Source: Candidatus Falkowbacteria bacterium RIFOXYA2_FULL_38_12 | GTDB taxonomy: Bacteria > Patescibacteriota > Patescibacteriia > XYB2-FULL-38-15 | Length of the DNA stretch: 64,000 nucleotides | Reading direction: 5' to 3' | Assembly: GCA_001778095.1 (NCBI GenBank) | Contig: MFGA01000006.1 | Span: forward strand, 6,169-70,168 | Part shown: positions 1 to 64,000 of the stretch, one piece after another | Layout: every line of letters begins with the position of its first letter | Position numbering within the stretch: the stretch's first letter is position 1 | The notes under the pieces: model-generated | Database searches by the model: none | What the model was told of the DNA's origin: nothing | The model's input: the letters and a program-made list of their open reading frames with translations, nothing else | Made by a program: the position numbers and the translations under genes

Positions 1-95
1 ATATCGCACCAAATGGGGAATTACTTTTTTTTATTCCTTTTTCAGCTTCATCCATGGCGCGCCGGATTAAATTTTCCTTAGTTTGTTTATTCATA
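1..95 (-). CDS. Partial CDS (N-terminus only, continues off window start): CMP/dCMP-type deaminase, TadA-like
   Basis: Minus-strand ATG at 95..93. Translation MNKQTKENLIRRAMDEAEKGIKKSNSPFGAI resembles the N-terminus of tRNA adenosine / cytidine deaminases. Under 60 aa in the window, so absent from the ORF track. Confidence 0.4.
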
Positions 96-154
96 TGCGA
101 AAGAGGAAGAAATAAATTGTATTTTAATCAAGGAGATTTTTAAATTATTTCGCC

Positions 155-350
155 CAACGGCTTCGGAATAAACGAAGTGGCCGAAGGGATTTCGTAGCGA
201 AGCGGAGAAATGCCGAGAGGCCATTTCGTGTATTCCGTGTTATGCGATGTCGCGACCGAAGGGAGCGACGAGCATAACCGGAATTATTTCCGAAGCCGTT
301 ATGGCGAAAAAGGAGCGACCGAAGGGAGCGATTTCGCCATAACTAGTTAA
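155..350. repeat. Array of three hairpins sharing a CCGAAGGGA loop, nested in a 20-bp long-range inverted repeat
   Basis: Inverted repeat cgcccaacggcttcggaataaa (155-177) pairs with ttatttccgaagccgttatggcg (282-304). Hairpin stems acgaa/ttcgt, gtcgc/gcgac and ggcgaaa/tttcgcc each enclose CCGAAGGGA. Confidence 0.4.
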
Positions 351-409
351 TATGCGAAGTGTTTGCGTATAATATACACAATATTGTATATTATACGAAC
401 TTTCTATTT

Positions 410-1504
410 TCAAACCTGAAACCTAATCTCCACTATATCACCATCCCTCACAACATATTCTTTCCCCTCAATCCTTATCAACCCTTTTTCTTTGGCGCCC
501 GCGTCTCCGCCGGCATCAATCAGGTCTTTCCAGTTGATGACTTCGGCGCGGATAAATCCTTTCTCAAAATCGGTGTGGATCTTGCCGGCAGCCTGTGGCG
601 CGAGTAATCCCTTTTCTAGCGTCCAGGCGTGCGCTTCTTTTGGTCCGGCGGTGAAAAAAGTTATCAAATTAAGCTCGGCGTAGCTTGCTTTAATCAATTG
701 ATCCAAGCCGGATTCTTCCACTCCCAGCTCTTTAAGATAATTTGTCGCCTCGTCTTTTCCCAGTTCGGCAAGTTCGGACTCAATTTTCGCTGAAATTAAA
801 ACAACTTTCTCCGGATTTAGTTTTAAACTAAATTTTTCCAATATTTTTTCTTTTTTCTCGGCAATATCACCTTCCAAAACATTTAAAATATACAAAATCG
901 GTTTTATGGTTAAAAAATTACAATCTTGAATTAATTTTTTTTCATCAATATCCAAATTCAAATCTCTAATAGCCGTCCCCTTTTCCAAATTTTCTTTAAT
1001 TTTTAAAAGCAGCTCATTGGTTTTTACAATATTTTTATCTTTGGAACTTTTTAATTGCCGAGAGAGGCTTTCAATTCTTTTTTGCACGGTTTCAAGATCG
1101 GCAAAAATCAACTCCAAATTAATTGTTTCCAGATCCGAAGCCGGATTTATTTTTCCGTCAACGTGAATTATATTTTCGTCCTCAAAAGCTCTTAATACTT
1201 GGCAGATGGCGTCAGTTTCCCGAATATGGGACAAAAATTTATTGCCCAAACCCTGCCCCTCATGCGCGCCCTTTACCAAGCCGGCAATATCAAAAAATTC
1301 TATAATCGTCGGGACGATTTTCGGGGAATTATAGAATTCAGTTAATTTTTCCAATCTAAAATCGGGCACAGCGACCGTGCCGACATTGGGCTCAATGGTA
1401 CAAAACGGATAATTGGCAATATCCACTTGTTTTTTGGTGAGAGCCTTGAAAATGGTTGATTTGCCAACATTAGGAAGACCGACGATAGCGACTTTGAAGG
1501 ACAT
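410..1504 (-). CDS. ychF: Ribosome-binding ATPase YchF (Obg-family GTPase)
   Basis: 364 aa. G1 motif GLPNVGKST, TGS-like C-terminal domain, typical YchF length. Confidence 0.9.
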   Translation of the reverse strand: MSFKVAIVGLPNVGKSTIFKALTKKQVDIANYPFCTIEPNVGTVAVPDFRLEKLTEFYNSPKIVPTIIEFFDIAGLVKGAHEGQGLGNKFLSHIRETDAICQVLRAFEDENIIHVDGKINPASDLETINLELIFADLETVQKRIESLSRQLKSSKDKNIVKTNELLLKIKENLEKGTAIRDLNLDIDEKKLIQDCNFLTIKPILYILNVLEGDIAEKKEKILEKFSLKLNPEKVVLISAKIESELAELGKDEATNYLKELGVEESGLDQLIKASYAELNLITFFTAGPKEAHAWTLEKGLLAPQAAGKIHTDFEKGFIRAEVINWKDLIDAGGDAGAKEKGLIRIEGKEYVVRDGDIVEIRFQV

Positions 1505-1597
1505 AGGTTGTAAAACGTCTCAACGAGAGGCGTCTTTTAAGATTATTTTTTTACTAAATAATTCGTTTGTTTCGAAAAGCTATTCCGGATGCTGTTT

Positions 1598-1813
1598 TTA
1601 AATACTTTTCAAAATCCAAAGCCTTTTTCTTTTCATAAAATGCGCAATAAAAAAGTATTTTCCATGGTTTGAATTTTTTGTATAAAAGGAGTCTCCTTTA
1701 TTATGCTCAGCTAATCTATTTTTAAGATTTTCAGAAAAATCCACGTAAATTTTACTCGGGAAATTTAAGCTCTGAATTATGTAAACGTAATACATTTGTG
1801 GTGGCCGTGCCAT
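1598..1813 (-). CDS. Small GIY-YIG nuclease-domain protein
   Basis: 71 aa. YYVYIIQS...YVDFSENLKNRLAEHN matches the GIY-YIG core (URI domain). Confidence 0.6.
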   Translation of the reverse strand: MARPPQMYYVYIIQSLNFPSKIYVDFSENLKNRLAEHNKGDSFYTKNSNHGKYFFIAHFMKRKRLWILKSI

Positions 1814-1911
1814 TTGAAGCTCGCGTTATCAAAAAACAGAGAAGAGAAAATTTACTTTGTCCTCCTTCGCTAAGGCTACGGAGGACATTTTTCACTCTAG
1901 CGAGCGAAAAA

Positions 1912-1982
1912 TGGACCCACGGGGAATCGAACCCCGAACTAATCCATGCCATGGATTCGTAATGCCACTTTACTATGGGCCC
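1912..1982 (-). tRNA. tRNA-Ala(GGC)
   Basis: Manual cloverleaf: acceptor GGGCCCA/TGGGTCC with G3:U70, anticodon loop ATGGCAT, T-arm CGGGG-TTCGATT-CCCCG, discriminator A, no encoded CCA. 71 nt. Confidence 0.8.
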
Positions 1983-2072
1983 AAGCGACCGAGTTTAGCT
2001 CGGTAAACTTATCTTATATTAAGAATATTTTGCTAAATAGTCAAATATCAGTTATAAAAAAGATCTTAATGA

Positions 2073-2930
2073 CTATTTTTTATTTTTTCCTTTTATTCTT
2101 TTTACGTTTTCGGGTGTTGTTAAGTAATTTTCTTTTGAAATAACTTTTCCACCTGATTCGAGTTCAAGTTTTTGTCTGGCGTCGCCAGCGATTTTCCCGC
2201 CTTTTTGGGCGGCTATCTTATTTTCAATAAAACCATTAGCGTTTCTGTCTCGGGTTATTTTAGTAGTTGACGCTTCGCCAAGCATTGAAAAAATCAACTC
2301 AAGGTCATTCATGTGATCGCGCAAATTTTCTCTCTTCAGATTTTTGTGTTTCTTGTATTGACTTGGCATCATTCCGAAAGTAGCTTTGGAAATTTCAGCG
2401 GTTAATATTTCAAATTCTTTTTGCTCCTTAATTTCACGTTTTTTCCACTCGTCGGTTAACTCTTCTCGAATAGCAATTCCTCGCATCCTTTTCTCTATCC
2501 AATCGTCGGAATACCCCTTCAGCTTATAAAGCATTCTTGTTCTTTTCGTCGCCAATTCAGGATTTTCTATTTCTTGCACCCGTTCATATCCGATTTTAGC
2601 CAGCCAACGTTTAAATGGTTCGGCGTTTGGTGATGGAATGGATTGGATAATGCGAAACATAGTTTCCGTGTCTGCGCAGTCGGTTTTATAATATTTTCCA
2701 TCATTAGCCATTAATTTCAGTTGTCCGATTTTTTCGGACACCTCAGCGTAGCCTTCAGTAGTCAGTTTTTTCTTTAAATCCCCCCAGTATTTTCTCGGCC
2801 TGTCTGTGCCAGTCAAAGCCTCAATTACATCAATAATCGAAAACCACCATTCTTTTTGAAAAATAGTTTTTCTGATAGATTTGCCCTTGAAAATAGCAAT
2901 GTGATTTGTAGGATTTGGATTTTTTTTCAT
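2073..2930 (-). CDS. Bro-N domain protein / DNA-damage-inducible protein D-like (phage antirepressor family)
   Basis: 285 aa. N-terminal WWFSIIDVIEALTG region matches the Bro-N fold. Overall resembles DinD. Confidence 0.55.
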   Translation of the reverse strand: MKKNPNPTNHIAIFKGKSIRKTIFQKEWWFSIIDVIEALTGTDRPRKYWGDLKKKLTTEGYAEVSEKIGQLKLMANDGKYYKTDCADTETMFRIIQSIPSPNAEPFKRWLAKIGYERVQEIENPELATKRTRMLYKLKGYSDDWIEKRMRGIAIREELTDEWKKREIKEQKEFEILTAEISKATFGMMPSQYKKHKNLKRENLRDHMNDLELIFSMLGEASTTKITRDRNANGFIENKIAAQKGGKIAGDARQKLELESGGKVISKENYLTTPENVKRIKGKNKK

Positions 2931-2933
2931 AAT

Positions 2934-5255
2934 CTACGGCAACGGTGTCGGAATTGGCGCCGGGTTTTCAACAATCTTGTTTTCCAGCATTTCCAGCTTA
3001 TCGTTTACTGTTTTGTTTTCAGGATCTTCTCTTAATATCTTTCTTAATTCTTTAATCGCCAGACTTTTTTCTCCTTGCTCTTCATAAATCGCCGCTAAAT
3101 ACCAATGAGCATTGGCAAATTTAGGTTCAAGTTCCAATGTTCTTTTTAGTTCAGCGATAGCTTTGTCTGTTTCTTTGTTTTGATGATAGAGCAATCCAAG
3201 CTGGAAGGAAATTCCCAAATCGCTTGGTAAGCTATAACGCATGGCTTCAAGTTTTGCGATGGCTTCTTTTGTTTTTCCTTGGCGACTAAAAACTAAAGAT
3301 AATTGAAAATGGGCCGGGACATAGTCGCTTTTTAGTTCAATGGCTTTATTGAATTGCTCTTCGGCTTTTGTCAGATTTTCTCTTACTTCTGATTGAACTT
3401 CATTTTTTGGTCTTTCTCCACTATTCCCTAAAATTAAATCAGCAATGGTAATATAGGTTTTGCCCAGCTCGTTATAAAAAACAGGATTATTCGGTTCCAG
3501 TTCTATCGCTTTTTTCCAGGAATCAATGGCCCAACCACCGGCTCCGTCAATAAAAGGCATTACGGTTTGATAGACAGAAGCGAGAACACTCCAGTTAGTT
3601 GAACTTTGCGGGCTAAGAGCTATCGCTTTTTTTGCCGAATTTAAACTTAGGGCTGTTAGATTCTCCACCTTTTTCGCTCTTTCTTCTGTTGCCTCAAGGC
3701 TTATCTCATTGCCAATTGAAAGAAGAAGACTCTGGGCAAAGTTTTTAAAGTAAATATCATTCCAGCGATTTTTGGCGACAGCAATATTAAAGTATTTGCT
3801 CACTTCTTCAACGGCGCCTCCATCATTACTGATTGCTAAAGCTTTTTTTGAAGCAAGGTCTGCCATGTAGCGTTGACCGACAAGATAAAAAACGGAGATG
3901 GAGAGAATAATGCTTAGTGACAAGAGAAAGGATAAAACCAAAGAGGTGCGAGGGTCTTGCCTTAATGATGTTTCCCAAAATTTATGAGAAATGGAAACAA
4001 CTATCAAGGCGGAGAGAAGCCAAAAAGAAAATTCCAGAGTTAGATTTGATGAATAGAGAAATTTAGCCACCAAAAGCAGGAACCATGACGAAGCGACAGC
4101 TAATTCCATTGGCCAAAAATCACCCTTTTCTTTGATTAAATCCGTTAATGATTTTCCTCCCAAAAAGAGAATCATAAATATCCACGATAAAAATCCGATA
4201 AGTCCGATAGTGGCCAGGGTAGTGATTACTTTTGAAGAAGACTGGTCAAATTTTATATTCCAAAGAGGTGTTTTATTGATATCCGCCGGTTTAAATTCAT
4301 TATAGTCAAAAACAAAAGTGCCGGGCCCGGAACCAAAGAAAGGGTTTTTTTCCAAAGTTTTTTGCGCTACTTGGGCGCTCAAGGAAAAAGACGGGGTGAT
4401 TTCCGCCGGTAAATTTAAATTAAGAGGCGTTCGAATGAAAAAGAAAATAACCCCGATTAAAAGGGCGATCGCCGGTAAAATTGACCAAGATAAATTTTTT
4501 ATTTCCGGGGCTTTTATGACTATAAAAGCAAGGGTGAAAGCTGTGCCGATAACAAGGCTCGCCCAAGCCATTCGCGAGTCAATGGCTAGCAGTAAAAAGA
4601 TATTCAAGAGAGATAATATTGTGAGAAAAATATTTTGTAATATTGTGGAAGGTTCTTTTAGTTGAAGGGTGGCGTGCGTTTTGAAAAGCATAGCGGAAGC
4701 CAAGACAAAACCCAAGGCTGAAAAAATTCCCAAAGCGGTTAAACTGCCAATAGTGTTTCCCGTCCAGTTTGGCGCGAGGCTCGCCGGCAGTAATCCCAAG
4801 ATTCCGAATAAAGAAAAGATGGAAGTTAAAAAAGAGCCGACAAGGAAAGCGTAGATTATTTTTTTTATTTCTTTCAATTCATCAATATTGTTGATGATAA
4901 TAAAATAAAAAATAATAAAGCAAAATAGAGTCAGAAAAGAATCTTTTTCTACTCCGGAGGAGCCGACAAAACCTCTGAATCTATCGCTTCCCAAGAGCGT
5001 CGAGAGAAAATAAACTCCCAAATAGATAATCGCCAATAAATTAAAAAAACTTTTTCGCCAAATAACTTTTTTGGAAGCGATCATTTTCCCCAGCCAAGCC
5101 AATCCGGCAATAAGGGTGAGAATGACTAAAAGATTTTGCTTATTAAACTCAAGCATTTCCAGAGTGAAGGGAAGAAAAAAGATCGGGAGAAAAATTAAGA
5201 GAGCATAAAGACAAGTTTTAATAATTTTTCCGCACACGTTGGCGAGAGTAGGCAT
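2934..5255 (-). CDS. Polytopic membrane protein with O-antigen-ligase-like (Wzy_C-type) core and C-terminal TPR repeats
   Basis: 773 aa. About 10 predicted TM helices in the N-terminal 450 aa. C-terminal ~300 aa has TPR-like repeats (ELEPNNPVFYNELGKTY..., AIELKSDYVPAHFQLSLVF...). Confidence 0.55.
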   Translation of the reverse strand: MPTLANVCGKIIKTCLYALLIFLPIFFLPFTLEMLEFNKQNLLVILTLIAGLAWLGKMIASKKVIWRKSFFNLLAIIYLGVYFLSTLLGSDRFRGFVGSSGVEKDSFLTLFCFIIFYFIIINNIDELKEIKKIIYAFLVGSFLTSIFSLFGILGLLPASLAPNWTGNTIGSLTALGIFSALGFVLASAMLFKTHATLQLKEPSTILQNIFLTILSLLNIFLLLAIDSRMAWASLVIGTAFTLAFIVIKAPEIKNLSWSILPAIALLIGVIFFFIRTPLNLNLPAEITPSFSLSAQVAQKTLEKNPFFGSGPGTFVFDYNEFKPADINKTPLWNIKFDQSSSKVITTLATIGLIGFLSWIFMILFLGGKSLTDLIKEKGDFWPMELAVASSWFLLLVAKFLYSSNLTLEFSFWLLSALIVVSISHKFWETSLRQDPRTSLVLSFLLSLSIILSISVFYLVGQRYMADLASKKALAISNDGGAVEEVSKYFNIAVAKNRWNDIYFKNFAQSLLLSIGNEISLEATEERAKKVENLTALSLNSAKKAIALSPQSSTNWSVLASVYQTVMPFIDGAGGWAIDSWKKAIELEPNNPVFYNELGKTYITIADLILGNSGERPKNEVQSEVRENLTKAEEQFNKAIELKSDYVPAHFQLSLVFSRQGKTKEAIAKLEAMRYSLPSDLGISFQLGLLYHQNKETDKAIAELKRTLELEPKFANAHWYLAAIYEEQGEKSLAIKELRKILREDPENKTVNDKLEMLENKIVENPAPIPTPLP

Positions 5256-5294
5256 AAAAATAAAATTATTTTAGATTTAGGGAGTATTTTACGA

Positions 5295-5398
5295 GTCATT
5301 CTGAGCGGAGCGACCCCGCAAAAGGCGGGGCGCGTATGCGGGCTAGAAAAGAATATCGCTCGCATTCGCGAGAGATCCTTCACTGCGTTCAGGATGAC
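5295..5398. repeat. Hairpin repeat family A copy 1 (GTCATTCTGAGCGGAGCGA...TCAGGATGAC)
   Basis: Imperfect terminal inverted repeats, about 104 nt. Five near-identical copies elsewhere in the window. ORF-track ORF 5195..5383 is repeat-derived. Confidence 0.8.
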
Positions 5399-5568
5399 GA
5401 CTCATGTGGCAAGTTTTGAGAAGAGACTATTACTTTTTATTTTATTATACCATAATTATAAAAAAATATTTTTCATATACAACAATCCCTCGCTGGTTGC
5501 GAGGGATTGTACTTATCACAGTTGTGTCCCGTACCCAGAGATACAACTGATCTGATAATGCGAATTAA

Positions 5569-8500
5569 TTATTCCGCTGCGGGAGCTGATTCTGCCGGTG
5601 CTTCCGGGGCTGGGGCCGGCGCCTCTACTACTGGCGAAGGAGCTACTTCTTCCGACGCTTCTACCGCGGGTGCCTCTGGAGCTACGGGAGGAGCTTCTGC
5701 CGGAGGTTCGTCGCCATCGGTAGGAGCAGGCTCGACTGCCGGCGCTTCCGGTTCCGATTCAGCCGGGGCGGGAGATTCTGCTGGCGAGGCTTCGGCTGGA
5801 GGCGATTCAACACTTGGCGCCGGAGCCGGTTCTGCCTGAGGAGTAACGGGATCATCATAGCCACTGCGTCTGGCAATTACCAACCAATCAAAAGATGAAT
5901 TGGACATGCCGCCATTTAATTCTTTTATCTTAAAACTGGTTTGAGTTTTTTCCGCGATATAAATTCCGTTTCCTGCTTCCGTTAAAGTTATCATCACCTT
6001 AAGAGGTGTTTTGTCGGAAATATTTTTTACAAAATTTTCATCAACCTCACTTAAGTCAATTATCTTTTCTCCATTTTGCAGTTTTCCCGAACCGGAAAGA
6101 GTCAGCTCAACATCAGTAGAGGTAAGACCAAACATTTCTTTATCAAAACCGTTGTTAGTTAAATTAATTTTCAAAACTCCATTCTCGTCTATACTCCATC
6201 TATTATTAATGCCGGCAATTTTTTTGATATTTAAAATTGAAAAATTATTAGCATCCAAATCGCCGGTTAGTTTTTCCAAGGTGAGGACTTCGCCACTTCC
6301 CGGGTCGGTTTCACTGGACCAATCAATACTCACAAAAGCGATAATTGTTCCGGAAGGTTCATTGAAAGGTTCAAGGGCTAAACCAATATATGGAGCATGG
6401 TCTGCTTTCATAGCAACCCCGGGAGTGCTTGAGCTTGTTAATTTGTCTCCGCGAATAATTGGGCCGTTTTCATTGGAAATTTTAACGGGAACACGACCAG
6501 CAAGAGCGACGGGGTAAAGGTCGGGGAGACTTGATCTTCCAAGAGTCATACCAGGTTTTGTGGAAACTATTCCCATAACCGTATTATCGTTAGCTATTTT
6601 GGATTTTATTACTTTTTCATTATTATTTGGATCAATACTAACAACATCGCCCGGTTCTAAATTTTCAGAAGAAGAATAATTTTCGGCTAAGTCGATTTCG
6701 GTGATAGCTAGAGCTTCGGCATAGATAGTTCCAGCTGATGCGGCAGTAAGGCAGGTCGGTGTACCATCATCAACGCACAGTGATCCCTCTATAACAAGTT
6801 CATTCGGTGAATCGTCATTAACATCACCAGGATCATTGTAAGGAGTTCGGCCAATATTTGCGCGATTAGCATAAAGACCAAGTCCGCCGGTGAAATATCC
6901 GGCGTAGCCATTGCTAGAAGCGGTAGTAGAATATATACCATAATTAAGTTGATCGTTGTTTCCTGCATCAGTTGCCGTAAAATATCCCGCTGTTGCAGTT
7001 GCTCCTGGAGCGATAAAGTAGCCAGCCGTACCAGTACCAGAGGTAACCGAAGAGTAAATACCGTAATTAGTTCCAGCAGCTCCAGTAGCTTCCGTATAGA
7101 TGCCATAAGCAACTCCTGCACTTCCAGTTGCGGAAAATTTTGCTCCATAACCTGTATCAGAAGCCGAAGTTCCATATATGGCGTAATTGGTTCCAGTTGC
7201 TCCGGTTGCAACAGCATGAAGAGCATAAGTAGTCCCCCCAGATCCAGATGCAACAAAATATCCAGCTTTACCGTTGTCAGAATATGATCGAGCGGAAATA
7301 GCCAAAGAAATAGAATCAATATTGTCCGTATCTGTCGCTTCAAAAAATCCTGCAGTAGCATTACTACCACTGGCAACAAAATGCCCACCAACGCCGACGT
7401 GAGAAGCGTTAGAAACATTTATTCCGTAGTTAGTTCCTTCGTTAGCCGTGCTAGCAGCCTCAAAGCGTCCAGCAGTTCCGTTAAAAGAAGAAGTTTTTGC
7501 ATAAATACCGTAGTTTACTCCGTTTGTTGCATCTGTTTCTTCAAAATAACCTGCGTACCCGGTTGCTCCCGACGCAACAAAATATCCTCCGTAGCCAGAA
7601 GCATTTGAATTAACCGCATTTATTGTTCTTGTATCAGTTCCGGCGCCAAGAATATCAAGAGTATAATTATCTGTTGGAGATCTTCCTATTCCGATATGGT
7701 TTCCTGTCACTCCGTCAACATAGAGGGTTGTTCCGTCAACGATAAAATCGTCATCAACCGTGAGATTGTGCCCATCATGGATAGTTACGTTTCCTGCTGG
7801 ATGTAAATCAAGATCCCCCCCGCTTGTGGTGATGGAGTTTGTTCCGTAATTTGTTGTGGCTCCAGCCAAAAAGGCAGTGTCCGTGTAGACACCAAGGCCT
7901 CCCGTAAAATATCCGGAATAACCAGAGGCAGATGAAGTTAAGCCGTACACTCCGAAATTAGCTCCGTTTCCTGTTGCAGAGCCATATATTCCATAGTTTG
8001 CTCCTGTCCCCGAAGAAACACTGTAAATTCCGTAAGTCACTCCAGTTCCCGAAGCAGTAAAATATCCGGCAGTACCGGCCGCTGTTGTGTTCAAAGCATT
8101 AATCGTTCTTGTGTCCGCTGATGCTCCAGAAGTAACGTCAAGGGAATAGGTATTAGTTGGGTCGGTGTTTATTCCGATTCTTTCCGTAGTAGTATTAACA
8201 TAAAGAGTATTTCCATCTATAAGAAGATTATGAGCATTAGGAATAGTTACATCAGCAAAAGGGTGTAAATCAAGATTTGCCGCGCTTGTGGTGATGGAGT
8301 TTGCTCCGTAAGTCGTGGCATTCCCAGCAATAAAAGAAGTCTCGGCATAGACACTTCCGCCAACGCCAAGAAGGTCGGCGACGTAAGCATCGTTGCCGGA
8401 AAGAGTGAACCCGGCATTGGTTATACTTTCAGAACTTGCGCCAATCCAAAGATCATCATTGACATATAACCCTTTTCCTCCAGAAAAATATCCGGCGTAA

Positions 8501-9774
8501 CCGGCCGCAGAAGCTGTAATGCTATAAATACCATAATTAATACCAACGGCATCTGTTGCCGTAAAATACCCCGCATACCCAGTCGCCGAAGTATTAGATC
8601 CATACACACCATAAGTTGCTCCGGTAGCGCCAGTCTTTTCAAAATATCCTGCTGCCGCGCCGGCGGTGGTAGAAGCCGCAGTTCCGTAAACACCATAATT
8701 AGTCCCTGTCGCTCCGCTCGCATTAGCATAAATTCCATACGCCGCCGTAGTTCCCGAAGAAGCAAAGTATCCGGCATAACCCGAGGCTTGAGCATTTTCA
8801 GAATTGATTGTTCGGGAATCAGTTGAAACAACATCTAACCCATAAGACGGGGTGTCATTATTAATACCGACTCTATTATCTCCGGCGCTAACATAGAGAA
8901 CACTGGTATCTACAATAAAGTTATCGTCAGTAATAAAGACATCACCTCCGGCAGGGTTTAAAGTAAAATCAACCGCTCCGGTTGTTGTGATTGAACTTGT
9001 TCCATAAGTTGTGGCGTTGCCAGCAATAAAAGAGGTGTCGGTGTAAATAGTTCCTTCAACGCCAAGAGTGCCCGCGATAAAAGCGTCATCTCCATCCAAA
9101 GAAAATGCATTGCTAAGAGTCTCGGCATTGGCGCCTAAATATAGATTGCTATTAATATAAGCTGTTAAAGTTAAAGTATCCGTGTTAGCGTCGCCCAAAG
9201 ACCATGATCCGGCAACTGTTTCGTCTTGTGCTAGTCGGCCAAAGGCGGATTCATCCAAATCGTCAAGCATATCCGCGTTAAAAGAATATAAAGACGCGCC
9301 AATCCTTTTTCTTGGTGTCATTTCGGCGTCAGCTCCTACCGTAACTCCCAAAAAGTAAGCAGAAGCGGAAAAATTAATACTAATCGCGCAATCGCCAGAT
9401 TCCCCCAGAAGAGTGGAAAAAACTCCGTTGGAAATAGTAACGGATTTTGCGGATGGATTAAATGCCGCGCCACAAGCGTCACTTTCTCTCGCGCTCCAAA
9501 CAACATTTCCTCCGGCGGCGGCATCATAAATGGTGAAAATAATATTGTATGCTCCATCGGCAACCGGAACGCCGGAAGAATCTTGTAGTTTTCCTTGATA
9601 ATTTAATTCTTTATTAACCGCGGCCTTGGCCCATTGAGGCGACCATTGTTTTATCGCCGAAAGAGCAATTATTCCCGCGCTTATTAAAGACAAAACGCCC
9701 AAAATCAAAACCAAGAGAGTGAGGCTCCCCTTATCGCGATTGGTGTATTTGGTTTTTCTGTTTGGCAAGGTCAT
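5569..9774 (-). CDS. Giant secreted/surface repeat protein with Gly/Tyr-rich tandem repeats and Pro/Ala/Glu-rich C-terminal tail
   Basis: Probable start at the second Met (MTLPNRK, 9774), followed by a signal-anchor helix. About 40 degenerate repeats of the YG(I/V)Y...AGYF type. C-terminal about 90 aa are PAPEAPA-like. The first 21 codons of the track ORF (5569..9837) come from repeat family G. Confidence 0.7.
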   Translation of the reverse strand: MTLPNRKTKYTNRDKGSLTLLVLILGVLSLISAGIIALSAIKQWSPQWAKAAVNKELNYQGKLQDSSGVPVADGAYNIIFTIYDAAAGGNVVWSARESDACGAAFNPSAKSVTISNGVFSTLLGESGDCAISINFSASAYFLGVTVGADAEMTPRKRIGASLYSFNADMLDDLDESAFGRLAQDETVAGSWSLGDANTDTLTLTAYINSNLYLGANAETLSNAFSLDGDDAFIAGTLGVEGTIYTDTSFIAGNATTYGTSSITTTGAVDFTLNPAGGDVFITDDNFIVDTSVLYVSAGDNRVGINNDTPSYGLDVVSTDSRTINSENAQASGYAGYFASSGTTAAYGIYANASGATGTNYGVYGTAASTTAGAAAGYFEKTGATGATYGVYGSNTSATGYAGYFTATDAVGINYGIYSITASAAGYAGYFSGGKGLYVNDDLWIGASSESITNAGFTLSGNDAYVADLLGVGGSVYAETSFIAGNATTYGANSITTSAANLDLHPFADVTIPNAHNLLIDGNTLYVNTTTERIGINTDPTNTYSLDVTSGASADTRTINALNTTAAGTAGYFTASGTGVTYGIYSVSSGTGANYGIYGSATGNGANFGVYGLTSSASGYSGYFTGGLGVYTDTAFLAGATTNYGTNSITTSGGDLDLHPAGNVTIHDGHNLTVDDDFIVDGTTLYVDGVTGNHIGIGRSPTDNYTLDILGAGTDTRTINAVNSNASGYGGYFVASGATGYAGYFEETDATNGVNYGIYAKTSSFNGTAGRFEAASTANEGTNYGINVSNASHVGVGGHFVASGSNATAGFFEATDTDNIDSISLAISARSYSDNGKAGYFVASGSGGTTYALHAVATGATGTNYAIYGTSASDTGYGAKFSATGSAGVAYGIYTEATGAAGTNYGIYSSVTSGTGTAGYFIAPGATATAGYFTATDAGNNDQLNYGIYSTTASSNGYAGYFTGGLGLYANRANIGRTPYNDPGDVNDDSPNELVIEGSLCVDDGTPTCLTAASAGTIYAEALAITEIDLAENYSSSENLEPGDVVSIDPNNNEKVIKSKIANDNTVMGIVSTKPGMTLGRSSLPDLYPVALAGRVPVKISNENGPIIRGDKLTSSSTPGVAMKADHAPYIGLALEPFNEPSGTIIAFVSIDWSSETDPGSGEVLTLEKLTGDLDANNFSILNIKKIAGINNRWSIDENGVLKINLTNNGFDKEMFGLTSTDVELTLSGSGKLQNGEKIIDLSEVDENFVKNISDKTPLKVMITLTEAGNGIYIAEKTQTSFKIKELNGGMSNSSFDWLVIARRSGYDDPVTPQAEPAPAPSVESPPAEASPAESPAPAESEPEAPAVEPAPTDGDEPPAEAPPVAPEAPAVEASEEVAPSPVVEAPAPAPEAPAESAPAAE

Positions 9775-9782
9775 AAAAAAGG

Positions 9783-9880
9783 ATTTTCCCCTCCCTTGAG
9801 GGGAGGGGTTAGGGGAGGGTGATATTTGTAGAAACATTTCACCCCCACCTAGCCTCCCCCATCAAGGGGGAGGAATGATA
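9783..9880. repeat. Repeat family G copy 1 (palindromic G/C-rich element, arms CACCCTCCCCTAACCCCTCCCATCAAGGGAGGGG)
   Basis: Two about-35-bp inverted arms separated by about 14 nt. A full copy lies at 32050-32140 and a single arm inside uvrB. Confidence 0.7.
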
Positions 9881-9881
9881 T

Positions 9882-12800
9882 TTATTGTCTTTCCAGCGCT
9901 ACATTAAATCTCACCGCTGCTCCTTTTTCTTTAGCGGTTAAATCTATATCATCGGTTTTTCGCGGTTTGAACTCCGGTTTACTGAAAGTCGCGTAATAAA
10001 CATTATTTCCAACCAAGAACGAATATCTTCCATTGGCATCGGTGACCTGTGTTTCCAATAATTTGTTATATTCTTTTTCAAAAATTCTGGCGACAGTTAA
10101 TCCAACAGGTTTTTTGGTATTTTTATCATAAACAACACCCCAGTTTTTCGGTTTTTTGGCTCGCGCAACTCTTTTCATGACAAAAAACAAGACAAAGTGT
10201 CCGGCCAAAAGTCCGAACATCCACGGCTTTGGCGAAATCATTACCGAAGCCATGGTAACGAGAAGTCCGGTCAAGGCGACAAGATCCTGCGCTCTTTTGC
10301 CAAAATATCCCAAAATAATCTTTTTATCAGTTACGGTTTTTTTACTTTCAATCGGATCAATGGGAATGTTTGGTGTGATGGTGGTATCTTTTTCGTTAAC
10401 AGTTAATTCTTCGCCATGATAAATATCTAAAAATTGGATATCTTCTTTTTTATCTTTCATGTAAACGGACGGAAAAGTGAAATTCGGTTTTGAAACTGCG
10501 ATATTGTATTTTCCCGGATTAACAAAAAAGGCAAATCTTCCTTCTCGGTCAGTCACTCTTGTTTGGACAAGTTTATTTGTTTCTTTGTTATAAAGACGAA
10601 CGATCGCCAGATCAACCGGCATTTTTGATAAAGAATTGTAGACAACGCCCCAACCTTTTCTTTTTTTAGGAAACAAGAGCAAAAGAGGTTGAGTAAAAAG
10701 GAATTGCAGAAAAGGAAGCAGGCTGGAAAAAGAAATAGCGGTTCCGTAGCTGATTATGGCAACGGCGGCAACGGTCGGCGCGGCGATATTTTCATTTGCT
10801 TTTTCAACTTCGGGATTATCTAAAACTTTTTCAGTGATTATTTCACCACCTTCACTTATTTTCTCGGCAATATTTTTGCTGACATTGGCAATATTCTCCG
10901 CAACGGGGGCTTCTTCGTTCCAGATAGGCTTTTCTTCGACAACAATAACCTCTTTTTTTAATTCAACAGTTTGGTTTATGTTATTTGTTGTTATCTCAAA
11001 TATTTCAGTTTGTTTTTTTTGATATCCGCTTTTTTCAACCACCAAGTAATATTTTCCTTTTGGTGTAATAAAACTATATTCGCCGTATTTGTTAGTATAT
11101 TGTGGATTCTCTTGGTTGAATTTTGCTCCGCTCCAGATAGTCTTGGGATTTTCCGTAAAAAGAGTGACTTTTGCTCCCTCTATTTTATTATCCCCTCTTC
11201 CTTCCCAGACAAAACCCGAATTGAGAAGAGAAAAACTTCCATCAATTTTGTCAAAAGTTCCATCTTCGTAGCTTACATATAAAGAAAACAATAGATTGGC
11301 CGGCTCATCAGGTATTTCAAAAGAAGTTTCATAAAAATTTTTACTATTCAGAGAAAGAAGATATGAAGAATTTTTAAAAATAATAGCAAGTTTTTCGGAA
11401 TTCTTGGTAAGTTTTTCTTTTTCTATTTTTAAGAGAACGGTTTTGTTGGTTAAGATTGATATTTGATTGTCTTGATTCGGTGAAAGTTGGATAGCGCCGT
11501 TGGCGGCAAGGAAACTAAAATCATTGATAGTCAGTTTTTCTTCTCCAAGAATAATTTTTTCTTCATCTATTTTTCCAAATATTTCTCCGGCTATTTCTTC
11601 AATTTCACCTTCTATGGCCGGTGGCAATTCCGGTTCTCCCGGACAACCGTCCCCCACGCAGGGCGGTTCTTCTGGAGGTTCTTCGGGTTCTTCTTCAGGC
11701 TCTTCATCGCACTCATCGCCAACGCACGGCGGTTCGACCACTACAACGATCGTCGCTTGAGTGAGCGCGCCGGCAGAATGATTTAGTGAAGCGTCATATG
11801 CGAAAGCGGTGTAATAAACCGGTCTGTTATAATCAGCTGCTGCAAATCTTATATCTGAAAAGTTTTCGGCTCTTCCGTCAAAAACCAAATCTCCTTCTTC
11901 CGGATTCGCCGGATGACTACCAAAGCTTCTTTTTATTAAGACTCTTGTAAAATCAGGATCAGCGGGGTTTGTCCAAGAAAGGTTGATTGTTCTTGCCGGA
12001 GTGGCGGTTGCGTTAAAATTACTGACATTGGCTGGCGGAATGAGGTCGTTTGTAGTAGTAAAAGTTTGATCTCCGGAAATAGCTGTATTTCCCCAAGCGT
12101 CAGTGGAAGTAATAATAAAATGGTAAGCTGTAGCAGTTTCCAGTCCTCCTAAAACAACAGTGTGGTTTAAAACAAAAGCGACTCCGGTGGCCATGCTTCC
12201 ATAAAGAATATTTTTTCCGTAATTTACAACACTGGTTGCCCCTTCATTAGTTTCCCAAGTTATTTCAGCCGAACTGTTTGTTATATTTATTGTTTGAATA
12301 TTGGAAATTACCGGCGGAATAATATCTTCTTCTGGTTCCGGTTCTTCTTCCGGCGGAATCACTGGAGGTGGTACAACCGGTCCCGGGGGAACTCCGCCTT
12401 CTTCAACTTCAGCGCTAACTGTCACCTGCTCATTGCTTACTATGTATATTGTTATTGTTTTTGAATCTCCAAAATTTCCGCCAATTTGGATAAAGTATGA
12501 ACCGGTCACGGCCGGATTTGTGATTCGTTCATTTCCGATCCCCTCTTCTGTCGTGTTTAGTCCTATTCTTATAATCACTGCGGAACTTCCGGCAATATAT
12601 GTTCCCGCATTGCTTGGCGCGGTCAGGGTAAAAACTCTGGCGGCAACCGATACTCCCCATTCTGTAGCCGTTGCTCCGCATCCGCCGGCTTCATTGTTAA
12701 TATCTTCTTGCGCTCCGTCATCAAGTAGATCAACGTCTCCACAATCAATGCCACCTAGATCGGCCGCAAAGGCACTGGGAAAAGTAATGGCAATGGTTTT

Positions 12801-12998
12801 ATTTTCTATGATTGCGGTTGAAAGAGTGGTAGTAAAAGAAAATTCATGATTAGCCGCGGCGCTGGTGGCAGTTCTTGATAAAGTGTCTTTTGCTTCAAAT
12901 AAAAGCCCGGCATTGGTTGGTTTTAAGAAGATAAGAGAGCCCAGTGTTACAACAGAGAATATTATCAGGTAAATCAACTTTTTGGTTAAGGAAAACAT
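9882..12998 (-). CDS. Large cell-surface protein with FN3-like and carboxypeptidase-regulatory-like beta-sandwich domains and internal TM segments
   Basis: 1038 aa. Signal peptide. Cys-Pro-Glu-rich linkers (PPCVGDECDEEPEEEPEE). Three CarboxypepD_reg-like modules (e.g. GVVYDKNTKKPVGLTVARIFEKEYNKLLETQVTDANGRYSF). Hydrophobic segments between modules. Confidence 0.65.
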   Translation of the reverse strand: MFSLTKKLIYLIIFSVVTLGSLIFLKPTNAGLLFEAKDTLSRTATSAAANHEFSFTTTLSTAIIENKTIAITFPSAFAADLGGIDCGDVDLLDDGAQEDINNEAGGCGATATEWGVSVAARVFTLTAPSNAGTYIAGSSAVIIRIGLNTTEEGIGNERITNPAVTGSYFIQIGGNFGDSKTITIYIVSNEQVTVSAEVEEGGVPPGPVVPPPVIPPEEEPEPEEDIIPPVISNIQTINITNSSAEITWETNEGATSVVNYGKNILYGSMATGVAFVLNHTVVLGGLETATAYHFIITSTDAWGNTAISGDQTFTTTNDLIPPANVSNFNATATPARTINLSWTNPADPDFTRVLIKRSFGSHPANPEEGDLVFDGRAENFSDIRFAAADYNRPVYYTAFAYDASLNHSAGALTQATIVVVVEPPCVGDECDEEPEEEPEEPPEEPPCVGDGCPGEPELPPAIEGEIEEIAGEIFGKIDEEKIILGEEKLTINDFSFLAANGAIQLSPNQDNQISILTNKTVLLKIEKEKLTKNSEKLAIIFKNSSYLLSLNSKNFYETSFEIPDEPANLLFSLYVSYEDGTFDKIDGSFSLLNSGFVWEGRGDNKIEGAKVTLFTENPKTIWSGAKFNQENPQYTNKYGEYSFITPKGKYYLVVEKSGYQKKQTEIFEITTNNINQTVELKKEVIVVEEKPIWNEEAPVAENIANVSKNIAEKISEGGEIITEKVLDNPEVEKANENIAAPTVAAVAIISYGTAISFSSLLPFLQFLFTQPLLLLFPKKRKGWGVVYNSLSKMPVDLAIVRLYNKETNKLVQTRVTDREGRFAFFVNPGKYNIAVSKPNFTFPSVYMKDKKEDIQFLDIYHGEELTVNEKDTTITPNIPIDPIESKKTVTDKKIILGYFGKRAQDLVALTGLLVTMASVMISPKPWMFGLLAGHFVLFFVMKRVARAKKPKNWGVVYDKNTKKPVGLTVARIFEKEYNKLLETQVTDANGRYSFLVGNNVYYATFSKPEFKPRKTDDIDLTAKEKGAAVRFNVALERQ

Positions 12999-13010
12999 CG
13001 CTTTACTTTT

Positions 13011-13249
13011 AAAACTCTAAATCCGAAATCCTAAACTCTAAACAAATACTAATATCAAAAGCCCCCTCAATTTATCATCCCGAGCTTGTCGACCGCGTGT
13101 CGCTAAAGCTTCAGCGAGTGGCGCAGGGATCTCACGCCGTGGTTAAAGAAGTATTATGGGATTTCTCGACAAGCTCGAAATGACAGAAATAGTTTTTGAT
13201 TTTGTATTTTGGATTTGTTTAGGATTTGGTGCTTAGGATTTAGGATTTC
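13011..13249. repeat. Repeat family E copy 1 (arms AAATCCTAAACTCTAAACAAA / TTTGTTTAGGATTTGGTGCTTAGGATTTAGGATTT) with a family-C element nested inside
   Basis: Left arm 13011-13046, right arm 13201-13249. The interior carries family-C copy 13073-13195. Same arms at 20621-20759 and inside the 16S gene. Confidence 0.7.
13073..13195. repeat. Repeat family C copy 1 (TGTCATCCCGAGCTTGTCGA...TCGACAAGCTCGAAATGACA) carrying an inserted CGCTAAAGCT mini-hairpin module
   Basis: About-20-bp TIRs. Relative to copy 2 (48102-48180) it has a 33-nt insertion ccgcgtgtcgctaaagcttcagcgagtggcgca. Confidence 0.75.
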
Positions 13250-14199
13250 TTTCCATACTTCTCTAAAATCCACCTATTATATCTTTTTATTCCCAAAACA
13301 AAGATTAAAAAGACAACTAAAATAGTTATTAAAGATATTCCGATAACGCGCCAAGGAAACACCCAAAAAGATTTTTCAGCAATAAGTGTTTGATCGGCGG
13401 ATCCGTAGCCTAGCGTAGCAACTGCTGAATATCGGCCAAAAGCAAAATTATCTTTTTCTTTTATTATTTCAGATAAATTTTCCGCGACATCTTTATTTTT
13501 CCAGGAAACATTATATTGTCGCACTGATCCGGGCAAGGCATTATTAAGCCCCGGGTTTACATCCAACGAAGCGACTTCTTTTCCCCAAATATTTTTTATT
13601 TTTATCTCGCCAATGGGTTTCAAATAAACATTGCCCATATTTTCAAAGCGCAAGGAAAGATTTACCGGCAGATGATTATACATTTTCTTGTCAGCGGAAA
13701 ATTCTATTATTCTAGCCTTCTCTTCGGCCATGCCGGCGATATTTACTAAAATCAAAGTGCCGGTTTTGGAAGTAATGCCAACGGAGTCTTTATTTGCTGA
13801 CGGCATTGCCCAAAGAATTCCGGCGAAATGTCCACCCGGAAAGGCTCCATCGGGAATGTTTATTGTAAAAAGTATATTTTTTCTTTCGTTCGATTTTAAA
13901 GTGACAGTTTTTTCTTTAACGTCAATCCAGTTGGAAAGTTTAGAAGGATCATTTTTATCAGCTATTGGCAAGAAGTTTGGCGTCCCTTTTTCATTTAACG
14001 GTTTAAAATCTCTAACTTCAGCTACAAGAGTTATCGGAGCGGAAGTTTCATTGAAAAGTTTAACAACATCAGTAATCGTCTCCCCTCTTTTGGCTATAAA
14101 TTCCATTGTTGGCGGAGAAATAGTCAGGGCAAAAGAAGAGATAGGAAAAAAACCAGCTAGCGCAATCAGAAGTAGAATTTTTATTATAGTTTTTTTCAT
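13240..14199 (-). CDS. Secreted protein with C-terminal membrane anchor (DUF916/DUF3324-like cell-surface architecture)
   Basis: 319 aa. Signal peptide. Beta-rich ectodomain. C-terminal TM helix followed by a basic tail (KRYNRWILEKYGKKS). Confidence 0.4.
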   Translation of the reverse strand: MKKTIIKILLLIALAGFFPISSFALTISPPTMEFIAKRGETITDVVKLFNETSAPITLVAEVRDFKPLNEKGTPNFLPIADKNDPSKLSNWIDVKEKTVTLKSNERKNILFTINIPDGAFPGGHFAGILWAMPSANKDSVGITSKTGTLILVNIAGMAEEKARIIEFSADKKMYNHLPVNLSLRFENMGNVYLKPIGEIKIKNIWGKEVASLDVNPGLNNALPGSVRQYNVSWKNKDVAENLSEIIKEKDNFAFGRYSAVATLGYGSADQTLIAEKSFWVFPWRVIGISLITILVVFLIFVLGIKRYNRWILEKYGKKS

Positions 14200-14210
14200 A
14201 CAATTTATTC

Positions 14211-14352
14211 TGTCATTGCGAGCCCAGACTTTTTAGTCGGGGCGTGGCAATCCCCTTCTTTTTCTTGTATTGCAGGGGATTGCTTGCACCGTCGCTAAGG
14301 CTATGGTGGCACACAGTCGTCCCCCGCAAAAGGCGGGGTTCTCGCAATGACA
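14211..14352. repeat. Repeat family B copy 1 with perfect 12-bp TIRs TGTCATTGCGAG / CTCGCAATGACA
   Basis: Perfect terminal inverted repeat read directly. The interior contains a CGCTAAGGCTAT mini-hairpin and a ccccgcaaaaggcgggg hairpin. Confidence 0.8.
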
Positions 14353-14357
14353 AACTC

Positions 14358-15050
14358 TTAAAAGTTTCCCGTAGAAATATAAGTAACCGTATGCGAATAG
14401 TTCCCAGTAACTGAACTTGTGGAAATTGTCGCTCTGTAGGTAATTGTAGTTGTACTTGCGTTTATATAACTTGAATAAGAGGCAACGGTTTGAGCAGTAC
14501 TGGTAATCGCCGTATCGGTCGCATTCATTTGTCCTTGGTCTCCCGAAGTTCTAATTCCATATTCTTCACTTCCGGCGCTCACAGATCCATCGGCGACATC
14601 GTTAATATCGTTTGCCCCACTTCTTAAGTTCCCATCTTCAATAACGGTTGTCGTATATCCTTTTTCTGAATTCGTTGTAGTGATAATCGTGTGGCTCCTC
14701 GTAGTAACAGCGTTTCGATCCAAAAGACCAAAATCAATTGAGTTGCTTGATATTGAAAAAGTTAAAGTTGGATTTGCCTCAACTTGTCTAAATCCCCCCT
14801 GATTTCCATAACTTGCGCTTGAAATTGGACCAGTTCCTAATTCTCCCAGAGTGTCCTGTAGTTGGTAGCTGGCAGAGCTTGAAGTTTCCTCCCCGCCGAC
14901 ATTAAAAGAATCCATCCAATTAATATAATTAGCTGAACTCATGGAAGCCAAGGACGTTTTTGGCTCTATGGTAAAAGGAAAAAAAAGACAAAAACAAACC
15001 AAAGCGATTTTTATTAATTTTATGAACAAAACCATCATAAAATAAATCAC
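14358..15050 (-). CDS. Secreted Ser/Thr-rich protein of unknown function
   Basis: 230 aa. N-terminal hydrophobic signal. Rich in S/T/N. Follows the surface-protein genes on the same strand. Confidence 0.45.
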   Translation of the reverse strand: MIYFMMVLFIKLIKIALVCFCLFFPFTIEPKTSLASMSSANYINWMDSFNVGGEETSSSASYQLQDTLGELGTGPISSASYGNQGGFRQVEANPTLTFSISSNSIDFGLLDRNAVTTRSHTIITTTNSEKGYTTTVIEDGNLRSGANDINDVADGSVSAGSEEYGIRTSGDQGQMNATDTAITSTAQTVASYSSYINASTTTITYRATISTSSVTGNYSHTVTYISTGNF

Positions 15051-15089
15051 TTTTATGCAATTAAAGGTACATGGAGACTTGTTCTTTGA

Positions 15090-15218
15090 TAATCCTTTCT
15101 ACTGCAACTGGTAATTTTGGCTCCAAATTGTTCAAAGCTCGTTGAGGTATTACCAATATCTCTCCTCGCTTTTCACAATTTTCGCTCAAAATTACTGCGT
15201 TTCGTAACGAAAGATTAC
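15090..15218. repeat. Repeat family F copy 1 (about 150-bp TIR element AATCCTTTCTACTGCAAC...GAAAGATTA)
   Basis: Near-identical to 52951-53084. Related copies at 58763-58925, 61182-61218 (partial) and 62046-62196 (inverted). Confidence 0.7.
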
Positions 15219-15584
15219 CAAAAAACAAGTCTTAAAAGAATAAAGCTTCTATTCCAAGGGTACGCAAACATTTACAGTCTTGATTCTTGCCTCAATTTTG
15301 GGTACAATTACATTAAGGCAGACTTGTTGCGGTTTGGGAAAGGAACTTTAATCTTTTTAACAAAGCCTCCCCTCTTTCTTTAAATGTTAACAATCAAAAT
15401 AAAGAGCAAAAGTGGATCAGATTGTTAATATTATTGTATACATTATATATATTATAGCATAAAAAAGGCAAAAAGTCAAAGATAGGAGCTTATATTATAC
15501 AATATTGTAAACATAGTGTATAGAGTACTGTAAACATTGAAAAAGAGGCTTTTGGCTATTTTGGTTTCCCCTGCCGTTTCCTGC

Positions 15585-15698
15585 GTCGTTCTGAGGGGAG
15601 CGATCCCACAAAAGGCGGGACACGTATGCGGTCTAGAAAAGAATGTTGCTCGCATCCGTGAGAGATTCTCCATCCACAAAAGGCGGGGTCAGGATGAC
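15585..15698. repeat. Hairpin repeat family A copy 2 (variant ending CCACAAAAGGCGGGGTCAGGATGAC)
   Basis: Aligned by eye to copy 1 and to copy 5 (26325-26442), which shares the same 3' variant. Confidence 0.75.
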
Positions 15699-15866
15699 TT
15701 TTCTGCTAGGACGGTGAAAATCAATAATATTAGTTCTGTATAGATAGTTTCACGCTAAACATTAGATAAATAGGATTTGTTTGGCGTGGAACAGTAGATT
15801 CCCCCTCTTGTCTATGCAGAATAGCAATTCGGAGGGTTCATTGGTACTAAAAATAATATAAAATTT

Positions 15867-16853
15867 ATGAATCCTTATCGTGAACCTAGCGAATTTACAG
15901 AGGCTAATCCGGCAATTGAAGAAATGTTAAAAAGGGAGAGGGCAAAAGAAATAATGAAAGATGATTATTTTGGTCCGGAAGCAGTTAAGACTGTCTTTGG
16001 TATTGAAGTTCTTGATTCGGAAATTCCGTCGCTTCCATATACATTAGAGCAATTAGAACAAGCTAAAGAGCTAGGCGAAATACTTATTTTACGCGTTTCG
16101 CATGATAATAGTGGTAGGCCGATGACTATGGAGCAGATCAATGAAATAATGCAACCCAGAATGAAAAGTAAAATTTTTTGTGATTATCGTCCAGGGGAAG
16201 GAGATTGGTTTAAAAGCGAAGATTTCTATAAAAAAGATTTTATTAAAACGGAATGGAAGCTAGTAAGCAGATCATTTCTTCCAGATGTAACTTCTAAAAA
16301 AAATAAAGAAGGAAAATATGTTAATGGTTCAAGGGGCTGTGGCTACGCATATCAAACTAAAATATTGCGAGAATGGCTTAAATCTATAGATTTCCTAGAA
16401 AAAGATGAAGAGTCAGAGTGTTCCGATAAAATACTTTTAGAATTGTCGGAAGAAGTAGGTCTTAAATTCGGGTCAAGCGCAATTAAGGACTATTCTAAGC
16501 GTTGGCCTGCGAAAAAAGAAAAAAAATTTTGCCGTAAAATAGTCAATTTAAAAATTAATGTAAGGCATAGACAATCCCCAACAGAAATACTCTATGATTG
16601 GATGTTGGGATTTTCCACTAGGGGAGGATTGTCTGTTTCTGATGCAGAGATAGCAGGTTCTATAGAAAGCAGGTTAAAATATTATGGCCTCTTCGGAGAC
16701 GAGAGGTCAAGGGTCTTGTCTCGTAGTTTGTCATCCAGGGGTCGTGTTGTGGGGGTTCATTTTTGCTTTTCATATTTAGGCGGGAGAATGTATATTTTTG
16801 ATAGTTATGCGAGTATAGGTGAATGGGAAGAAGGGTTAATTTCACAGCGCTAA
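15867..16853 (+). CDS. Hypothetical protein, no recognizable domain
   Basis: 328-aa ORF with ordinary codon composition. No motif I can assign. Lies between two family-A repeat copies with a small HTH gene downstream. Confidence 0.55.
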   Translation: MNPYREPSEFTEANPAIEEMLKRERAKEIMKDDYFGPEAVKTVFGIEVLDSEIPSLPYTLEQLEQAKELGEILILRVSHDNSGRPMTMEQINEIMQPRMKSKIFCDYRPGEGDWFKSEDFYKKDFIKTEWKLVSRSFLPDVTSKKNKEGKYVNGSRGCGYAYQTKILREWLKSIDFLEKDEESECSDKILLELSEEVGLKFGSSAIKDYSKRWPAKKEKKFCRKIVNLKINVRHRQSPTEILYDWMLGFSTRGGLSVSDAEIAGSIESRLKYYGLFGDERSRVLSRSLSSRGRVVGVHFCFSYLGGRMYIFDSYASIGEWEEGLISQR

Positions 16854-16946
16854 TTCTGGATCTTATCTTTTCGGTTTGACAAAAAAGAATTTACAGTGTA
16901 GCATTATAGTAAGATGGTATAAATACTAGTATTAAAATACTATAAT

Positions 16947-17159
16947 ATGAAAGAAATTTCCAAGCTGGCTAAGGCGATCAAAGCTCTAAGGAAAAAGAAA
17001 AAAATGTCCCAAGACAAGCTTTCCAAAACAGCTGATATCGCTTATAATACTTTAATAAAGATAGAATCCGGAGTGATAAAAAATCCGACAATAAAAACGA
17101 TGAAAAGTTTAGCGAAAGCGTTTGAGGTTACGATTGATGAATTGGCGAAGAGTATATAA
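16947..17159 (+). CDS. XRE-family (Cro/C1-type) helix-turn-helix transcriptional regulator
   Basis: 70 aa. MSQDKLSKTADIAYNTLIKIESGVIKNPTIKTMKSLAKAF is a canonical HTH_3 pattern. Confidence 0.75.
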   Translation: MKEISKLAKAIKALRKKKKMSQDKLSKTADIAYNTLIKIESGVIKNPTIKTMKSLAKAFEVTIDELAKSI

Positions 17160-17166
17160 TTTTTTC

Positions 17167-17270
17167 GTCATTCTGAGCGGAGCGACCCCGCAAAAGGCGG
17201 AGCGCGTATGCGGGCTAGAAAAGAATATCGCTCGCATTCGCGAGAGATCCTTCACTGCGTTCAGGATGAC
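17167..17270. repeat. Hairpin repeat family A copy 3
   Basis: Near-identical to copy 1. Sits between the HTH gene stop and the proS start. Confidence 0.8.
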
Positions 17271-17315
17271 AGTTGCTATTTTTTGTAAATCTCAAAAAGG
17301 TAATTAAACAAAAAT

Positions 17316-18779
17316 ATGAAAACTAAGACAGAAGAAACAACAGAAAAAGGAGCCAAAATAAAAATAACCAAGCGGGGAGAGGATTTTTCCCGCTGGTATA
17401 CTGACGTAATCGCGGCCGCCGAGATGGCCGATTACGCGCCGGTAAAAGGCTGTATGGTTATTCGGCCGTATGGTTATGCTATTTGGGAAAATTTTCAAAA
17501 AGTTTTAGATAAAATGTTCAAGGAGACCGGACACGAGAACGCTTATTTCCCATTATTTATTCCGGAAAGTTTTTTAAAGCGCGAAGAAAATCATATTGAA
17601 GGATTTTCTCCGGAGCTCGCGGTCGTCACTCATGCCGGAGGAAAAAAATTAGAGGAAAATTTAGTGGTGCGGCCAACTTCGGAGACGATTATTTATGACA
17701 GTTTTTCCAAATGGATTGAATCGTGGCGCGATTTGCCACTGCTATTAAATCAATGGGCCAATGTCGTCCGTTGGGAAATGCGAACTAGATTATTTTTGAG
17801 AACAACAGAATTTCTTTGGCAAGAGGGGCACACGGCGCATGCGACCGAAAATGAGGCTGAAGAAGAAGTATTAAAAATGCTTGAGGTTTATCGGAAATTT
17901 TCCGAAGAATATTTAGCTTTGCCGGTAATCCCCGGAAGAAAAAGCGAGAATGAAAAATTTGCCGGAGCTCTTCGGACATATTGTATTGAAGGAATGATGC
18001 AAGATAAAAAAGCGCTCCAATGTGGAACATCGCATAACCTTGGACAGAATTTTGCCAAAGTTTTTGATGTTAAATTTTTAGATCAAGAGGGGACGAAGCA
18101 ATATGTTTGGCAGACAAGCTGGGGCGTCTCTACGCGGCTTATCGGCGCTTTAATCATGGCGCATGGGGACGATAACGGAATAATTGTTCCTCCAAAAATA
18201 GCCGCAGTGCAAGCGGTCATTATTCCTATTTGGAAAAGCGAAGAAGAAAGAGAAAAGGTTTTGGAAGCTGCCAAAAAATTATATGAGGAATTAAAAGACG
18301 GTGGCATTGGTGTTCGCCTTGACGAAAGAGATTTGCGTCCGGCTTGGAAATATTTTGAATGGGAAAGAAAAGGCGTGCCGGTAAGAATTGAACTGGGTCC
18401 GCGCGATATAGAAAAAAGCGAAGCGGTTATGGTTCGCCGAGATACGGGAGAAAAGAGAAATGTTTTACAAAAACAACTGGCGGACGAAGTTAAAAAAGAG
18501 CTTGAGGCTATCCAAAAAAATCTTTTTGATCGCGCTTTAAAATTTCAAAAAGAAAATACTTTTGAAACGGAAGATTGGGAAGAATTTAAAAAGATTATGG
18601 CAGGGGACGGGGGATTTGTAAAAGCGAATTGGTGTGGAGAGACAAAATGCGAGCTAGAAATTAAAGAAGAGACAAAAGCGACAGTTAGATGTATTCCTTT
18701 TAATGAAAAAGCATCTGGCAAATGTATCCATTGTGATAAAAAAGCAAAAGAAAAAGTAATTTTCGCGCAAGCGTATTGA
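17316..18779 (+). CDS. proS: Prolyl-tRNA synthetase, archaeal/eukaryotic type
   Basis: 487 aa. Class II core. C-terminal zinc-binding motif (CGETKCE...CIHCDKKA) typical of archaeal-type ProRS. Confidence 0.9.
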
Positions 18780-18791
18780 TTTATTATTTTT

Positions 18792-19154
18792 ATGAAGACA
18801 GAGAAATTGATAGGTGGCGTAAGGGAGAAGGAAGATGCAAAAAAGATAATAGATGATTTTTTGGGAGAAGGTCATGTTCCGTATGAAGATCAAGAGAATA
18901 GGAAGAAAGATCTAATGGATGCTTTTTTAAGAAGAGATCTGACTCAGAGGGAGGAAGAGGAATTTTTAAGATTTATGTTGCCAGACAAACGACAGGGGAA
19001 ACCATTTAAGACAATAGAAGATCTTAGAAAGTTTATAAAAGATTGTGAAGAAAAAGGTGTTTTTGAGGGAATTAAGAGAGAGGAGCCACCGACAAAAGAG
19101 CAAATGCAAGCACTCGTGGAAAGTTTTTTTACAGAAAGAGAAAGTAATGAATAG
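18792..19154 (+). CDS. Hypothetical acidic protein
   Basis: 120-aa ORF followed by a bidirectional terminator. Confidence 0.45.
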   Translation: MKTEKLIGGVREKEDAKKIIDDFLGEGHVPYEDQENRKKDLMDAFLRRDLTQREEEEFLRFMLPDKRQGKPFKTIEDLRKFIKDCEEKGVFEGIKREEPPTKEQMQALVESFFTERESNE

Positions 19155-19175
19155 AATGGGAATAGAAAATAAATG

Positions 19176-19212
19176 ATAAAAAAAGACTGCCGTTTATGGG
19201 CAGTCTTTTTTA
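19176..19212. terminator. Bidirectional intrinsic terminator
   Basis: aaaaagactgcc-gtttat-gggcagtctttttt: GC stem flanked by an A-run and a T-run, between convergent genes. Confidence 0.6.
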
Positions 19213-19222
19213 TATCGTTAAA

Positions 19223-19492
19223 TTATTTTTTACCTTTGGTGAATTTTAGTTTCATGGCGGCAAATGTCCCGACGGCAATGCCTAGAGAATAAACAAGGAT
19301 GGCGAGCCAGCTTCTTTCCGAGTCCAGCCTAGTTAAAATGTCATAGAAGACGCCCATGCTGACAACGGAAGTGAAAAAAGAAAAGGTGGAGGCTAAAACC
19401 GGTTTTTCATTGGCGACATATTTGACATTGTAAGTCCAAAATAAATCTTGCAGAACACCGACAAAGAAATAGAGAAGAAGATAGGCGCTCAT
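19223..19492 (-). CDS. Small integral membrane protein (3 TM)
   Basis: 89 aa, three hydrophobic helices. Confidence 0.45.
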   Translation of the reverse strand: MSAYLLLYFFVGVLQDLFWTYNVKYVANEKPVLASTFSFFTSVVSMGVFYDILTRLDSERSWLAILVYSLGIAVGTFAAMKLKFTKGKK

Positions 19493-19507
19493 AATTTTTC
19501 GCTTAAA

Positions 19508-19741
19508 TTATTTTTTATTATTTTTCCACTTTATTTGAAATTCTATTTCTTCCGCGTCTTTTTCCCTTTCATGTTCAATATTTATAATTGCATCTTTGGG
19601 AACAAATATCCTTTCCCCGGCGATTTGAATGGAAAAGCTTTTATCTTTTTCCAATGCATCGGCCAAACGACGAAGTTTTTCTATAAATTGTTTTTTGGGA
19701 TAGATTTTTTCGAGGTCTCGAGAGGATTTGTTTTTGGGCAT
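19508..19741 (-). CDS. Small hypothetical protein (possibly amphi-Trp-type domain)
   Basis: 77 aa. The ERIFVPKDAIINIEHEREKDAEEIEFQIKW pattern is reminiscent of amphi-Trp domains. Weak. Confidence 0.35.
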   Translation of the reverse strand: MPKNKSSRDLEKIYPKKQFIEKLRRLADALEKDKSFSIQIAGERIFVPKDAIINIEHEREKDAEEIEFQIKWKNNKK

Positions 19742-19746
19742 AAGTT

Positions 19747-20265
19747 TTATTTCAAAACCTTAAAGCTTTGTACAATCTTTTCGAAAATATCTGATTCTAA
19801 ACATTCGTAAAGACTAAACTCGTAAACGGTGCCGTTATTTTGCATGCGATAAACTGGACATTGTCCGCCGTTAGCGAGAGTAGGATTGTTTGGATAGGAA
19901 ACAATTAATTTTACGCCACTGATCCCGTTGATTGTCACGTTTTCTTTGCTTATAATTTTTTCTGACTTAGTATCCGTTACTTCAAGTGAATTACTTTTTT
20001 TAAGTCGAATATCCATTTCCGGGAGTGACTCATTGCCCGGAGCAGATTGTTTTATTACGGATAAAAGATCGTCGTTACCACTTACAAAATATCCATCAGG
20101 AAGTTTTAATGAAAAATTCCAATCCCCGTTAACATAAGTTTCCTGTATGGAATTTAGCTCTGATTCAATGGAGGCATTTCTTGCTTGCCAAAAATAAATG
20201 CCACTTCCTGCGACAATTAATATTACGACAACAGTAGCGATGTTTTTTGTTGTTTTTGATTGCAT
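19747..20265 (-). CDS. Membrane-anchored / secreted hypothetical protein
   Basis: 172 aa with an N-terminal TM helix. Confidence 0.5.
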   Translation of the reverse strand: MQSKTTKNIATVVVILIVAGSGIYFWQARNASIESELNSIQETYVNGDWNFSLKLPDGYFVSGNDDLLSVIKQSAPGNESLPEMDIRLKKSNSLEVTDTKSEKIISKENVTINGISGVKLIVSYPNNPTLANGGQCPVYRMQNNGTVYEFSLYECLESDIFEKIVQSFKVLK

Positions 20266-20301
20266 TTTTATTTAAATTAGTTATAAATAATGTCCTTGGT
20301 G

Positions 20302-20400
20302 CACCACGTACAAGGCTTAGGTTAATCGGCTTGCTCGGCGGAGCAATAATCTTTGAAGTTTATTGTTTACTGAGTCATGGATGAACCTACGCCTTGTCCG
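20302..20400. repeat. tRNA-3'-end-associated element, family D copy 1 (CACCACG(T/G)ACAAGGC TIRs), abutting tRNA-Ala CCA end
   Basis: Imperfect 15-bp TIRs. Internal conserved block cggcggagcaataat...ttgtttactgagt. The outer TIR overlaps the CCACCA of tRNA-Ala(CGC). Confidence 0.65.
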
Positions 20401-20474
20401 TGGTGGACCTGGGGGGAATCGAACCCCCGCCCCCGCAATGCGAATGCGATGTAATACCACTTTACTACAGGCCC
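20401..20474 (-). tRNA. tRNA-Ala(CGC)
   Basis: Acceptor GGGCCTG/CAGGTCC with G3:U70, anticodon loop TTCGCAT, T-arm GGGGG-TTCGATT-CCCCC, encoded CCA. Confidence 0.8.
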
Positions 20475-20534
20475 ATATTGCCCCTGGTCCTCCTTCGCCA
20501 AAGCTATGGAGGGACGGGCAGGATTTTTCTTATT

Positions 20535-20606
20535 TGCCCCTGGCAGGAATCGAACCCACATCTACCCCTTAGGACGGGGCTGTTCTATCCATTGAACTAC
20601 AAGGGC
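20535..20606 (-). tRNA. tRNA-Arg(CCT)
   Basis: Acceptor GCCCTTG/CAGGGGC, D-arm GTTC/GAAC, anticodon stem GCCCC/GGGGT with loop GTCCTAA. T-stem has two G-U pairs. Confidence 0.6.
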
Positions 20607-20620
20607 AGGGTTATAAATAA

Positions 20621-20759
20621 AAATCTAAATCCTAAATCTTAAACTCTAAACAAACTCTAATTTTCCAATATTCAAAATTTTAGACAATCGTATTGTTTTG
20701 GACATTTGGATTTTGAATTTTGGATTTGTTTAGGATTTGGTGCTTAGGATTTAGGATTT
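20621..20759. repeat. Repeat family E copy 2
   Basis: Same arms as 13011-13249 and the 16S insert. About 140 nt, forms a long hairpin. Confidence 0.75.
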
Positions 20760-20807
20760 ACAAAGTTTCTGCTATAATAGTAATAAATAATAACTAAAGC
20801 GTCAAAG

Positions 20808-21860
20808 ATGAATCTTTTTTTAGGTATAGCCTTTGTCTTAATTTTAGCCTGTCTCGGGGCGATTTTTTATTTGGTCAGCCAAAAGTTTAAGGAGTTTAAA
20901 GAAGAACAAAAAGATAATCAGGCTATGCTACTACTCCAAAACCAGATGAATGAACTGACGAAGAACATTGAAACAAGGCTTAATTCCACCCAACAAACTT
21001 TTTCCGAACAATTCGGGGCGCACAATAAGGTAATGCAGGGAGTGACGGAAAAATTGACCGAGGTCAGGGAAGCCAATAAACAAGTAATAAAGTTCGCCGA
21101 GCAATTACAGGATCTTGAGGATATTTTAAAGAACCCGAAACAACGGGGGATTTTGGGAGAGTATTATTTGGAAAATGTATTAAAAAATGTTTTACCGCCC
21201 GGATCGTACGAGATGCAATATAAATTTAATGATGGAACAATTGTGGACGCGGTGATTTTTGTTAAAGATAAGGTTATTCCTATTGATTCAAAATTTTCTT
21301 TGGAAAACTATAATAAAGTGGTTAATGAGCGCGACCTCTTGGAGCGAGAGCGGTTGGAGAAGTTATTTAAGCAAGATCTTAAAAATCGCATTGACGAAAC
21401 TTCAAAATATATTAAACCAACTGAAAGAACTATGGATTTTGCCTTGATGTTTATTCCGTCCGAGGGGATCTTTTACGATCTTTTAATAAATAAGGTTGGA
21501 GTGGCTAAAGTTAACGCGCGGGACTTGATAGAATACGCTTTTAATGATAAACATGTTATTATTACCTCGCCGACGTCGTTTTTGGCCTATTTGCAAACTA
21601 TTTTGCAAGGTCTGCGGGCGCTTCAAATAGAGGAAAAAGCTAAAGAAATAGGGGAAAAGATGATTGAATTGAATAAGCATTTATTGGCCTACGAGGGGTA
21701 CTTAAAAAAGTTGGGCGGGAGTATTGGAACAGTCGTTAATACCTACAATTTTGCCTATAAAGAATTTAAGAAAGTTGACAAGGATGTTATGAAGATTACG
21801 GGCGGAAAAAGCACGGTTGAACCCGAGGTACTTGAAAAACCTATGGACTTGGGTATATAA
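20808..21860 (+). CDS. rmuC: DNA recombination protein RmuC
   Basis: 350 aa. N-terminal TM and coiled coil. C-terminal RmuC nuclease-like domain (GILGEYYLENVL...MFIPSEGIFYDLL). Confidence 0.85.
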   Translation: MNLFLGIAFVLILACLGAIFYLVSQKFKEFKEEQKDNQAMLLLQNQMNELTKNIETRLNSTQQTFSEQFGAHNKVMQGVTEKLTEVREANKQVIKFAEQLQDLEDILKNPKQRGILGEYYLENVLKNVLPPGSYEMQYKFNDGTIVDAVIFVKDKVIPIDSKFSLENYNKVVNERDLLERERLEKLFKQDLKNRIDETSKYIKPTERTMDFALMFIPSEGIFYDLLINKVGVAKVNARDLIEYAFNDKHVIITSPTSFLAYLQTILQGLRALQIEEKAKEIGEKMIELNKHLLAYEGYLKKLGGSIGTVVNTYNFAYKEFKKVDKDVMKITGGKSTVEPEVLEKPMDLGI

Positions 21861-21876
21861 TGAGTTTATTGACGAT

Positions 21877-21974
21877 GTCATTCTGAGCGGAGCGAAGAAT
21901 CTCCCGCGCGTGCGGGCTAGAAAAGAATATATTGCGGGCATTCGCCCGAGATCCTTCACTGCGTTCAGGATGAC
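21877..21974. repeat. Hairpin repeat family A copy 4 (short variant GAGCGGAGCGAAGAATCTCCCGCG)
   Basis: Matches copy 6 (39410-39507) closely. Confidence 0.8.
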
Positions 21975-22039
21975 GTTTCTACTAGATTGAATCTAAGTTT
22001 AGTTATAAAATTATTTAAAATAAGGAAGGATAAATTTTT

Positions 22040-22306
22040 ATGCCAATCAAGAAAGCAGGTTTTAAGGCAGTAAGACAAAGCAAAAAAAGTACTGCCAGAA
22101 ACTCCCGCGTCAAAGAACAATTAAAGAAATCAATCAAAATTAGTCGGAGAATGGTTGATGACAAAAAGGCGGACGAAGCAAAAGCAGAGATTTTAAAAAC
22201 AGTCAGGATGATTGACAAGGCGTCCTCTAGGGGAATCTTAAAGAAAAATACCGCCGCCAGAAAGAAGTCTCGGTTGATGAAAAAGTTGAAGGGGTTGGAA
22301 AAATAA
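22040..22306 (+). CDS. rpsT: 30S ribosomal protein S20
   Basis: 88 aa, MPIKKAGFKAVRQSKKSTARNSRVKEQLK.... Confidence 0.9.
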   Translation: MPIKKAGFKAVRQSKKSTARNSRVKEQLKKSIKISRRMVDDKKADEAKAEILKTVRMIDKASSRGILKKNTAARKKSRLMKKLKGLEK

Positions 22307-22318
22307 AATTCAAACAAA

Positions 22319-22350
22319 AAATCGGGTTGATGCGTCAGCCCGATTTTTGT
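22319..22350 (+). terminator. Intrinsic terminator of rpsT
   Basis: aaatcgggttgatgcgtcagcccgatttttg. Confidence 0.6.
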
Positions 22351-22361
22351 ATTGACATTTT

Positions 22362-22395
22362 TTAGAAAAGTGGTATATTTTTATGTTCCGAAAGA
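22362..22395 (+). promoter_or_regulatory. Sigma70-like promoter (TTGACA-16-TGgTATATT)
   Basis: Perfect -35, extended -10. Drives a short plus-strand transcript that ends at a hairpin plus T-run near 22525. Confidence 0.5.
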
Positions 22396-22522
22396 TCGGC
22401 GGAACAAAGGAGAATACATGGAAGAGTATTTTTTTGACTGGACGCCGGAAAAGAAGTAGCGTTCAGCCGAGGTGAGGGGGGAGCTAGTCATCTTTTGCGG
22501 GGAGGCGTGAGAGGTGACTTTT

Positions 22523-22954
22523 TTATAAATTTTTTTTGATTAATTCGGTGATTTCAAGAAGTTCTTTTTCGGGTGATTCAGCGCGCGAACCCGGCCGGTA
22601 GAGAAATTGTCTTGGTTCGTAATCTATTATGCCGGCATCACCTTTTTTTCTAGGGAGTATGTGTAAGTGGAGATGCTTAATGTTTTGACCGGCAAGATCG
22701 CCTTCGTTCCAGGCGTAGTTGAACCCCTCAGCGTTAAAAGTTTTTATCAAAGATTTTTTTAGTATTCGTGTTAAATCAAACAACGCAAGCAATTCTGCCC
22801 CCGTTAATTCATCTATTGTCGCGACGCGTCTTTTTGGGCAGATAAGCAAATGGCCGGGAACGATTGGTATGTTTGTCGGAAAGGCAAATGCTAGTTTATT
22901 TGTTATAATAATTCTATTTTTAATTTCAGGATATTCAGTGTTAAAAAAATCCAT
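22523..22954 (-). CDS. HIT-family (histidine triad) nucleotide hydrolase
   Basis: 143 aa. HLHLHILPR histidine triad. Confidence 0.85.
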   Translation of the reverse strand: MDFFNTEYPEIKNRIIITNKLAFAFPTNIPIVPGHLLICPKRRVATIDELTGAELLALFDLTRILKKSLIKTFNAEGFNYAWNEGDLAGQNIKHLHLHILPRKKGDAGIIDYEPRQFLYRPGSRAESPEKELLEITELIKKNL

Positions 22955-22963
22955 AAAGTTTCG

Positions 22964-23305
22964 TTAAAACTTCTTTGTCAAAAAGAATATTCCCAAAAGA
23001 ATAAGGAAGACGCCCAATATTTTTAGTACAGTAATTTGTTCCTTGAAAAAATACCATGAGGCGACAAGAGTGAGGGCATACATTATTCCCGCCATTAGAG
23101 GAACGGCGGTACTCATTTCCATTTGATTGATTATTTTTACCCAGACCCAAAAGGCGCTGACATAAAGTAGGGCGCCGGCCCAGACAAATTTGTTGGTTAT
23201 CATTTCCCAGCCGAAAGTTTGTACATCAGCTTTTTTTAAAAAAACTTGAGCAGCCACGTTGGCTAGGGCGATGGCGAGGATTTCGAATAATTGGATGAGG
23301 GACAT
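22964..23305 (-). CDS. Small 4-TM transporter-like protein (EamA/SMR-like)
   Basis: 113 aa with four hydrophobic helices. Confidence 0.45.
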   Translation of the reverse strand: MSLIQLFEILAIALANVAAQVFLKKADVQTFGWEMITNKFVWAGALLYVSAFWVWVKIINQMEMSTAVPLMAGIMYALTLVASWYFFKEQITVLKILGVFLILLGIFFLTKKF

Positions 23306-23477
23306 AAAGGTGAAGTTTATAAGTTAGTAAGTTTATAAGCTGATAAATAAGTGGGAGTGACAGCCTTTAGGCTGTTATTATTCAAGAAATAGGGAGAAGC
23401 GGATTTTGCCAGCGGCCGTTACGTCAATTTTGCTAAGGCGCAGGCTAAAGCCTGCTACTCCGGAATTACGTAGAAAT

Positions 23478-24476
23478 TTATCCAACACAAATCTCGGCCA
23501 AAAAAAGATCCAAAAGCAATCTCGGCGAAAGACTTGTTCGTTTCATCTTCATATCAATAGACAGTAATTTTTTATAGATATTTTTTAATTCCTCAAGTTT
23601 GTAATTTTTTATTTGTGCCAGAGTTTTTTGAACAACAAATGGATGAAGCCCCAAGTCGCTCGCTAAATTTTGTTTCAAGGAATAATCGCCCGGAGAGACA
23701 AATGAATATTTTTTTTCAACGGTTTCTTTGATCTGAAAAAGAATTCTAAACTGGCGCGCGAGCATGGAAAAAATATAAGCCTCTTTTAGCCCCGCTGATA
23801 TCTGCTCATTTAGTAATTTAAAGATTTGTTTTTTATTTCTATTTCCAATAGCGTCGGTCAGGCTGAAAATATCCTCGTCAAATCTTCCTTTTACAAAAAT
23901 TTTAACATCTTCCGCGGTAATAATATTTTGCTTGCTTTCTCTTTTAACAGTGAAGGCGACAAGTTTATCCAGCTCACCGGCAATTTGCCAAAGATCCGGG
24001 CCGACCAAGGTAGCTAGAAGTTCTGTTGCCTGTTTTTCTATTTCGATTTTTCTTTCCGAGACTTCTTTTGAAATCCATTGGCACAATTTTGCTTCGGGGA
24101 GGGGCTCAAATTTCTCCGCTTGCTTTGGCTTATTTAATAATTTAAAAACAGCGGAGCGCATATCGGGTATTCCTTCTTCCCAAAAGATAATGACAGCGCT
24201 TTCCGGAACTTTATTTTTTTTCAAAAATATTATCAGGTCTTCTTGCGCTTTGGCCCCGCCTTTTTTCTTTAAAAAATTTTCAATAACAATTAATTTTTTA
24301 TCGTGCAAAAAAGGGGCGGAAACAATTTCTTTTTCAATATTTTTAAATGGAGTTTTTTCCCCGTCAAAGATAAACAAATTTATCCGGCTTTTGTCGGTTT
24401 GTTTGAATCTTTCTTCAATTTGTTTTAATTTTTGGCGAGAGCGATAAGTGTCTTCGCCGTAGAGGAAGAGAATCAT
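23478..24476 (-). CDS. holA: DNA polymerase III delta subunit
   Basis: 332 aa. HolA-like fold and length. Adjacent to polA. Confidence 0.75.
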   Translation of the reverse strand: MILFLYGEDTYRSRQKLKQIEERFKQTDKSRINLFIFDGEKTPFKNIEKEIVSAPFLHDKKLIVIENFLKKKGGAKAQEDLIIFLKKNKVPESAVIIFWEEGIPDMRSAVFKLLNKPKQAEKFEPLPEAKLCQWISKEVSERKIEIEKQATELLATLVGPDLWQIAGELDKLVAFTVKRESKQNIITAEDVKIFVKGRFDEDIFSLTDAIGNRNKKQIFKLLNEQISAGLKEAYIFSMLARQFRILFQIKETVEKKYSFVSPGDYSLKQNLASDLGLHPFVVQKTLAQIKNYKLEELKNIYKKLLSIDMKMKRTSLSPRLLLDLFLAEICVG

Positions 24477-24481
24477 AGAAA

Positions 24482-24580
24482 GTTAAAAGTGAAAAATGAA
24501 AAGTGCAAAGTTACGGTTAAAATTAAAATAATTTTTTACTTTAAATTTTAACTTTTCATTTTTCACCTTACACTTTTAAC
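24482..24580. repeat. Palindromic AAGTTAAAAGTGAAAAGT-type element (family H); right arm overlaps polA stop region
   Basis: Arms gttaaaagtgaaaaatgaaaagtgcaaagtta / taacttttcatttttcaccttacacttttaac. Same unit at 56621-56710 and inside uvrB, uvrC and trmD. Confidence 0.7.
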
Positions 24581-26301
24581 TGTTTTTTTAGTTCTCCCCA
24601 ACTATTTCCAACTTTGATCTCCGCGATAATCGGGACTTTTAGTTTTATAATTTTCTCCATAGTGTCTTTTACAAGCTTGGCGACTTTTTCCAAATCTTTT
24701 TCCGGCACTTCAAAAACCAATTCGTCGTGTACCTGTAGAATAATTTTAGAACGGGGGCTGACTTTGGGCAAATCTCGGTGAATTTTAATCATGGCCATTT
24801 TTATAATATCAGCCGCGGTTCCTTGGATGGGCATATTGATCGCCATTCTTTCCGCCTCGGCTTTGACCATCGGAATGGGTGAGAAAATTTCGGGCAAATA
24901 GCGTTTGCGACCGAAAATTGTTTCCACATATCCCAAATCGTAGGCCTTCTCTCTTGTTTCTCGCAAAAAATTGCTGACTCCTTCGTAAACTTCAAAATAT
25001 TTTTGGATAAATTCCCGAGCTTCGGTGATGGAAATTTCCGCGCTCTCGGCAAGGCCTTTGGCGCCCATGCCGTAAGTGACTCCGAAATTAATTGTTTTGG
25101 CCGCTCTCCTTATTTCCGGCGTAACATCTTTTAAATCAATTCCCCAAATTTTGGAAGCGGTTTGGCTGTGAATGTCTTCGCCATTTTTAAAAGCTCTGAT
25201 CATTTCCTCGTCATCAGCCAAAGAGGCGATAATTCTTAATTCAATATGAGCGTAATCGGCCGCGAGTATTTTTGTTCCCGCCGGCGCGATAAAAGCTTCC
25301 CGGATTACTTTTCCGAATTCTCCTTTGGTGGGAATATTTTGCAAGTTTGGATTAGAAGAAGAGAGGCGACCGGTAGAGGTTACTATTTGATTAAAGTCTG
25401 CATGGATTCGTCCGGTTTTTTTATCAATCAATTTTGGCAATGCTTCAAGATAAGTGGAGTTCAGTTTGGCAAGCTCGCGATATTGCAACATCTCTCCGGC
25501 AATCGGGTGAGCCTTTTTTAATTTTTGAAGGTCTCCGGCAGAAGTGGAGACGCCGGTTTTTCCCTTGCTTAATCCTTGAGTTTTTATTCCCAATTTTTCA
25601 AAAAGTATTTTTCTTAATTGAATAGGTGAATCAAGATTAAATTCCTCGCCGGCCATCTTATAAATTTTTTTGGCCAGTTCGTCTAAAATTATTGTTACTT
25701 TTTTTGACGCATTATTAAGAATAGCCGAGTTGATTTTTACTCCATTATTTTCAATCTCGGCCAAAACGGGTAAAAGGGGTAATTCAATTTCTTTAAAAAG
25801 TTTTAAGAGATTGACTTCTTCGAGTTCCGGCAAGAGCGCTTCTTTCAATTGCCAAATTATCATTGCGGACTGGCGCGAATACTCAAGAAGATCCTCCGAA
25901 GAGGCGTTTTTTTCGGGCAAAGGAAAATCTTTTTGCAGTTTTGTTGAGGCGAGTGTTTCTAAATTATAATTTCTAGCGCCGGGGTTTAAGAGATAAGAAG
26001 CGATAGCTGTATCAAAAGTGATTGACTGAACATTGATGCCATTTTGCGCAAGTAGTTTGATGCTTTGTTTCAAATCGTGTCCCCATTTTTCTATTTTCCT
26101 ATTTTCAAAAATAGGTTTTAGTTTGGCTAGGGATTTTTTATCAATCGGAAGATAAAAAGTTTCAGCGCCATTAAGGCAAAAGCTGATGCCAACGATTTTT
26201 TCGTCTGAAAAAGAAGAGTTAATATTAAAAACAAAAGCTCTTTCTTTGGCGAGCTTTTTTAAAAAATCGTTATATTCATTTTTGTCTTGGGTCGAAATCA
26301 T
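24568..26301 (-). CDS. polA: DNA polymerase I, polymerase (Klenow-like) portion lacking 5'-3' exonuclease domain
   Basis: 577 aa. Family A motifs RRAAKTINFGVTYGM and QVHDELVFE. Confidence 0.9.
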   Translation of the reverse strand: MISTQDKNEYNDFLKKLAKERAFVFNINSSFSDEKIVGISFCLNGAETFYLPIDKKSLAKLKPIFENRKIEKWGHDLKQSIKLLAQNGINVQSITFDTAIASYLLNPGARNYNLETLASTKLQKDFPLPEKNASSEDLLEYSRQSAMIIWQLKEALLPELEEVNLLKLFKEIELPLLPVLAEIENNGVKINSAILNNASKKVTIILDELAKKIYKMAGEEFNLDSPIQLRKILFEKLGIKTQGLSKGKTGVSTSAGDLQKLKKAHPIAGEMLQYRELAKLNSTYLEALPKLIDKKTGRIHADFNQIVTSTGRLSSSNPNLQNIPTKGEFGKVIREAFIAPAGTKILAADYAHIELRIIASLADDEEMIRAFKNGEDIHSQTASKIWGIDLKDVTPEIRRAAKTINFGVTYGMGAKGLAESAEISITEAREFIQKYFEVYEGVSNFLRETREKAYDLGYVETIFGRKRYLPEIFSPIPMVKAEAERMAINMPIQGTAADIIKMAMIKIHRDLPKVSPRSKIILQVHDELVFEVPEKDLEKVAKLVKDTMEKIIKLKVPIIAEIKVGNSWGELKKQLKV

Positions 26302-26324
26302 ACTAGATTTTCAAGTCATTCTGA

Positions 26325-26442
26325 GCGGAGCGACCGCGTGCCGCCTTAGCTTTAGCGGTGGCGCAAGAATCTCTGGGCTTGTCCCAGAATTGCTCGCATT
26401 CGCGAGAGATCCTTCCCCCGCAAAAGGCGGGGTCAGGATGAC
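26325..26442. repeat. Hairpin repeat family A copy 5 (with internal CCTTAGCTTTAGCGG mini-hairpin in inverse orientation)
   Basis: Same ends as family A. The interior is replaced by a segment with the CGCTAAAGCT module reverse-complemented. Confidence 0.7.
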
Positions 26443-26453
26443 GGCTTGGGTAG

Positions 26454-27368
26454 TTAAAACAAATTCCCCTGCGAGCCGGCCACCAAACTGTTTACTTTTG
26501 GAACAAGAGAATTAAATCCTAGCTCCTCAAAGATTTTAATAATGGGCGCAACGTCTATTTTTATTTTACAATCCTCTAAACTAAATTCAAAAGGCGCGTC
26601 CAAGACAAGAGTGACTAGTCTTTTTCCCAAGAGGACATTATCCTTTTCATTTTTTAAAATCTCCAAAGTCCGTTTTTTTATTTTTTCTATTTTTGGATCA
26701 TTTGACTCAATTGCCGAGTACAATTTTTCAATGGAATAAAATTCTTTGATAAGTTCAATTGCACCGACTTCACCAATGCCACGCGCGCCGGGAATATTGT
26801 CCGAAGGATCTCCCCGCAGTGCCTTGTAGTCAATTAATTGTTTTGGGGCAAAACCGTATCTTTCTTTTACTTTTTCTTCATCATAAAGAACAGTGTCGGT
26901 AATGCCTCTTTGTAAGGCGCAAACTTTTGTGTTGCCATCAACCAATTGCAGGACATCCATATCTCCGGTAATAACAACAGTTTCTATTTCCGGAATATTT
27001 ACTTTTTTATCAGCGCAAATTGTCGCGATTACGTCATCAGCCTCATATCGGCTTAATTCGTAGATGGGAATGTTAAATGATTTTACAATATCTTTGATGA
27101 TGGGTATTTGGGAGTAAAGTTCGTCCGGTTGTTTTGGCCTTTGAGCTTTATATTCTTTATATTCTTCGTGGCGAAAAGTTTTTTCTTTTCGGTCAAAAGT
27201 AACCGCGCCATAGACTGGCTTTAAATCTTTTATGGCTTTCATTAAAATCAGGGTAAAACCATACGCTGCGTTGACCGGCTGACCGTCTTTTTTGGAAGTA
27301 AGAGGGGGGAGGGCGTGCCAAGCGCGATGCAAAATAGCATTGCCATCAATGACGATGAATTTTTTCAT
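26454..27368 (-). CDS. 5'-3' exonuclease / flap endonuclease (Pol I N-terminal domain homolog, stand-alone)
   Basis: Start at MKKFIVIDGNAILHRAW (27368). The track ORF extends to 27440 into tRNA-Cys, which is spurious. PIN-like and H3TH 5'-nuclease motifs. Confidence 0.85.
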   Translation of the reverse strand: MKKFIVIDGNAILHRAWHALPPLTSKKDGQPVNAAYGFTLILMKAIKDLKPVYGAVTFDRKEKTFRHEEYKEYKAQRPKQPDELYSQIPIIKDIVKSFNIPIYELSRYEADDVIATICADKKVNIPEIETVVITGDMDVLQLVDGNTKVCALQRGITDTVLYDEEKVKERYGFAPKQLIDYKALRGDPSDNIPGARGIGEVGAIELIKEFYSIEKLYSAIESNDPKIEKIKKRTLEILKNEKDNVLLGKRLVTLVLDAPFEFSLEDCKIKIDVAPIIKIFEELGFNSLVPKVNSLVAGSQGNLF

Positions 27369-27373
27369 AAAAA

Positions 27374-27446
27374 AGGCCACGGCGGGAATTGCACCCGCGA
27401 ATAGCGGTTTTGCAGACCGCAGTGTTAGCTGCTTCACCACGTGGCC
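27374..27446 (-). tRNA. tRNA-Cys(GCA)
   Basis: Acceptor GGCCACG/CGTGGCC, anticodon stem GCGGT/ACCGC with loop CTGCAAA, T-arm GCGGG-TGCAATT-CCCGC, discriminator U73 (Cys identity), no CCA. Five to six nt from each neighbouring CDS. Confidence 0.85.
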
Positions 27447-27451
27447 ATTAA

Positions 27452-28249
27452 TTATTTTATAAAATTTTGGTAAATTCTATATTTCTTGATTAAATATAGC
27501 TTATTTTTTATATTCTTGTAAAGATAGCTTAGGATTTTTAATCCGTCTTGTTGAGAGTATCTCAGTTGATAACTTCTCCGACTGTTTAATGTCCTGTGTA
27601 AATTAATTTTGATGTTTTCGCTAATTAAGGCAGAAAGTTTGTCCAAAAAATTTTTGCATCCGGAAGTAAAAATAACTCTCAATGTTCCTCTGGATTTTTC
27701 GATGTGGACACATCCATCTCCGTCAAAGTATCCTCTCAAAAAACTTCCAAAATATTTTTTAGGAATAGCCGGCATTTCCAGATCAAGTGATTTGTTTGGA
27801 TGTAGCTTAAATTTACTTAAATCGTTAAAAATTTTATGGCTTCCAATTCTTAGTATAAAACGAGTCTTTCTATTATTGTTGAGGGCGGGGAGACGAACTA
27901 TTTTATGCTCTGAACCTAACGCGTTTTTAATTTTACTAATAATTTTATAATCGGTGTTATGAATTCTTAAATATAGACCTCGTAGGTAAGAAGCATCCTC
28001 TAGACTGCCATCAGCAAAAATAAATCCTAAAATATAAGCCATCTCGTACGACCATTTTTCAAAAAATTTTTCATTAACTTTGTATTTTACCCCCATATTT
28101 GCAGTATATATCCTTACGACTAGCTCGTCAAAACTATGTACCAAAAAAGGTTGCTTTTCGCAACCTTTTTTAAATCTCTTTTTTAGAATATTTCCATTTT
28201 TAGTGTTCTGACTCCAAATTGTTTGGCCTCGCCTCTTGTTTCCATCCAA
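27452..28249 (-). CDS. Free-standing double-motif LAGLIDADG homing endonuclease
   Basis: Motifs ILGFIFADGS and LRGYFDGDGCV about 100 aa apart. Alternative start at Met52 (28096) would remove the overlap with the upstream 3D-domain gene. Confidence 0.75.
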   Translation of the reverse strand: MDGNKRRGQTIWSQNTKNGNILKKRFKKGCEKQPFLVHSFDELVVRIYTANMGVKYKVNEKFFEKWSYEMAYILGFIFADGSLEDASYLRGLYLRIHNTDYKIISKIKNALGSEHKIVRLPALNNNRKTRFILRIGSHKIFNDLSKFKLHPNKSLDLEMPAIPKKYFGSFLRGYFDGDGCVHIEKSRGTLRVIFTSGCKNFLDKLSALISENIKINLHRTLNSRRSYQLRYSQQDGLKILSYLYKNIKNKLYLIKKYRIYQNFIK

Positions 28250-28668
28250 ATATCAGCCCTCTTCGTATATCTTTGGTTCATCCGGTCTTCCACGATATAG
28301 ATTTTATCTTTGTCGTAATCGGGAAAACGGACTTTTGTTCCAAAGCGGAGGAAGTTCGCGGCAAGAGTGCCGGGGTGCACCGTTGACCCGGAAGCGGTGA
28401 TAAAAGGAGTATCGTCAGTTTGGTCCGGTGTGCTGGAATAGGCTGTCACGACAACAGTAATTGTCCTTCGGCCGGTAATATTTTCAGCTTTGGGTAAAGT
28501 GCCGGCAACAAAGGGTTTTTCAATAGCTAAGGGATTAACTTGTAAAAGATCATTTGGCGGGATAAAAGAAGTCTCCGCGGAAGTTGTCTTGGGTAGAACT
28601 AGGTCAGCCATTATCGCGAAAATTACGGCAAAATGGGCTACCGAAGAAAGCTTGTTTTTAAAGTTCAT
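28183..28668 (-). CDS. Secreted 3D-domain protein (lytic transglycosylase-like / stationary-phase survival family)
   Basis: 161 aa. Signal peptide. TAY...TASG...VHPGTLAANFLRFGTKVRF...YIVEDRM...RADIW matches the 3D domain. Confidence 0.7.
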   Translation of the reverse strand: MNFKNKLSSVAHFAVIFAIMADLVLPKTTSAETSFIPPNDLLQVNPLAIEKPFVAGTLPKAENITGRRTITVVVTAYSSTPDQTDDTPFITASGSTVHPGTLAANFLRFGTKVRFPDYDKDKIYIVEDRMNQRYTKRADIWMETRGEAKQFGVRTLKMEIF

Positions 28669-28776
28669 ATTGTTTTTTCTTTGTTCTCCTCCTTTGTTTT
28701 TACTTTAATTTAAAACAAAATCCCTTATATTCGGGATTATTCAATATACCATATTTTGGGGTTTTTGTCAACCCTA

Positions 28777-28899
28777 CCCAAAGTTTAGGTTGATCAACTT
28801 TTTCGGCTCGCCTCGCTAAAGCTATGGCGAAGCGGGCGGAGCAATAACCTAAAAAGATGATTTGTTTACCGAGTAATTGACGAACCTGTACTTTGGGCG
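28777..28899. repeat. Family D copy 3, carrying an inserted CGCTAAAGCTAT mini-hairpin
   Basis: Same backbone as 20302-20400 and 56187-56290, with an extra tcgcctcgctaaagctatggcgaagcggg inserted. No tRNA adjacent. Confidence 0.65.
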
Positions 28900-29040
28900 G
28901 GGTCAATGGGCTGTATTTGGGGCGAGTGGTGCATACTTAACTTCAATCTTGCAAATGTCAAACTCCATTGACAAAGATATATATATGCCTTAATGGACTT
29001 ATCTCCGACTTTTGGATGTCGGAGGAAAGGAGGGCAGAAA

Positions 29041-29369
29041 TGCCCATTGTTGTTATATTACTAAAAGAAAGTAACGATGAAAGTAACGGGAGTGTCCGCG
29101 TAGTGAGAGACTTGGGGGAGGAAAAAGATGGGGAAATTGAGGTGTTCTATTCCAGCGCGGGGGATCTGGAAAGAATTGCGTTGGAGGCATTTTTTGCCGG
29201 GGTGAGATATGGGGAGGGGGAGGTACCTCCACCCATTATCCGCTCGAGGGGCACTCCTCGCCCCGACCCCGATATTGAGCTTGAAGAAGACGACAGATGT
29301 CTCATTCTCGAGGGGGCGGCGGCTGATCAATGGAGACTGAAACAGGCGGAGAGGGTGGAGAAGGAATAA
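29041..29369 (+). CDS. Small acidic hypothetical protein, GC-rich relative to the window
   Basis: Start at MPIVV, preceded by the SD-like motif AAAGGAGGG. Terminator at 29498-29528. GC content visibly higher than flanking genes. Confidence 0.4.
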
Positions 29370-29497
29370 CAACAAAAACCTTCCGTACAGGGAAGGTAAA
29401 ATATTCTGCCCCAAAAAGAGGGGGGCGGAGGAAGGTTTGGCTGTACACAAACCACCTTCTAATGTATATCAGTCTTGATTGGTGTTTATTAGAAGAG

Positions 29498-29528
29498 AAA
29501 TAACCCTTGCTAGGGTTATTTTTTGTTA
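29498..29528 (+). terminator. Intrinsic terminator
   Basis: aataacccttgctagggttatttttt. Confidence 0.6.
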
Positions 29529-29692
29529 GAGACGATTTAGTAGAGGCAAAACCTCTATCGCCATAGAGGTTTCGCCTCTATTGGTGCTCTACCCGCGCTC
29601 TTGCCATATTTTTCCCCTTATGTTAGAGTAAAAAAAGGTTCAAAGGGCAATTTTAACTTTTGAAATTTTAATTTTGTTGTAAAAATTTAATT

Positions 29693-30202
29693 ATGAAACA
29701 TTACGAGCTGTTATGTATTATTCCAGCGCGATATACTGAAGGGGAGCTCGCCGGAGTAGAGGGAAAAATAACCGACTTAGTCAAAAAATACGAAGGAGAA
29801 GTAACTTTAACTAAAAATTTAGGCAATATTAAATTGGCCTATCCTATAAAAGGCACCCAGAACGCCGTTAGTCTTGTTTTAGAATTTAATGCCGACCCGT
29901 TGAAAATAAAAGACTTGGATAGTATTTTAAAATTGACTCCGGAAGTATTGCGCCATCAATTGGCCAACAAAAAAGTAAAAACACAAGCGGAAATAGATAA
30001 AGAAAAATTACGTAAAGAAAAAATGGAACAAAGATTGATTGAAAAAGAGAAACAAGAAGCGGAAGCCTCTAGCACTCCTCTCGTTGAAGAGATAAGGGTT
30101 GAAGCGGAAGAAAAGAAGGAAGCTCCGACCAAACAGCCAAAAGTCAGCTTGGAAGAATTGGATAAAAAATTGGGAGAAATTTTATCAGGAGATATTATAT
30201 AA
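29693..30202 (+). CDS. rpsF: 30S ribosomal protein S6 with acidic/Lys-rich C-terminal extension
   Basis: MKHYELLCIIPARYTE... N-terminus. rpsF-ssb-rpsR order. Confidence 0.9.
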   Translation: MKHYELLCIIPARYTEGELAGVEGKITDLVKKYEGEVTLTKNLGNIKLAYPIKGTQNAVSLVLEFNADPLKIKDLDSILKLTPEVLRHQLANKKVKTQAEIDKEKLRKEKMEQRLIEKEKQEAEASSTPLVEEIRVEAEEKKEAPTKQPKVSLEELDKKLGEILSGDII

Positions 30203-30230
30203 AGACAGTTAACTTTTAACATTTGACTTT

Positions 30231-30695
30231 ATGAACTTAAATAAAGCAATGATTATTGGTAATTTGACTCGGGATCCGGAAGTGAGAACAACTCCTTCGG
30301 GGCAAAGCGTGGCATCTTTCAGTATCGCGACCAGCCGTGTTTGGAAAAACGCCGAGGGACAAAAACAAGAAGCGGTTGAATATCACAACATTGTCGCTTG
30401 GGGTAAATTGGCGGAAATTTGCGGGCAATATTTAAACAAAGGAAAGAAAGTTTATGTTGAAGGCAGGTTGCAAACAAGAGATTGGCAAGGGCAAGATGGA
30501 GTAAAAAAGTATAGAACGGAAATTATTACGGAAAATATGATTATGTTGGATAAGGCGGGAGGCGCGACGGGCAATGCTACCGGCGGAACTTCTTACAGCC
30601 AACCTTCACGTCAGAATTCGCCGTCTTCCCAGCCGGTTGAAGAATCATTGCCGGAGGAAGAGGAAGAAATCAAAGTTGAAAATATTCCATTTTAG
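30231..30695 (+). CDS. ssb: Single-stranded DNA-binding protein
   Basis: OB fold with LTRDPEVR...HNIVAWGKLAE. Acidic C-terminal tail ending IPF. Confidence 0.9.
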   Translation: MNLNKAMIIGNLTRDPEVRTTPSGQSVASFSIATSRVWKNAEGQKQEAVEYHNIVAWGKLAEICGQYLNKGKKVYVEGRLQTRDWQGQDGVKKYRTEIITENMIMLDKAGGATGNATGGTSYSQPSRQNSPSSQPVEESLPEEEEEIKVENIPF

Positions 30696-30729
30696 AAATA
30701 ATATCTAAAAACCAAAAGTTAATTTAATT

Positions 30730-30963
30730 ATGCAAAGAACTAACCGAGAAACGACCCAGCAAAAGAAAACATGTTTTTTTTGTTTGAATAATAACGTGGA
30801 GATTGATTATAAAGACGCGGCTCTTTTGGGTAAATTCATTTCTTCTTACGGAAAAATAATGCCGAGGAAAAGAAGTGGCTCTTGCACAAAACATCAAAGA
30901 AAGATGGCCAATGCCATAAAGAGAGCGCGAGCAATGGGGATCATGTCCTTTACTTCCAGATAA
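30730..30963 (+). CDS. rpsR: 30S ribosomal protein S18
   Basis: 77 aa, CFFC...IDYKD...KIMPRKRSG. Confidence 0.9.
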   Translation: MQRTNRETTQQKKTCFFCLNNNVEIDYKDAALLGKFISSYGKIMPRKRSGSCTKHQRKMANAIKRARAMGIMSFTSR

Positions 30964-30967
30964 ATCT

Positions 30968-30995
30968 TGTCATTCCTGCATAGGCGGGAATGACA
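30968..30995. repeat. Minimal hairpin TGTCATTCC-N10-GGAATGACA
   Basis: 9-bp stem. Same termini as the element nested at 33293-33360. Confidence 0.6.
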
Positions 30996-31006
30996 GTGAA
31001 AAAGAT

Positions 31007-32044
31007 ATGCTTGCCAACTGGAAGCGTTTAAAAGAGAACGACAGTTTTAAAAATAATTTTGTCTTGAGGGCAAAAATAATAGCGTTAATTCGCGATTTTT
31101 TTTATAAAGAGGGTTTTTTGGAAGTGGAAACTCCGAGCATGGTCGCTTTTCCCGGCATGGAGCCGTATCTTGACCCAATGAAAGTCAGTCTAAATTTATT
31201 GGAGGAAAAAAATATTCCGGCCAGCCTTATCACTTCGCCGGAATATGCGATGAAAAAAATTCTAGCCGGAGGTTTTTCAAAAATTTTTCAGATTTGTAAA
31301 AGTTTTCGAGCCGGAGAAGCGATTGATTCATTGCATAACCCGGAATTTACCATTTTAGAGTGGTATAGGACGCACGCAGACTACAAAGATATTATGAACG
31401 ATTTTGAGGGGCTTATGGCTCATGTCGCGCGGGGAGTAACAGACCTAAAAATCAAATATCAAGGAAGCGAAATTGATCTAGCTCCTCCGTGGGAAAGATT
31501 GACAATGAGGGAGGCCTTCCAAAAATATGCTAAAATGAATTTGGATGAAGTTCTGGATAGAGAAAGCATAGAGAGGGTTGTCAAAGAGAAAGGATACGAA
31601 GTCTATCCCAATGATAGTTTTGATGATATTTTCTTTAAAATATTTTTAAGCGAGATTGAACCGCATTTGGGAAAAAATAAGCCAACAATTTTAATGGATT
31701 GGCCTCGCCAGATGGCCGCGCTTTCCAAGGTGAAGGCAGACGATCCGCGTTACGCCGAAAGATTTGAAGTTTACGCCGGCGGGATGGAATTAGGAAACGC
31801 TTTTACCGAATTGATTGATCCGGATGAGCAAAGAGAGAGACTTCAAAAAGACAAAGAATCAAGAAAAAAAATGGGCAAAGATATTTATGAGATTGATGAA
31901 GATTTTATTGATGCCCTAAGAAGCGGATTTCCTCCGGCCGGGGGAATCGCGGTTGGAGTGGATCGGATTGTAATGCTTTTTCTGGATACAAAAAATATAG
32001 AAGATGTTTTGTTTTTTCCGGCGAGACAGATATTCAATCTATAA
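31007..32044 (+). CDS. epmA: Elongation factor P lysyl ligase (EpmA/GenX-like class II aaRS paralog)
   Basis: 345 aa. LysRS-like catalytic core without anticodon-binding domain (FTILEWY, GGMELGNAF, GVDRIVML). Immediately upstream of efp. Confidence 0.75.
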   Translation: MLANWKRLKENDSFKNNFVLRAKIIALIRDFFYKEGFLEVETPSMVAFPGMEPYLDPMKVSLNLLEEKNIPASLITSPEYAMKKILAGGFSKIFQICKSFRAGEAIDSLHNPEFTILEWYRTHADYKDIMNDFEGLMAHVARGVTDLKIKYQGSEIDLAPPWERLTMREAFQKYAKMNLDEVLDRESIERVVKEKGYEVYPNDSFDDIFFKIFLSEIEPHLGKNKPTILMDWPRQMAALSKVKADDPRYAERFEVYAGGMELGNAFTELIDPDEQRERLQKDKESRKKMGKDIYEIDEDFIDALRSGFPPAGGIAVGVDRIVMLFLDTKNIEDVLFFPARQIFNL

Positions 32045-32049
32045 AAATA

Positions 32050-32140
32050 TTATTCCTCCCCCTTGATGGGGGAGGCTAGGAGGGGGTGGTAAATAAAATC
32101 ACCCTCCCCTAACCCCTCCCATCAAGGGAGGGGAAAAACT
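32050..32140. repeat. Repeat family G copy 2 (full palindromic element)
   Basis: Inverted arms cctcccccttgatgggggaggctaggagggggtg / caccctcccctaacccctcccatcaagggagggg. Confidence 0.75.
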
Positions 32141-32164
32141 TAAATCTTTAATCTAAAATCTACT

Positions 32165-32731
32165 ATGTCATCAACACAAGACATAAAAAGAGGAGTGGTT
32201 ATTCTTTATAAGAATGATCCTCACATTGTCACGGAATTTGAGCACATTATGCCCGGAAAGGGATCGGCTTTTGTCCGCACGAAATTGAAAAATATCAAAA
32301 GCGGAAAAGTTTTGGAAAATACTTTCAAAGTCGGAGAAAAAATAGATGTGGTTGACCTTGAAAAAAGAAGAGTGCAATTTTTATATTCAGCAGGAGATGT
32401 TTATTCTTTTATGGACAACGGGACATACGAGCAATTTGAGGTAGGGAAAGAGATTCTCTCCGGGTTTGAAAGATTTTTGAAAGAAGGCTCCGACATAATT
32501 TTATTATTTTCTGACGGAGTGCCGATTAACAGCGAATTTCCCAAAAAAGTTACTTTCAAGGTTGTTGAAGCGGACCCGGGCGTCCGTGGAGATACTGCCT
32601 CGGGTAGAGTGACCAAAGAAGTAACCTTGGAGGGCGGATTAAAAATTCGCGCGCCACTTTTTATTAAAGAAGGGGAATCAATTGTGATAAATACCGAAAC
32701 GGGCGAGTACGTGGAGAGATCGACGGAGTAA
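32165..32731 (+). CDS. efp: Elongation factor P
   Basis: 188 aa. KPGKGSAFVRTKLKN with the conserved Lys region. Confidence 0.9.
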   Translation: MSSTQDIKRGVVILYKNDPHIVTEFEHIMPGKGSAFVRTKLKNIKSGKVLENTFKVGEKIDVVDLEKRRVQFLYSAGDVYSFMDNGTYEQFEVGKEILSGFERFLKEGSDIILLFSDGVPINSEFPKKVTFKVVEADPGVRGDTASGRVTKEVTLEGGLKIRAPLFIKEGESIVINTETGEYVERSTE

Positions 32732-32751
32732 AGAAATATTAAAAATAAAAA

Positions 32752-32792
32752 ATTGACCCGCCCAGTACGTTTGCTGGGCGGGGTTTGTTTTG
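32752..32792 (+). terminator. Intrinsic terminator of efp
   Basis: cccgcccagtacgtttgctgggcggggtttgtttt. Confidence 0.6.
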
Positions 32793-33240
32793 AGGAGGTT
32801 CTTTAGGAGGGTTTTTTTGCTCCCCAATAGCCCTCCTTCATCTCTCCTTTTTGCAGGGCACAGTCGAAGTGCCCGTGGACATATTCCCCTCCAGGCATTT
32901 TCCCCCTAAAAAATACAGTGTTCTCATTTTTTAGTCGAGAAATATTAAGGAGGACAAAAGTGCATTGCCCCCCTTCGAGCATTAAAAAAATCAGTCCCCC
33001 GTTACGGGGGATAAAGAACCGATAAATATTTTTCGGCCCCCCAATAATTTTCCTCATCGCGTATCGCCTCCTTTGAGATGAGTGTTTTATTTATACACTA
33101 AATTATGCCATCTAGTCAACGGAATATATTTGACCAACTGTTTAATTTTAGATAATATTGGATTATAAAACTGAATAAGAATATTTTTACTTTACCCCTA
33201 GAAGGATCATCTTTTGGGGATTTTTGGCATTTTTTTTGTT

Positions 33241-33425
33241 TGTCATTGCGAGCCCCGACTTTTTAGTCGGGGCGTGGCAATTCTCCCCCAGCTGTCATCC
33301 CCGCGCAGGCGGGGATCCACTCTTTGTAAAAAGTAGATTCCCGCCTGCGCGGGAATGACAATAAAGATAAGGGTAACGAAAAGCAGGGGATTGCTTCGCT
33401 ACACTTCGTTTCGCTCGCAATGACA
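33241..33425. repeat. Repeat family B copy 2 with a nested hairpin element (33293-33360)
   Basis: Same perfect 12-bp TIRs as 14211-14352. Interior carries TGTCATCCCCGCGCAGGCGGGGA...TCCCGCCTGCGCGGGAATGACA. The right TIR overlaps the first ATG of the uvrB ORF. Confidence 0.8.
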
Positions 33426-35527
33426 TGTTATTATATATGAAAAATAAATTCAAAATAAAATCAAAATTTAAACCCGCCGGAGACCAACCAAAGGCAATTG
33501 AGCAATTATTGGATGGTCTTAATAAAGGATATGATCATCAAACTCTTTTGGGCGTGACCGGGTCTGGTAAAACTTTTACCATGGCTAATGTTATTGCCAA
33601 ATACGCAAAGCCGGCTTTGGTTATTGCTCACAATAAAACCTTGGCGGCCCAACTTTGTAACGAGTTTCGCGAATTTTTTCCCGAGAACGCGGTTCATTAT
33701 TTTGTTTCTTATTACGATTATTATCAACCGGAAGCGTATTTGCCGAGGACGGATACTTATATTGAAAAAGAGGCGATGATAAATGATGAGATTGATCGTT
33801 TGCGCCACGCGGCAACGCAGTCGCTCCTTACTCGGCGCGATGTGATTATTGTCGCGTCGGTTTCTTGCATCTATGGTTTGGGCGCGCCGGAAACTTATGA
33901 AAAAATAGTTTTGCATCTTAAAGAAGGGGAGGCGATTAGGAGAGATATTTTTTTGAATCAACTGATAACAATGCAATTTAATCGGACGAATGTTAATCCC
34001 AAACGTGGGGAATTTCGTTTGCGGGGAGAGATTTTGGAAATAATGCCGGTTAACGAAGAAACTATTTACAGAATAGTTTTTGATAACGAAAAAATTAAAA
34101 ATATTATAGAGCTTGATCCGGTGACGAGAAAAATAAAAAAGGAAGAAAGAGAAATTTGGATTTATCCGGCAAAACATTTTGTTATTTTGGGACCGGATAG
34201 AATCAGGGCATTTCAAAATATAGAAAAAGAATTAAAAGAGAGGTTGGAATATTTTAATAAAACGGGAAAGTTGCTTGAGGCGGAAAGGTTGGAGCGTCGG
34301 ACAAACTATGATTTGGAAATGATGCGCGAGGTTGGGTATTGCCACAGCATTGAAAATTATTCCAGGCATTTGTCGGGGCGCCAGGCAGGAGATCCGCCGG
34401 ATACATTGTTGGATTATTTTTCACCCTCCCCTAACTCCTCCCGTCAAGGGAGGGGAAATAACAAAAAGGATTGGTTGATGTTTATAGATGAATCGCACGT
34501 TACTGTCCCGCAGATTTCCGGAATGTACGGAGGAGACGCTTCCCGAAAAAAATCTTTGATTGATTTTGGATTTCGTTTGCCCTCGGCGGCTGATAATCGC
34601 CCGTTGAAATTCAATGAATTTGAAGCGCGGACGCCCCAGACAATTTACACTTCGGCGACTCCCAGCGAGTATGAATTGGGGAAGAGTAAACAAGTTGTTG
34701 AGCAAATAATCAGGCCGACAGGACTGCTTGATCCGGAAATTATCGTTAGACCGATCACAGAGAAGTTAAAAATGAAAAATGAAAAGTTAAAAGTTGGCGG
34801 TGATATGGGGAATAAATCCCAAGTGGAAGATTTGATGGAAAGAATTATTGAGAGAGTAAAAAAGAAAGAAAGAATTTTAGTGACAACTCTTACAAAAAAA
34901 ATGGCCGAGGATTTATCGGATTATTTGGAAGAGAAAAAGTTTAAAGTCCGTTATATTCACAGCGAGGTAAAGACTTTGGACAGAATAAAAATTTTAACAG
35001 AATTCAGGCGGGGAGTTTTTGATATTTTGATTGGGGTTAATTTGCTCCGCGAAGGTTTGGATTTGCCGGAAGTGACGCTCGTTGCGATTTTGGATGCCGA
35101 CAAGGAAGGATTTTTACGCAGTGAGACATCTTTGATTCAGACAATCGGTCGCGCGGCGAGAAATGTTTTGGGGCAAGTCGTTCTCTATGCCGACAATATG
35201 ACCGGATCAATGGAGCGAGCAATAAAAGAAACAGAGCGAAGAAGAAAAATACAAGCGGAATATAATAAAAAGCACAATATTACGCCGAAGACAATCAAAA
35301 AAGCGATTAAAGATATTATGAAAGTGAAAAGTGTAGAGTTAAAAGTGAAAAGTTTGTTGGAGCTAGACATAGCGGGGGAGAAAGGTAAAAATATTGAGGA
35401 GATTATTAAAGAAAAAGAAAAGGAAATGAAGGAAGCGGCACAAAATTTGCAGTTTGAGTTGGCGGCGTTGTTGAGGGATGAGATTAGGGAGTTGAGACAT
35501 TCTACGAAAGTACAAAAGATCAGATAA
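33425..35527 (+). CDS. uvrB: Excinuclease ABC subunit B
   Basis: 700 aa. Helicase motifs [14 protein letters not shown], beta-hairpin, C-terminal UVR domain. True start may be Met5 (33437). Contains in-frame repeat-derived insertions (see findings). Confidence 0.9.
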
Positions 35528-35699
35528 GCCTATTAGCAAGCCCCTCCCCTTAAGATAAGGGGCCGCGTGTCGCTAAAGCTATAGCGGCGGTGCAAGGATA
35601 GGAGGGGTTATGAGCGTTGGTTCATTACTCATAACTCCCCTTAATCCCCTCTTACCTTAAGAGGGGAGAACTCCCGGCAAGTTCTTTAAAATAAAAAAA

Positions 35700-35982
35700 T
35701 CCCACCGAGTATAAGTGTTCGATGCCGGTTTTGCGGACCGTTTTGCGCTGCATCGAGTTATACTCAGTGGGATATCGTGTAGTCACCATTTTGGAGGCAT
35801 TGCCCCGCTGGCCCCTGTGGGTCAGCTTAGTGTGGGGATGCCTTTCCTCCTTTCTTTTCCCGTTAGGGGGTTCGGTTTGCCGTGGTGGGGACGGACCCCT
35901 CTGAACCTAGAGGTTCCCCCTTTCATACCTTTCCGGGTAGACCCCACGGCAGTTTTTTGCCCTTTTTTTAAATAAGGGGGGC
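35700..35982. ncRNA. Candidate structured RNA (GC-rich block 1), identity and strand unresolved
   Basis: About 280 nt, GC-rich. Long-range complementary segments cccaccgagtataa/ttatactcagtggg, ccgtggtgggg/accccacgg and ggaggcattgcccc/ggggatgcc. Plus-strand hairpin plus T-run at 35955-35980. Minus-strand hairpin plus U-run at 35690-35700. Confidence 0.3.
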
Positions 35983-36157
35983 CAGTTCCGGCGTTCCCTC
36001 ATCGGGCGCCTCCATTCCTTTTCCCTCCCGGAGGGAGGGGGTTGATCAGGCGTCAGCCAGCTTGCACCACGTGACCGGGGCGATCTGCTTGGTCATTCGT
36101 GGCCTTCTTCTGATTCAGCCTACCGTTGGGGGTGGCTGAGTACCCCCTTTTCCTACG

Positions 36158-36512
36158 CATATTTTCAGGATATATATATATTAAAAAGTTGTCAAGCTAA
36201 AAAACAAAAAAACGCCTTGTGGCGTTAAAAAGAATAGTTGATGATAAAAATTGCCTCACCGGATACAAGCTGATCGTTTTTTGATGATCTTTCGACGCAA
36301 GCGTGCGTCAGGCTTGTGCCCGGTGAGGCTTCCGTACCCCGAAGGGTGTCTCGCAGAGGTCAGCTTGACCTCTTTCGGTGGGCACGAACGCCCTTCTTTT
36401 CCTGAACCATCATGTCACCTTTTTTCTGCCCGCCGGGGTTTCTACCGCGGTCGGGCTGGTTGAGAGTACAATTTCAGGATATATATATATATTAAAAAGC
36501 TGTCAAGAATTT
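36158..36512. repeat. Two 34-bp direct repeats (TTCAGGATATATATATATTAAAAAGYTGTCAAG) bracketing block 3
   Basis: Copies at about 36163-36196 and 36475-36508. Each carries a perfect TTGACA on the minus strand. Confidence 0.7.
36200..36470 (-). ncRNA. Candidate structured RNA (GC-rich block 3) with sigma70-like promoter and intrinsic terminator on minus strand
   Basis: Minus-strand TTGACA (plus 36501-36506) upstream of an AT-repeat -10. Minus-strand terminator: plus aacgccttgtggcgtt 36211-36226 preceded by A-run 36196-36210. Internal 10-bp long-range pair gcctcaccgg/ccggtgaggc and several GC hairpins including a UUCG loop. Confidence 0.35.
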
Positions 36513-36708
36513 GTATTTGTGGAAAAGGTGGGGATAAGTTCAATTTTTGAATTTTTAAACTTGAATTATCCGGAGTGATAGCCTTTAGGCTGTTATGTTA
36601 TGGGTAATAAGTTTGATAACACACTAAAGCGTGTCAGTCCGTTCAAGTTTAAGACATTAAAACATTAGAAAATTATTTATAAAATTAAAAATTAAAAATT
36701 TCAAAAAT

Positions 36709-39372
36709 ATGCAAGACAAAATAATCATCCACGGAGCGCGGGAACACAATTTGAAAAATATCAATCTTGAAATACCGAGAAACAAGATGACGGTTTTTAC
36801 GGGATTATCCGGTTCGGGAAAATCAAGCTTGGCTTTTGATACTATTTTTGCCGAAGGGCAGAGAAGATATGTTGAATCTTTGTCTGCCTACGCTCGGCAA
36901 TTTTTAGGGCAGATGAATAAACCAGATGTTGATGAAATTGAAGGGCTTTCTCCGGCGATTTCTATTGACCAAAAAGCACATAGCGCGAATCCTCGGTCAA
37001 CTGTGGCTACGATTACCGAAATTTATGATTATCTTAGAGTTTTGTTTGCGAGGATCGGCAAGCCTCATTGTCCGGTTTGCGGAAAAGAGATAAGAAAAAT
37101 GACGGTGGAGGAAATGGTGGATAGGGTATTGAAGAAAGTTGCCGAAAATCATCAGGCAAAAAATAATAAATTAAAGCCCGCATTCGCGGGAGATTCTTCG
37201 CTCGCTCAGAATGACATTGTTTTGGTTATGGCACCGGTGGTGAAGGGACGAAAAGGGGAATATTACCAATTGCTTTATGATTTATATAATGATGGATTTG
37301 CCGAAGTTCGGGTTAATGGAAAATTCAAAGAATTGAGAAATAAAATAATTTTGCCGAGATACAAGCAACACAATATTGATCTGGTGGTTGATAAAGTGAC
37401 TTTGGGTTGGCCAATAGAAAATAATAAAGGCTTAAGAGCGAGATTGGCCGAGGCGATTGAAACGGCTTTGAAATATGGCGGGGATATTGTTTCTATGATT
37501 TTGGATAATGGCGAAGAAATAGTGATGTCTTCAAAATTTTCCTGTCCGGAAGACAATTTTTCTTTTCCGGAAATTGAGCCACGTCTGTTTTCTTTTAATA
37601 GTCCTTATGGCGCTTGCGAAGCTTGTCATGGTCTTGGCACAAAATTTTTATTTTCTGAAGAAGTTTGTCCGGATTGCGAGGGGAATAGATTAAGGAAAGA
37701 AAGTTTGCACGTTTTGGTGGCCGGGAAAAATATTGTGGAAGTGACGGGAATGTCGATTGAAAATGCGCATAATTTTTTTTCAGAGCTGATGGGCAAAGAT
37801 CTTAAAACGTCTGCCCCTATTAAAGTTTCGGCGGACAAGGAAAAATTAAAACCAAGAATTATCCTAAGCGAGAATGATTTAGAGATCGGAAAAGCAATTT
37901 TCGCAGAAATACTGAACCGTCTGGGGTTTATGTTGGACGTCGGTTTGGGCTATTTAACTTTAAATAGAACCGCCGGGACTCTCTCGGGTGGGGAAGCGCA
38001 AAGGATTCGTCTCGCCTCGCAGGTTGGCTCAAAACTGGTCGGAGCTCTTTATATTTTGGATGAGCCGACAATCGGACTTCATCCCAAAGACAATGAAAAA
38101 TTATTAGCGACCTTGAGAAATATCAGGGACATTGGGAACACGGTCATTGTCGTGGAGCATGATCCGGAAACGATTTGGACGTCAGACTATCTGGTTGATA
38201 TTGGCCCGGGCGCGGGAAAGCACGGCGGGGAGATTGTGGCTGCCGGGCCAATGCCGGATGTCTTGGAAGATAAAAAATCTTTAACCGCGGCCTATCTTCG
38301 GGGAGATAAATTTATTAAAATTCCGGAGAAAAGAAGAAAAGTAGACGGAGAAAGCAAATATTTTTCTTCGGGACAATTAAAAATAGTCGGCGCGAACGAA
38401 AATAATTTAAAAAATATTGATGTTAGGATTCCCTTGAAGAGATTTGTCTGCGTGACCGGGGTTTCGGGATCGGGAAAAAGTACTTTGGTAAATGATATTT
38501 TATTGAAAGGTTTATCCAATAAGTTGAATCACACAAGCTATCAGGTAGGTAAGCATTCAAGAATTGAGGGGATGGAATATTTGGATAAAATTATTGAGAT
38601 TGATCAGTCGCCGATTGGAAGAACACCACGATCTAACCCGGCAACTTATACCGGATCATGGACAATGATTCGTGAGCTCTTTGCCTCTACTCCGGAAGCG
38701 CGAACTCGCGGTTATAAAGTGGGCAGATTTAGTTTTAATGTTCCTGGTGGCAGGTGTGAAAATTGCGAAGGAGCGGGATTAATAAAAGTGGAAATGCATT
38801 TTTTGCCGGCGGTTTATGTGCCCTGTGATGTTTGCAAGGGGACAAGATTTGATCGCGAAACTTTAGCGATTACCTATAAAGAAAAAAATATCCATGATAT
38901 TCTAAAAATGACGATTGAGGACGCCGAGGAATTTTTTAAGAATATTCCTTTGATAAAAGACAGAATGAAAATATTGCGCGAAGTTGGTTTGCAATATCTG
39001 ACTTTAGGACAAGCGGCGACAACTCTTTCCGGTGGGGAAGCGCAGAGAATAAAACTGGGTGCGGAGCTCGCTAAAAGATCAACCGGCCGGACGATTTATA
39101 TTTTGGATGAACCCACGGTCGGGCTTCATTATGCCGATGTGGAAAAACTTTTGGAAGTTTTGCATCGCCTTGTTAATTTAGGAAACACGGTGATTGTAAT
39201 TGAACATAATTTGGATTTTATTAAAACTGCCGATTGGATTATTGATTTGGGGCCCGACGGAGGCAATGCCGGAGGCGAGCTGATTACCGCCGGCACGCCG
39301 GAAGAAGTGGCAAGGATTGGGAAGTCATATACGGGGCAGTATTTGAAGAAAACTCTAAATTCGAAATCCTAG
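36709..39372 (+). CDS. uvrA: Excinuclease ABC subunit A
   Basis: 887 aa. Two ABC modules (GLSGSGKSSLAF, GVSGSGKSTLVN), zinc-finger Cys clusters, LSGGE signatures. Confidence 0.9.
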   Translation: MQDKIIIHGAREHNLKNINLEIPRNKMTVFTGLSGSGKSSLAFDTIFAEGQRRYVESLSAYARQFLGQMNKPDVDEIEGLSPAISIDQKAHSANPRSTVATITEIYDYLRVLFARIGKPHCPVCGKEIRKMTVEEMVDRVLKKVAENHQAKNNKLKPAFAGDSSLAQNDIVLVMAPVVKGRKGEYYQLLYDLYNDGFAEVRVNGKFKELRNKIILPRYKQHNIDLVVDKVTLGWPIENNKGLRARLAEAIETALKYGGDIVSMILDNGEEIVMSSKFSCPEDNFSFPEIEPRLFSFNSPYGACEACHGLGTKFLFSEEVCPDCEGNRLRKESLHVLVAGKNIVEVTGMSIENAHNFFSELMGKDLKTSAPIKVSADKEKLKPRIILSENDLEIGKAIFAEILNRLGFMLDVGLGYLTLNRTAGTLSGGEAQRIRLASQVGSKLVGALYILDEPTIGLHPKDNEKLLATLRNIRDIGNTVIVVEHDPETIWTSDYLVDIGPGAGKHGGEIVAAGPMPDVLEDKKSLTAAYLRGDKFIKIPEKRRKVDGESKYFSSGQLKIVGANENNLKNIDVRIPLKRFVCVTGVSGSGKSTLVNDILLKGLSNKLNHTSYQVGKHSRIEGMEYLDKIIEIDQSPIGRTPRSNPATYTGSWTMIRELFASTPEARTRGYKVGRFSFNVPGGRCENCEGAGLIKVEMHFLPAVYVPCDVCKGTRFDRETLAITYKEKNIHDILKMTIEDAEEFFKNIPLIKDRMKILREVGLQYLTLGQAATTLSGGEAQRIKLGAELAKRSTGRTIYILDEPTVGLHYADVEKLLEVLHRLVNLGNTVIVIEHNLDFIKTADWIIDLGPDGGNAGGELITAGTPEEVARIGKSYTGQYLKKTLNSKS

Positions 39373-39409
39373 CCCAAATAAAAATTAATGATTAATCTGC
39401 CCTAAGCTG

Positions 39410-39507
39410 GTCATTATGAGCGGAGCGAAGAATCTCCCGCGCATGCGGGCTAGAAAAGAATATATTGCGGGCATTCGCCCGAGATCCTTCACTTCGCTCA
39501 GGATGAC
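39410..39507. repeat. Hairpin repeat family A copy 6
   Basis: Short variant like copy 4. Confidence 0.8.
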
Positions 39508-39538
39508 GGCTTAGGAGGGTTCTTCAATATTTTAAATC

Positions 39539-40834
39539 ATGTCATTAAATATCAAAAACAAAATTAAATCTTTCCCTAAAACCCCCGGCGTTTATTTAAT
39601 GAAAAATAAAAATGGGGAGATTATTTATGTTGGAAAAGCCGGTTCGCTCAAAAATCGCGTGGCCAGTTATTTTAATCGTCCGCATGATATTAGAATAGAA
39701 AAAATGGTCAGCGAGATTAGTGACATTGATTACCAAATGACTCCGACAGTGATTGAAGCTTTGGTTTTGGAGGCGAACTTAATTAAAAAATATCTGCCGA
39801 AATATAATATCCGGGAAAAGGACGATAAGTCATTTCTTTACCTTGGTTTTTCTAAAGAAGTTTTTTCTCGCGTAATAATGTTACGCGGTCACGAGGTAGA
39901 GGAAGTGAAAAATGAGAAGTTAAAAGTGAAAAGTGATAATCAAAAATATAAAATCGGAAAGTTATTTGGTCCATATACGAGCGCCGGAGCGCTTAGAACC
40001 GCGCTTGATATTTTAAGGAAAATTTTTCCTTTCCGCGATTGTTTGGTTTTTCCCAAAAGACCGTGCTTGCAATATCAACTCGGCCATTGTGGAGCCCCTT
40101 GCGCCAATTTAATCAGCCAAAAAGAGTACACAAAAAATATTAATAACTTAAAATTATTTTTTGCAGGGAAAAAGGAAAAAATTATTAAAAAATTGAGTAA
40201 AGAAATGACCATAGCCAGCAAGAAGCAAGATTTTGAAACAGCGGGAAAAATAAGAAACCAAATTTTTGCTCTAAACCATATTCGCGATGTCGCTATGCTT
40301 AGAAAAGAAGAAGAAAAAAATATTGATTACGGGCGAGCCGGTGCAAAAAATATTTTTTATCGCATTGAGGGGTATGATATTTCAAATATCAGCGGAACCT
40401 CGGCGACGGGGAGTATGGTTGTTTTTCTAAACGGAGAGCCGGATAAAAATGAATATAGAAAATTTAGAATAAAGACAGTCGTCGGACCAAACGATACGGC
40501 AATGCTTAGGGAAGTTTTGTCGCGAAGACTCGAAAGAGCCGTTCGCGATTCTTACAATTGGCCGGCGCCGGATTTGATCCTGATTGATGGTGGCAAGGGG
40601 CAAGTGAATGTGGCAGAAGAAATTTTAAAGCAATATAAATTGAACATCCCGCTTGTTGGAGTGGCAAAGGGATATGATCGCAAGCAGGATCGCTTTGTCT
40701 ATGATGAAAAAAACATCAAGTTGGCTGATTTTATTGCGAATAATAAAAATTTATTGCTAAAAGTCCGCGATGAGGCACACAGATTTGCGGTCGGGTATCA
40801 TAAGTTTTTGAGAAAAAAGAGCTTGTTAAAATAG
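39539..40834 (+). CDS. uvrC: Excinuclease ABC subunit C (short form)
   Basis: 431 aa. N-terminal GIY-YIG (GVYLMKNKNGEIIYVGKAGSLKNRV), UVR domain, RNase H-like endonuclease domain. Lacks the C-terminal HhH pair. Confidence 0.85.
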   Translation: MSLNIKNKIKSFPKTPGVYLMKNKNGEIIYVGKAGSLKNRVASYFNRPHDIRIEKMVSEISDIDYQMTPTVIEALVLEANLIKKYLPKYNIREKDDKSFLYLGFSKEVFSRVIMLRGHEVEEVKNEKLKVKSDNQKYKIGKLFGPYTSAGALRTALDILRKIFPFRDCLVFPKRPCLQYQLGHCGAPCANLISQKEYTKNINNLKLFFAGKKEKIIKKLSKEMTIASKKQDFETAGKIRNQIFALNHIRDVAMLRKEEEKNIDYGRAGAKNIFYRIEGYDISNISGTSATGSMVVFLNGEPDKNEYRKFRIKTVVGPNDTAMLREVLSRRLERAVRDSYNWPAPDLILIDGGKGQVNVAEEILKQYKLNIPLVGVAKGYDRKQDRFVYDEKNIKLADFIANNKNLLLKVRDEAHRFAVGYHKFLRKKSLLK

Positions 40835-40910
40835 GGGAAGGTGGTATCATAAAACCAATAAGCGCAGTATCAAATTACCTATTTTCACTTATAATCTTAA
40901 TAACTAAATT

Positions 40911-41972
40911 ATGAAAAACCTAAACAACAAAGAGCAAATCAAAAGATTAGACAAAAATAACGTCCTGGGGTCCATTGAATTCCTGGGAAAACAATGCGAC
41001 CAGGCTTGGGGGGAAGTAAAAAAGATTAAAATTCCGGCAAGCTACAAACAAGTCCAAAATATTATTGTCGCGGGAATGGGTGGATCCGCTCTCGGCGCCG
41101 ACATAATCAACGCGGTTTTTGCCGATCGTCTCAAATTTCCCATCCATGTAGTCAGAGACTATTCCTTGCCTCGCTACGTCGGACCAAAAACACTACTCAT
41201 TTTGTCCAGTTATTCCGGCAGTACGGAAGAAACTTTGACGGTGGGGATTGAGGGAGCAAAAAGAAAGGCGAAAATTATCGGCATTGCTACCGGAGGAAAA
41301 TTGGGAGTATTTTTGAAAGAAAAAAAATATCCGGCTTATGTTTTTGAACCAAAAAATAATCCTTCAAATGAACCGAGAATGGGTTTGGGATATTCAATCG
41401 TTGGTCAAATGGGGTTGCTGCAAGGTTGCGGCCTTCTCAAAATATCCGATTCGGAGGTAAAAGAAGTTGTTGAAGTAATAAGGGCTTTTAGTGAAGAATT
41501 TGGAGTTGAGTCTAGCACTAATCTTGCCAAAGATTTTGCCGAAAAACTAAAAAAGAGATTACCTATCTTGGTAGGATCGGAATTTTTAGCCGGAAATGCG
41601 CATGCCATTGCTAATCAAATCAACGAAAACGCAAAATGCTTTGCCAATTATTTTATTTCTCCGGAGCTGAATCATCACTTGATGGAAGGATTAAAAAATC
41701 CCATGACAAATCGTAAGAATCTAAAGTTTGTTTTAATTAATTCAAAATTGTATCATCCGCGGAATCAAAAAAGATACGAAGTGCTAAAAGAAGTATTAAG
41801 AGGAAATAGAATAGATTTTATTGAATATTTACCTAAATCGGAAACGAAGCTCGCTCAGTCTTTTGAAATTTTGGTTTTTGGAAGCTATTTGAGTTTTTAT
41901 TTGGCGATGCTTTACGACGTTGATCCATCTTTGATACCTTGGGTAAAATTGTTTAAGGAGAGGTTGAAATAA
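40911..41972 (+). CDS. Bifunctional phosphoglucose/phosphomannose isomerase (SIS-domain PGI/PMI family)
   Basis: 353 aa. Two SIS-like halves. Typical N-terminus. Confidence 0.75.
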   Translation: MKNLNNKEQIKRLDKNNVLGSIEFLGKQCDQAWGEVKKIKIPASYKQVQNIIVAGMGGSALGADIINAVFADRLKFPIHVVRDYSLPRYVGPKTLLILSSYSGSTEETLTVGIEGAKRKAKIIGIATGGKLGVFLKEKKYPAYVFEPKNNPSNEPRMGLGYSIVGQMGLLQGCGLLKISDSEVKEVVEVIRAFSEEFGVESSTNLAKDFAEKLKKRLPILVGSEFLAGNAHAIANQINENAKCFANYFISPELNHHLMEGLKNPMTNRKNLKFVLINSKLYHPRNQKRYEVLKEVLRGNRIDFIEYLPKSETKLAQSFEILVFGSYLSFYLAMLYDVDPSLIPWVKLFKERLK

Positions 41973-42074
41973 AATAAATTTTATTAAGAGTATAGAAAAT
42001 TTTGCATATCACCCCAATTTTAGTATACAGATTCCGTATAATAACGAGTTATCGGAAATAATGAAAAATTTATT

Positions 42075-42698
42075 ATGATTACTGAAAGCTCCATAAAATT
42101 TAATCGCGAAAAATTAGGCAAAACTATTGAAGTAGGAAATGCCTCGCCACATATCGAGCGAGTTTTAGCAATAGCCCAAGAAGCGTGCATTGACCCAAGG
42201 ACTGCAGATCAAAAAACTACAAAAAAAGGATTTCTTGTATATCCGCTGGATAAAAAACGGTATGAGCAAAGGGCAAATGGAAATGATTTTTTCATTACTT
42301 TTTCAGAAGAAGGCAGAGTAAAAGGTTTTTTGATGTGTTATGATCGTTCATTTTTGCAAAATCTGATTAGTGAAGGTGAAATAGGTCACGAAGATGGCAT
42401 TATCAGCTATTTAACAAAAAATACAGAACCTGAAGATAATTTTTTATACGGAGACCAGATTGGTATTTCCGCGGAAAATCGTACTAGAGAAGCAGGAACA
42501 ATACTAATGGAAAAGGTTTTTGCAAAAATGAAGGATAGAAGTATGCGCAATATGTATGTAGCTATTCTACATGGCCCGATTCGCAATGAAGCAAGTATAA
42601 ATTTTGTGGGGCGTTTAGGATTTGAAAATATCACCGAAGTTACTAATTCTGATGGACTTGTGTGGGGCATTTATCACGCCGACATTTCAAAAGAATAA
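42075..42698 (+). CDS. Putative GNAT-family N-acetyltransferase
   Basis: 207 aa. Weak acetyl-CoA-binding pattern (QIGISAENRTREAGTILMEKVF). Confidence 0.35.
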   Translation: MITESSIKFNREKLGKTIEVGNASPHIERVLAIAQEACIDPRTADQKTTKKGFLVYPLDKKRYEQRANGNDFFITFSEEGRVKGFLMCYDRSFLQNLISEGEIGHEDGIISYLTKNTEPEDNFLYGDQIGISAENRTREAGTILMEKVFAKMKDRSMRNMYVAILHGPIRNEASINFVGRLGFENITEVTNSDGLVWGIYHADISKE

Positions 42699-42888
42699 TA
42701 AATTTTTCATTATTTCCGATAACGCGGTTACGCTCCACCCATATTGCTAATACAACATTGCATACACGCGAACGGTAGGCGCAATAATTTTGTGTTTTTT
42801 TCTTTTTTTAATTTGCTTTTAGGATAATAAGGTGTTTTTTCTGCCTACGAAGAGGCAGTAAAAAACGATTTATTAGTAATTTCATTTT

Positions 42889-43239
42889 ATGTATATTCTA
42901 AAATTAAAAACAGGCTTCAGCGCTGCCCACCAACTAACTAATGCCTATGATGAAAAGTGTAACGCCTCTATTCATGGACATAATTGGAAGGTTTTGGTTG
43001 AAATAAAGACGGAAAAATTAATCAATAACATGGTTATTGATTTTAAAAAAATTAAAGAAATAATAGATGAACTGGATCATAAAAATTTGAATGAAGTTTT
43101 AGATTTTGAACCAACGGCTGAATTGATTGCAAAATATATTTACGATAAGCTGGTCGATTTTTTGCTAAAAAATAAAAAAATAGAAATTATCGTCACTGTC
43201 TGGGAGGCAGACAACGCCTCAATCACTTATTTTGAATAA
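42889..43239 (+). CDS. queD: 6-carboxytetrahydropterin / 6-pyruvoyl-tetrahydropterin synthase family protein
   Basis: 116 aa. CNASIHGH zinc-binding motif and the conserved ELDHKNLNE. Confidence 0.8.
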   Translation: MYILKLKTGFSAAHQLTNAYDEKCNASIHGHNWKVLVEIKTEKLINNMVIDFKKIKEIIDELDHKNLNEVLDFEPTAELIAKYIYDKLVDFLLKNKKIEIIVTVWEADNASITYFE

Positions 43240-43251
43240 CAACACGCTGAT

Positions 43252-43803
43252 ATGCAAAAAATAATTAAATCCCTACTCGTCAAAATTGGTGAAAATCCAA
43301 ATCGAGATGGACTAAAAGAAACTCCCGATAGAGTATCGCAAATGTATACAGAATTTTTTTATGGATACGATAAGGGTAAAAAGCCAAAAATTACAGTTTT
43401 TGATAACGAACAATCAAGCAATGACCAGATAATTATTGATAAGGGGTATTTCTATAGTTTTTGCGAGCATCATATGATGCCTTTTTTTGGTGAATACTAT
43501 TTTGCATACGTCCCTGACAAAAAAATTATCGGATTGAGTAAAATATCTAGAATAGTTGATTATTATGCCTCAAAGCTACAAGTACAAGAAAGACTGACGA
43601 TGGAAATTTTAGATGAATTAGAAAATAAGTTAAAGCCTAAGGGGCTGGCCATTATTATGTCTGCGAGACATTTGTGTAAAGAAATGAGAGGGGTTAAAAA
43701 AAATAAAGTTGAAATGACGACACATGATTTTAGGGGTATTTTTGCAGATAACAGCAAAAAGAAAAAAGAGCTTTTGGATGTAATTTCTCTGACAATAAAA
43801 TAA
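43252..43803 (+). CDS. folE: GTP cyclohydrolase I
   Basis: 183 aa. FCEHHMMPFFG active-site motif. Confidence 0.9.
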   Translation: MQKIIKSLLVKIGENPNRDGLKETPDRVSQMYTEFFYGYDKGKKPKITVFDNEQSSNDQIIIDKGYFYSFCEHHMMPFFGEYYFAYVPDKKIIGLSKISRIVDYYASKLQVQERLTMEILDELENKLKPKGLAIIMSARHLCKEMRGVKKNKVEMTTHDFRGIFADNSKKKKELLDVISLTIK

Positions 43804-43990
43804 TACGGAAAAATTGAAGAGCATGGCGCCGAAATTGTTTCTGATTTTCTAAAATATCAGAACGTGGATGACGGTTTTATTGAAAGAGTTAAACTTTTGG
43901 TCAGATGAGGATTCGGGCGGGGTTAAAAATACCAAGCTATTAAAAAATACGGCATTTCTTGCCGTATTTTTAATTATGTCAGATAAAAAG

Positions 43991-45961
43991 TTATTCCGTC
44001 GCAGTTTTTTCTTCGCAAATAGTGTCAGTATAAATTATTTCATCGCTTACTTTCACCAAACTTTTTAAGTCATCAATATATTTTTCCACTGCGCTCTGGG
44101 GCAGTCTTTCTTTGGAATAGAATTTATTATAAAGCCCGGTTCGGGCATTTCCCAGCAGAACAATTTTGCTGTCAATGTAGGTGATATCCCCAAGGCATTT
44201 TGATAAGGCGCTATCGGGGTGGTTGTCGGAAAAAATACTGTTGCCCATGAAGGAGGGCATTTTTTTATAGTCCCCTTTGTCTAGTAGATTTAGTATGGTG
44301 GGAGCTATATCAATTTGGCTGGCGAAATTTTGCGCGATTGTTGGCTTATCCTCAAAGGGGGTAGTGATGACAAAAGGAATTTCATTGTAATTGTATAAAT
44401 TTTCTAAAGAATTAACAGGGAAATCGTAATATCTATGGTCGCCGAAGATTACAACTATTGTTTTATCCGACAAGTCGTTTTTTTCCAGCTCAAAATACAT
44501 GTTTTTTATACTATTGTCTATTTCGGCGAGGAAGCCAAAATAGTTTCGGATAGTTTCCTCTTTGGCGGTTACCGCAAGCGAGCTGTTATTCAATGTTTCG
44601 GTGTATGGTTTTATGACGACATTATTTTTTTTCGCCTGATAATCAATCAATTCTTGATTGTGCGGGTCATGGGAAGTAAAGCCAATAACATAATTAAATG
44701 TTGGTTGGTTGGATTCTTTCATTTTTTCGATCATTGCGCTCAAAACTTCTCTGTCGCTGGTTTTTTGGCGAAAAAAGGGAGTGAAGTATGATTCATTAAA
44801 CCCCCACTTTCCCACTAATTTATCTCTCTCCCAAAAACTGGCGAGATTAGCATGGAAGATTTTAGTTTGGTAATTGTACTTATCTCTTAAAATTGAAGGA
44901 AGGCAATTTAGATTATTATTTTCTTCATGAAAACTTATCGGGTCAAACGAGTCGGGGATAAAACTGCAGAGAGAGGGAAATTCCGCGTTAACTGTTTGGC
45001 AACTATTGGCAAAAAAGTGGTCGACGCTAATATTTTTTTCTATCAATTTTTTTAAATATGGCATTGGGGTGGGATCTTGTTTGAATACCCAAGAGCCGAC
45101 AGACTCCAATTGATAAAAAATAATATGAGGGGCTTCAGGGATTACCGGAAGAATATTTTTTTTGTCGTTTTTTTCTTCTATTCCCGAGAGTTGACTTAGA
45201 TAATATCTTGCCAAGTCTTTTTTATCGGTTGCTTCCGGGAGCGAGGCTATTTTTATTGCTTGATTGATGATTTCTTTGTCTTCTTCTTTGGCAAAAATTG
45301 TTTTTATTTCGCCATCGATAAATTCGTAAAATTCTCCGTAGAGATGTCCGGCGAATCCGTAGTCCAACGAATATTCTCGCGAGTCCCACCAGCTTTCCCG
45401 CGGATTTTTTTCATAGTAAGCGGCGACGGAAACGGCCGCGACATTCGCAAAAAGTATAATGGCAAAGAGTCCCGAGCGAGCAAAGATACTTCTTTTTTGA
45501 GCGGTTTTGAAATTATGAAGGAGTAAAAAAGGATTCTGATTAGCCTCTCTTTTTGAAAGAGTTGAAGAAAAAATAAAAACAGAAAGGAGTAAAAAACCAA
45601 GTAAAAAGATGCTTTTGGGGATTAAAAAAGAAAAGTCAGCGATAAAATTAACAAAAGAAAAATTTATTTGCGTTAGTTGGTTTAGGCTAAAGTTGATGAA
45701 GGTGTTAAAGACTCTGAAATAGGCTAAGTTAATAACAGAGTAGAGAAGAAAGGCGAAAAAAATAGTTGAGGAAATAATAATTCCGCGAACGGTTTTTTGC
45801 AGATTGGCGAGAGTGATAAAACTTATGGAAAGAAGCAGAAAAAACAAAAAAGAGACGAAAGAAAATTTCGCCTCTAGGGAACTGCTATATAGAAAAAAAT
45901 AAGCAACAGAAACAGCGATAAAAAAAAGACCGGAAAATATTTTTATATTTCTTTTAAACAT
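43991..45961 (-). CDS. Membrane-anchored sulfatase / LtaS-like phosphoglycerol transferase (alkaline-phosphatase superfamily)
   Basis: 656 aa. Five N-terminal TM helices followed by an extracytoplasmic sulfatase-like domain. Confidence 0.7.
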   Translation of the reverse strand: MFKRNIKIFSGLFFIAVSVAYFFLYSSSLEAKFSFVSFLFFLLLSISFITLANLQKTVRGIIISSTIFFAFLLYSVINLAYFRVFNTFINFSLNQLTQINFSFVNFIADFSFLIPKSIFLLGFLLLSVFIFSSTLSKREANQNPFLLLHNFKTAQKRSIFARSGLFAIILFANVAAVSVAAYYEKNPRESWWDSREYSLDYGFAGHLYGEFYEFIDGEIKTIFAKEEDKEIINQAIKIASLPEATDKKDLARYYLSQLSGIEEKNDKKNILPVIPEAPHIIFYQLESVGSWVFKQDPTPMPYLKKLIEKNISVDHFFANSCQTVNAEFPSLCSFIPDSFDPISFHEENNNLNCLPSILRDKYNYQTKIFHANLASFWERDKLVGKWGFNESYFTPFFRQKTSDREVLSAMIEKMKESNQPTFNYVIGFTSHDPHNQELIDYQAKKNNVVIKPYTETLNNSSLAVTAKEETIRNYFGFLAEIDNSIKNMYFELEKNDLSDKTIVVIFGDHRYYDFPVNSLENLYNYNEIPFVITTPFEDKPTIAQNFASQIDIAPTILNLLDKGDYKKMPSFMGNSIFSDNHPDSALSKCLGDITYIDSKIVLLGNARTGLYNKFYSKERLPQSAVEKYIDDLKSLVKVSDEIIYTDTICEEKTATE

Positions 45962-46023
45962 TTTTTCTGCTTGTTATATCTTCATTAACTATACTATTGC
46001 GGGGGAGGGAAGACAAGAAAAAC

Positions 46024-46623
46024 TTACTTCTTGATTATCTTATCAATAATCCCGTATTTCAAGGCCTCTTCGGCGGACATGAAATAATCGCGATCGGTAT
46101 CTTTTTCAATTTTTTCCAAAGACGATCCGGTATGGGTAGAAAGAATTTTATTCAGCCTGTCTTTCATTTTTAAAATTCTTTCAGCTCTGATTTTTATATC
46201 AGTTGCTTGTCCTTCCGCTCCGCCCATAACTTGATGAATCAAAATTTCCGCGTTGGGCAGGGCAAACCTTTTTCCTTTTGTGCCGGAGGCGAGAAGAACG
46301 GCAGACATACTCGCAGCGAGACCTACGCAGATCGTGGAAACGTCTGGTTTTATATATTGAATGGTGTCGTAAATGGCCAAACCGGCTGTTACCGATCCAC
46401 CGGGACTGTTTATGTAAATTTTAATATCTTTTTCTTTGTCTTGGCTTTCCAAAAAAAGAAGTTGGGCGATAATAGAATTGGCTATTCCGTCGTCAACCGT
46501 ATCGCCGAGGAAAATAATGCGATCTTTTAAAAGGCGAGAGTAGATGTCATAAGCCCTTTCGCCATGGGTTGTTTTTTCAATGACAGTCGGGATAAGATAG
46601 TTCGATTTTATGCTGTTGCTCAT
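46024..46623 (-). CDS. clpP: ATP-dependent Clp protease proteolytic subunit
   Basis: 199 aa. Catalytic Ser in GLAASMSA and His in the IHQV region. Confidence 0.9.
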
Positions 46624-46747
46624 ATTTTAAGCTTAATTCAAATCTACGAATGAAATCCAATGTACAAATTTTGTCTAGCTTAAATTTATTTGTATATTTG
46701 GATAAAATTTGTAGATTAGGATTCAGATAATATTTATAATGCTAATT

Positions 46748-47713
46748 TTATTCCACTCTCCAACTATTCCCCATTTTAATCAAATTCCCCTCTATTGTAA
46801 AACCGGCGGCTTTTTGGTGTCCGCCTCCGCCGAAGATTTTGGCTAGGCGGGAAACATCTATTTCTTTGGTTGTTGTCCGAAAACTTCCTTTTATTTTTCC
46901 GGGCTCAAGGGCTTTTAAAACCAAGACAACTTTTGCTCCTTTCAGATTATTTAAAAAATTGGTCACTCCTTCAAGAGCTTCTTCGTCCAGGTTGGTCGAG
47001 CGCAAATCATCAGCCGTAATAATCGTCGTGACCATATTCAATTTTTTATTTTCAGTCAGTCTGGACAATACTTCCCCCCAAAATTTAAGAGTGGGTAATG
47101 ATTTATTTTTCAAAACATTTACGGATATTTCATTCATCTTCGCGCCGAGATTTAAAAGGTGGCTCGCAATCTCAAGCGAGGAAAAAGTTGTAGCCGGATT
47201 GGAAAAATTGGAAGTATCGGTTACGAGACCGGTTAAAAGAAAAGTCGCCGTTTTTTTATTGATTGCAAAATTAAATATTTTGAAGAGATTAAAAATAATT
47301 TCGGACGTGGAGGAAGATTCGGGAAAAACAAAATTCAAAGTTCCAAAATTTTCGTTTGTTTGATGGTGGTCGATATTGACCACCGGAATGGCCGAAGAGA
47401 GATTTTTTAGTTGTTTCTCTATGCCGGTTTGTTTCAGGTCTCCTGAGTCCAAAATAAAAATAAGATCATAATTTTCCAGCGCGAGATTCAAAGGGTCTGT
47501 GTAAATCTTTTCTTCTTTTAATAAAAAATTAAAGGAAGAGGAGGTTGGACCAACGGCAAAAAGATCATGTTCTTTTTTTATGGTCTTAAAAAATTGAGAC
47601 AAGGCCAAAATAGAACCAAGAGCGTCGCCGTCAGGTTTTTGATGAGATAAAATTAGGGTTCTCTTAGACCCTGAAATCAATTGCTGGAGTTTATTTAATG
47701 CTATTTGATTCAT
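46748..47713 (-). CDS. DHH-family phosphoesterase (NrnA-like oligoribonuclease / pAp phosphatase)
   Basis: 321 aa. DHH motif (IDHHQ) and DHHA1 GGGH. Confidence 0.8.
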   Translation of the reverse strand: MNQIALNKLQQLISGSKRTLILSHQKPDGDALGSILALSQFFKTIKKEHDLFAVGPTSSSFNFLLKEEKIYTDPLNLALENYDLIFILDSGDLKQTGIEKQLKNLSSAIPVVNIDHHQTNENFGTLNFVFPESSSTSEIIFNLFKIFNFAINKKTATFLLTGLVTDTSNFSNPATTFSSLEIASHLLNLGAKMNEISVNVLKNKSLPTLKFWGEVLSRLTENKKLNMVTTIITADDLRSTNLDEEALEGVTNFLNNLKGAKVVLVLKALEPGKIKGSFRTTTKEIDVSRLAKIFGGGGHQKAAGFTIEGNLIKMGNSWRVE

Positions 47714-48044
47714 CTTGAATTTGCGCGATTAATCTTTCCACCTCCTCGGCTTCGGATTCTCCGGTATCAAGCTTGAAAATCAGTTTGGGAATAAATTTGG
47801 AAGAAGATTTTTTAAAGAATTTTTTTTCAAAACCATGGATTCTTTTGGAGATAGTTTTTAAGGCGACGGGGACAAATTTTTCCGGCAAAATACTAAGCCA
47901 GACTTCTCCATATTTAAGATCCGGAGCAACATTTATCCGGGTTATTGTCGCAAAGCATCCGTTGGGGAATTCAATTTCTTTCAAAAAATATTCACCCAGT
48001 TCTCGCTTTAATAGTTTACTAAATTGTTCAGTGCGTAGGGACAT
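47691..48044 (-). CDS. rbfA: Ribosome-binding factor A
   Basis: 117 aa. KH-like fold. Confidence 0.8.
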   Translation of the reverse strand: MSLRTEQFSKLLKRELGEYFLKEIEFPNGCFATITRINVAPDLKYGEVWLSILPEKFVPVALKTISKRIHGFEKKFFKKSSSKFIPKLIFKLDTGESEAEEVERLIAQIQDESNSIK

Positions 48045-48101
48045 AATGTTAATAGGTTTTTAAGTTAATAATTCGTTTTCCTTCTTTATCTACCCCAATT
48101 C

Positions 48102-48180
48102 GTCATCCCGAGCTTGTCGAGGGATCTCTCGCCGTGGTTAAAGAATTACAATGGGATTTCTCGACAAGCTCGAAATGACA
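48102..48180. repeat. Repeat family C copy 2 (without the 33-nt mini-hairpin insertion)
   Basis: gtcatcccgagcttgtcga...tcgacaagctcgaaatgaca. Confidence 0.8.
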
Positions 48181-48273
48181 GTATGGGCGTCCGATTCCAG
48201 ATTTTTAATTTCCCAGCATACCATTCTCTATCATACTTGTAAAGCCTCTTTATAGATAGTATTATAAATAAAT

Positions 48274-50520
48274 ATGTATTTGCAAAAACTTGAAATACAA
48301 GGTTTTAAATCGTTCGCGACCAAGACGGTTTTGGAATTTCCGCCCAGAAAAAAAGGCGGGAGGAGTATTACCGCCATTGTCGGTCCGAATGGCAGTGGCA
48401 AGAGCAATGTCTCGGACGCAATGAGATGGGTTTTGGGCGAGCAAAGCCTGAAACTTCTTCGTGGCAAGAAATCCGAAGATGTTATTTTTTCCGGATCCCA
48501 GAAAAGGGCTCGTTTGGGTTTTGCCGAAGTTTCGCTCTACCTAAATAATGAAGATAAAACCGCGCCGATTGATTATGAGGAAGTAGTCTTAACTCGTCGG
48601 CTGTATCGGAGCGGGGAAGGGGAATATCTTATCAATAGAAATAAGGTTCGTTTATCGGACGTTGTTTTGCTTTTGGCGCAAGCTAATTTCGGGCAAAAAA
48701 ATTATAGCATTATCGGGCAAGGCATGGTTGACGCTATGCTTTTGGCTAGCCCGACGGAGCGAAAAGAATTTTTTGATGAGGCGACCGGAGTGGAGCAATA
48801 TCAAATAAAAAGAGATCAGGCCATTTCAAAATTAAAGGCTAGTCAAGAGAATTTAAAGCAAGCGACACTGCTTTTGGAAGAAATTGAGCCGCGCGTAAAA
48901 TCTTTGGCAAGGCAAATGAAGAAGCTGGAAGAAAGAAGTAACCGAGAACAAGAATTAAAAGAGATACAAAAAAAATATTACAGCTATCAATGGAAAAATT
49001 TGACCGGAAAATTGGGAGAAAGAGACGAAAAAGCCGGTCCATTTTTGATTCAGAAAAAAGAATTGGAGGAATCAGTAAAAGTAATTGAGGAGAAGTTAAA
49101 AAAGTTGGAAAAGGAACAACCGCAAGTTGATTCTTTCAGGTCTTTTCAGGGAGAATACGAGAAATTGTTTGAAGAAAAAAATCATCTTCGAGAAAAAGCG
49201 ATGATGATAAAAAATAAAATTGAATTTAGTAAACAAATTATAATCAGTCGTCCGGCGGCGTTATCAATCGCGGAGATTGAGACAAAGCTTCAGGATTTTT
49301 TTCGTAAATACGAATCTTTTGTGGAAAAATTATTTTCCGCCAAAGAAAAAAATAATATTGGAGAGATCGAGGATGAGGCAAAAGCGATGAAGGAAGATTT
49401 GAAGATGTTTATTGATAAATTTAAAGCTCCGGAAAAGAAAGAAATCGTCCCAAAAACCGATCCGGCTTTGGAGCAAGAGCTTCTTAAAATTTCGGGAGAG
49501 ATAGAGGCAATCAATCGGTCGCTTACCGACGTTCAAATCAAGATAGAAAATTTTAATAAGCAACAAGAAGTGGAAAGAAAAAGTTTTTTTGACTTGCAAA
49601 GGACTCTTCAGGAAAAACAACGCGAGCTTTATTCAATCTCTTCCAAGATAAACGAGATTCAAGTGGAAAACGCGGGATTGAAGGCCAGGAAAGAGGATTT
49701 GGAAAGAGAAATTGGACAAGAACTGAAAGATTTTTCTCTTCTAAATGTGGCCGGCGAAGCTACTTTTGATCCTAGCTGGCAAGAGCAGATTTTAAGACTA
49801 AAAAGACAGCTGGAACTGATAGGTGGAATAGATCCGGAAGTGGAAAAAGAATATGGCGAGGCCAGTGTCCGTTATGAATTTTTGAGAAATGAGATCAATG
49901 ACTTGAATCAGGCGGTCGTTTCTCTTTTAAAAATTATAAAAGAACTGGATGAAATTATTAAAAAGCAATTTGACTCGGCATTTCATAAAATAAACGATGA
50001 ATTTGGCAAATATTTTAAAATACTTTTTGGCGGGGGAAAAGCCCAATTAAATATAAGAAGAGAGGTTCTCGTTCCTAAGGAAGAAGCCGTCTCCGCCGAA
50101 GGCTACGGCGAGCCGAGGGCCGCCTCCGTTAATGGTTTTGGTGAATCGAAGAATGAAGAAATTGTTGGAGTTGAGATTGAAGCGACTCCTCCGGGAAAGA
50201 AACTTAAAAATATCAATATGCTCTCGGGCGGAGAACGGGCGCTTACATCAATCGCGCTTCTTTCGGCGATTATTTCCAACAATCCGGCGCCGTTTATAGT
50301 CTTGGATGAAGTTGACGCCGCGCTTGATGAATCAAATTCTTTGAGGTTTGCCAATATCTTTGACGAACTAATTGAAAAAACCCAATTTATTTTAATCACC
50401 CACAATCGGGCGACGATGCAAAAAGCGAACACTCTTTACGGTGTTACCATGGAAGCCGACGGCGTTTCTCGACTCTTGAGTTTGAAGTTGGAGGAGGCGG
50501 AAAAAGTGGTGAAGAGCTAG
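48274..50520 (+). CDS. smc: SMC-family chromosome segregation ATPase (short form)
   Basis: 748 aa. N-terminal Walker A GPNGSGKSN. Long coiled coils. C-terminal LSGGERALTSIALL and Walker B VLDEVDAALD. Confidence 0.8.
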   Translation: MYLQKLEIQGFKSFATKTVLEFPPRKKGGRSITAIVGPNGSGKSNVSDAMRWVLGEQSLKLLRGKKSEDVIFSGSQKRARLGFAEVSLYLNNEDKTAPIDYEEVVLTRRLYRSGEGEYLINRNKVRLSDVVLLLAQANFGQKNYSIIGQGMVDAMLLASPTERKEFFDEATGVEQYQIKRDQAISKLKASQENLKQATLLLEEIEPRVKSLARQMKKLEERSNREQELKEIQKKYYSYQWKNLTGKLGERDEKAGPFLIQKKELEESVKVIEEKLKKLEKEQPQVDSFRSFQGEYEKLFEEKNHLREKAMMIKNKIEFSKQIIISRPAALSIAEIETKLQDFFRKYESFVEKLFSAKEKNNIGEIEDEAKAMKEDLKMFIDKFKAPEKKEIVPKTDPALEQELLKISGEIEAINRSLTDVQIKIENFNKQQEVERKSFFDLQRTLQEKQRELYSISSKINEIQVENAGLKARKEDLEREIGQELKDFSLLNVAGEATFDPSWQEQILRLKRQLELIGGIDPEVEKEYGEASVRYEFLRNEINDLNQAVVSLLKIIKELDEIIKKQFDSAFHKINDEFGKYFKILFGGGKAQLNIRREVLVPKEEAVSAEGYGEPRAASVNGFGESKNEEIVGVEIEATPPGKKLKNINMLSGGERALTSIALLSAIISNNPAPFIVLDEVDAALDESNSLRFANIFDELIEKTQFILITHNRATMQKANTLYGVTMEADGVSRLLSLKLEEAEKVVKS

Positions 50521-50648
50521 TTAGAGTTACTATTTCTGCATTTGGTCATTTAAGAATGTTACTTCGACCTAGGACATATAATGAAATAATTTCTTGTAGC
50601 TTTGCTTTATACTTAATATAAAGATAAATAATAAATAAACTTAAAAAT

Positions 50649-51956
50649 ATGCCAAACAGACCAGATCAAGAAGGAGTTTTAATAAGAAAAATTTATACTG
50701 TAGGGGGGGGAACACCCGATAGAGAAATAACGGAATTAGAAGAACGAAGAGATACGGATATAACTACATTGCAAAAAGGGGGAGAAAAACCAAAAAAAGA
50801 CAATGAAGGAATTGTAGTAAGATCTATGGGTGATGTTAAGAAGGAGGAGGAAAAAAATGAAGATAACAATGAACTTGGAAAATTATTTGAGAGTTGTGTA
50901 GATAATATCATTACTAGAGAAAAGTTTTTAAGAGAAAAATATAAGTTACTTGAGCAGGAAGCGAAAAGAGCTAAAATTGCGATAGCAAAAATGGAAGATG
51001 ATGTGAAAGTAACGGGAGAATTTGATTACTACGGTAAGCTGAAGAATAAATATCAAAAGCTCGTGCTCGAGGTTGATGACCTAAATGAAAAAATAAATGA
51101 TTATATAGAAAAGTCAAGGAAAAACTTAGAATTTATAATTAGTGAATATTCTGAAAAATACTCGAAATTAACTAATGATGAAGAAAAACAGGCTTTAGTA
51201 GAAGAAATAAAAAAAGGCAGAACAAAATTTAATAATCAAATATTTGAATATTCTGAGGAAAAAAATAACTTGATATCTCGTTTGGGAGATGAACTTGATT
51301 CTATAACGGGAGTCGTGCAAGAAATAAATGACTGGGTAATAGAAACAAGAAGTCAAAATGAAGCAGAAAGTAAACGATTGGAGAGAAAAGAAAATTTTAA
51401 AAAATATTCTATACCAGACGTAGATAAAAAAGTAAATGAGATGATTGATTTTGGTATAAATTTTGAAAAAAGACTTTCTAGGTTAGAAAAATTATTTGAT
51501 TTGATTCAAAGTAGGCTTGAGAAAATAGATCCATCAGACTTTTTAAAACTTGCTTGGGGCAAGGCAAGTAGAAAATATCAAATAGAGAAAGAAGTTAGCA
51601 GAGCAGAAAAAGAGAAAATCATTGAAGAATTTAGGCAAGGCGAAATAGACACAGTTAAGAAAAATAAAGAAGTACTTATAGAACATGGCAATCATTTTTT
51701 AGAATTTTTAAAGTCTAGTTTATTAAATATGCAAAGATCGCCAATAGATTATTTTTATGAAATATTAGAACAAGCACAAGCACAAGTAATAGTAGATGGA
51801 GTGGGCGATAATAACGAAAATACTATAAAAGAAAATTTTCAAATAAAAATAGATGAAGTTTATGATCAGTTTATGAAAAACAAGAAAGGGATAGAAGAGT
51901 TTGAAAAATTTTCAAAAAAACTTTTAAGAGTTGATTATTTTAAGCTAGAATCATAA
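50649..51956 (+). CDS. Hypothetical coiled-coil protein, AT-rich composition
   Basis: 435 aa. K/E-rich with extensive heptad character. Gene and flanks are markedly more AT-rich than neighbours. Confidence 0.5.
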   Translation: MPNRPDQEGVLIRKIYTVGGGTPDREITELEERRDTDITTLQKGGEKPKKDNEGIVVRSMGDVKKEEEKNEDNNELGKLFESCVDNIITREKFLREKYKLLEQEAKRAKIAIAKMEDDVKVTGEFDYYGKLKNKYQKLVLEVDDLNEKINDYIEKSRKNLEFIISEYSEKYSKLTNDEEKQALVEEIKKGRTKFNNQIFEYSEEKNNLISRLGDELDSITGVVQEINDWVIETRSQNEAESKRLERKENFKKYSIPDVDKKVNEMIDFGINFEKRLSRLEKLFDLIQSRLEKIDPSDFLKLAWGKASRKYQIEKEVSRAEKEKIIEEFRQGEIDTVKKNKEVLIEHGNHFLEFLKSSLLNMQRSPIDYFYEILEQAQAQVIVDGVGDNNENTIKENFQIKIDEVYDQFMKNKKGIEEFEKFSKKLLRVDYFKLES

Positions 51957-52104
51957 CAACCAAATAATCTAAAATAATTTACAAATTAAACCACAAAGAA
52001 CAGGGTAAGACAGACAGTTTTGTTTTTTTCTTGACAATTAAAGCCAAATATAGCAATATAAATTAGTAGATTGTTAAATAATAAATTAAGATTTTCAACA
52101 AAAT

Positions 52105-52446
52105 ATGTTAGCGATTCGTTTATCTCGTTTTGGAAAAAAGAATAGGCCGGTTTATCGTTTGATTGTCTCCGATAAAACCAAAGATCCTAAAGCAACTTAT
52201 ATTGAATCCTTGGGGCTTTATGACCCTAGAGAAGGGGCAAAAGTCACCAATCTCAAAGAAGAGAGATTGAAATATTGGATAGAAAAAGGGGCGCAACTTT
52301 CGGCCACAGTCAATAATTTGCTCGTAGGGCAAGGAGCCTTGCAAGGGGAAAAAGTGAAAAAAGTAAAAGTTAAAAAATCAGAAGAAAAGAAGGAAGAACC
52401 TAAACCCAAAGAAGAAAAAAAACCAGAACCGGAAAAGGCCTCATAA
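52105..52446 (+). CDS. rpsP: 30S ribosomal protein S16 with Lys/Glu-rich C-terminal extension
   Basis: MLAIRLSRFGKKNRPVYRLIV.... Confidence 0.9.
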   Translation: MLAIRLSRFGKKNRPVYRLIVSDKTKDPKATYIESLGLYDPREGAKVTNLKEERLKYWIEKGAQLSATVNNLLVGQGALQGEKVKKVKVKKSEEKKEEPKPKEEKKPEPEKAS

Positions 52447-52605
52447 AGAGGTCTTTTTTAGTAGCATTAGTTGAAATCGGGAGTTTTAATCTATTTGACT
52501 TTTTTTATCTGGAATGGTAATTTTAAATTAGTGAATAGCTGTACTGTAAAAAGGTCGAACAGTAATGAAGCTATTTCTGAAATTTTACATTAACAGTAAA
52601 GAAAT

Positions 52606-52929
52606 ATGGCTGCATATAAAGATCAAGAATTCGTTGAGTTAATTGTGAGAGCTATTGTCAATCACCCGGAAGATGTTTCAACCGAAAGAACGGTTGATGA
52701 AATGGGTGTTTTAATCACCCTCAAAGTCAATCAAGAGGATATGGGTTATGTGATTGGCAAACAAGGTCAAACAGCTCGCGCGATTAGAACTCTTTTGAAG
52801 ATCGTTGGAGCAAAAGAAAAAGCCAGAGTCAACCTAAAAATCTATGAACCAGAGGGTTCAAGAATGAATAGAGGAAACTCTGCTCCAGCCGATATGGACG
52901 CAAGAGACGTAGAAGAGTTAACTATCTAA
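52606..52929 (+). CDS. KH-domain RNA-binding protein (YlqC/UPF0109-like)
   Basis: 107 aa. VIGKQGQTARAIRTLLKIVG GXXG-type KH core. Sits between rpsP and trmD. Confidence 0.75.
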   Translation: MAAYKDQEFVELIVRAIVNHPEDVSTERTVDEMGVLITLKVNQEDMGYVIGKQGQTARAIRTLLKIVGAKEKARVNLKIYEPEGSRMNRGNSAPADMDARDVEELTI

Positions 52930-52936
52930 GTCTATA

Positions 52937-53095
52937 GACCTGTCACACAATAATCCTTTCTACTGCAACTTGTAATTTTGGCTCCAAATTGTTCAAAGCT
53001 CGTCGAGGTATTACCAATATCTCTCCTCGCTTTTCACAATTTTCGCCTAAAATTACTGCGTTTCGCTACGAAAGATTATTATGTGACAGGTCTAA
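52937..53095. repeat. Repeat family F copy 2 with extended about-25-bp TIRs (TAGACCTGTCACACAATAATCCTTTC)
   Basis: Outer TIR halves tagacctgtcacacaataatcctttc / gaaagattattatgtgacaggtcta. Confidence 0.8.
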
Positions 53096-53157
53096 AATAA
53101 AACAAGAGCCGCGCCACAAGTGCGGTTTTTGTTACTATAAATCCACAAATTTATATT

Positions 53158-53832
53158 ATGCTACAATTTGATATCATTACAATTTTTCCTGAAGTTTTCT
53201 CCGGTTATTTTAACGAGAGTATTATTGGTCGCGCGCAAAAAAATAATTTGATTAAAATAAATATTCATAATTTACGCGACTGGGCCGAGGATAAACATCA
53301 AAAAGTTGATGATAGCCCGTATGGCGGGGGACCGGGAATGGTCATAAAGATTGAACCAATCGCTAAGGCGATTAGTTCAATCTTTAAGTTAAAAATGAGA
53401 AATGAAAAGTTGAAAGTTATACTTTTTTCTGCCGGCGGAAAACAATTTGACAATACTGTCGCGTCGCGATTAGCGAAAAAATATGACCGTCTGATTTTGA
53501 TTTGCGGACATTATGAGGGCGTGGACGCGCGAATAAAAAAAGTTGTTAAAGATATGGGAATTGAATATTCCGAAATATCCATTGGCCAGTATGTTTTAAC
53601 CGGCGGTGAACTGCCGGCTATGGTTTTAGTGGATGCAGTGGCGCGCCAGGTGCAAGGTGTTTTGGGTAAAGAAGAATCTTTAGAAGAAAAACGGTTGGGG
53701 ATTGGAGTGCCGACTTATACTCGACCGGATATTTTCCATTTCAAGGATAAAAAATATGGGGTGCCTAAAGTTTTATTGTCAGGAAACCATAGAAAAATTG
53801 AGGAATGGAGAAAGCAAAAAAAAGAGGGTTAA
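53158..53832 (+). CDS. trmD: tRNA (guanine37-N1)-methyltransferase
   Basis: 224 aa. SPOUT knot motifs (GGGPGMV, CGHYEGVD). Contains an in-frame family-H repeat segment. Confidence 0.9.
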   Translation: MLQFDIITIFPEVFSGYFNESIIGRAQKNNLIKINIHNLRDWAEDKHQKVDDSPYGGGPGMVIKIEPIAKAISSIFKLKMRNEKLKVILFSAGGKQFDNTVASRLAKKYDRLILICGHYEGVDARIKKVVKDMGIEYSEISIGQYVLTGGELPAMVLVDAVARQVQGVLGKEESLEEKRLGIGVPTYTRPDIFHFKDKKYGVPKVLLSGNHRKIEEWRKQKKEG

Positions 53833-53896
53833 AAGCCTTATTTTTGCTCTTTAATCAGTGTGGAAAGACTGTGGAAAATAACAAAGGATAGAATAC

Positions 53897-53924
53897 TTGA
53901 CAGCTTTTTAATGGGCGGGTAATA
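53897..53924 (+). promoter_or_regulatory. Candidate rRNA promoter (TTGACA-16-TAATAT)
   Basis: Perfect -35 and a near-consensus -10, about 180 nt upstream of the 16S 5' end. Confidence 0.45.
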
Positions 53925-54099
53925 TAGAGCATATCCCCCAGAATGGGGAATTTTCTTTGACAACTTAAAGTGATAGAAATACCTCAATTCTTTAAATAAG
54001 AATAAATATAGTTATATATTGAGAGCTTGAACTCCGGTCTTCGGACCGGGTTGATTTTGTTCTTCTGAACAAAATTTAAGAGATTCAACACTTTCATTT

Positions 54100-55875
<1,776 letters not shown>

Positions 55876-56109
55876 TAGGGAGAAAAATACTTCCTCTCTC
55901 ACGAGGAAGTACAGTCGCGAAGCTTCTTTTTGAAGCTTTGAAAGGATTGAAAAGTATTTCTATTACTTTAAGTTGCCGAAGATAAAAAACCGGCAAAAAG
56001 GACAGTTCTTTAATAAAGAGGATTGTCTTTTTTGTTTCCCTTGAATAAAATAGACAGGGGCTTGCAATAGCCGGTTTTTTTTGTTAAGATTTTTTATATC
56101 AGAGTGTGG

Positions 56110-56186
56110 GGGCGCGTAGCTCAGTCGGTTAGAGCGCGTCACTGATAATGACGAGGTCGGAGGTTCGATTCCTCCCGCGCCCACCA
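56110..56186 (+). tRNA. tRNA-Ile(GAT)
   Basis: GGGCGCG acceptor, anticodon loop CTGATAA, T-arm GGAGG-TTCGATT-CCTCC, encoded CCA. Confidence 0.9.
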
Positions 56187-56290
56187 GTACAAGGCTTAGG
56201 TTAATTCCATAACTCGGCGGAGCAATAATCACTAAAGATAATTGTTTACTGAGTGCTTTAATGAACCTATGCCTCGTGCGTGGCCCACCA
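56187..56290. repeat. Family D copy 2 immediately after tRNA-Ile CCA, ending in a duplicated GCCCACCA
   Basis: gtacaaggcttaggttaat...cggcggagcaataatc...ttgtttactgagt...cgtggcccacca. GCCCACCA is present at both ends. Confidence 0.7.
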
Positions 56291-56537
56291 AAGGAAAAAT
56301 ATGGTCAAGAATTTTTTAAAGTTAATTTTAAGCGGACTTGTTGGCGGGATCTCTGGGGCTATTGCCGGATTTTTGTTGTTATTTTTAGTAAAGGCGTTGA
56401 TTTTTTTGCTTTGTTTTATTTTTCAAAATTCATGTCATAACGAAGCGCCGATTGAAGTACTTGCTATGTTGAGTATTGGTTCGGGAACAATTTTGGGCGG
56501 AATATTTGGAATAATACTTTTTTTGAAAAAAATATAA
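56280..56537 (+). CDS. Possible small hydrophobic protein (start uncertain; 5' part overlaps repeat)
   Basis: 85-aa ORF starting at GTG. Internal Met at MVKNF. Two predicted TM helices. Could be spurious. Confidence 0.3.
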   Translation: MAHQRKNMVKNFLKLILSGLVGGISGAIAGFLLLFLVKALIFLLCFIFQNSCHNEAPIEVLAMLSIGSGTILGGIFGIILFLKKI

Positions 56538-56542
56538 ATTTT

Positions 56543-56614
56543 GCCGGGGTAGCTCAGTGGTAGAGCAGAGGACTGAAAATCCTCGTGTCGAGAGTCCGAT
56601 TCTCTCCCCCGGCA
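56543..56614 (+). tRNA. tRNA-Phe(GAA)
   Basis: GCCGGGG acceptor, anticodon loop CTGAAAA, T-arm GAGAG-TCCGATT-CTCTC, no CCA. Confidence 0.9.
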
Positions 56615-56620
56615 TTTGAG

Positions 56621-56710
56621 AAGTTAAAAATGAAAAATGCAAAGTTAAAAGTTAATGAGTGAAAATTTTCACAATTCAAAAACTTTTAACTTTTAACTTT
56701 AGACTTTTAA
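56621..56710. repeat. Palindromic family-H element (AAGTTAAAAATGAAAAATGCAAAGTTAAAAGTTAA ... AACTTTTAACTTTTAACTTT)
   Basis: Inverted arms between tRNA-Phe and tRNA-Pro. Confidence 0.7.
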
Positions 56711-56715
56711 CTTTT

Positions 56716-56789
56716 TCGGGGTGTAGCCCAGTAGTCTAAGGCGCATGCTTTGGGAGCATGAGATCGAGGGTGCGAATCCCTCCACCCCG
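56716..56789 (+). tRNA. tRNA-Pro(TGG)
   Basis: Acceptor CGGGGTG/CACCCCG, anticodon stem CATGC/GCATG with loop TTTGGGA, T-arm GAGGG-TGCGAAT-CCCTC. D-stem has only 3 clean pairs. Confidence 0.75.
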
Positions 56790-56806
56790 ATTGAAAATAA
56801 AATAAT

Positions 56807-57124
56807 ATGGAAGAGGAAAAAGACCTTAATATTCTAAGTGAAAAGGAAATAAGAGAAAGACTGAATAGTTTTTCCGGTTGGATTTTTATTGATAATAAAA
56901 TAACAAAAACTTTTTTATTTTCCAGTTTTAATGACGCTTTGGCGATAATTAATGAATTGGCGCCATTTTGTAATAATATTGATCATCATCCGGATATACA
57001 TATTTATTACAAAAAAGTTGTTTTTGATTTACGGCGTTTTAGTGTTGGTGGCAAAGTAACGGAACGGGATTTTACTGTGGCAAAAAAGATAGATGATTTA
57101 TATTTTTCGAGAGACATTAAGTAA
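56807..57124 (+). CDS. Putative pterin-4a-carbinolamine dehydratase (PCD/DCoH family)
   Basis: 105 aa. The DHHPDIHIYYKKVVF...GGKVT pattern resembles the PCD signature. My 1-based counting of the displayed sequence is off by one from the ORF track here. Confidence 0.55.
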   Translation: MEEEKDLNILSEKEIRERLNSFSGWIFIDNKITKTFLFSSFNDALAIINELAPFCNNIDHHPDIHIYYKKVVFDLRRFSVGGKVTERDFTVAKKIDDLYFSRDIK

Positions 57125-57139
57125 AATAAAAATACTCGC

Positions 57140-57214
57140 GCAGGTGTCGTATAATGGCTATTATGTCACCCTTCCAAGGTGAAGACGCCGGTTCGATTCC
57201 GGTCACCTGCTCCA
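57140..57214 (+). tRNA. tRNA-Gly(TCC)
   Basis: Acceptor GCAGGTG/CACCTGC, anticodon loop CTTCCAA, T-arm GCCGG-TTCGATT-CCGGT, U73, encoded CCA. Confidence 0.75.
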
Positions 57215-57230
57215 GAATAAAAATAAAAAC

Positions 57231-57968
57231 ATGGCCTCATTTTTTTGGATAATCGGTAGCACAATTGTGATCAGCGCAATTTCCTTAGTCGGGATATTTT
57301 TTTTGTCTTTAAATGCTAAGCATTTGGAAAAATACCTTTTGTCTTTTGTCGCCTTGGCCTCCGGCGCTCTTTTGGGGGGAGCTTTTTTACATCTCCTGCC
57401 CGAGGCGGTGGAAAAACTGAACGCCGATTCGGTTTTTTTGTGGACATTGATTTCTCTTTTAGCTTTTTTTGTGATAGAAAAAATATTTCAATGGAGGCAT
57501 TGCCATAAAGAACATTGCGAGATACACACTTTTGGCTATATGACTCTTTTTGGCGATGGCGTTCATAATTTTATAGATGGCCTGATTATTGCTGCGGCTT
57601 TTGTTGAAAGCACAAGCTTGGGGTTGGTTGTTAGTCTTGGTGTTATTCTCCACGAGATTCCTCAAGAGATTGGTGATTTTTCCACCTTACTTTTGGCGGG
57701 GTTTAATAAGAAGAAAGCTCTCTTGATGAATTTTTTGGTCGCGCTTACCGCTGTTGGCGGAGGCATCGTGGGTTTTTTTCTAGCCTCATATTCCGATCAA
57801 TTCATAAATATTTTAATCCCGTTCGCGGCGGGAGGATTTATCTATATTGCCGCTTCCGACTTGATTCCCGAGATAAGGAAAGAAACAAAAACCAAAGAAT
57901 CAATAAGAACCTTAGCCTTTTTTTTATTGGGGATTGTTCTCATGTATTTAATGAAATTTGTAGAATAA
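57231..57968 (+). CDS. zupT: ZIP-family divalent metal transporter
   Basis: 245 aa. HEIPQEIGDF signature. About 8 TM helices. Confidence 0.85.
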   Translation: MASFFWIIGSTIVISAISLVGIFFLSLNAKHLEKYLLSFVALASGALLGGAFLHLLPEAVEKLNADSVFLWTLISLLAFFVIEKIFQWRHCHKEHCEIHTFGYMTLFGDGVHNFIDGLIIAAAFVESTSLGLVVSLGVILHEIPQEIGDFSTLLLAGFNKKKALLMNFLVALTAVGGGIVGFFLASYSDQFINILIPFAAGGFIYIAASDLIPEIRKETKTKESIRTLAFFLLGIVLMYLMKFVE

Positions 57969-57982
57969 TTTGAGTTTTTAGT

Positions 57983-58432
57983 ATGTTAGTTAAAGAGGTG
58001 ATGATAAAAAATGTAATTACCTTAAGAGCCGAGCAAACTTTAGCCGAAGCGGCAGAGGTTTTGGTTGGAAAAAATATCAGTGGCGCGCCGGTTGTTGGCA
58101 GGGGGAACAAATTAGTTGGAATGATTTCGGAAAAAGATTTGTTTAAAGCACTTTATCCCGATTCAAAAGATATACTTCTACACATTAAGTCCTGGTTTGA
58201 AAAAGAAAAAATAAAATATAAAGTAGAAAAGAAGAAAAAAACGATAATTAAAGATTTAATGACAAAAACAGTTGTTTCCGTCGGAGAAGAGGACGCTATT
58301 TTAAAGGCAGGCGCTTTAATGCTTTCAACGAATATTCACAGACTGCCCGTGCTACGCGATGGAAAACTTGTCGGTATCGTTAGTCGCCGAGATATTTTTA
58401 GAAAATTATTAAAAGAGAAATTTGATTTATAA
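57983..58432 (+). CDS. CBS-domain pair protein
   Basis: 149 aa. Two CBS repeats. Confidence 0.8.
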   Translation: MLVKEVMIKNVITLRAEQTLAEAAEVLVGKNISGAPVVGRGNKLVGMISEKDLFKALYPDSKDILLHIKSWFEKEKIKYKVEKKKKTIIKDLMTKTVVSVGEEDAILKAGALMLSTNIHRLPVLRDGKLVGIVSRRDIFRKLLKEKFDL

Positions 58433-58475
58433 AAAATAAACTCAACCCCCGTTTTGATGCTCATATTGACAAAAC

Positions 58476-58504
58476 GGAAAATTTATGCTATGATGCTTGG
58501 TTAA
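58476..58504 (+). promoter_or_regulatory. Sigma70-like promoter (TTGACA-17-TATGAT)
   Basis: cTTGACAaaacggaaaatttatgcTATGATg. Downstream is an about-240-nt non-coding stretch ending at the hairpin aaacccccaaaaggggttt (58731-58755). Confidence 0.5.
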
Positions 58505-58762
58505 CGTAACCTATAAAAACGTTAACAAAACAAAAATAGTAAAAAAGGAAATGGGGGTTGGAGTGAGCGGAGGAAGTAAAAATCGGGTTTTTTACTCAAT
58601 TTTTCACTTCACAAAGCTTTTAAATTTAGTGTTCTTTCGGGAACTAAGCTAAATTTTCTGCTCCCAGTTCTTTCTTTACTATTTTTTTAGTATATTAAGA
58701 GGCGAGATAAAGGTCAAATTAATAAGATACGCAAACCCCCAAAAGGGGTTTATTGTATTATT

Positions 58763-58925
58763 AGACCCACCAAACAAGAATCCTTTCTACTGCAACTAGT
58801 AATTTTGGCTACAAATTTATAAAAGCTCCTCTGCTTATACTAATGTATAAACATCGTCGTTTTTCTAAATTTTTATCTCAAAATTACTGCGTTTCGTAAC
58901 GAAAGATTATTGTTTGATGGGTCTA
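58763..58925. repeat. Repeat family F copy 3 (TIRs TAGACCCACCAAACAAGAATCCTTTC / GAAAGATTATTGTTTGATGGGTCTA)
   Basis: Directly upstream of ftsK. Confidence 0.75.
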
Positions 58926-59000
58926 TACTTTTCCTAAAAAATATAGTATAATATCTAAATAATAAATAGACTTATCTAACAATAAGTCTTGTCTGTATTC

Positions 59001-61184
59001 ATGCCTAGAGTTCAATCGCAAAAAGGAGAAAGAGAGGAAAGAAATAGAGGAAGAAGGGAAGGGGTTAGTTCGGAAACAGTAATGGGGATATTTGTTATTT
59101 TTTTATTTGCCTTGGCTGCATTATGCATTCTAAGTCTTTTTGGCTTGGCCGGTCCTGCCGGGGAGTTCTTTTTGAGTTTCTTGGTCTCCGGTTTTGGTCT
59201 TGGTCGGTATTTGATCCCCGTGATTTTAATCAGCCTTGGTTATATTTTTTTAAACGAGGAAAAATATCAACCGAATGTCTCTAACTATTTAGGGCTTTTT
59301 TTATTTGTTTTAAGTCTTTCGGCTCTCTTACAATGGAATTTCATAAATAATAATCCTTTTTCTCTTGATGATTTGGCCAGGGGAGGCGGATATGCCGGTT
59401 TAATCTTGGCTTATCCATTGCTAAAAGTTATGGGGAGGGCAGCGAGCTTTATTGTTTTAGCCGCTTTTTTTGTTTCTTCCTTGCTTTTGACTTTTAACAC
59501 TTCTTTGAGACAAATTGCCAAGAAAGGAAATTTTTGGAAAGGAATTTACAGAAGCCTCAAGCTTCTTATCTTAAATTTTAAGTTTAGGGGGAATAAAAAA
59601 GAAGAAGATGAGTATGCTGAAGAGGCGACGGAGGGCGAGCGAGAAGAAAAAATGGGGGAGCAAGATTCTCCGACTCCCGTTTTTGAAGCCAAAGAAATAG
59701 AGGAAGGTCAAGCTCGAGAAATCGAGTTGCCATCGACTCTCGTCAGGACAGAAAGAAGAAAGATTGATTTACCTCTTGATCTTTTGCAAGACCAATCGGA
59801 AAAACCAACCAGTGGAGACATCAAGGAGCAAATGACGGTTATTCAAAAAACATTAGACAATTTTGGAATTAGTGTTGAAATGGGGGATATTTCTGTCGGG
59901 CCGACGGTTACTCAATATACTTTAAAGCCAGCCGAAGGAGTAAAGCTTGCCCAAATAACAACTTTACATAATGATCTCGCCCTGGCTTTGGCCGCTCATC
60001 CGATTAGGATTGAAGCGCCGATTCCGGGAAAATCTTTGGTTGGCATAGAGGTTCCCAATCAAAAAGTGGCGACAGTCGGCTTAAAAGAAGTTTTACGCTC
60101 GCCGGATTTTAAGCAGAGAAAAAATAATTTATCCATTGCTCTCGGCAAAGATGTTTCGGGTAAAGTCTGGGCAGCAGATTTGGGAAAAATGCCCCACCTG
60201 CTTGTTGCCGGTTCAACCGGTTCGGGAAAAAGTGTTTGCTTAAATACGCTTATTGTAAGTTTGCTTTACCAAAACAGTCCCGATGATTTAAAATTTATTA
60301 TGGTGGATCCAAAGAGGGTGGAATTTACTATGTATAACGGTATTCCTCATCTATTAGCACCTGTAATTACAGATGTTCCAAAAACGGTTAATGCTTTAAA
60401 ATGGACTATTGGAGAAATGGATAGAAGGTTTGAACTACTTTCTAAAAAAGGGAAAAGAGATATTGTTTCTTACAACAGTGACATGGAAGATAAGATGCCA
60501 TACATAGTTTTGATTATTGATGAGTTGGCGGATCTTATGGCCGTAGCCGCGGCTGAAGTTGAAGGGGCAATTATCAGGTTGGCCCAAATGGCGCGCGCTG
60601 TGGGTATTCATTTGGTTTTGGCTACTCAAAGGCCGTCAGTGAATATTATTACAGGGTTGATAAAGGCAAATATTACAACAAGGATCGCTTTTTCGGTCGC
60701 TTCCAACGCTGATTCTCGAACTATTTTGGATACTTCGGGAGCGGAAAAACTTTTAGGCCGTGGAGATATGCTTTACACTTGTCCGGATTTGGGAAAACCG
60801 AAAAGATTACAGGGTGTTTTTATTCGCGATAACGAAATAAGAGCAGTTATAGATTATCTAAAATCAAAAGCGGAGCCATGCTATATTGAAGAAATAACCC
60901 AACGGCCGGCTTTTGGCACCTCTCCGGTTCCGGGATTTGATTTTGGCGGAGGATCGGACGAGGAATTGTTTAATGAAGCCAAGGAAGTTATTTTAAGAGC
61001 CGGCAAAGCGTCAGCGTCTCTTCTACAACGCCGATTAAAAATCGGTTATGCTCGAGCGGCAAGGCTTTTGGATTTGCTTGAAGAACAGGGTGTTATTGGA
61101 CCATCGGACGGAGCGAAACCAAGGGATATTTTAATTGGGGATTTGGGAAATAATACGGAGGATGGAAATCGCGATGAATCATAG
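59001..61184 (+). CDS. ftsK: DNA translocase FtsK/SpoIIIE
   Basis: N-terminal TM helices, acidic linker, motor domain (GSTGSGKS Walker A, DELADL Walker B), C-terminal gamma domain. ATG start at 59001. The track ORF starts at a TTG four codons earlier. Confidence 0.9.
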   Translation: MPRVQSQKGEREERNRGRREGVSSETVMGIFVIFLFALAALCILSLFGLAGPAGEFFLSFLVSGFGLGRYLIPVILISLGYIFLNEEKYQPNVSNYLGLFLFVLSLSALLQWNFINNNPFSLDDLARGGGYAGLILAYPLLKVMGRAASFIVLAAFFVSSLLLTFNTSLRQIAKKGNFWKGIYRSLKLLILNFKFRGNKKEEDEYAEEATEGEREEKMGEQDSPTPVFEAKEIEEGQAREIELPSTLVRTERRKIDLPLDLLQDQSEKPTSGDIKEQMTVIQKTLDNFGISVEMGDISVGPTVTQYTLKPAEGVKLAQITTLHNDLALALAAHPIRIEAPIPGKSLVGIEVPNQKVATVGLKEVLRSPDFKQRKNNLSIALGKDVSGKVWAADLGKMPHLLVAGSTGSGKSVCLNTLIVSLLYQNSPDDLKFIMVDPKRVEFTMYNGIPHLLAPVITDVPKTVNALKWTIGEMDRRFELLSKKGKRDIVSYNSDMEDKMPYIVLIIDELADLMAVAAAEVEGAIIRLAQMARAVGIHLVLATQRPSVNIITGLIKANITTRIAFSVASNADSRTILDTSGAEKLLGRGDMLYTCPDLGKPKRLQGVFIRDNEIRAVIDYLKSKAEPCYIEEITQRPAFGTSPVPGFDFGGGSDEELFNEAKEVILRAGKASASLLQRRLKIGYARAARLLDLLEEQGVIGPSDGAKPRDILIGDLGNNTEDGNRDES

Positions 61185-61218
61185 ACCCACCGCATAATAA
61201 TCTTTCTGCTGTAATTTT
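61182..61218. repeat. Family F solo TIR (partial copy) overlapping the ftsK stop codon
   Basis: atagacccaccgcataataatctttctgctgtaatttt. Confidence 0.6.
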
Positions 61219-61288
61219 CATCTTTTGGTAAATTTTGTCCTCCCCGCAATTGCGGGGTTGCCGATATACCATATTGCCTCAAAAATTT

Positions 61289-62011
61289 ATGCCAAAATTT
61301 CCTCACCCCGCAATCTGCGGGGCGCAACGAAAGTTATTACGTGGTGAGTCTACCTTTACGACAATTGAAATAAAAAATAAAACAGTCGGGCAGGTTTTGA
61401 AAGAAACACGCGAAGAGCTTAAACTGTCTGTTGAAGAAGCGGTTTTGGCAACAAAAATAAATAAAAATTATCTGGTTGCCCTTGAAAATGGCGAATACAA
61501 AAAATTACCCGGAGGAGTCTATTCAGAAAAAATTTTAGAAGTATACGCAAATTTCCTGAATATAGATTTTTTTTGTTTGGAGAAAGCTTTCCAGAGAGAA
61601 ATGAAAGCGACGAGAGGTAAAGAGGTCAAAACTTTTGTTCCTAAAATTTCGCGAGGGAGCCTTATCGTCACTCCGCGGCTAGTTAGTATTATTTTGACAT
61701 CAACAGTGGTAATCGGGTTTTTAGTCTATTTGGGATTTGAAGTTAATAATATCTTTTCTCCGCCGGAACTTGAAGTTTTTAGCCCGGCTGATAATTTTGT
61801 CACAGGAAAACCCACGATAGAAATTTCCGGAAAAACAGAAAGCGAGGTGACAATAAAAATTAATGACCAAGAAATAGAAAGAAAACAAGACGGAGTTTTT
61901 AGCGAGATAATCAGCTTGAGTCCCGGGAGTAATATTATTAAAGTTTCGGCTTCGAAAAAGAGAAGCAAGGAAAACGTAATATACAGAAGAGTCATTTTAA
62001 ACAATTTTTAA
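61289..62011 (+). CDS. RodZ-like membrane protein (N-terminal HTH, TM helix, C-terminal beta domain)
   Basis: HTH TVGQVLKETREELKLSVEEAVLATKINKNYLVALENGEY, then a TM segment. Start set to the first in-frame ATG. The track ORF begins at a TTG at 61235 inside palindromic repeats. Confidence 0.5.
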   Translation: MPKFPHPAICGAQRKLLRGESTFTTIEIKNKTVGQVLKETREELKLSVEEAVLATKINKNYLVALENGEYKKLPGGVYSEKILEVYANFLNIDFFCLEKAFQREMKATRGKEVKTFVPKISRGSLIVTPRLVSIILTSTVVIGFLVYLGFEVNNIFSPPELEVFSPADNFVTGKPTIEISGKTESEVTIKINDQEIERKQDGVFSEIISLSPGSNIIKVSASKKRSKENVIYRRVILNNF

Positions 62012-62045
62012 TTTTAAAATAAATAATTTGCGGAGGAGCAAGGTA

Positions 62046-62196
62046 GACTTGTACTCTAATAATCTTTCGTTACGAAACGCAGTAATTTTAGGGTAAAAAT
62101 TTAGAAAAGCGACGATGTTTATATGATTAAATATAAGCGGAGGAGCTTTTATTAATTTTTAGCCAAAATTACTAGTTGCAGTAGAAAGAATTGTTA
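62046..62196. repeat. Repeat family F copy 5 (inverted orientation), ending at the recA upstream region
   Basis: ctaataatctttcgttacgaaacgcagtaatttt ... ccaaaattactagttgcagtagaaagaatt. Confidence 0.75.
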
Positions 62197-62214
62197 GAGG
62201 ACAGTCTGGAATAT

Positions 62215-63279
62215 ATGAAAGAGAATAAAGAAAAAGTTTCAGGAAAATTTAAAGCGGCACAAGAAGCGATTGATCAAATCAAAGAAAGATTTGGCGATGG
62301 TTCAATAATGAAATTGGGTGAAGCAAAAAAGATGGAGGTAGACGCGATACCCACGGGTTGTCTCTCTTTGGATTTGGCTTTGGGGGTGGGAGGGATGCCC
62401 AGGGGTAGGATCATTGAAGTTTTCGGGCCGGAAGCGAGCGGAAAAACAACTTTGGCGCAACATGTAATTTCCGAAATACAAAAAGCCGGCGGTATTGCCG
62501 CTTTTGTTGATGCCGAGCACGCTCTTGATCCGGAATATGCGCAAAAAATCGGAGTGAATATTGACGAGTTATTGATTTCTCAGCCGGACACCGGCGAACA
62601 GGCTCTTGAAATTGTGGAAACCTTGGTTCGTTCCGGCGGAGTTGATGTAATTGTGGTTGATTCGGTCGCTGCGCTTGTTCCAAGAGCGGAGATTGAAGGC
62701 GAGATGGGGGATCAGCATATGGGCCTACAAGCGAGATTGATGTCGCAAGCCCTAAGAAAACTAACCGGCGTTATTTCCAAAACAAAAACAGTTTTAATTT
62801 TTATTAACCAGATCAGGCATAAAATCGGAGTGTTTTTTGGCAACCCGGAAACAACAACCGGCGGGAATGCCTTGAAATTTTATTGCTCGGTAAGAATTGA
62901 AGTCCGTCGCGCGGCACAGATAAAACAAGGAGATCAAATTATTGGAAATAGAGTAAAGGCGAAAATCGTAAAAAATAAAGTTGCTCCGCCATTTCGTTTT
63001 TGCGAGTTTGATATTATGTACAATGAGGGAATTTCTCTATCAGGAGATTTGCTTGATACAGCTGTGATTCATAAGGTAGTTTTAAAAAGCGGAAATTCTT
63101 ACAGCTTTGGAGAAATTAAACTTGGCGTTGGCCGAGAAACGGTAAAAAGATATTTAAAAGAAAATCCAAAGTTAATGGCGGAGATAAAAGAAAAAGTTTT
63201 AGAGGGAGTGAAGGCGGAGGCGGAAAATACAACGCCAATGATAGAAAAGCCGGAGGCGGAGGCAACGGATACGGAGTAA
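62215..63279 (+). CDS. recA: Recombinase RecA
   Basis: Start at MKENKEK (ATG 62215). The track ORF starts at an upstream TTG inside the repeat. Walker [11 protein letters not shown]1/L2 loop regions, acidic C-terminal tail. Confidence 0.9.
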
Positions 63280-63299
63280 AAAAATAAAAAATAAAAAAA

Positions 63300-63337
63300 G
63301 TACCGTGAGTAATTATCACGGTACTTTTTTTATTTTC
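63300..63337. terminator. Bidirectional intrinsic terminator
   Basis: aaaaaagtaccgtgagtaattatcacggtactttttttatttt, between convergent recA and phosphoesterase genes. Confidence 0.6.
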
Positions 63338-64000
63338 TTTTCAAATTGATTATATTTACCTGCGGTCTGGCAAAAAATCTGATGGGTAGAATTGAGCCAA
63401 CGCCGTTGGTGACAAGGACCTTTGTGTTCGGGGCGTCAACAAGTCCTGTTCTATATTTTTGTCCGTAGCGAGAAGATGTTGCCGGCGCCCAAAGGCCAAA
63501 AAAAGTTATTTGCCCGCCGTGGGTATGACCGGCTAAAACTAAATCAATTTTATCATTATCAATTTTTTCAGCGTAGTCGGGGTTGTGTGAGAGTAATATG
63601 GAAAAATCATTTTGATCCACGTCGCTAAAAACTTCGCTTGTGTCTTGAACGCCCTCATAGAAATCTTTGACTCCGCCGATTTTTATTTTTTCTCCATTCA
63701 TCTCCAACCATTGTCCCTTATTTCCCAAATAAACAATTCCGGATTTTTCCAGTTCCTCCAATGATAAAATTTTATCCGTCCAAACATCATGGTTTCCCAA
63801 AACTCCAAAAACACCATATTTAGCTTTTAAATTTTTCAGTTCGGCAAAACACGGCTCAATATATTCTGGTTTTTCAAAAAGCCAATTTCCCACAAAATCT
63901 CCACCGACAAAAATTATATCAGGATTCATTTTATTAACTTTTTCTACCAATTTTTTGACCCTTGTCTTGGAAAAAAATAAACCATGATGAATATCGGCAA
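63330..64000 (-). CDS. Metallophosphoesterase (calcineurin-like), 5' end beyond window
   Basis: GNHD and GHTHGGQ motifs. Reading frame continues past 64000 (upstream IGDIHHG motif I). Confidence 0.8.
   Translation of the reverse strand, partial: ADIHHGLFFSKTRVKKLVEKVNKMNPDIIFVGGDFVGNWLFEKPEYIEPCFAELKNLKAKYGVFGVLGNHDVWTDKILSLEELEKSGIVYLGNKGQWLEMNGEKIKIGGVKDFYEGVQDTSEVFSDVDQNDFSILLSHNPDYAEKIDNDKIDLVLAGHTHGGQITFFGLWAPATSSRYGQKYRTGLVDAPNTKVLVTNGVGSILPIRFFARPQVNIINLKRK

Follow-up and report, generated by a model that had tools for sequence, protein, structure and literature searches.

What does a bacterium of the candidate phyla radiation (CPR) place on its surface? These organisms are believed to spend their lives attached to other cells, yet little of their attachment machinery has been described. 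The question is raised by four adjacent genes for large, apparently exported proteins within a 64,000-nucleotide stretch of DNA (the window) whose placement in the CPR, suspected in the initial annotation, is borne out by one of the products (g3), which shows 100% identity to a Ca. Falkowbacteria RIFOXYB2_FULL_38_15 protein. We consider it probable that the block forms a conserved operon for a surface appendage, in which a reduced version related to the Pam pilus is combined with a tail-fibre-like protein, and it is a credible attachment or envelope system, as had been proposed. We read the operon as a variant of the chaperone-assisted, usher-less, donor-strand Pam pilus, which was first reported in 2026 from the CPR bacterium Ca. 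Mycosynbacter amalyticus (Troman et al., bioRxiv 10.64898/2026.03.03.709456), and we infer for it assembly by donor strands. The locus is laid out as follows.

2934-5255, minus strand: fifth gene, a polytopic TPR membrane protein of 773 aa with its TPR repeats C-terminal
5569-9774, minus strand: g1, 1401 aa from the second ATG (the longer ORF, 5569-9837, has 1422 aa)
9787-9873, minus strand: two GC-rich hairpins in the g2/g1 gap, terminator- or attenuator-like
9882-12998, minus strand: g2, 1038 aa, putative base or anchor protein
13240-14199, minus strand: g3, 319 aa, membrane-anchored chaperone of the PapD/WxLIP type
14358-15050, minus strand: g4, 230 aa, PamT-like pilin subunit
15451-15479, minus strand: promoter-like site 5' of g4 (TTGACT, 17 nt, TG-n-TATAAT; consensus match only)

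The four minus-strand reading frames stand as first annotated, with the g1 start at 9774 favoured over that at 9837 because the longer reading crosses two GC-rich hairpins, one of them terminator-like; the second hairpin is followed by a T-run and then immediately by the g1 ATG. Upstream of g4, the best promoter candidate matches 11 of 12 consensus positions, has an extended -10 element and would give a leader of about 400 nt. Each of the four proteins carries an N-terminal hydrophobic segment by hydropathy scan, the only method applied here, which agrees with the signal peptides or anchors assigned to them earlier, and all four products look exported or surface-located. What had been overlooked was the pilin type of g4, the pilin N-domain and strand of g2, the auto-chaperone domain of g1 and the fifth gene. 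A BRO-N protein is encoded beyond that gene, at 2073-2930.

The smallest of the four proteins is the PamT-like one, and its parts are these.

g4 residues 1-35: signal peptide
g4 residues 36-92 (window 14775-14945): conserved N-terminal extension with three S-x-N-Y motifs
g4 residues 93-230 (window 14361-14774): C-terminal Ig-like pilin domain

Against the NCBIfam models NF058579 (PamT) and NF058581 (Pam_pilin_C), g4 obtained 67.7 bits (E 1e-18) and 40.4 bits (E 2.9e-10), respectively. Since both scores fall well under the curated cut-offs, which are 240 bits for the PamT equivalog and 55 bits for Pam_pilin_C, g4 counts as a distant relative of PamT and not as an equivalog. In a canonical-type, multi-pilin pam locus (L074), a PamT-like protein that scores 135.9 bits on Pam_pilin_C, above the cut-off of 55, is 33% identical to g4 (E 2e-14). 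The AF2 model of g4 is confident for the C-domain (pLDDT 96-98) and not for the N-terminal extension (below 50), and its best Foldseek matches in the PDB are the chaperone-usher pilins CfaB, PapA, the PapG pilin domain, FimA and CsuA/B, with E-values from 2e-3, which is marginal, and a probability of 1.0. The modelled C-domain also resembles TasA and the archaeal bundling pilins, which, like chaperone-usher pilins, form donor-strand fibres. On this sequence and model evidence, the g4 C-domain would correspond to the truncated Ig-like C-domain of the Pam pilin. The g4 pilin domain family comprises about 4000 representative clusters at 50% identity and is found both as small proteins and as the C-terminal module of giant proteins, which reach 1100-2750 aa in other genomes.

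Next to g4 lies the gene for a putative chaperone.

g3 N-terminus: signal peptide
g3 residues 25-154 and 162-280: beta-sandwich domains
g3 residues 283-316 (window 13252-13353): C-terminal TM helix

This protein had been described as DUF916/DUF3324-like, which is borne out: g3 is a member of the DUF916/WxLIP family, with 31.9 bits against Pfam PF06030 (WxLIP_PGBD) at a gathering cut-off of 27.3, and DUF3324 was undetected by Pfam. Its AF2 model (pLDDT 91.1, pTM 0.76) consists of two beta-sandwiches and a C-terminal helix. The top Foldseek match in the PDB is the Enterococcus faecium WxLIP (9i25_C, E 5.6e-11 over 274 columns; also 9i1y), after which come the chaperones CsuC (E 2e-9), CfaA, Caf1M, DraB, SafB and EcpB. 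The chaperone of the canonical-type locus L074 is 37% identical to g3 (E 1e-60).

Such matches could be taken to mean that the block is a WxL-type envelope cluster in the style of Enterococcus, Lactobacillus and Listeria, in which g3 would tether WxL proteins to peptidoglycan and host surfaces, a resemblance that the initial annotation had raised. In the WxL clusters of Firmicutes, WxLIP is made up of DUF916, DUF3324 and a TM helix, and a beta-hairpin strand from it is predicted to enter WxL (Hassan et al. 2023, PMC10599100). It speaks for this reading that g3 exceeds the WxLIP_PGBD threshold and best matches a WxLIP bound to a long WxL protein, that strand insertion in chaperone fashion would be a comparable form of complementation, and that the g4 family, like WxL proteins, occurs both as small proteins and at the C-terminus of giants. 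However, the WxL domain (PF13731) is absent from g1, g2 and g4 at E <= 0.01, while the published definition calls for two or more WxL-domain proteins encoded no further than four genes from WxLIP (PMC10599100); moreover, the top 50 Foldseek matches include no WxL chain in the case of g4, which matches CPR Pam pilin models instead, and Pfam finds no DUF3324 in g3. We therefore think it improbable that the block is a WxL cluster, the WxL proteins themselves being absent. The resemblance is confined to g3, which shares the WxLIP architecture, the PF06030 similarity and the closest structures (PDB 9i25 and 9i1y); here the organism is not a Firmicute and the putative partner of g3 is a Pam-type pilin domain.

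A Pam-type reading accounts for the same protein by its fold. PamC and PamD are two-beta-sandwich, PapD-like chaperones with a C-terminal TM helix (bioRxiv 10.64898/2026.03.03.709456), and g3, compared with them by description, is likewise a PapD-like chaperone with a C-terminal TM anchor, although there is one chaperone here and two in Pam. The chaperone-usher pili (Pap, Fim, CFA/I, Csu and Caf1) would offer a similar pairing, in that their PapD-family chaperones clearly resemble g3 in fold and their pilin subunits, at the marginal level given above, the C-domain of g4, and donor-strand complementation and exchange would be the common logic; yet sequence identity is just 10-17%, the chaperone is membrane-tethered, the anchor would be an inner-membrane stalk protein, and there is no outer-membrane usher, with no match to the Usher family in g1-g4 or the TPR protein. 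The absence of an usher or other trans-envelope machine is itself shared with Pam, as is restriction to the CPR.

The third protein, g2, is the putative base or anchor, and its modules are these.

g2 N-terminal part, in order: signal peptide, pilin N-domain, linker strand, Pro-rich linker, two FN3 modules
g2 remainder, in order: acidic Cys/Pro linker, beta-sandwich with CarboxypepD_reg, TM segments alternating with two further CarboxypepD_reg domains
g2 residues 31-198 (12405-12908, minus strand): pilin N-terminal domain
g2 residues 190-198 (window 12405-12431): putative donor/linker strand EQVTVSAEV

The FN3 and carboxypeptidase-regulatory modules interspersed with TM segments that had been proposed for g2 are recovered as CarboxypepD_reg (E 4.9e-21, in three stretches), a weak fn3 match and, in the hydropathy scan, two hydrophobic stretches inside the protein (about residues 738-775 and 903-945). 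In the N-terminal portion, residues 31-198 align at 45% identity (E 3e-39) with residues 4-203 of a Pam-type pilin of two domains from a related locus (L001:10716-11819), the C-domain of which matches NF058581, and the alignment stops precisely at the linker DQVTVTATV of that pilin. In 34 of 46 g2 homologues a strand motif precedes a linker rich in Gly, Pro and Cys, compared with 9 of 44 control windows and a shuffle maximum of 20, and the motif sits either immediately after the signal peptide or immediately after the N-domain; about half of the homologues are missing the N-domain and keep the bare strand motif right behind the signal peptide. Homology extends to a 1192-aa protein of a second related locus, L003 (E 7e-101), and L001 encodes stalk and membrane module in two genes, with weak dockerin and cohesin matches at the junction.

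Thus g2 carries a pilin N-domain, with FN3 modules and a multi-pass membrane module where the acceptor domain would be, and this replacement suggests, at the level of sequence, that g2 acts as anchor or terminator. [quoted passage not shown] Two of the CarboxypepD_reg domains of g2 would, if the positive-inside rule is applied, be cytoplasmic, and the pilus model does not account for this. A further departure from Pam is the fusion of pilin N-domain and linker strand to the putative anchor, the g2 N-terminus being the sole N-domain plus linker in the 64-kb window. No two-domain pilin of the PamA/PamB/PamE type was found in the window by tblastn with three C-domain queries, which returned only g4, a single-domain pilin gene of the PamT type; likewise, 62 of the 84 sequences searched (the window and 83 related loci) have a single C-domain gene.

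The association of these genes is conserved. Across 83 related loci from 80 species-level CPR genomes, a g3 homologue adjoins the g4 homologue in 79, the g2 C-terminal module is present in 60 (30-69% identity, mostly 38-50%), and a protein with the g1 N-domain comes after the g2 homologue in 45, many of the other loci stopping at a contig edge. The order g4-g3-g2-g1, together with the TPR membrane protein, is seen in dozens of the loci from the 80 species. This synteny places the adjacency of g1-g4 beyond chance. Related operons occur in Falkowbacteria, Magasanikbacteria, Uhrbacteria, Kerfeldbacteria and further lineages. The Pam pilus is known mainly from Saccharimonadia and Microgenomatia (bioRxiv 10.64898/2026.03.03.709456), and the simpler, Pam-related operon, in a lineage of the Parcubacteria group, extends the family beyond these two.

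The last of the four proteins, g1, is the largest and is tail-fibre-like.

g1 residues 18-40: N-terminal hydrophobic segment
g1 residues 55-180 (window 9235-9612, minus strand): conserved N-domain
g1 residues 200-965 (window 6880-9177, minus strand): Gly/Tyr-rich repeat region
g1 residues 1013-1152 (6319-6738, minus strand): auto-chaperone (Peptidase_G2-like) domain
g1 residues D1028-E1031 (window about 6682-6693): invariant D-x-A-E motif, with a putative autocleavage site at I1027|D1028
g1 residues 1160-1310: second C-terminal domain
g1 residues 1311-1401 (window 5572-5844, minus strand): Pro/Ala/Glu tail

The initial annotation counted about 40 Gly/Tyr-rich repeats in this protein; repeats are indeed present at the protein level, but they number about 28-32 units of 13 aa, visible as 14 xGYF-like and 14 YG[IV]Y-like motifs at intervals of 12-15 residues. 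The repeats are grouped in blocks (residues 330-430, 565-625 and 720-965) with three super-repeats of about 95 aa between them. In the DNA, where tandem repeats had been placed at about 6850-9100, Tandem Repeats Finder detected no tandem array over that interval, and a repeat search instead revealed dispersed, degenerate direct repeats of 60-86% identity across 6870-9090. Copies so diverged cannot be products of assembly collapse, and orthologues of 1310-1709 aa in other assemblies share the same architecture, which disposes of the concern that the repeats are an assembly artefact. The Pro/Ala/Glu-rich tail, also noted earlier, is evident from the 71% P+A+E in the last 100 residues. A 935-aa protein encoded in L003 is homologous to g1 (E 4e-44).

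Assignment of the region behind the repeats to auto-chaperones of the phi29 gp12 type is weak but consistent, as judged from sequence. A profile of 17 g1-family members matches the phi29 pre-neck appendage gp12 (6qz9, E 0.0058; 3gqh, E 0.011), and for g1 and its profile this similarity remains weak overall (E 0.006-0.02); Pfam Peptidase_G2 is found in 5 of the 17 members (best E 4.4e-8) and reaches 0.018 in g1 itself. The 3gqh chain begins at DFAEYF, which aligns with DLAE of the family, so that the alignment of g1 residues 1013-1152 takes in the D-x-A-E at the N-terminus of the cleaved gp12 fragment; mature gp12* of phi29 ends at residue 691 (PMC6542822). The D, A and E of the motif are invariant in the family alignment, short paralogues carry D[LF]AE about 130 residues before the C-terminus, and distant relatives carry Peptidase_S74 or Peptidase_G2. 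As in gp12 and related fibres, a long repetitive region precedes the auto-chaperone; unlike gp12, g1 is cellular, bears an export signal or anchor, and has a distinct N-domain, 13-residue Gly/Tyr repeats and, after the chaperone domain, an extra domain and a Pro/Ala/Glu tail.

These phage-like traits invite the idea that the block is a prophage tail-fibre module with accessory genes, in favour of which one can cite the gp12-type auto-chaperone and tail-fibre-like motifs of g1, a weak PHROG match and the BRO-N protein mentioned above. We give this idea almost no credence: capsid, portal, terminase and integrase genes are absent, the GC content is unremarkable, all the proteins bear bacterial export signals, and the flanking genes are housekeeping ones (YchF, ProRS, RmuC, PolA and the delta subunit of DNA polymerase III), of which RmuC, PolA and the delta subunit also border the cluster in L001 and L003, the two distant genomes that were compared. 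A further difference from Pam is that no ATP synthase gene turned up in the flanks, where a subset of the window genes was examined.

A more serious alternative, though one we still hold unlikely, is that only g4-g3-g2 form a machine and that g1 is an independent surface fibre or S-layer-like coat protein encoded alongside. The g1 family is multi-copy, with paralogues elsewhere in Falkowbacteria genomes, away from the operon; a terminator-like hairpin lies just 5' of the g1 ATG; g1 has neither a recognisable pilin N-domain nor a C-domain; and the canonical-type locus L074 has no g1 homologue. It is through synteny only that g1 is tied to g4-g3-g2. On the other hand, a large g1-N-domain protein stands directly after the g2 homologue in the 45 loci given above, and the Pam preprint independently places a conserved 'tail fibre-like protein' centrally in pam neighbourhoods (bioRxiv 10.64898/2026.03.03.709456), so that this protein too is a likeness to Pam.

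We therefore return to the reduced Pam-type appendage with an associated fibre, for which homologies, predicted folds, architectures and synteny provide the frame, and to which we add, as inference, strand exchange, the order of assembly, autocleavage of g1 and its adhesive role. All products would be exported by Sec. The incomplete Ig-like pilin domain of g4 would be held by membrane-anchored g3 through strand complementation, while g2 would present its pilin N-domain and the strand EQVTVSAEV at the distal end of a membrane-rooted FN3 stalk. As g2 lacks an acceptor domain of its own, its strand could insert into the putative groove of g4, by which the structure would be terminated and anchored as proposed for PamR. 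With no two-domain pilin encoded in the window, the end product may be a short, g4-capped stalk or a g4 homopolymer formed through the conserved N-terminal extension. A filament may not form at all, given that the 64-kb window has no two-domain major pilin and that PamT is regarded as being without a donor strand (Troman et al., bioRxiv 10.64898/2026.03.03.709456). Separately, g1 would form a trimeric fibre of the phage tail-fibre type, folded by its gp12-like C-terminal auto-chaperone, which is probably cleaved off at I1027|D1028, and would serve as a host-contact adhesin produced alongside the appendage.

The presence of a pilin N-domain and donor strand on an anchor protein offers a concrete, testable model for how an usher-less structure could be rooted or terminated in a single-membrane cell, and g1, tail-fibre-like and equipped with an auto-chaperone of phage type, is a candidate fibre for host recognition. 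Placing g3 in the DUF916/WxLIP family draws a connection between Pam and WxL that was not made in the Pam preprint (bioRxiv 10.64898/2026.03.03.709456), and as a CPR chaperone belongs to this family, we suggest that a logic of strand complementation may also underlie the WxL clusters of Gram-positive gut bacteria, which are poorly understood. A broader and decidedly tentative reading would be one of 'plug-and-display', in which the g2 stalk offers a donor strand and g3 helps to lock on proteins with Pam-type acceptor domains, here the small g4 and elsewhere the giants of 1100-2750 aa; Pam, WxL/WxLIP and chaperone-usher systems would then be branches of one ancient strand-complementation display pathway, to which the CPR would have recruited a phage-type fibre, g1, for host binding.

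Finally, the cluster is accompanied by a conserved fifth gene. Pfam assigns TPR families to its product, in which neither Wzy_C nor another membrane-domain family was detected, and a hydropathy scan indicates about 11-12 hydrophobic segments. The protein is homologous to that of a gene downstream of the L003 cluster (E 2e-62), and in 24 of the 83 loci a homologue is encoded no more than 10 kb from the pilin gene, at one of two places: downstream of the g1 homologue, or upstream of the pilin gene by about 2 kb.

The best-supported reading of the gene cluster is that of a streamlined variant of the recently described Pam system, a donor-strand, usher-less pilus of CPR bacteria. In such a variant g4, the first of four consecutive minus-strand genes in order of transcription, would encode an acceptor-only PamT-like subunit, g3 the sole tethered chaperone and g2 the anchor supplying the donor strand, while g1 would be a phage-type fibre, co-transcribed or adjacent, and a TPR membrane protein would be a further component. 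Homologies, predicted folds, architectures and synteny come directly from the analysis, whereas we infer strand exchange between these components, in an order of assembly that would yield either a filament or a capped stalk with a role in adhesion. The features concerned are as follows (window coordinates).

2934-5255, minus strand: TPR membrane protein, 773 aa
5569-9837, minus strand: g1, ORF of 1422 aa (1401 aa with the ATG at 9774 as start)
9775-9881, minus strand: g2-g1 gap with two GC-rich hairpins, CCTCCCCCTTGATGGGGGAGG and CCCCTCCCCTCAAGGGAGGGG
9882-12998, minus strand: g2, ORF of 1038 aa
13240-14199, minus strand: g3, ORF of 319 aa
14358-15050, minus strand: g4, ORF of 230 aa
15479-15451, minus strand: best promoter-like site upstream of g4 (TTGACT, 17 nt, TGcTATAAT)

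The four ORFs are present where the initial annotation had placed them, and its proposal that all four carry signal peptides or anchors agrees with a hydropathy scan, which detects a hydrophobic segment at the N-terminus of each; g3 also shows a TM helix at its C-terminus, and g2 has further hydrophobic stretches in its interior. For g1, the start at 9774 is preferable to that at 9837, as the longer frame would translate the two GC-rich hairpins. After the second hairpin comes AAAATCCTTTTTT, a T-run that abuts the g1 ATG; the hairpins could be a terminator, an attenuator, or a structure that masks the ribosome-binding site and sets the level of g1.

The reference for our comparison is a 2026 preprint (Troman et al., 10.64898/2026.03.03.709456) in which two filaments of Ca. 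Mycosynbacter amalyticus were solved. The pilins PamA and PamB consist of an N-domain, a linker strand and a truncated Ig-like C-domain and assemble by donor-strand exchange; PamC and PamD are membrane-anchored PapD-like chaperones, PamT is a single-domain tip pilin, PamR is an FnIII-plus-TM terminator with an extra N-terminal strand, and a conserved 'tail fibre-like protein' is found close to the pam genes. Two NCBIfam models deriving from this work match g4, which has no Pfam match: NF058579, 'CPR-type pilus protein PamT' (E 1e-18, 67.7 bits; cut-off 240), and NF058581, 'Pam pilus system pilin subunit' (E 2.9e-10, 40.4 bits; cut-off 55). Searching solved structures with the single g4 sequence gave no match, and the family profile gave only a chance-level match to PDB sequences, PamA and PamB (25PZ, 25QA) being absent from the copy searched or too distant. 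A structure model built with a 52-sequence alignment is very confident for a C-domain (residues 93-230, pLDDT 96-98) and unconfident for an N-terminal extension (residues 32-90), which is strongly conserved yet disordered. The best PDB matches of the model, marginal in themselves (E from 2e-3), are the chaperone-usher pilins CfaB, PapA, CS20, the PapG pilin domain, FimA and CsuA/B, followed by TasA and an archaeal bundling pilin, and all of these are donor-strand fibres. Profiles and predicted fold thus identify g4 as a putative pilin-type subunit.

The g4 family is large, with 4019 members at E <= 0.001 in a profile search of 1.84 billion representatives, and occurs as proteins of ~210-270 aa, as two-domain proteins of ~300-400 aa, and as the C-terminal-most part of giants of 1100-2750 aa. 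In seven giants of 1128-2757 aa (P0459, P0462, P0468, P0469, P0471, P0478 and P0484) the C-terminal domain is 42-50% identical to the g4 C-domain. The giants are nearly without Pfam annotation, and no domain is common to them and g1 or g2; P0468 contains a pretoxin-HINT domain. They may represent large cargo or tip proteins mounted via the same strand-complementation route.

The product of g3 exceeds the Pfam threshold for WxLIP_PGBD (DUF916), the WxLIP protein of Firmicute WxL clusters, and its model (pLDDT 91.1, pTM 0.76) begins with a signal helix, continues with two beta-sandwiches and ends in a TM helix, the same build as given for PamC and PamD. The top Foldseek matches are E. faecium WxLIP structures (9i25_C, 'bound to long WxL', and 9i1y; E ~6e-11), and the chaperone-usher chaperones CsuC, CfaA, Caf1M, DraB, SafB and EcpB likewise rank high. 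From homology and predicted structure, g3 is a candidate chaperone. In the WxLIP literature a DUF916 strand is predicted to insert into the WxL domain, and WxLIP is not read there as a chaperone; the Pam preprint makes no mention of WxL or DUF916, and our literature search found no paper tying WxL proteins to donor-strand pili. The resemblance to a WxL-type cluster that had been tentatively suggested holds for the DUF916/WxLIP match of g3 but not for the cluster, which lacks WxL proteins and so is not a WxL cluster. Similarly, as the cluster has no usher, it is not a chaperone-usher pilus.

Pfam finds three CarboxypepD_reg stretches and a weak fn3 in g2, in line with the modules initially assigned to it. 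Its N-terminal part has a counterpart in an extra two-domain pilin held by some related operons, for example the 367-aa protein of the CPR locus L001 (L001:10716-11819), the C-domain of which matches NF058581. Residues 6-198 of g2 are 45% identical to residues 4-203 of this pilin (E 3e-39), and the alignment breaks off at precisely the linker, which reads EQVTVSAEV in g2 and DQVTVTATV in the pilin; beyond it the pilin continues into an acceptor domain and g2 into a proline-rich linker and FN3 modules. Hence, g2 carries a pilin N-domain and a putative donor strand, and having no acceptor domain it would be able to donate but unable to accept a strand. Approximately half of the g2 homologues are without the N-domain; here the mature protein begins with a bare strand, of which EDINVTVTVETA, GTITVEATVP and GNINVQFTVP are examples, and a Gly/Pro/Cys-rich linker comes next. 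The strand motif occurs in 34/46 g2 homologues as compared to 9/44 control windows, and in shuffles the mean was 11.8 and the maximum 20. A membrane-rooted, donor-only g2 matches the logic proposed for PamR.

In L001 (12994-17896; GCA_965231095.1) the g2 homologue is split into two genes, encoding a 756-aa stalk protein with a pilin N-domain, FN3 modules and a weak C-terminal Dockerin_1 match (E 0.003), and an 875-aa membrane protein with a weak N-terminal Cohesin match (E 0.07). These matches at the junction fit two parts that need joining, and the covalent connection within g2 may be replaced there by cohesin-dockerin pairing. Within g2 residues 738-1038 (window 9885-10787), each of the last two CarboxypepD_reg-like domains comes after a TM segment with a cluster of Lys and Arg residues (PKKRKGWGVVYN; KRVARAKKPKNWGVVYD), and by the positive-inside rule both domains are apparently cytoplasmic.

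In a canonical-type pam locus, L074, the PamT-like protein passes the Pam_pilin_C cut-off and is accompanied by four further pilins and by a chaperone sharing 37% identity with g3; by homology this locus ties the window genes to the described Pam system. The g4 product falls below the curated PamT and Pam_pilin_C thresholds and the window has no PamA/B-type pilins, so that the Pam family, strictly defined, does not include the cluster. A single pilin C-domain gene is found in 62 of 84 sequences (the window, itself one of the 62, and 83 related loci), and two to five in the other 22.

With respect to g1, a tail-fibre-like protein, homologues are modular: a hydrophobic segment at the N-terminus precedes a widespread N-domain (residues 55-180), whose profile has no significant PDB or Pfam match, and the repeat region comes next. 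Many paralogues of 800-870 aa end with the domain at ~1013-1152, while g1 ends with a further domain (residues 1160-1310) and a Pro/Ala/Glu tail; more distant relatives bear Peptidase_S74 or Peptidase_G2. As a single sequence g1 has one chance-level match among solved structures (E 0.59). A profile of 17 sequences covering the 1013-1152 domain matches the phi29 pre-neck appendage protein gp12 (6qz9, E 0.006) and, at E 0.011, the auto-chaperone fragment from the C-terminus of gp12 (3gqh), and Peptidase_G2 is found in 5/17 members of the family (best E 4.4e-8). On the gp12 and Peptidase_G2 evidence we infer that g1 could form a trimeric fibre, its C-terminal part serving as a folding chaperone. 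The start of the 3gqh chain, DFAEYF, aligns with DLAENY of g1; D, A and E of this motif are invariant in the family, and in the short paralogues the motif is situated ~130 residues before the C-terminus. The last residue of mature phi29 gp12* is 691 (PMC6542822), and g1 may be cut at a putative site, I1027|D1028.

The repeats of g1 exist at the protein level, as 14 xGYF-like and 14 YG[IV]Y-like motifs at a spacing of 12-15 residues, but number ~30 units rather than the 40 first estimated. They form blocks (residues 330-430, 565-625 and 720-965) set apart by three ~95-residue super-repeats with the motif LYV...R[IV]GI...LDV. The DNA tandem repeats noted initially did not reappear: Tandem Repeats Finder detects no tandem array in g1, and the DNA contains only dispersed degenerate direct repeats over 6870-9090. 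At 60-86% identity the copies are too diverged to collapse in assembly, and orthologues of 1310-1709 aa in other assemblies share the design with differing motif counts, ruling out an assembly artefact.

The suspected CPR placement is upheld by g3, whose sequence matches at 100% identity that of 'hypothetical protein A2316_03680' from Candidatus Falkowbacteria bacterium RIFOXYB2_FULL_38_15 (Patescibacteria/Parcubacteria group), and by the 16S rRNA gene (54098-55874), which at 1777 nt against a 1533-position model contains an insertion and is followed by tRNA-Ile, tRNA-Phe, tRNA-Pro and tRNA-Gly, with no 23S rRNA after it within the window. The insertion and the absence of a following 23S rRNA are each typical of CPR. 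Scanning species-representative genomes yielded 80 loci, every one of them from a CPR lineage (Falkowbacteria, Magasanikbacteria, Uhrbacteria, Kerfeldbacteria, Peregrinibacteria, Nomurabacteria and Saccharimonadales), though many records bear placeholder names. Among L004-L083, many carrier records are titled 'uncultured Gammaproteobacteria bacterium isolate binchicken_...', and MAGs under the names Bathyarchaeia, Nanoarchaeia and Udaeobacter contain single operon contigs; placeholder naming or mis-binning of CPR contigs is the probable reason.

With three other loci added, the comparison covers 83, many ending at contig edges. Of these, 79 have a g3 homologue beside the g4 homologue, and 60 have the C-module of g2, its best conserved part across loci, near it; in 45 a protein carrying the g1 N-domain lies downstream, and in 24 the neighbourhood includes the TPR membrane protein. 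Pairwise comparisons show g1, g2 and the TPR protein to be orthologous to their counterparts in the related locus L003. For the TPR protein, Pfam has no family in the membrane part and NCBIfam returns TPR families only; an O-antigen-ligase/PglL-type enzyme glycosylating the pilin, which we had considered, is unsupported by either database. The flanks are housekeeping genes, of which RmuC, PolA and the DNA polymerase III delta subunit recur next to the cluster in L001 and L003, and the cluster is therefore no mobile island; a prophage was likewise rejected on gene content and these conserved flanks. Among PHROGs the matches are only weak and fall in families without a known function.

Approximately 400 nt separate the promoter-like site from the g4 start, and in this leader (15051-15479, minus strand) Rfam finds no family at gathering threshold. 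Divergent from the operon is a 328-aa ORF (15867-16853, plus strand) with no Pfam match at E <= 0.01 and a chance-level NCBIfam match only (E 0.07). Just downstream of the TPR gene lies a gene for a BRO-N domain protein (2073-2930, minus strand; Pfam E 5.9e-11), a domain frequent in phages and mobile elements, and this gene is adjoined by tRNA-Ala (1911-1983).

Follow-up and report, generated by a model that had tools for sequence, protein, structure and literature searches.

Two related families of ~30-nucleotide imperfect palindromes inserted into hairpin loops of a Candidatus Falkowbacteria genome, probably selfish DNA

Seven mini-hairpins in a stretch of 64,000 nucleotides (here called the window) from Candidatus Falkowbacteria, a CPR bacterium, were confirmed as true copies of a ~30-base imperfect-palindrome repeat that is inserted as a discrete unit (the module). 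The seven sites are probably best explained as two related families of a non-coding, imperfect-palindrome insertion element of ~25 to 33 nt, that is, as selfish DNA of the REP, SDR, or RPE kind and not as a host signal. The original prediction had offered a tiny mobile hairpin as one of two readings, and this one is favored by filled and empty paralogues, by the absence of the module from the orthologous spacers of relatives, and by in-frame insertions in other phyla.

All seven sites exist where they had been placed or a few bases off, and the copies in the window are all singletons. The core CGCYAARGCTA has 6 exact matches on the two strands of the window, whereas 100 dinucleotide-preserving shuffles averaged 0.13 and never exceeded 1; the site at 13091 carries the variant CGCTAAAGCTTCAGCG instead of an exact match. 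Perfect flanking stems of 8, 4, 5, 5, and 4 bp were present at five of the six exact sites. With a probability of 0.022 for a stem of at least 4 bp per random site, estimated from 200,000 random window positions, the binomial probability of finding five or more in six is ~3e-8. Thus, the motif frequency and the stem complementarity, both put forward earlier as checks, came out in favor of a genuine repeat. The core motif is short, and 110 of the 120 listed matches of a loop-only 15-mer in viral contigs were stemless chance matches, which led us to replace this query by a 22-nt pattern with free stem positions. These two points would suit an origin by chance or composition, or an artefact of assembly or contamination, but such a reading is refuted: none of the 100 shuffles reached 6 matches, the stems go far beyond chance, the window sequence is identical across the independent NCBI, JGI, ENA, and Logan assemblies, the module is found in cultured isolates (Cerasicoccus arenae, Haloferula chungangensis, and Maricaulis sp.), and the free positions of the pattern covary.

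The original prediction described one module at seven sites, with a conserved loop and variable stems. We distinguished two related families instead. Type I, at 1861, 14288, 20486, and 28804, has the consensus (t)C-CNCC-(T/G)-TCGC-Y-AA-R-GCTA-Y-GGNG-G(a/g)C-A(a/g)G. Type II, at 13091, 26340, and 35566, reads like type I reversed and has the consensus (G)A-CCGCGTG-YCGCC-wwAGCTTTAGCG-GyGGCGC-A, built from 107 metagenome copies among the matches listed; it agrees with the reverse-complemented type I sequence at about 22 of 30 positions. The anatomy had been misread as well, since the 13-nt "conserved loop" is paired and extends the hairpin as T-A, [C.T], G-C, C-G, Y-R, and an AA tip, an imperfect continuation in which two mismatches are conserved and the pair at the tip covaries, and since much of the stem variation is that of host sequence. 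Five of the six reading frames of the element are open.

Among the matches listed, 126 type I copies showed covariation of Y10 with R13 (C..G in 71 and T..A in 49), 94.8% paired cells versus 86.9% after shuffling, and a covariation score of 0.247 versus 0.107, which was reached in 0 of 500 shuffles and collapsed when the partners were slid. The viral copies (n = 99) displayed a matching pattern of pairing and covariation. The free stem pair was mismatched in 28% of the type I copies listed, and the mismatches were wobble compatible in 16 cases on the reverse strand versus 4 on the forward strand; on one strand, the stems of the type II copies listed contained 224 G.T cells but not a single A.C cell. 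Covariation can be mimicked by subfamily structure among related repeat copies. The stem covariation claimed earlier stands for a few of the element's own stem positions but not for the copies at 1861 and 20486, which share GTCCTCC/GGAGGAC and, because their stems are identical, do not covary with each other.

Insertion was resolved by comparing filled and empty copies of the host repeats (all features given here are on the + strand). The family-C MITE that hosts the focal module (13073..13195), delimited by repeat search and alignment, differs from the empty copy at 48102..48180, our reference for the unoccupied target TTGTCG^AGGGATC, by a single 33-nt block, the type II module at 13092..13124 (ACCGCGTG-TCGC-TAAAGCTTCA-GCGA-GTGGCGC). 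The left terminal hairpin of the MITE, ATCCC-GAGCTTGTCG^-AGGGAT, holds the block in its loop, and the MITE is itself nested between heptamer-repeat arms (13010-13053 and 13194-13248). Alignment of six family-A copies likewise delimited a 32-nt type II insert at 26333..26364 (ACCGCGTGCCGCCTTAGCTTTAGCGGTGGCGC), present in the copy at 26310 and missing from those at 21872 and 39405; it occupies the homologous loop position, ATTCT-GAGCGGAGCG^A-AGAAT, and matches the commonest type II variant among the metagenome copies listed. In family D, the filled copy (28777-28899) exceeds the empty ones at 20302..20400, which abuts the 3' end of tRNA-Ala and provides the reference for the unoccupied hairpin, and at 56187..56290, which abuts the 3' end of tRNA-Ile, by a single 30-nt block. 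This block is the type I module at 28805..28834 (GGCT-CGCC-TCGCTAAAGCTAT-GGCG-AAGCG), located at the 5' edge of the GGCG loop in the hairpin TTGCTC^GGCG-GAGCAA. The junctions in these alignments had an ambiguity of 1 to 3 nt and no consistent duplication. For the type I module at 14286..14310 (GCACC-G-TCGCTAAGGCTAT-GGTGGC), which a family-B MITE holds in the loop of its ATTGC...GCAAT right terminal hairpin, beside a second mini-hairpin, CCCCGCAAAAGGCGGGG, nesting was seen but the insertion is not sharply bounded, because family B has two copies only (the other at 33241-33425), with a complex difference at the module. The inserts, cleanly bounded and 33, 32, and 30 nt long, bear out the claim of a discrete 25- to 35-nt insertion; its nesting in tRNA spacers and in several repeat families unrelated to each other held as well.

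The three other copies lie outside these MITEs. The type II module at 35563..35594 (CCGCGTGTCGCTAAAGCTATAGCGGCGGTGCA) is found 36 nt downstream of uvrB on the tip of a host hairpin (CCCCTCC...GGAGGGG), and a metagenome contig carries a near-identical arrangement of module and host hairpin. The type I module at 1859..1886 (GTCCTCC-T-TCGCTAAGGCTAC-GGAGGAC), with an 8-bp perfect flanking stem, is found 24 nt downstream of the minus-strand tRNA-Ala(GGC), antisense to the tRNA. The type I module at 20487..20515 (GTCCTCC-T-TCGCCAAAGCTAT-GGAGGGAC) shares 88% identity over 26 nt with the 1861 copy and lies between two minus-strand tRNA genes, tRNA-Arg(CCT) and tRNA-Ala(CGC), whose spacer measures 59 nt.

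At six of the seven window sites, the element thus lies inside the single-stranded loop or at the tip of a pre-existing stem-loop, and for families C, A, and D the target hairpin is already present in the empty copies; that of family D at 20331-20346 was called as a stem-loop by the terminator scan. Since the modules occupy loops of pre-existing hairpins, much of the "variable stem" is host sequence, and the conserved core therefore looks as if it were flanked by variable complementary stems. The landings in this genome were independent of each other; four were in MITEs, each of a different family, two in tRNA spacers, and the seventh in a gene-distal hairpin. In metagenomes, the flanks of 14 of the 104 type II copies listed are complementary over at least 6 bp, compared with 1.2 expected from shuffled flank pairing. 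Many more type II copies lie in terminal hairpins of the GTCAT... type of MITE, and part of the copy number elsewhere came about when a module-bearing host MITE was amplified, not by movement of the module itself. Modules also occur nested in the tips of other modules (locus L191) and occasionally as inverted doublets (L213 and L215).

The filled and empty copies could be read in the opposite direction, with the module as an ancestral MITE segment that the empty copies lost by hairpin-mediated deletion or slippage and that MITE recombination spread over the families. Indeed, palindromes are deletion-prone, slippage does occur here (a 21-nt heptamer indel), families A and C share homologous terminal hairpins with the module at an equal position, and many metagenome type II copies ride one MITE family. 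However, most family A and D copies are empty, with hairpin loops that are intact and shorter; the host stems that flank type II copies are mutually unrelated (for example, TTTTCAAAACC/GGTTTTGAAAA and CCTTCTCC/GGAGAAGG); the core is also found in MITE-free contexts, namely, two tRNA spacers, protein genes of other phyla, and viral contigs; and conserved protein genes contain it as an exact 10-residue insertion. We consider loss from an ancestral MITE very improbable and retain insertion.

Comparison with relatives points the same way. Falkowbacteria whose UvrB is ~77% identical keep the uvrB-uvrA-uvrC synteny, with a uvrB-uvrA spacer of 108 to 322 nt versus 1181 nt here; their uvrB-uvrA spacers contain no module, and a single module was found in 72 kb. 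A closer relative (UvrB 91%, genes of ~92% nucleotide identity) lacks a ~710-nt block, 35494-36205, that includes the 35566 copy, its sequence after uvrB resuming at window position 36206. Judged from these sequences, the gain of the module appears to be lineage-specific. Twelve near-identical strain contigs (99.9 to 100%) showed no presence/absence polymorphism of the module but only the slippage of 21 nt in the heptamers, and thus there is no sign of ongoing movement in this population.

Public genomes from a wide range of phyla, and contigs predicted to be viral, contain far more copies of the element than expected. The strict type I pattern gave at least 120 matches in genome contigs, for a chance estimate of ~35 over 596 Gb, and the matches listed span many phyla, including Verrucomicrobiota, Acidobacteriota, Bacteroidota, Planctomycetota, CPR, and Pseudomonadota. 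The three cultured isolates named above carry type I, the genome of Maricaulis sp. (CP138920) being complete; the element is also present in a complete Cyclobacteriaceae genome (OZ245814.1). A complete scan of viral contigs, predicted as such, retrieved 104 stretches with the module, and at least 100 type II copies were found in metagenome contigs among the matches listed. BLAST of both consensi against PLSDB (72,556 plasmids) returned borderline matches only, consistent with chance; this collection is expected to include cyanobacterial plasmids, and no match to the consensi was convincing. We found no paper that contained the DNA consensi or their peptide translations, the matches in the literature being unrelated words. 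Conservation at the nucleotide level across phyla is odd for REP-type elements, and the selfish-element reading leaves it unexplained.

Type I copies are also present in frame in real genes of other genomes, including those for Tgt, ValRS, NusA, RlmN, GyrB, and HsdM. In Tgt, the peptide encoded by the module is an exact 10-residue insertion relative to PDB 2ash. These cases show that the presence of the module in frame inside essential genes is tolerated.

The proximity to tRNA genes had suggested a processing signal, which we consider unlikely although the enrichment near tRNA genes is real. Among the type I modules listed, 14 of 127 have a tRNA gene within 200 nt, several-fold above the prediction from tRNA density, as do two of the four type I copies in the window. 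More generally, the module could be a cis-element of the host that is read as RNA, a hairpin for processing, stability, or protein binding in tRNAs or other transcripts, kept by a shared RNA-binding factor. Besides the tRNA neighbors, such a reading would accommodate the G.T-rich stems, which fold on one strand only, as RNA would, and the conservation of sequence across phyla, which fits a shared recognition factor. Transcripts would carry the same (reverse) strand in 9 of the 11 copies downstream of a tRNA, a bias that is not significant (binomial p ~0.07). Yet copies lie within ORFs in five reading frames and both orientations, the orientation of intergenic copies relative to neighboring genes is unbiased (17 co-oriented, 12 anti-oriented, and 9 and 10 mixed), copies are nested in MITEs and in one another, and the module is missing from the orthologous spacers of close relatives, which also speaks against a tRNA-processing signal. 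A search of the whole window against Rfam 15 gave no match at the gathering threshold at any site; in an E-value search, the best sub-threshold hit at the 1861 site (E = 0.029) was an unrelated sRNA terminator. An intrinsic terminator was also considered and rejected, as the terminator scan called none of the seven sites; a T run is found only at 1861, on the strand antisense to the neighboring tRNA. Altogether, we regard an RNA signal of the host as unlikely and a selfish insertion element as the better account.

No transposase or other mobilizing gene, and no Y1_Tnp, was found among the Pfam labels of the genes at 1 to 49 kb of the window. Using two Y1 transposase sequences as queries, tblastn found nothing in the window and one match, not flanked by modules, in 1.6 Mb of module-bearing loci. 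Because the type II stems combine 224 G.T cells with no A.C cells, the element may be moved in trans by a putative enzyme that recognizes one folded strand. Its target might be hairpin loops exposed in single-stranded DNA, as the chemistry of HUH/Y1 enzymes (RAYT, IS200/IS605) or the REP-loop targeting of the IS1397 type would suggest by analogy. A mechanism based on single-stranded DNA of the lagging strand might predict a bias of orientation by replichore. The window showed no such bias (n = 7), and the 4 of 7 copies that fit a lagging-strand-template rule are uninformative. Integration of the Cas1 or integron type was rejected on anatomy, as neither a duplicated flank nor an R-box is present.

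A more daring proposal, which we put forward as doubtful, is that the module represents a minimal selfish replicator of an undescribed kind. In this proposal, a ~30-nt hairpin would be conserved at the nucleotide level in over a dozen phyla of bacteria, among them CPR with their ~1-Mb genomes, and in the viruses of these bacteria; it would invade exposed hairpin loops, in single-stranded DNA or RNA, by ubiquitous host or phage machinery and without a dedicated transposase, nesting into "Russian-doll" repeats and adding peptide insertions to essential proteins. If the main reading, a selfish insertion element, is correct, it would account for part of the unusual repeat architecture of this CPR genome, in which hairpins lie within hairpins within MITEs and spacers are inflated 3- to 10-fold relative to those of relatives. 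It would also show where some short in-frame insertions in essential proteins of CPR (such as Tgt, ValRS, NusA, and GyrB) come from and would explain spurious ORF translations that recur in MAG annotation, such as SAFAKATADK and RRSLGEGG. Finally, a 30-nt non-coding element that is conserved in nucleotide sequence over many phyla and viral contigs, and for which the searches revealed no transposase, would bear on how the smallest mobile DNAs move.

Several known systems resemble the module in part. GTAG-tagged REPs and REPINs are mobilized by RAYT Y1 transposases (Di Nocera et al. 2013, PMC3733652; Bertels and Rainey 2011, PMC3116915). Like these 20- to 40-nt imperfect palindromes, the module is dispersed and mostly extragenic (7 copies in 64 kb and >100 in collections), its stems covary between subfamilies, its frequent G.T pairs point to one folded strand, and it forms occasional inverted doublets and occasional copies inside genes. 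The REP/REPIN tag is an unpaired GTAG at the 5' foot, whereas the GTAG/ATAG on the reverse strand of the module is inside the hairpin, between the CNCC/GGNG and GCY/RGC stems. Furthermore, neither the gene labels at 1 to 49 kb of the window nor tblastn with the two Y1 queries revealed a RAYT gene near modules, the modules of the window are singletons, and the module is conserved across phyla, unlike most REP families, which are lineage-specific.

CGTC-tagged REPs, including RPE-4 and RPE-6 of Rickettsia (Di Nocera et al. 2013, PMC3733652), share with the module a similar sequence in several phyla, the lack of an associated transposase, and some in-frame genic copies; the type I reverse strand starts with cTTGTC, resembling the TGTC variant of the tag. 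Their geometry differs, with an 8- to 9-bp stem that opens with two A/T pairs, a 4- to 5-nt loop, and a CCA tail (PMC3733652), whereas the module has ~10 to 12 stem positions with two fixed mismatches, a 2- to 4-nt tip, and, in most copies, an ACAAG tail. IS1397 and ISKpn1 insert into the loops of REP palindromic units (cited in PMC3116915). They share with the module a target that is the loop of a pre-existing extragenic hairpin, but they are full IS3-family elements that encode a transposase, whereas the module is non-coding and 30 to 33 nt long.

The small dispersed repeats SDR4-6 of Nostocaceae were reportedly described by Elhai et al. in 2008 (Genome Res 18:1484). As far as that description goes, they are very small (21 to 27 nt) hairpin-capable insertions, the module inserts being slightly longer at 30 to 33 nt, and like the module they are nested in MITEs, heptamer repeats, and one another and have neither coding capacity nor a known transposase. 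By the same description, SDRs are reported from Nostocaceae only, whereas the module is present in CPR and many phyla, and SDR5 inserts into HIP1 at GCG^ATCGC, a target different from that of the module. A cyanobacterial origin, suggested by the heptamer repeats, was rejected, since the host is a CPR bacterium of the Candidatus Falkowbacteria; this also argues against SDR membership, and identity with the Nostoc SDRs is improbable.

The Rickettsia palindromic elements, of about 100 to 150 bp and said to be described by Ogata et al. in 2000 from Rickettsia only, are palindromic selfish DNA which, like the module, lies in frame in conserved protein genes and adds a short peptide while the protein survives. 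The module is much smaller, ~30 nt or 10 residues, and occurs in many phyla. MITEs measure 70 to 300 bp, end in the inverted repeats of a parent IS, and come with a duplication of the target site. The module, in contrast, has 30 to 33 nt and no consistent duplication: its hosts are MITEs, and the module is not.

All seven module sites that the original prediction placed in the window were present as described. The core motif CGCYAARGCTA matched 6 times on the two strands versus 0.13 expected, a count reached by 0 of 100 shuffles, which upheld the proposal that it is commoner than random expectation; at the focal site (13091-13125), the motif takes the variant form CGCTAAAGCTTCAGCG. The stems were likewise complementary above chance: with the 13-nt core treated as "loop," 5 of the 6 exact sites had perfect flanking stems (8, 4, 5, 5, and 4 bp), whereas a stem of at least 4 bp occurred at random with P = 0.022 (200,000 random window positions). 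Chance or artifact was excluded by the shuffles, the stem statistics, identical independent contigs, and the presence of the module in cultured isolates.

The sites fall into two families: type I, stem-(T/G)-TCGCYAARGCTAY-stem (1861, 14288, 20486, and 28804), and type II, A-CCGCGTG-YCGC-...AGCT...-GCGR-GyGGCGC (13091, 26340, and 35566), of which all three window copies lie on the plus strand in this orientation. An alignment by eye, anchored on TAGCTTTAGCG, matches the type II consensus to the type I reverse complement at ∼22 of 30 positions; thus, the two types form one super-family in opposite orientations. We searched 596 Gb of species-representative genomes with the type I pattern CNCCNTCGCYAARGCTAYGGNG, which leaves free the middle stem pair, the spacer, and three "loop" positions, and obtained at least 120 matches (chance estimate, ∼35 in total). 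In the 126 distinct listed copies analyzed for structure, the free stem pair was Watson-Crick in 90 (G-C 58, T-A 24, A-T 6, and C-G 2) and mismatched in 28%, the next outer pair alternated between T-A (49) and C-G (45), and "loop" positions Y10 and R13 covaried (C..G 71, T..A 49). T6-A17, G8-C15, and C9-G14 were fixed pairs, and N5.Y18 and C7.T16 were conserved mismatches. Overall, 94.8% of cells paired, compared with 86.9% in shuffles, and the covariation score of 0.247 (0.107 shuffled) was reached by 0 of 500 shuffles and collapsed when pair partners were shifted along the alignment, although repeat subfamilies can imitate covariation. The same pairing pattern was found in 99 viral-contig copies. 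As judged from these alignments, the type I module is a hairpin of ∼12 positions with an AA tip and an unpaired ACAAG tail. The core is indeed conserved, but the supposed loop is paired and the stem is partly host sequence. Similarly, stem pairs do switch among type I copies, but those at 1861 and 20486 have the same stem and thus show no covariation with each other.

The module inserts as a discrete unit. As predicted, filled and empty copies of the MITE host repeats differed by a single block of 33 nt in family C (13092-13124) and of 30 nt in family D (28805-28834), and a single 32-nt block distinguished those of family A (26333-26364). In family B, the module does lie in the loop of the right terminal hairpin, but only two copies exist and their difference is more complex. 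A hairpin is already present in the unoccupied paralogues, and its loop is where the insert falls (^): ATCCC-GAGCTTGTCG^-AGGGAT in family C, ATTCT-GAGCGGAGCG^A-AGAAT in family A, and TTGCTC^GGCG-GAGCAA in family D, which a terminator scan also recovered as a stem-loop. The 35566 copy sits at the tip of a CCCCTCC...GGAGGGG hairpin. A preference for hairpin loops is established mainly for type II and the window copies. Among the metagenome-contig matches listed for type II, a lower bound of at least 125 to 133, about 104 to 107, according to the filter applied, had the complete family consensus. Many of the listed copies sit in GTCAT...-type MITE terminal hairpins. In 14 of 104, the sequences directly adjoining the module were complementary for 6 bp or more (1.2 expected), and the host stems are unrelated to each other. 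Since insertion occurs in existing hairpin loops, the host supplies much of the "variable complementary stem," whereas the guest is the conserved core. Listed type I copies of other phyla were mostly free-standing, with no complementarity past -2/+2. An alternative, that the module is an ancestral segment and empty copies arose by secondary deletion, seems very improbable to us, as it leaves solitary and intragenic copies unaccounted for.

In other family-A copies, the same loops are filled by a different mini-hairpin, CCCCGCAAAAGGCGGGG. A second mini-hairpin module, CCCCGC-AAAAG-GCGGGG, occurs in loops of MITE terminal hairpins (about 5312-5328, 17184-17200, 15602, 15677-15689, 26414-26433, and 14322-14338), one such position being the loop where another family-A copy has its type II module. 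On a Cyclobacteriaceae chromosome (L191; OZ245814.1), modules sit within the tips of further module copies; a 1.5-kb noncoding stretch (1600-3100) contains at least 7 copies or variants, which occur in both orientations and several of which are interrupted at the tip by ∼30-nt inserts, i.e., self-nesting.

Among the matches listed, type I occurred in Verrucomicrobiota, Acidobacteriota, Bacteroidota, Planctomycetota, several CPR groups, Pseudomonadota, Desulfobacterota, Nitrospirota, Lentisphaerota, Elusimicrobiota, Dependentiae, and others, including three cultured isolates, Cerasicoccus arenae, Haloferula chungangensis, and Maricaulis sp. (complete genome). Viral contigs, scanned completely, yielded 104 type I stretches, with 3 to 4 copies on some contigs, and the element was essentially absent from 72,556 plasmids, mostly of cultured bacteria. 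The module is tolerated in coding sequence: 50 of 127 listed type I copies lay inside ORFs of at least 150 aa, and the module-bearing ORFs of low-GC genomes are real genes (ValRS, HsdM, NusA, RlmN, GyrB, and Tgt). It forms an exact 10-residue insertion in Tgt relative to PDB 2ash and corresponds to a 7-residue gap in a variable linker of RlmN. Five of its six reading frames are open, and all five were found in ORFs among listed copies. The essential gene for a Parcubacteria ValRS (L168, 2-2617, minus strand) carries a pair of in-frame selfish insertions: one contributes the peptide PSFAKATAGK, from the module, and the other a peptide from a MITE terminal hairpin (...HCEEWSEAERRGNPE...LLRVARNDK...).

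Fourteen of the 127 listed type I copies lay within 200 nt of a tRNA gene, a several-fold enrichment that agrees with the two tRNA-adjacent copies in the window. This proximity, the orientation trend of 9 of 11 copies downstream of tRNAs, and the G.U-type stems would suit the main rival explanation, an RNA processing or recognition signal. We consider such a signal unlikely, because copies occur inside genes in five frames, show no orientation bias relative to genes, are nested, and are absent at orthologous sites; moreover, they lack a terminator signature, and no Rfam family carries either consensus.

MAG contigs from the Rifle aquifer match the window exactly, and the UvrB of the window bears the database name Candidatus Falkowbacteria bacterium RIFOXYB2_FULL_38_15. 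We found no module polymorphism among 12 contigs of other assemblies that are 99.9 to 100% identical to the window. Relatives with ∼77% identical UvrB keep the uvrB-uvrA-uvrC-pgi synteny, but their uvrB-uvrA spacer is 108 to 322 nt, versus 1181 nt in the window, and contains no module; only one module was found in 72 kb. A closer relative (L377; 91% identical UvrB, ∼92% nucleotide identity in genes) lacks the ∼710-nt post-uvrB block carrying the 35566 copy and has much shorter asnS-efp and efp-uvrB spacers. These absences indicate that modules and hosts are gains specific to the window lineage rather than conserved signals; the expansion is lineage specific.

Inside uvrB, the window has an in-frame heptamer-like repeat (34760-34795), where L377 (3217-3296) has a family-B MITE fragment instead; UvrB is 700 aa in the window and 726 aa in L377. 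A 21-nt indel of three heptamers GGTGCTTAGGATTTAGGATTT (20739-20759), the sole length difference in 23 kb from MAG GCA_001778195.1 (L128), fits replication slippage. The 16S rRNA gene (54098-55874) is 1777 nt, against a 1533-nt model; its extra length coincides with heptamer-armed repeat copies (55348-55391 and 55432-55486) and looks like a MITE-like intervening sequence. The same repeat brackets a family-C MITE (13010-13248) and occurs at 20618-20759. Empty family-D copies (20302-20400 and 56187-56290) exactly abut the 3' ends of tRNA-Ala (20401) and tRNA-Ile (ending at 56186), suggesting that family D targets tRNA 3' ends. At about 15050-15870, an intergenic region rich in promoter-like sites and repeats, the GC skew changes sign; genes run on the minus strand before it (410-15050) and on the plus strand after it (from 15867). 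This region may be the replication origin. Finally, a LAGLIDADG-domain ORF lies immediately upstream of a 5'-3' exonuclease ORF (27452-28249 and 26454-27440), and tRNA-Cys (27374-27446) overlaps the start of the exonuclease ORF, which may reflect a homing-endonuclease insertion or a miscalled start.

Folding of the module may be strand specific, a suggestive reading of the stems: on one strand, type II stems had 224 G.T versus 0 A.C cells, with some positions fixed by pattern and filter, and listed type I mismatches were wobble compatible in 16 cases on the reverse strand versus 4 on the forward strand. By analogy with HUH/Y1 chemistry on REPs and IS200/IS605 ends and with IS1397 insertion into REP loops, the module could be mobilized in trans by an enzyme that would recognize one folded single strand and attack exposed hairpin loops. 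No gene in window positions 1 to 49 kb carries a transposase label, and a tblastn search of 1.6 Mb of module-bearing loci with two Y1 transposase sequences gave a single Y1 gene, which modules do not flank. On a 1.2-kb metagenome contig (L374; 342-791 and 97-120), an IS200/RAYT-like Y1 transposase lies between ∼95-nt direct repeats with a type II module 25 nt outside the left one, a single case that may be coincidence. Some copy number elsewhere reflects hitchhiking in an amplified MITE.

Among described elements, GTAG REPs have a tag at a position not matched by the module, which is therefore not a GTAG REP. The module does not fit the geometry described for CGTC-REPs and is too small for a MITE, and its host range makes it unlikely to be an SDR. 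We found no paper with either consensus, although literature coverage was incomplete and an earlier description is possible. The module behaves in the manner of REPs, of the SDRs of Nostoc, and of the RPEs of Rickettsia, and we file it as a new super-family of "very small palindromic insertion elements." Such a wide spread over phyla, with CPR and viral contigs among the carriers, is unusual.

Follow-up and report, generated by a model that had tools for sequence, protein, structure and literature searches.

Bacterial MITEs such as Correia (Neisseria), RUP (pneumococcal) and ERIC/IRU (enterobacterial) are ~100-150 bp in length and are transcribed as hairpins when found inside operons. To our knowledge, none of them favors the bond between the tRNA discriminator and the CCA, or rebuilds the CCA with the tip of a terminal inverted repeat (TIR). 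The 3' ends of tRNA and tmRNA genes are the landing zone of integrating islands and prophages, where the incoming DNA restores the 3' part of the gene and the old fragment is found at the far junction. Preference for a short recurring motif is a feature of IS1397 and ISKpn1 (into REP/BIME) as well as of IS30- and IS3-type elements, the latter two favoring targets that resemble their own ends. Members of the IS1380 family have 5'-CC ends and give rise to 4-5 bp duplications, and IS1380 itself reportedly duplicates TCGA. In compact genomes, tRNA genes serve as safe havens for Ty3, for the Dictyostelium elements TRE and DGLT-A, and for Tn7-like/CAST elements.

Here, we describe a family of small hairpin elements, referred to as family D, in a 64-kb stretch of DNA (the window; GC content 39%) from a Candidatus Falkowbacteria MAG of the Rifle aquifer (strains RIFOXYA2_FULL_38_12 / RIFOXYB2_FULL_38_15, contig MFGQ01000002.1). 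Like Correia, RUP and ERIC/IRU, it is a non-coding imperfect palindrome formed by TIRs, flanked by a short duplication and found as dispersed intergenic copies that are polymorphic between relatives. In contrast to Correia and RUP, which duplicate TA, the duplications of family D are 3-4 bp and of T(S)(S)A type. The element shares its landing zone, the restored 3' part and the displaced old fragment with the integrase islands, but the latter rely on a recombinase acting at a constant att core (7 to >40 bp), extend over kilobases and enter their sites in a single orientation, whereas family D spans 100 bp, is bounded by TIRs, has variable 3-4 bp duplications, and is found in both orientations and at many non-tRNA sites. 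As with IS1397/ISKpn1, IS30 and IS3, a short motif recurs at the targets (NNNA/CCA, which resembles the element's own A/CCACG); here the target is the tRNA acceptor end, and the likeness is one of behavior only. The CC ends, 4-bp duplications and T-S-S-A-like target are reminiscent of the IS1380 family, but the sequences analyzed contained neither an IS1380-type transposase nor a matching TIR. Ty3, TRE/DGLT-A and Tn7-like/CAST are autonomous, large and insert at a distance by protein or guide-RNA tethering, in contrast to family D, which is found at the bond between N73 and N74.

The structural features of a MITE, i.e., small size, lack of coding sequence, TIRs, variable duplications, dispersed copies and insertion polymorphism, were all found, and family D is very probably a MITE of Candidatus Falkowbacteria-type CPR bacteria. 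The family, its CPR host and the recurrent landing between discriminator and CCA with a TIR tip that restores the CCA are new. We know of no parent IS for family D in its CPR host, and the literature that was searched for tRNA-end-targeting MITEs or MITEs in CPR did not yield a precedent.

Structure of the Element

The window harbors three hairpin copies of ~100 nt each, with a mutual identity of 70-83% and the core of all three on the + strand. The original prediction of three related copies, two of which adjoin tRNA 3' ends with a CCACCA-like repeat, was confirmed in the sequence; the repeated motifs are GCCCACCA...GCCCACCA at tRNA-Ile and TCCACCA...TGCACCA (tRNA strand) at tRNA-Ala. The third copy is, as predicted, not linked to a tRNA and lies in a divergent intergenic region. 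The extents of the copies were set from matches to a covariance model (CM), R1, which was built from 11 copies, together with an analysis of the flanks. On this basis the copies begin 3 nt earlier than first proposed, the CCA being the tip of the TIR. The features in the window are as follows.

20304..20403, + strand: MITE copy 1; CM R1 106.6 bits; hairpin -53.5 kcal/mol, z -6.6; not at the orthologous site of locus L024
20304-20326 and 20381-20403: left (CCACGTACAAGGCTTAGGTTAAT) and right TIRs of copy 1; core strand opposite to the adjoining tRNA-Ala
20404..20407, - strand: proximal target-site duplication TCCA, corresponding to tRNA-Ala(cgc) nt 70-73 (aggTCCAccaaagac at the unoccupied L024 site)
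20300..20303, - strand: distal duplication at the Ala site, now TGCA, one C>G off TCCA
20297..20299, - strand: displaced original CCA of tRNA-Ala, beyond the far side of the element (window ...GTGG/TGCA/CCAaggacatt vs empty TCCA/CCAaagacaat in L024)
20401..20474, - strand: tRNA-Ala(cgc) as called by ARAGORN (Rfam tRNA at 20404-20474)
20401-20403: terminal CCA called for tRNA-Ala, which is the tip of the right TIR and overlaps the CM match 20304-20403
56184..56283, + strand: MITE copy 2; CM R1 100.6 bits; same orientation as tRNA-Ile; one C missing in the left TIR (CCA-GTAC); absent in L034-L041
56180..56183, + strand: proximal duplication CCCA, nt 70-73 of tRNA-Ile
56284..56287, + strand: distal duplication CCCA at the Ile site
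56288..56290, + strand: displaced original CCA of tRNA-Ile (empty allele gcgCCCACCAggcataaaggaaaaatATG vs window ...GTGG CCCA CCA aaggaaaaatATG)
56110..56186, + strand: tRNA-Ile(gat) as called by ARAGORN, with its CCA (56184-56186) supplied by the left TIR tip
28772..28902, + strand: MITE copy 3; CM R1 70.9 bits; divergent intergenic region; CCCCG-type ends CCCTACCC...GGGCGGGG
28805-28834: nested 30-nt hairpin insert in copy 3, loop AAAGCTATGG
28768..28771 and 28903..28906, + strand: left and right target-site duplications TCAA of copy 3

Members of family D are 100-103 bp in length, or 131 bp where a nested insert is present, and they contain no ORFs and thus no coding capacity. A size of ~100 nt, which was at first considered unusual, is typical of bacterial MITEs such as Correia, RUP and ERIC. 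The TIRs are ~23 bp and imperfect (CCACGTACAAGGYTTAGGTTRAT). An alignment of 17 copies with their flanks places the termini at 5'-CCACG...CGTGG-3'; window copy 3 belongs to a subfamily with CCCCG...CGGGG instead. The string that had been quoted as the TIR, CACCACG(T/G)ACAAGGC, includes 2 nt of the duplication. Within the window, the blocks TTAGGTTRAT, GGCGGAGCAATAA, TTGTTTACYGAGT and GAACCT each occur exactly three times, only on the + strand, and are common to the three copies, which form long imperfect hairpins (z = -5.4 to -6.6 on the + strand relative to shuffled controls).

Target-Site Duplications

The short direct repeats outside the termini are target-site duplications. Among the 17 copies, the 4-bp repeats are CCCA (2 copies), TCCA (3), TCTA (2), TTGA (2), TCAA (1) and TTCA (1), and the 3-bp repeats are TGA (2) and TGG (1); two further copies are flanked by TGCA/TGGA that match at three of four positions, and the copy at L023 displays no clear duplication. 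Perfect 4-nt repeats are thus found at a minimum of 11 of the 17 copies, where chance would yield them at 0.5-0.65% of sites (P ~3e-22). Most duplications begin with T and end with A, the commonest being TCCA/TGGA or CCCA. Because the sequence of the repeats varies while their length is fixed, they carry the signature of a staggered-cut transposase rather than of a recombinase core. The original proposal of a target-site duplication generated by a small non-autonomous element is borne out by these repeats and by the empty sites described below.

The distal duplication displays the same C>G change (TGCA) at both antisense insertions, i.e., at tRNA-Ala and at the tmRNA of L017, which yields the perfect palindrome TGGTG/CACCA. 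Two other readings of the junctions were weighed and rejected, namely an excision footprint and a longer duplication of 7-8 bp (CCCACCA). The latter would need the left CCA to have been lost at every tRNA site, while copies outside tRNA genes keep CCACG at both ends.

Empty Sites and Insertion Polymorphism

Empty sites, which the original prediction had proposed to look for at orthologous tRNA loci, were found for both tRNA genes of the window. The Ala site is empty in L024, a locus of a related MAG in which RmuC belongs to the same 90%-identity cluster and the same tRNA-Arg/tRNA-Ala neighborhood is present without a match to the model. Here, L024 reads ...ccccccaggTCCAccaaagacaatc, and the window reads ...ccccccaggTCCA followed by the element (CCACGGAC...GTACGTGG) and TGCAccaaggacatta; in short form, aggTCCAccaaagac corresponds to aggTCCA[100 nt]TGCAccaaggac. 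The Ile site is empty in eight contigs (L034-L041), in which a near-identical 78-aa ORF is found downstream, 16 nt after tRNA-Ile; these contigs read gcgCCCACCAggcataaagg...ATG, as compared to gcgCCCA[100 nt]CCCACCAaagg...ATG in the window. The same site is filled in the window and in L025 (...gcgCCCA[CCAGTAC...GCGTGG]CCCACCAaaggaaaaatATG). From the filled site the GGCATA hexamer of the empty alleles is missing, as is one TIR base, i.e., the Ile insertion is not perfectly clean.

Comparison of the filled and empty alleles indicates that both tRNA genes encoded CCA prior to insertion and that the element entered between A73 and C74, whereby nt 70-73 were duplicated and the original CCA came to lie beyond the far TIR. 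The element evidently does not start right after an encoded tRNA CCA, as had been assumed. The CCA that is contiguous with the tRNA is the first three bases of the TIR and the original CCA is displaced, which accounts in full for the "duplicated CCACCA"; as the TIR itself begins with CCA, the reading of the gene as ...N73-CCA is retained. The previously proposed repetition of the terminal octamer holds to the extent that the motif is present, but the true duplication comprises only the 4 bp of nt 70-73, the rest being the displaced CCA and one coincidental base.

A further polymorphism is seen at tmRNA genes. In alignment A3 the tmRNA genes of L015 and L017, two related organisms, are nearly identical, and the element is found at different ends of the gene: in L015 it is located ~45 nt upstream of the tmRNA and is lacking at the 3' end, while the reverse is found in L017. 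Loci L027-L030 were considered as candidates for an empty Ile site and rejected on account of unrelated sequence downstream of A73 and an extra 331-aa ORF.

The tRNA-Ile 3' flank is a rearrangement hot spot, as it occurs in four states in close relatives, all of which diverge exactly after A73: empty with CCA (L034), MITE (window), a 331-aa orphan ORF without CCA (L027/L030) and a 115-nt pseudo-half insert (L032). In L032 (7375-7600), the 3' half of tRNA-Ile is identical to that of the window, and the ~115 nt behind the gene terminate in a pseudo 3' half of tRNA-Ile, which keeps the acceptor end and the anticodon-loop-to-variable region but has a hairpin (CCCCGCCAAGGCGGGAC) in place of the T arm. 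At this tRNA end, the insert differs in kind from the MITE.

Occurrence of the Family

The 17 copies consist of the three in the window and 14 from related metagenome or genome contigs, and represent a small sample of ~15 independent insertions from a narrow clade. A pattern scan of metagenomes returned 13 loci on groundwater contigs, of which ~8 were new distinct copies, and the covariance model identified further, more divergent copies within metagenome loci. At least six copies reside on one 108-kb metagenome contig (L012, L017). A TIR-based genome scan identified only two copies, which are identical and belong to one GTDB MAG (L032, L033). No matches were obtained in an exact scan of 185,579 reference genomes with the core pattern or in scans of viral contigs with the core and TIR patterns. 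A filter-free model search of the window returned no further family members, only unrelated GC-rich hairpin families. Two loci, L014 and L022, matched the search pattern without containing the element and were discarded as chance matches.

Some copies reside within another repeat. In L017, a 243-nt direct repeat (9619-9861 and 11040-11282, 95% identical) flanks an HtrA-like protease gene, and in each of its two units a MITE copy lies within a palindromic repeat that is AT-rich and of AAATCC type. Repeats of this AT-rich family also host the copies of L013 and L021, at the same TCTA site.

Other GC-rich intergenic hairpin families in the window are found at 21878-21973 and 39411-39506, at 9787-9874 and 32053-32135, at 33294-33359 and at 48095-48186. 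These sequences (e.g., TCATTCTGAGCGGAGCGAAGAATCTC... and TCCCCTCCCTTGA...) were weak structural matches in the filter-free search and share no sequence relationship with family D.

Insertion at tRNA 3' Ends

Five of the ~15 insertions are found at the N73/N74 bond, i.e., at tRNA-Ala and tRNA-Ile (window), tRNA-Leu(caa) (L018), tRNA-Ser(tga) (L012) and tmRNA (L017). Counting only the insertions that were found by pattern or model, regardless of tRNAs, three of 13 are at this bond (P ~3e-11 under random insertion). At Ile, Leu and Ser the core shares the strand of the gene, whereas at Ala and tmRNA it lies on the opposite one. The occurrence of both orientations at tRNA-type genes implies that the association is made at the level of DNA and not via co-transcription. 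About two thirds of the insertions are located away from tRNA ends; one of the copies, in L021, lies 36 nt downstream of tRNA-Glu. The original prediction of an element specialized for tRNA CCA ends therefore stands only in part, as these ends are used recurrently, at five sites, but not exclusively. Its alternative, that only two tRNAs are affected without insertion polymorphism, is at odds with the empty sites described above and with the insertions at tRNA-Leu, tRNA-Ser and tmRNA in other genomes.

CCA(C), which resembles the element junction A/CCACG, comes directly after the duplicated 4-mer at four of the five tRNA-type sites and, on the other strand, at L012-980. The motif YCCACCA occurs 12 times in the window, three times at element sites; seven of the remaining nine are inside ORFs. 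Only one of six element-free tRNA genes in the window has an encoded CCA. Because CCA is rarely encoded, it must normally be added after transcription, as in standard tRNA maturation, and the sequence past N73 should therefore be dispensable. At the tRNA-Ser of L012 the target lacks CCA and the element tip is CCC, which shows that the element can do without rebuilding the CCA. In our reading, the bias would be adequately accounted for by a sequence preference together with tolerance of insertions past N73 where genes are densely packed.

We consider it less likely that family D, or its transposase, is a dedicated tRNA-end homing DNA transposon. Such an element would recognize N73/CCA of CCA-encoding tRNA and tmRNA genes, perhaps as a mimic of its own A/CCACG, its TIR tip would rebuild the CCA, and tRNA ends would be its primary safe haven in streamlined CPR genomes.

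Alternative Explanations for the Hairpin

The stability of the hairpin raises the question of whether family D is a structured noncoding RNA or a cis-acting tRNA 3' trailer that is conserved for its fold and co-transcribed with tRNAs, e.g., for processing, stability or as an sRNA hairpin. Compensatory substitutions are found in nine of 35 predicted pairs of the arms. Conservation is higher in the internal core than in the outer TIR stem, which is unusual in MITEs, although this difference is partly forced by the search pattern used to collect the copies; TTGTTTACT is also kept in copies found by the covariance model alone. Fixed G-U pairs favor one strand, and the variable pairs include 17 G-U as compared to 7 A-C, but this excess falls short of significance and the copies do not constitute independent samples. 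Covariation of the arms separates neither reading because paired TIRs are expected to co-vary like an RNA stem. Co-oriented copies (Ile, Leu, Ser) are offset by antisense ones (Ala, tmRNA), the majority of copies are away from tRNAs, and the target duplications and empty sites point to mobility at the level of DNA. A search of the window against Rfam at the gathering threshold returned tRNAs and one 16S rRNA only, with no family for the element; permissive thresholds added only chance, sub-threshold miRNA-hairpin look-alikes. Promoter and terminator scans of the copies did not reveal anything meaningful. We therefore regard an RNA function as the origin of the family as very unlikely.

Even less probable is a miniature site-specific integrative element, i.e., a remnant of an integrase island with an att core at the tRNA 3' end that carries a replacement 3' end. 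The 3' ends of tRNA and tmRNA genes are classic integrase targets and the 3'-terminal motif is duplicated on both flanks, but the junction repeats vary between sites (TTGA, TCTA, TGA, TTCA, TCCA, CCCA), which fits duplication by a staggered cut rather than a constant crossover core. In addition, these repeats are just 3-4 bp, the ends are terminal inverted repeats, either orientation is found at tRNAs, and there is no integrase nearby, the neighbors being housekeeping genes.

Movement by an HUH/Y1 enzyme as a single-strand hairpin, in the manner of IS200/IS605 (PATE) or REP/RAYT elements that insert 3' of a fixed short target, is scarcely credible: the element is wholly a hairpin, one strand folds better and one strand is common to all three window copies, but variable duplications are present at both ends where IS200/IS605 elements use a single fixed target tetra- or pentanucleotide and are not known to duplicate it, the hairpin is terminal and full-length rather than subterminal, and REPs are 20-40 nt.

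Proposed Mobilizing Enzyme and Mechanism

An integrase or transposase associated with ends that match the TIRs had been suggested as a check, but neither an autonomous element nor a transposase with matching TIRs turned up in the window, the 47 loci, the viral contigs or the 185,579 reference genomes. Scans of the window and the 47 loci for solo or widely spaced TIRs returned only the MITE copies. A Pfam scan of 24 window proteins revealed no transposase or integrase domain, and a sequence search with a 435-aa orphan returned no relative in the PDB.

We propose that family D is mobilized by a trans-acting DDE-type transposase, encoded elsewhere, which would cut the target with a 4-nt stagger and prefer T(S)(S)A targets, chiefly TCCA/TGGA and CCCA. 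Favored sites would be those where the duplicated 4-mer is followed by CCA, like the element's own end, a motif that the 3' ends of tRNA and tmRNA genes supply. Where genes are densely packed and CCA is not encoded in most tRNA genes, the sequence past N73 is presumably trimmed and the CCA added enzymatically, such that an insertion after N73 would be harmless and hence persist.

Other Inserts and Neighboring Genes

Additional rearrangements were observed at tRNA genes of the window and its relatives. In L024 (~140-290, - strand; GCA_035290145.1 DATDUX010000033.1), the tRNA-Ala(cgc) that is orthologous to window 20401-20474 is split at anticodon-loop nt 37/38 by a 108-nt insert, which consists of a complete second tRNA-Ala(cgc) between inverted-repeat arms of 17-19 nt; the outer halves are identical to the window tRNA. 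The nested tRNA of this CPR bacterium thus sits at the canonical intron position of another tRNA.

The spacer between tRNA-Arg and tRNA-Ala in the window (20475-20533) holds a small hairpin with the loop AAAGCTATGG, a 55-nt insertion relative to the L024 spacer AATAT. Its last 12 nt repeat the 3' end of tRNA-Arg together with spacer sequence (CCAGGGGCAATA vs CCAGGGGCAAATA). The same hairpin type is nested in MITE copy 3 (28805-28834) and represents a second mini-element with a duplicated tRNA 3' end.

In L034, a gene for a 491-aa large serine recombinase (3743-5281), followed by HTH and SwaI-like genes, is found directly after tRNA-Gly, and this region is probably an integrated element at tRNA-Gly. 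Where L034-type relatives carry the serine recombinase, the window has a ZIP transporter gene (57140-57968).

A free-standing LAGLIDADG_3 homing-endonuclease-like gene is located at 27452-28249 (- strand) of the window, flanked on one side by tRNA-Cys and a 5'-3' exonuclease gene, and on the other by a 161-aa ORF that adjoins MITE copy 3. The 16S rRNA gene at 54098-55874 is 1777 nt long as compared to a model of 1533 positions, i.e., it contains ~240 nt of insertions.

Implications

From the above discussion, it becomes clear that the odd CCACCA duplication at these tRNA genes is an ordinary transposition footprint. It also constitutes a warning for annotation, because gene finders read the transposon tip as an "encoded CCA", as ARAGORN did at four loci. 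The data document a MITE family that is, or recently was, active in CPR, bacteria in which mobile DNA is poorly described.

If true targeting were proven, family D would be a rare element of cut-and-paste type that homes to the tRNA acceptor end, and would offer a simple natural case of a transposon that mends its target gene with its own terminus. Together with the other inserts at tRNA genes, homing, if true, would hint at tRNA genes being a general landing pad for miniature mobile elements in CPR bacteria.
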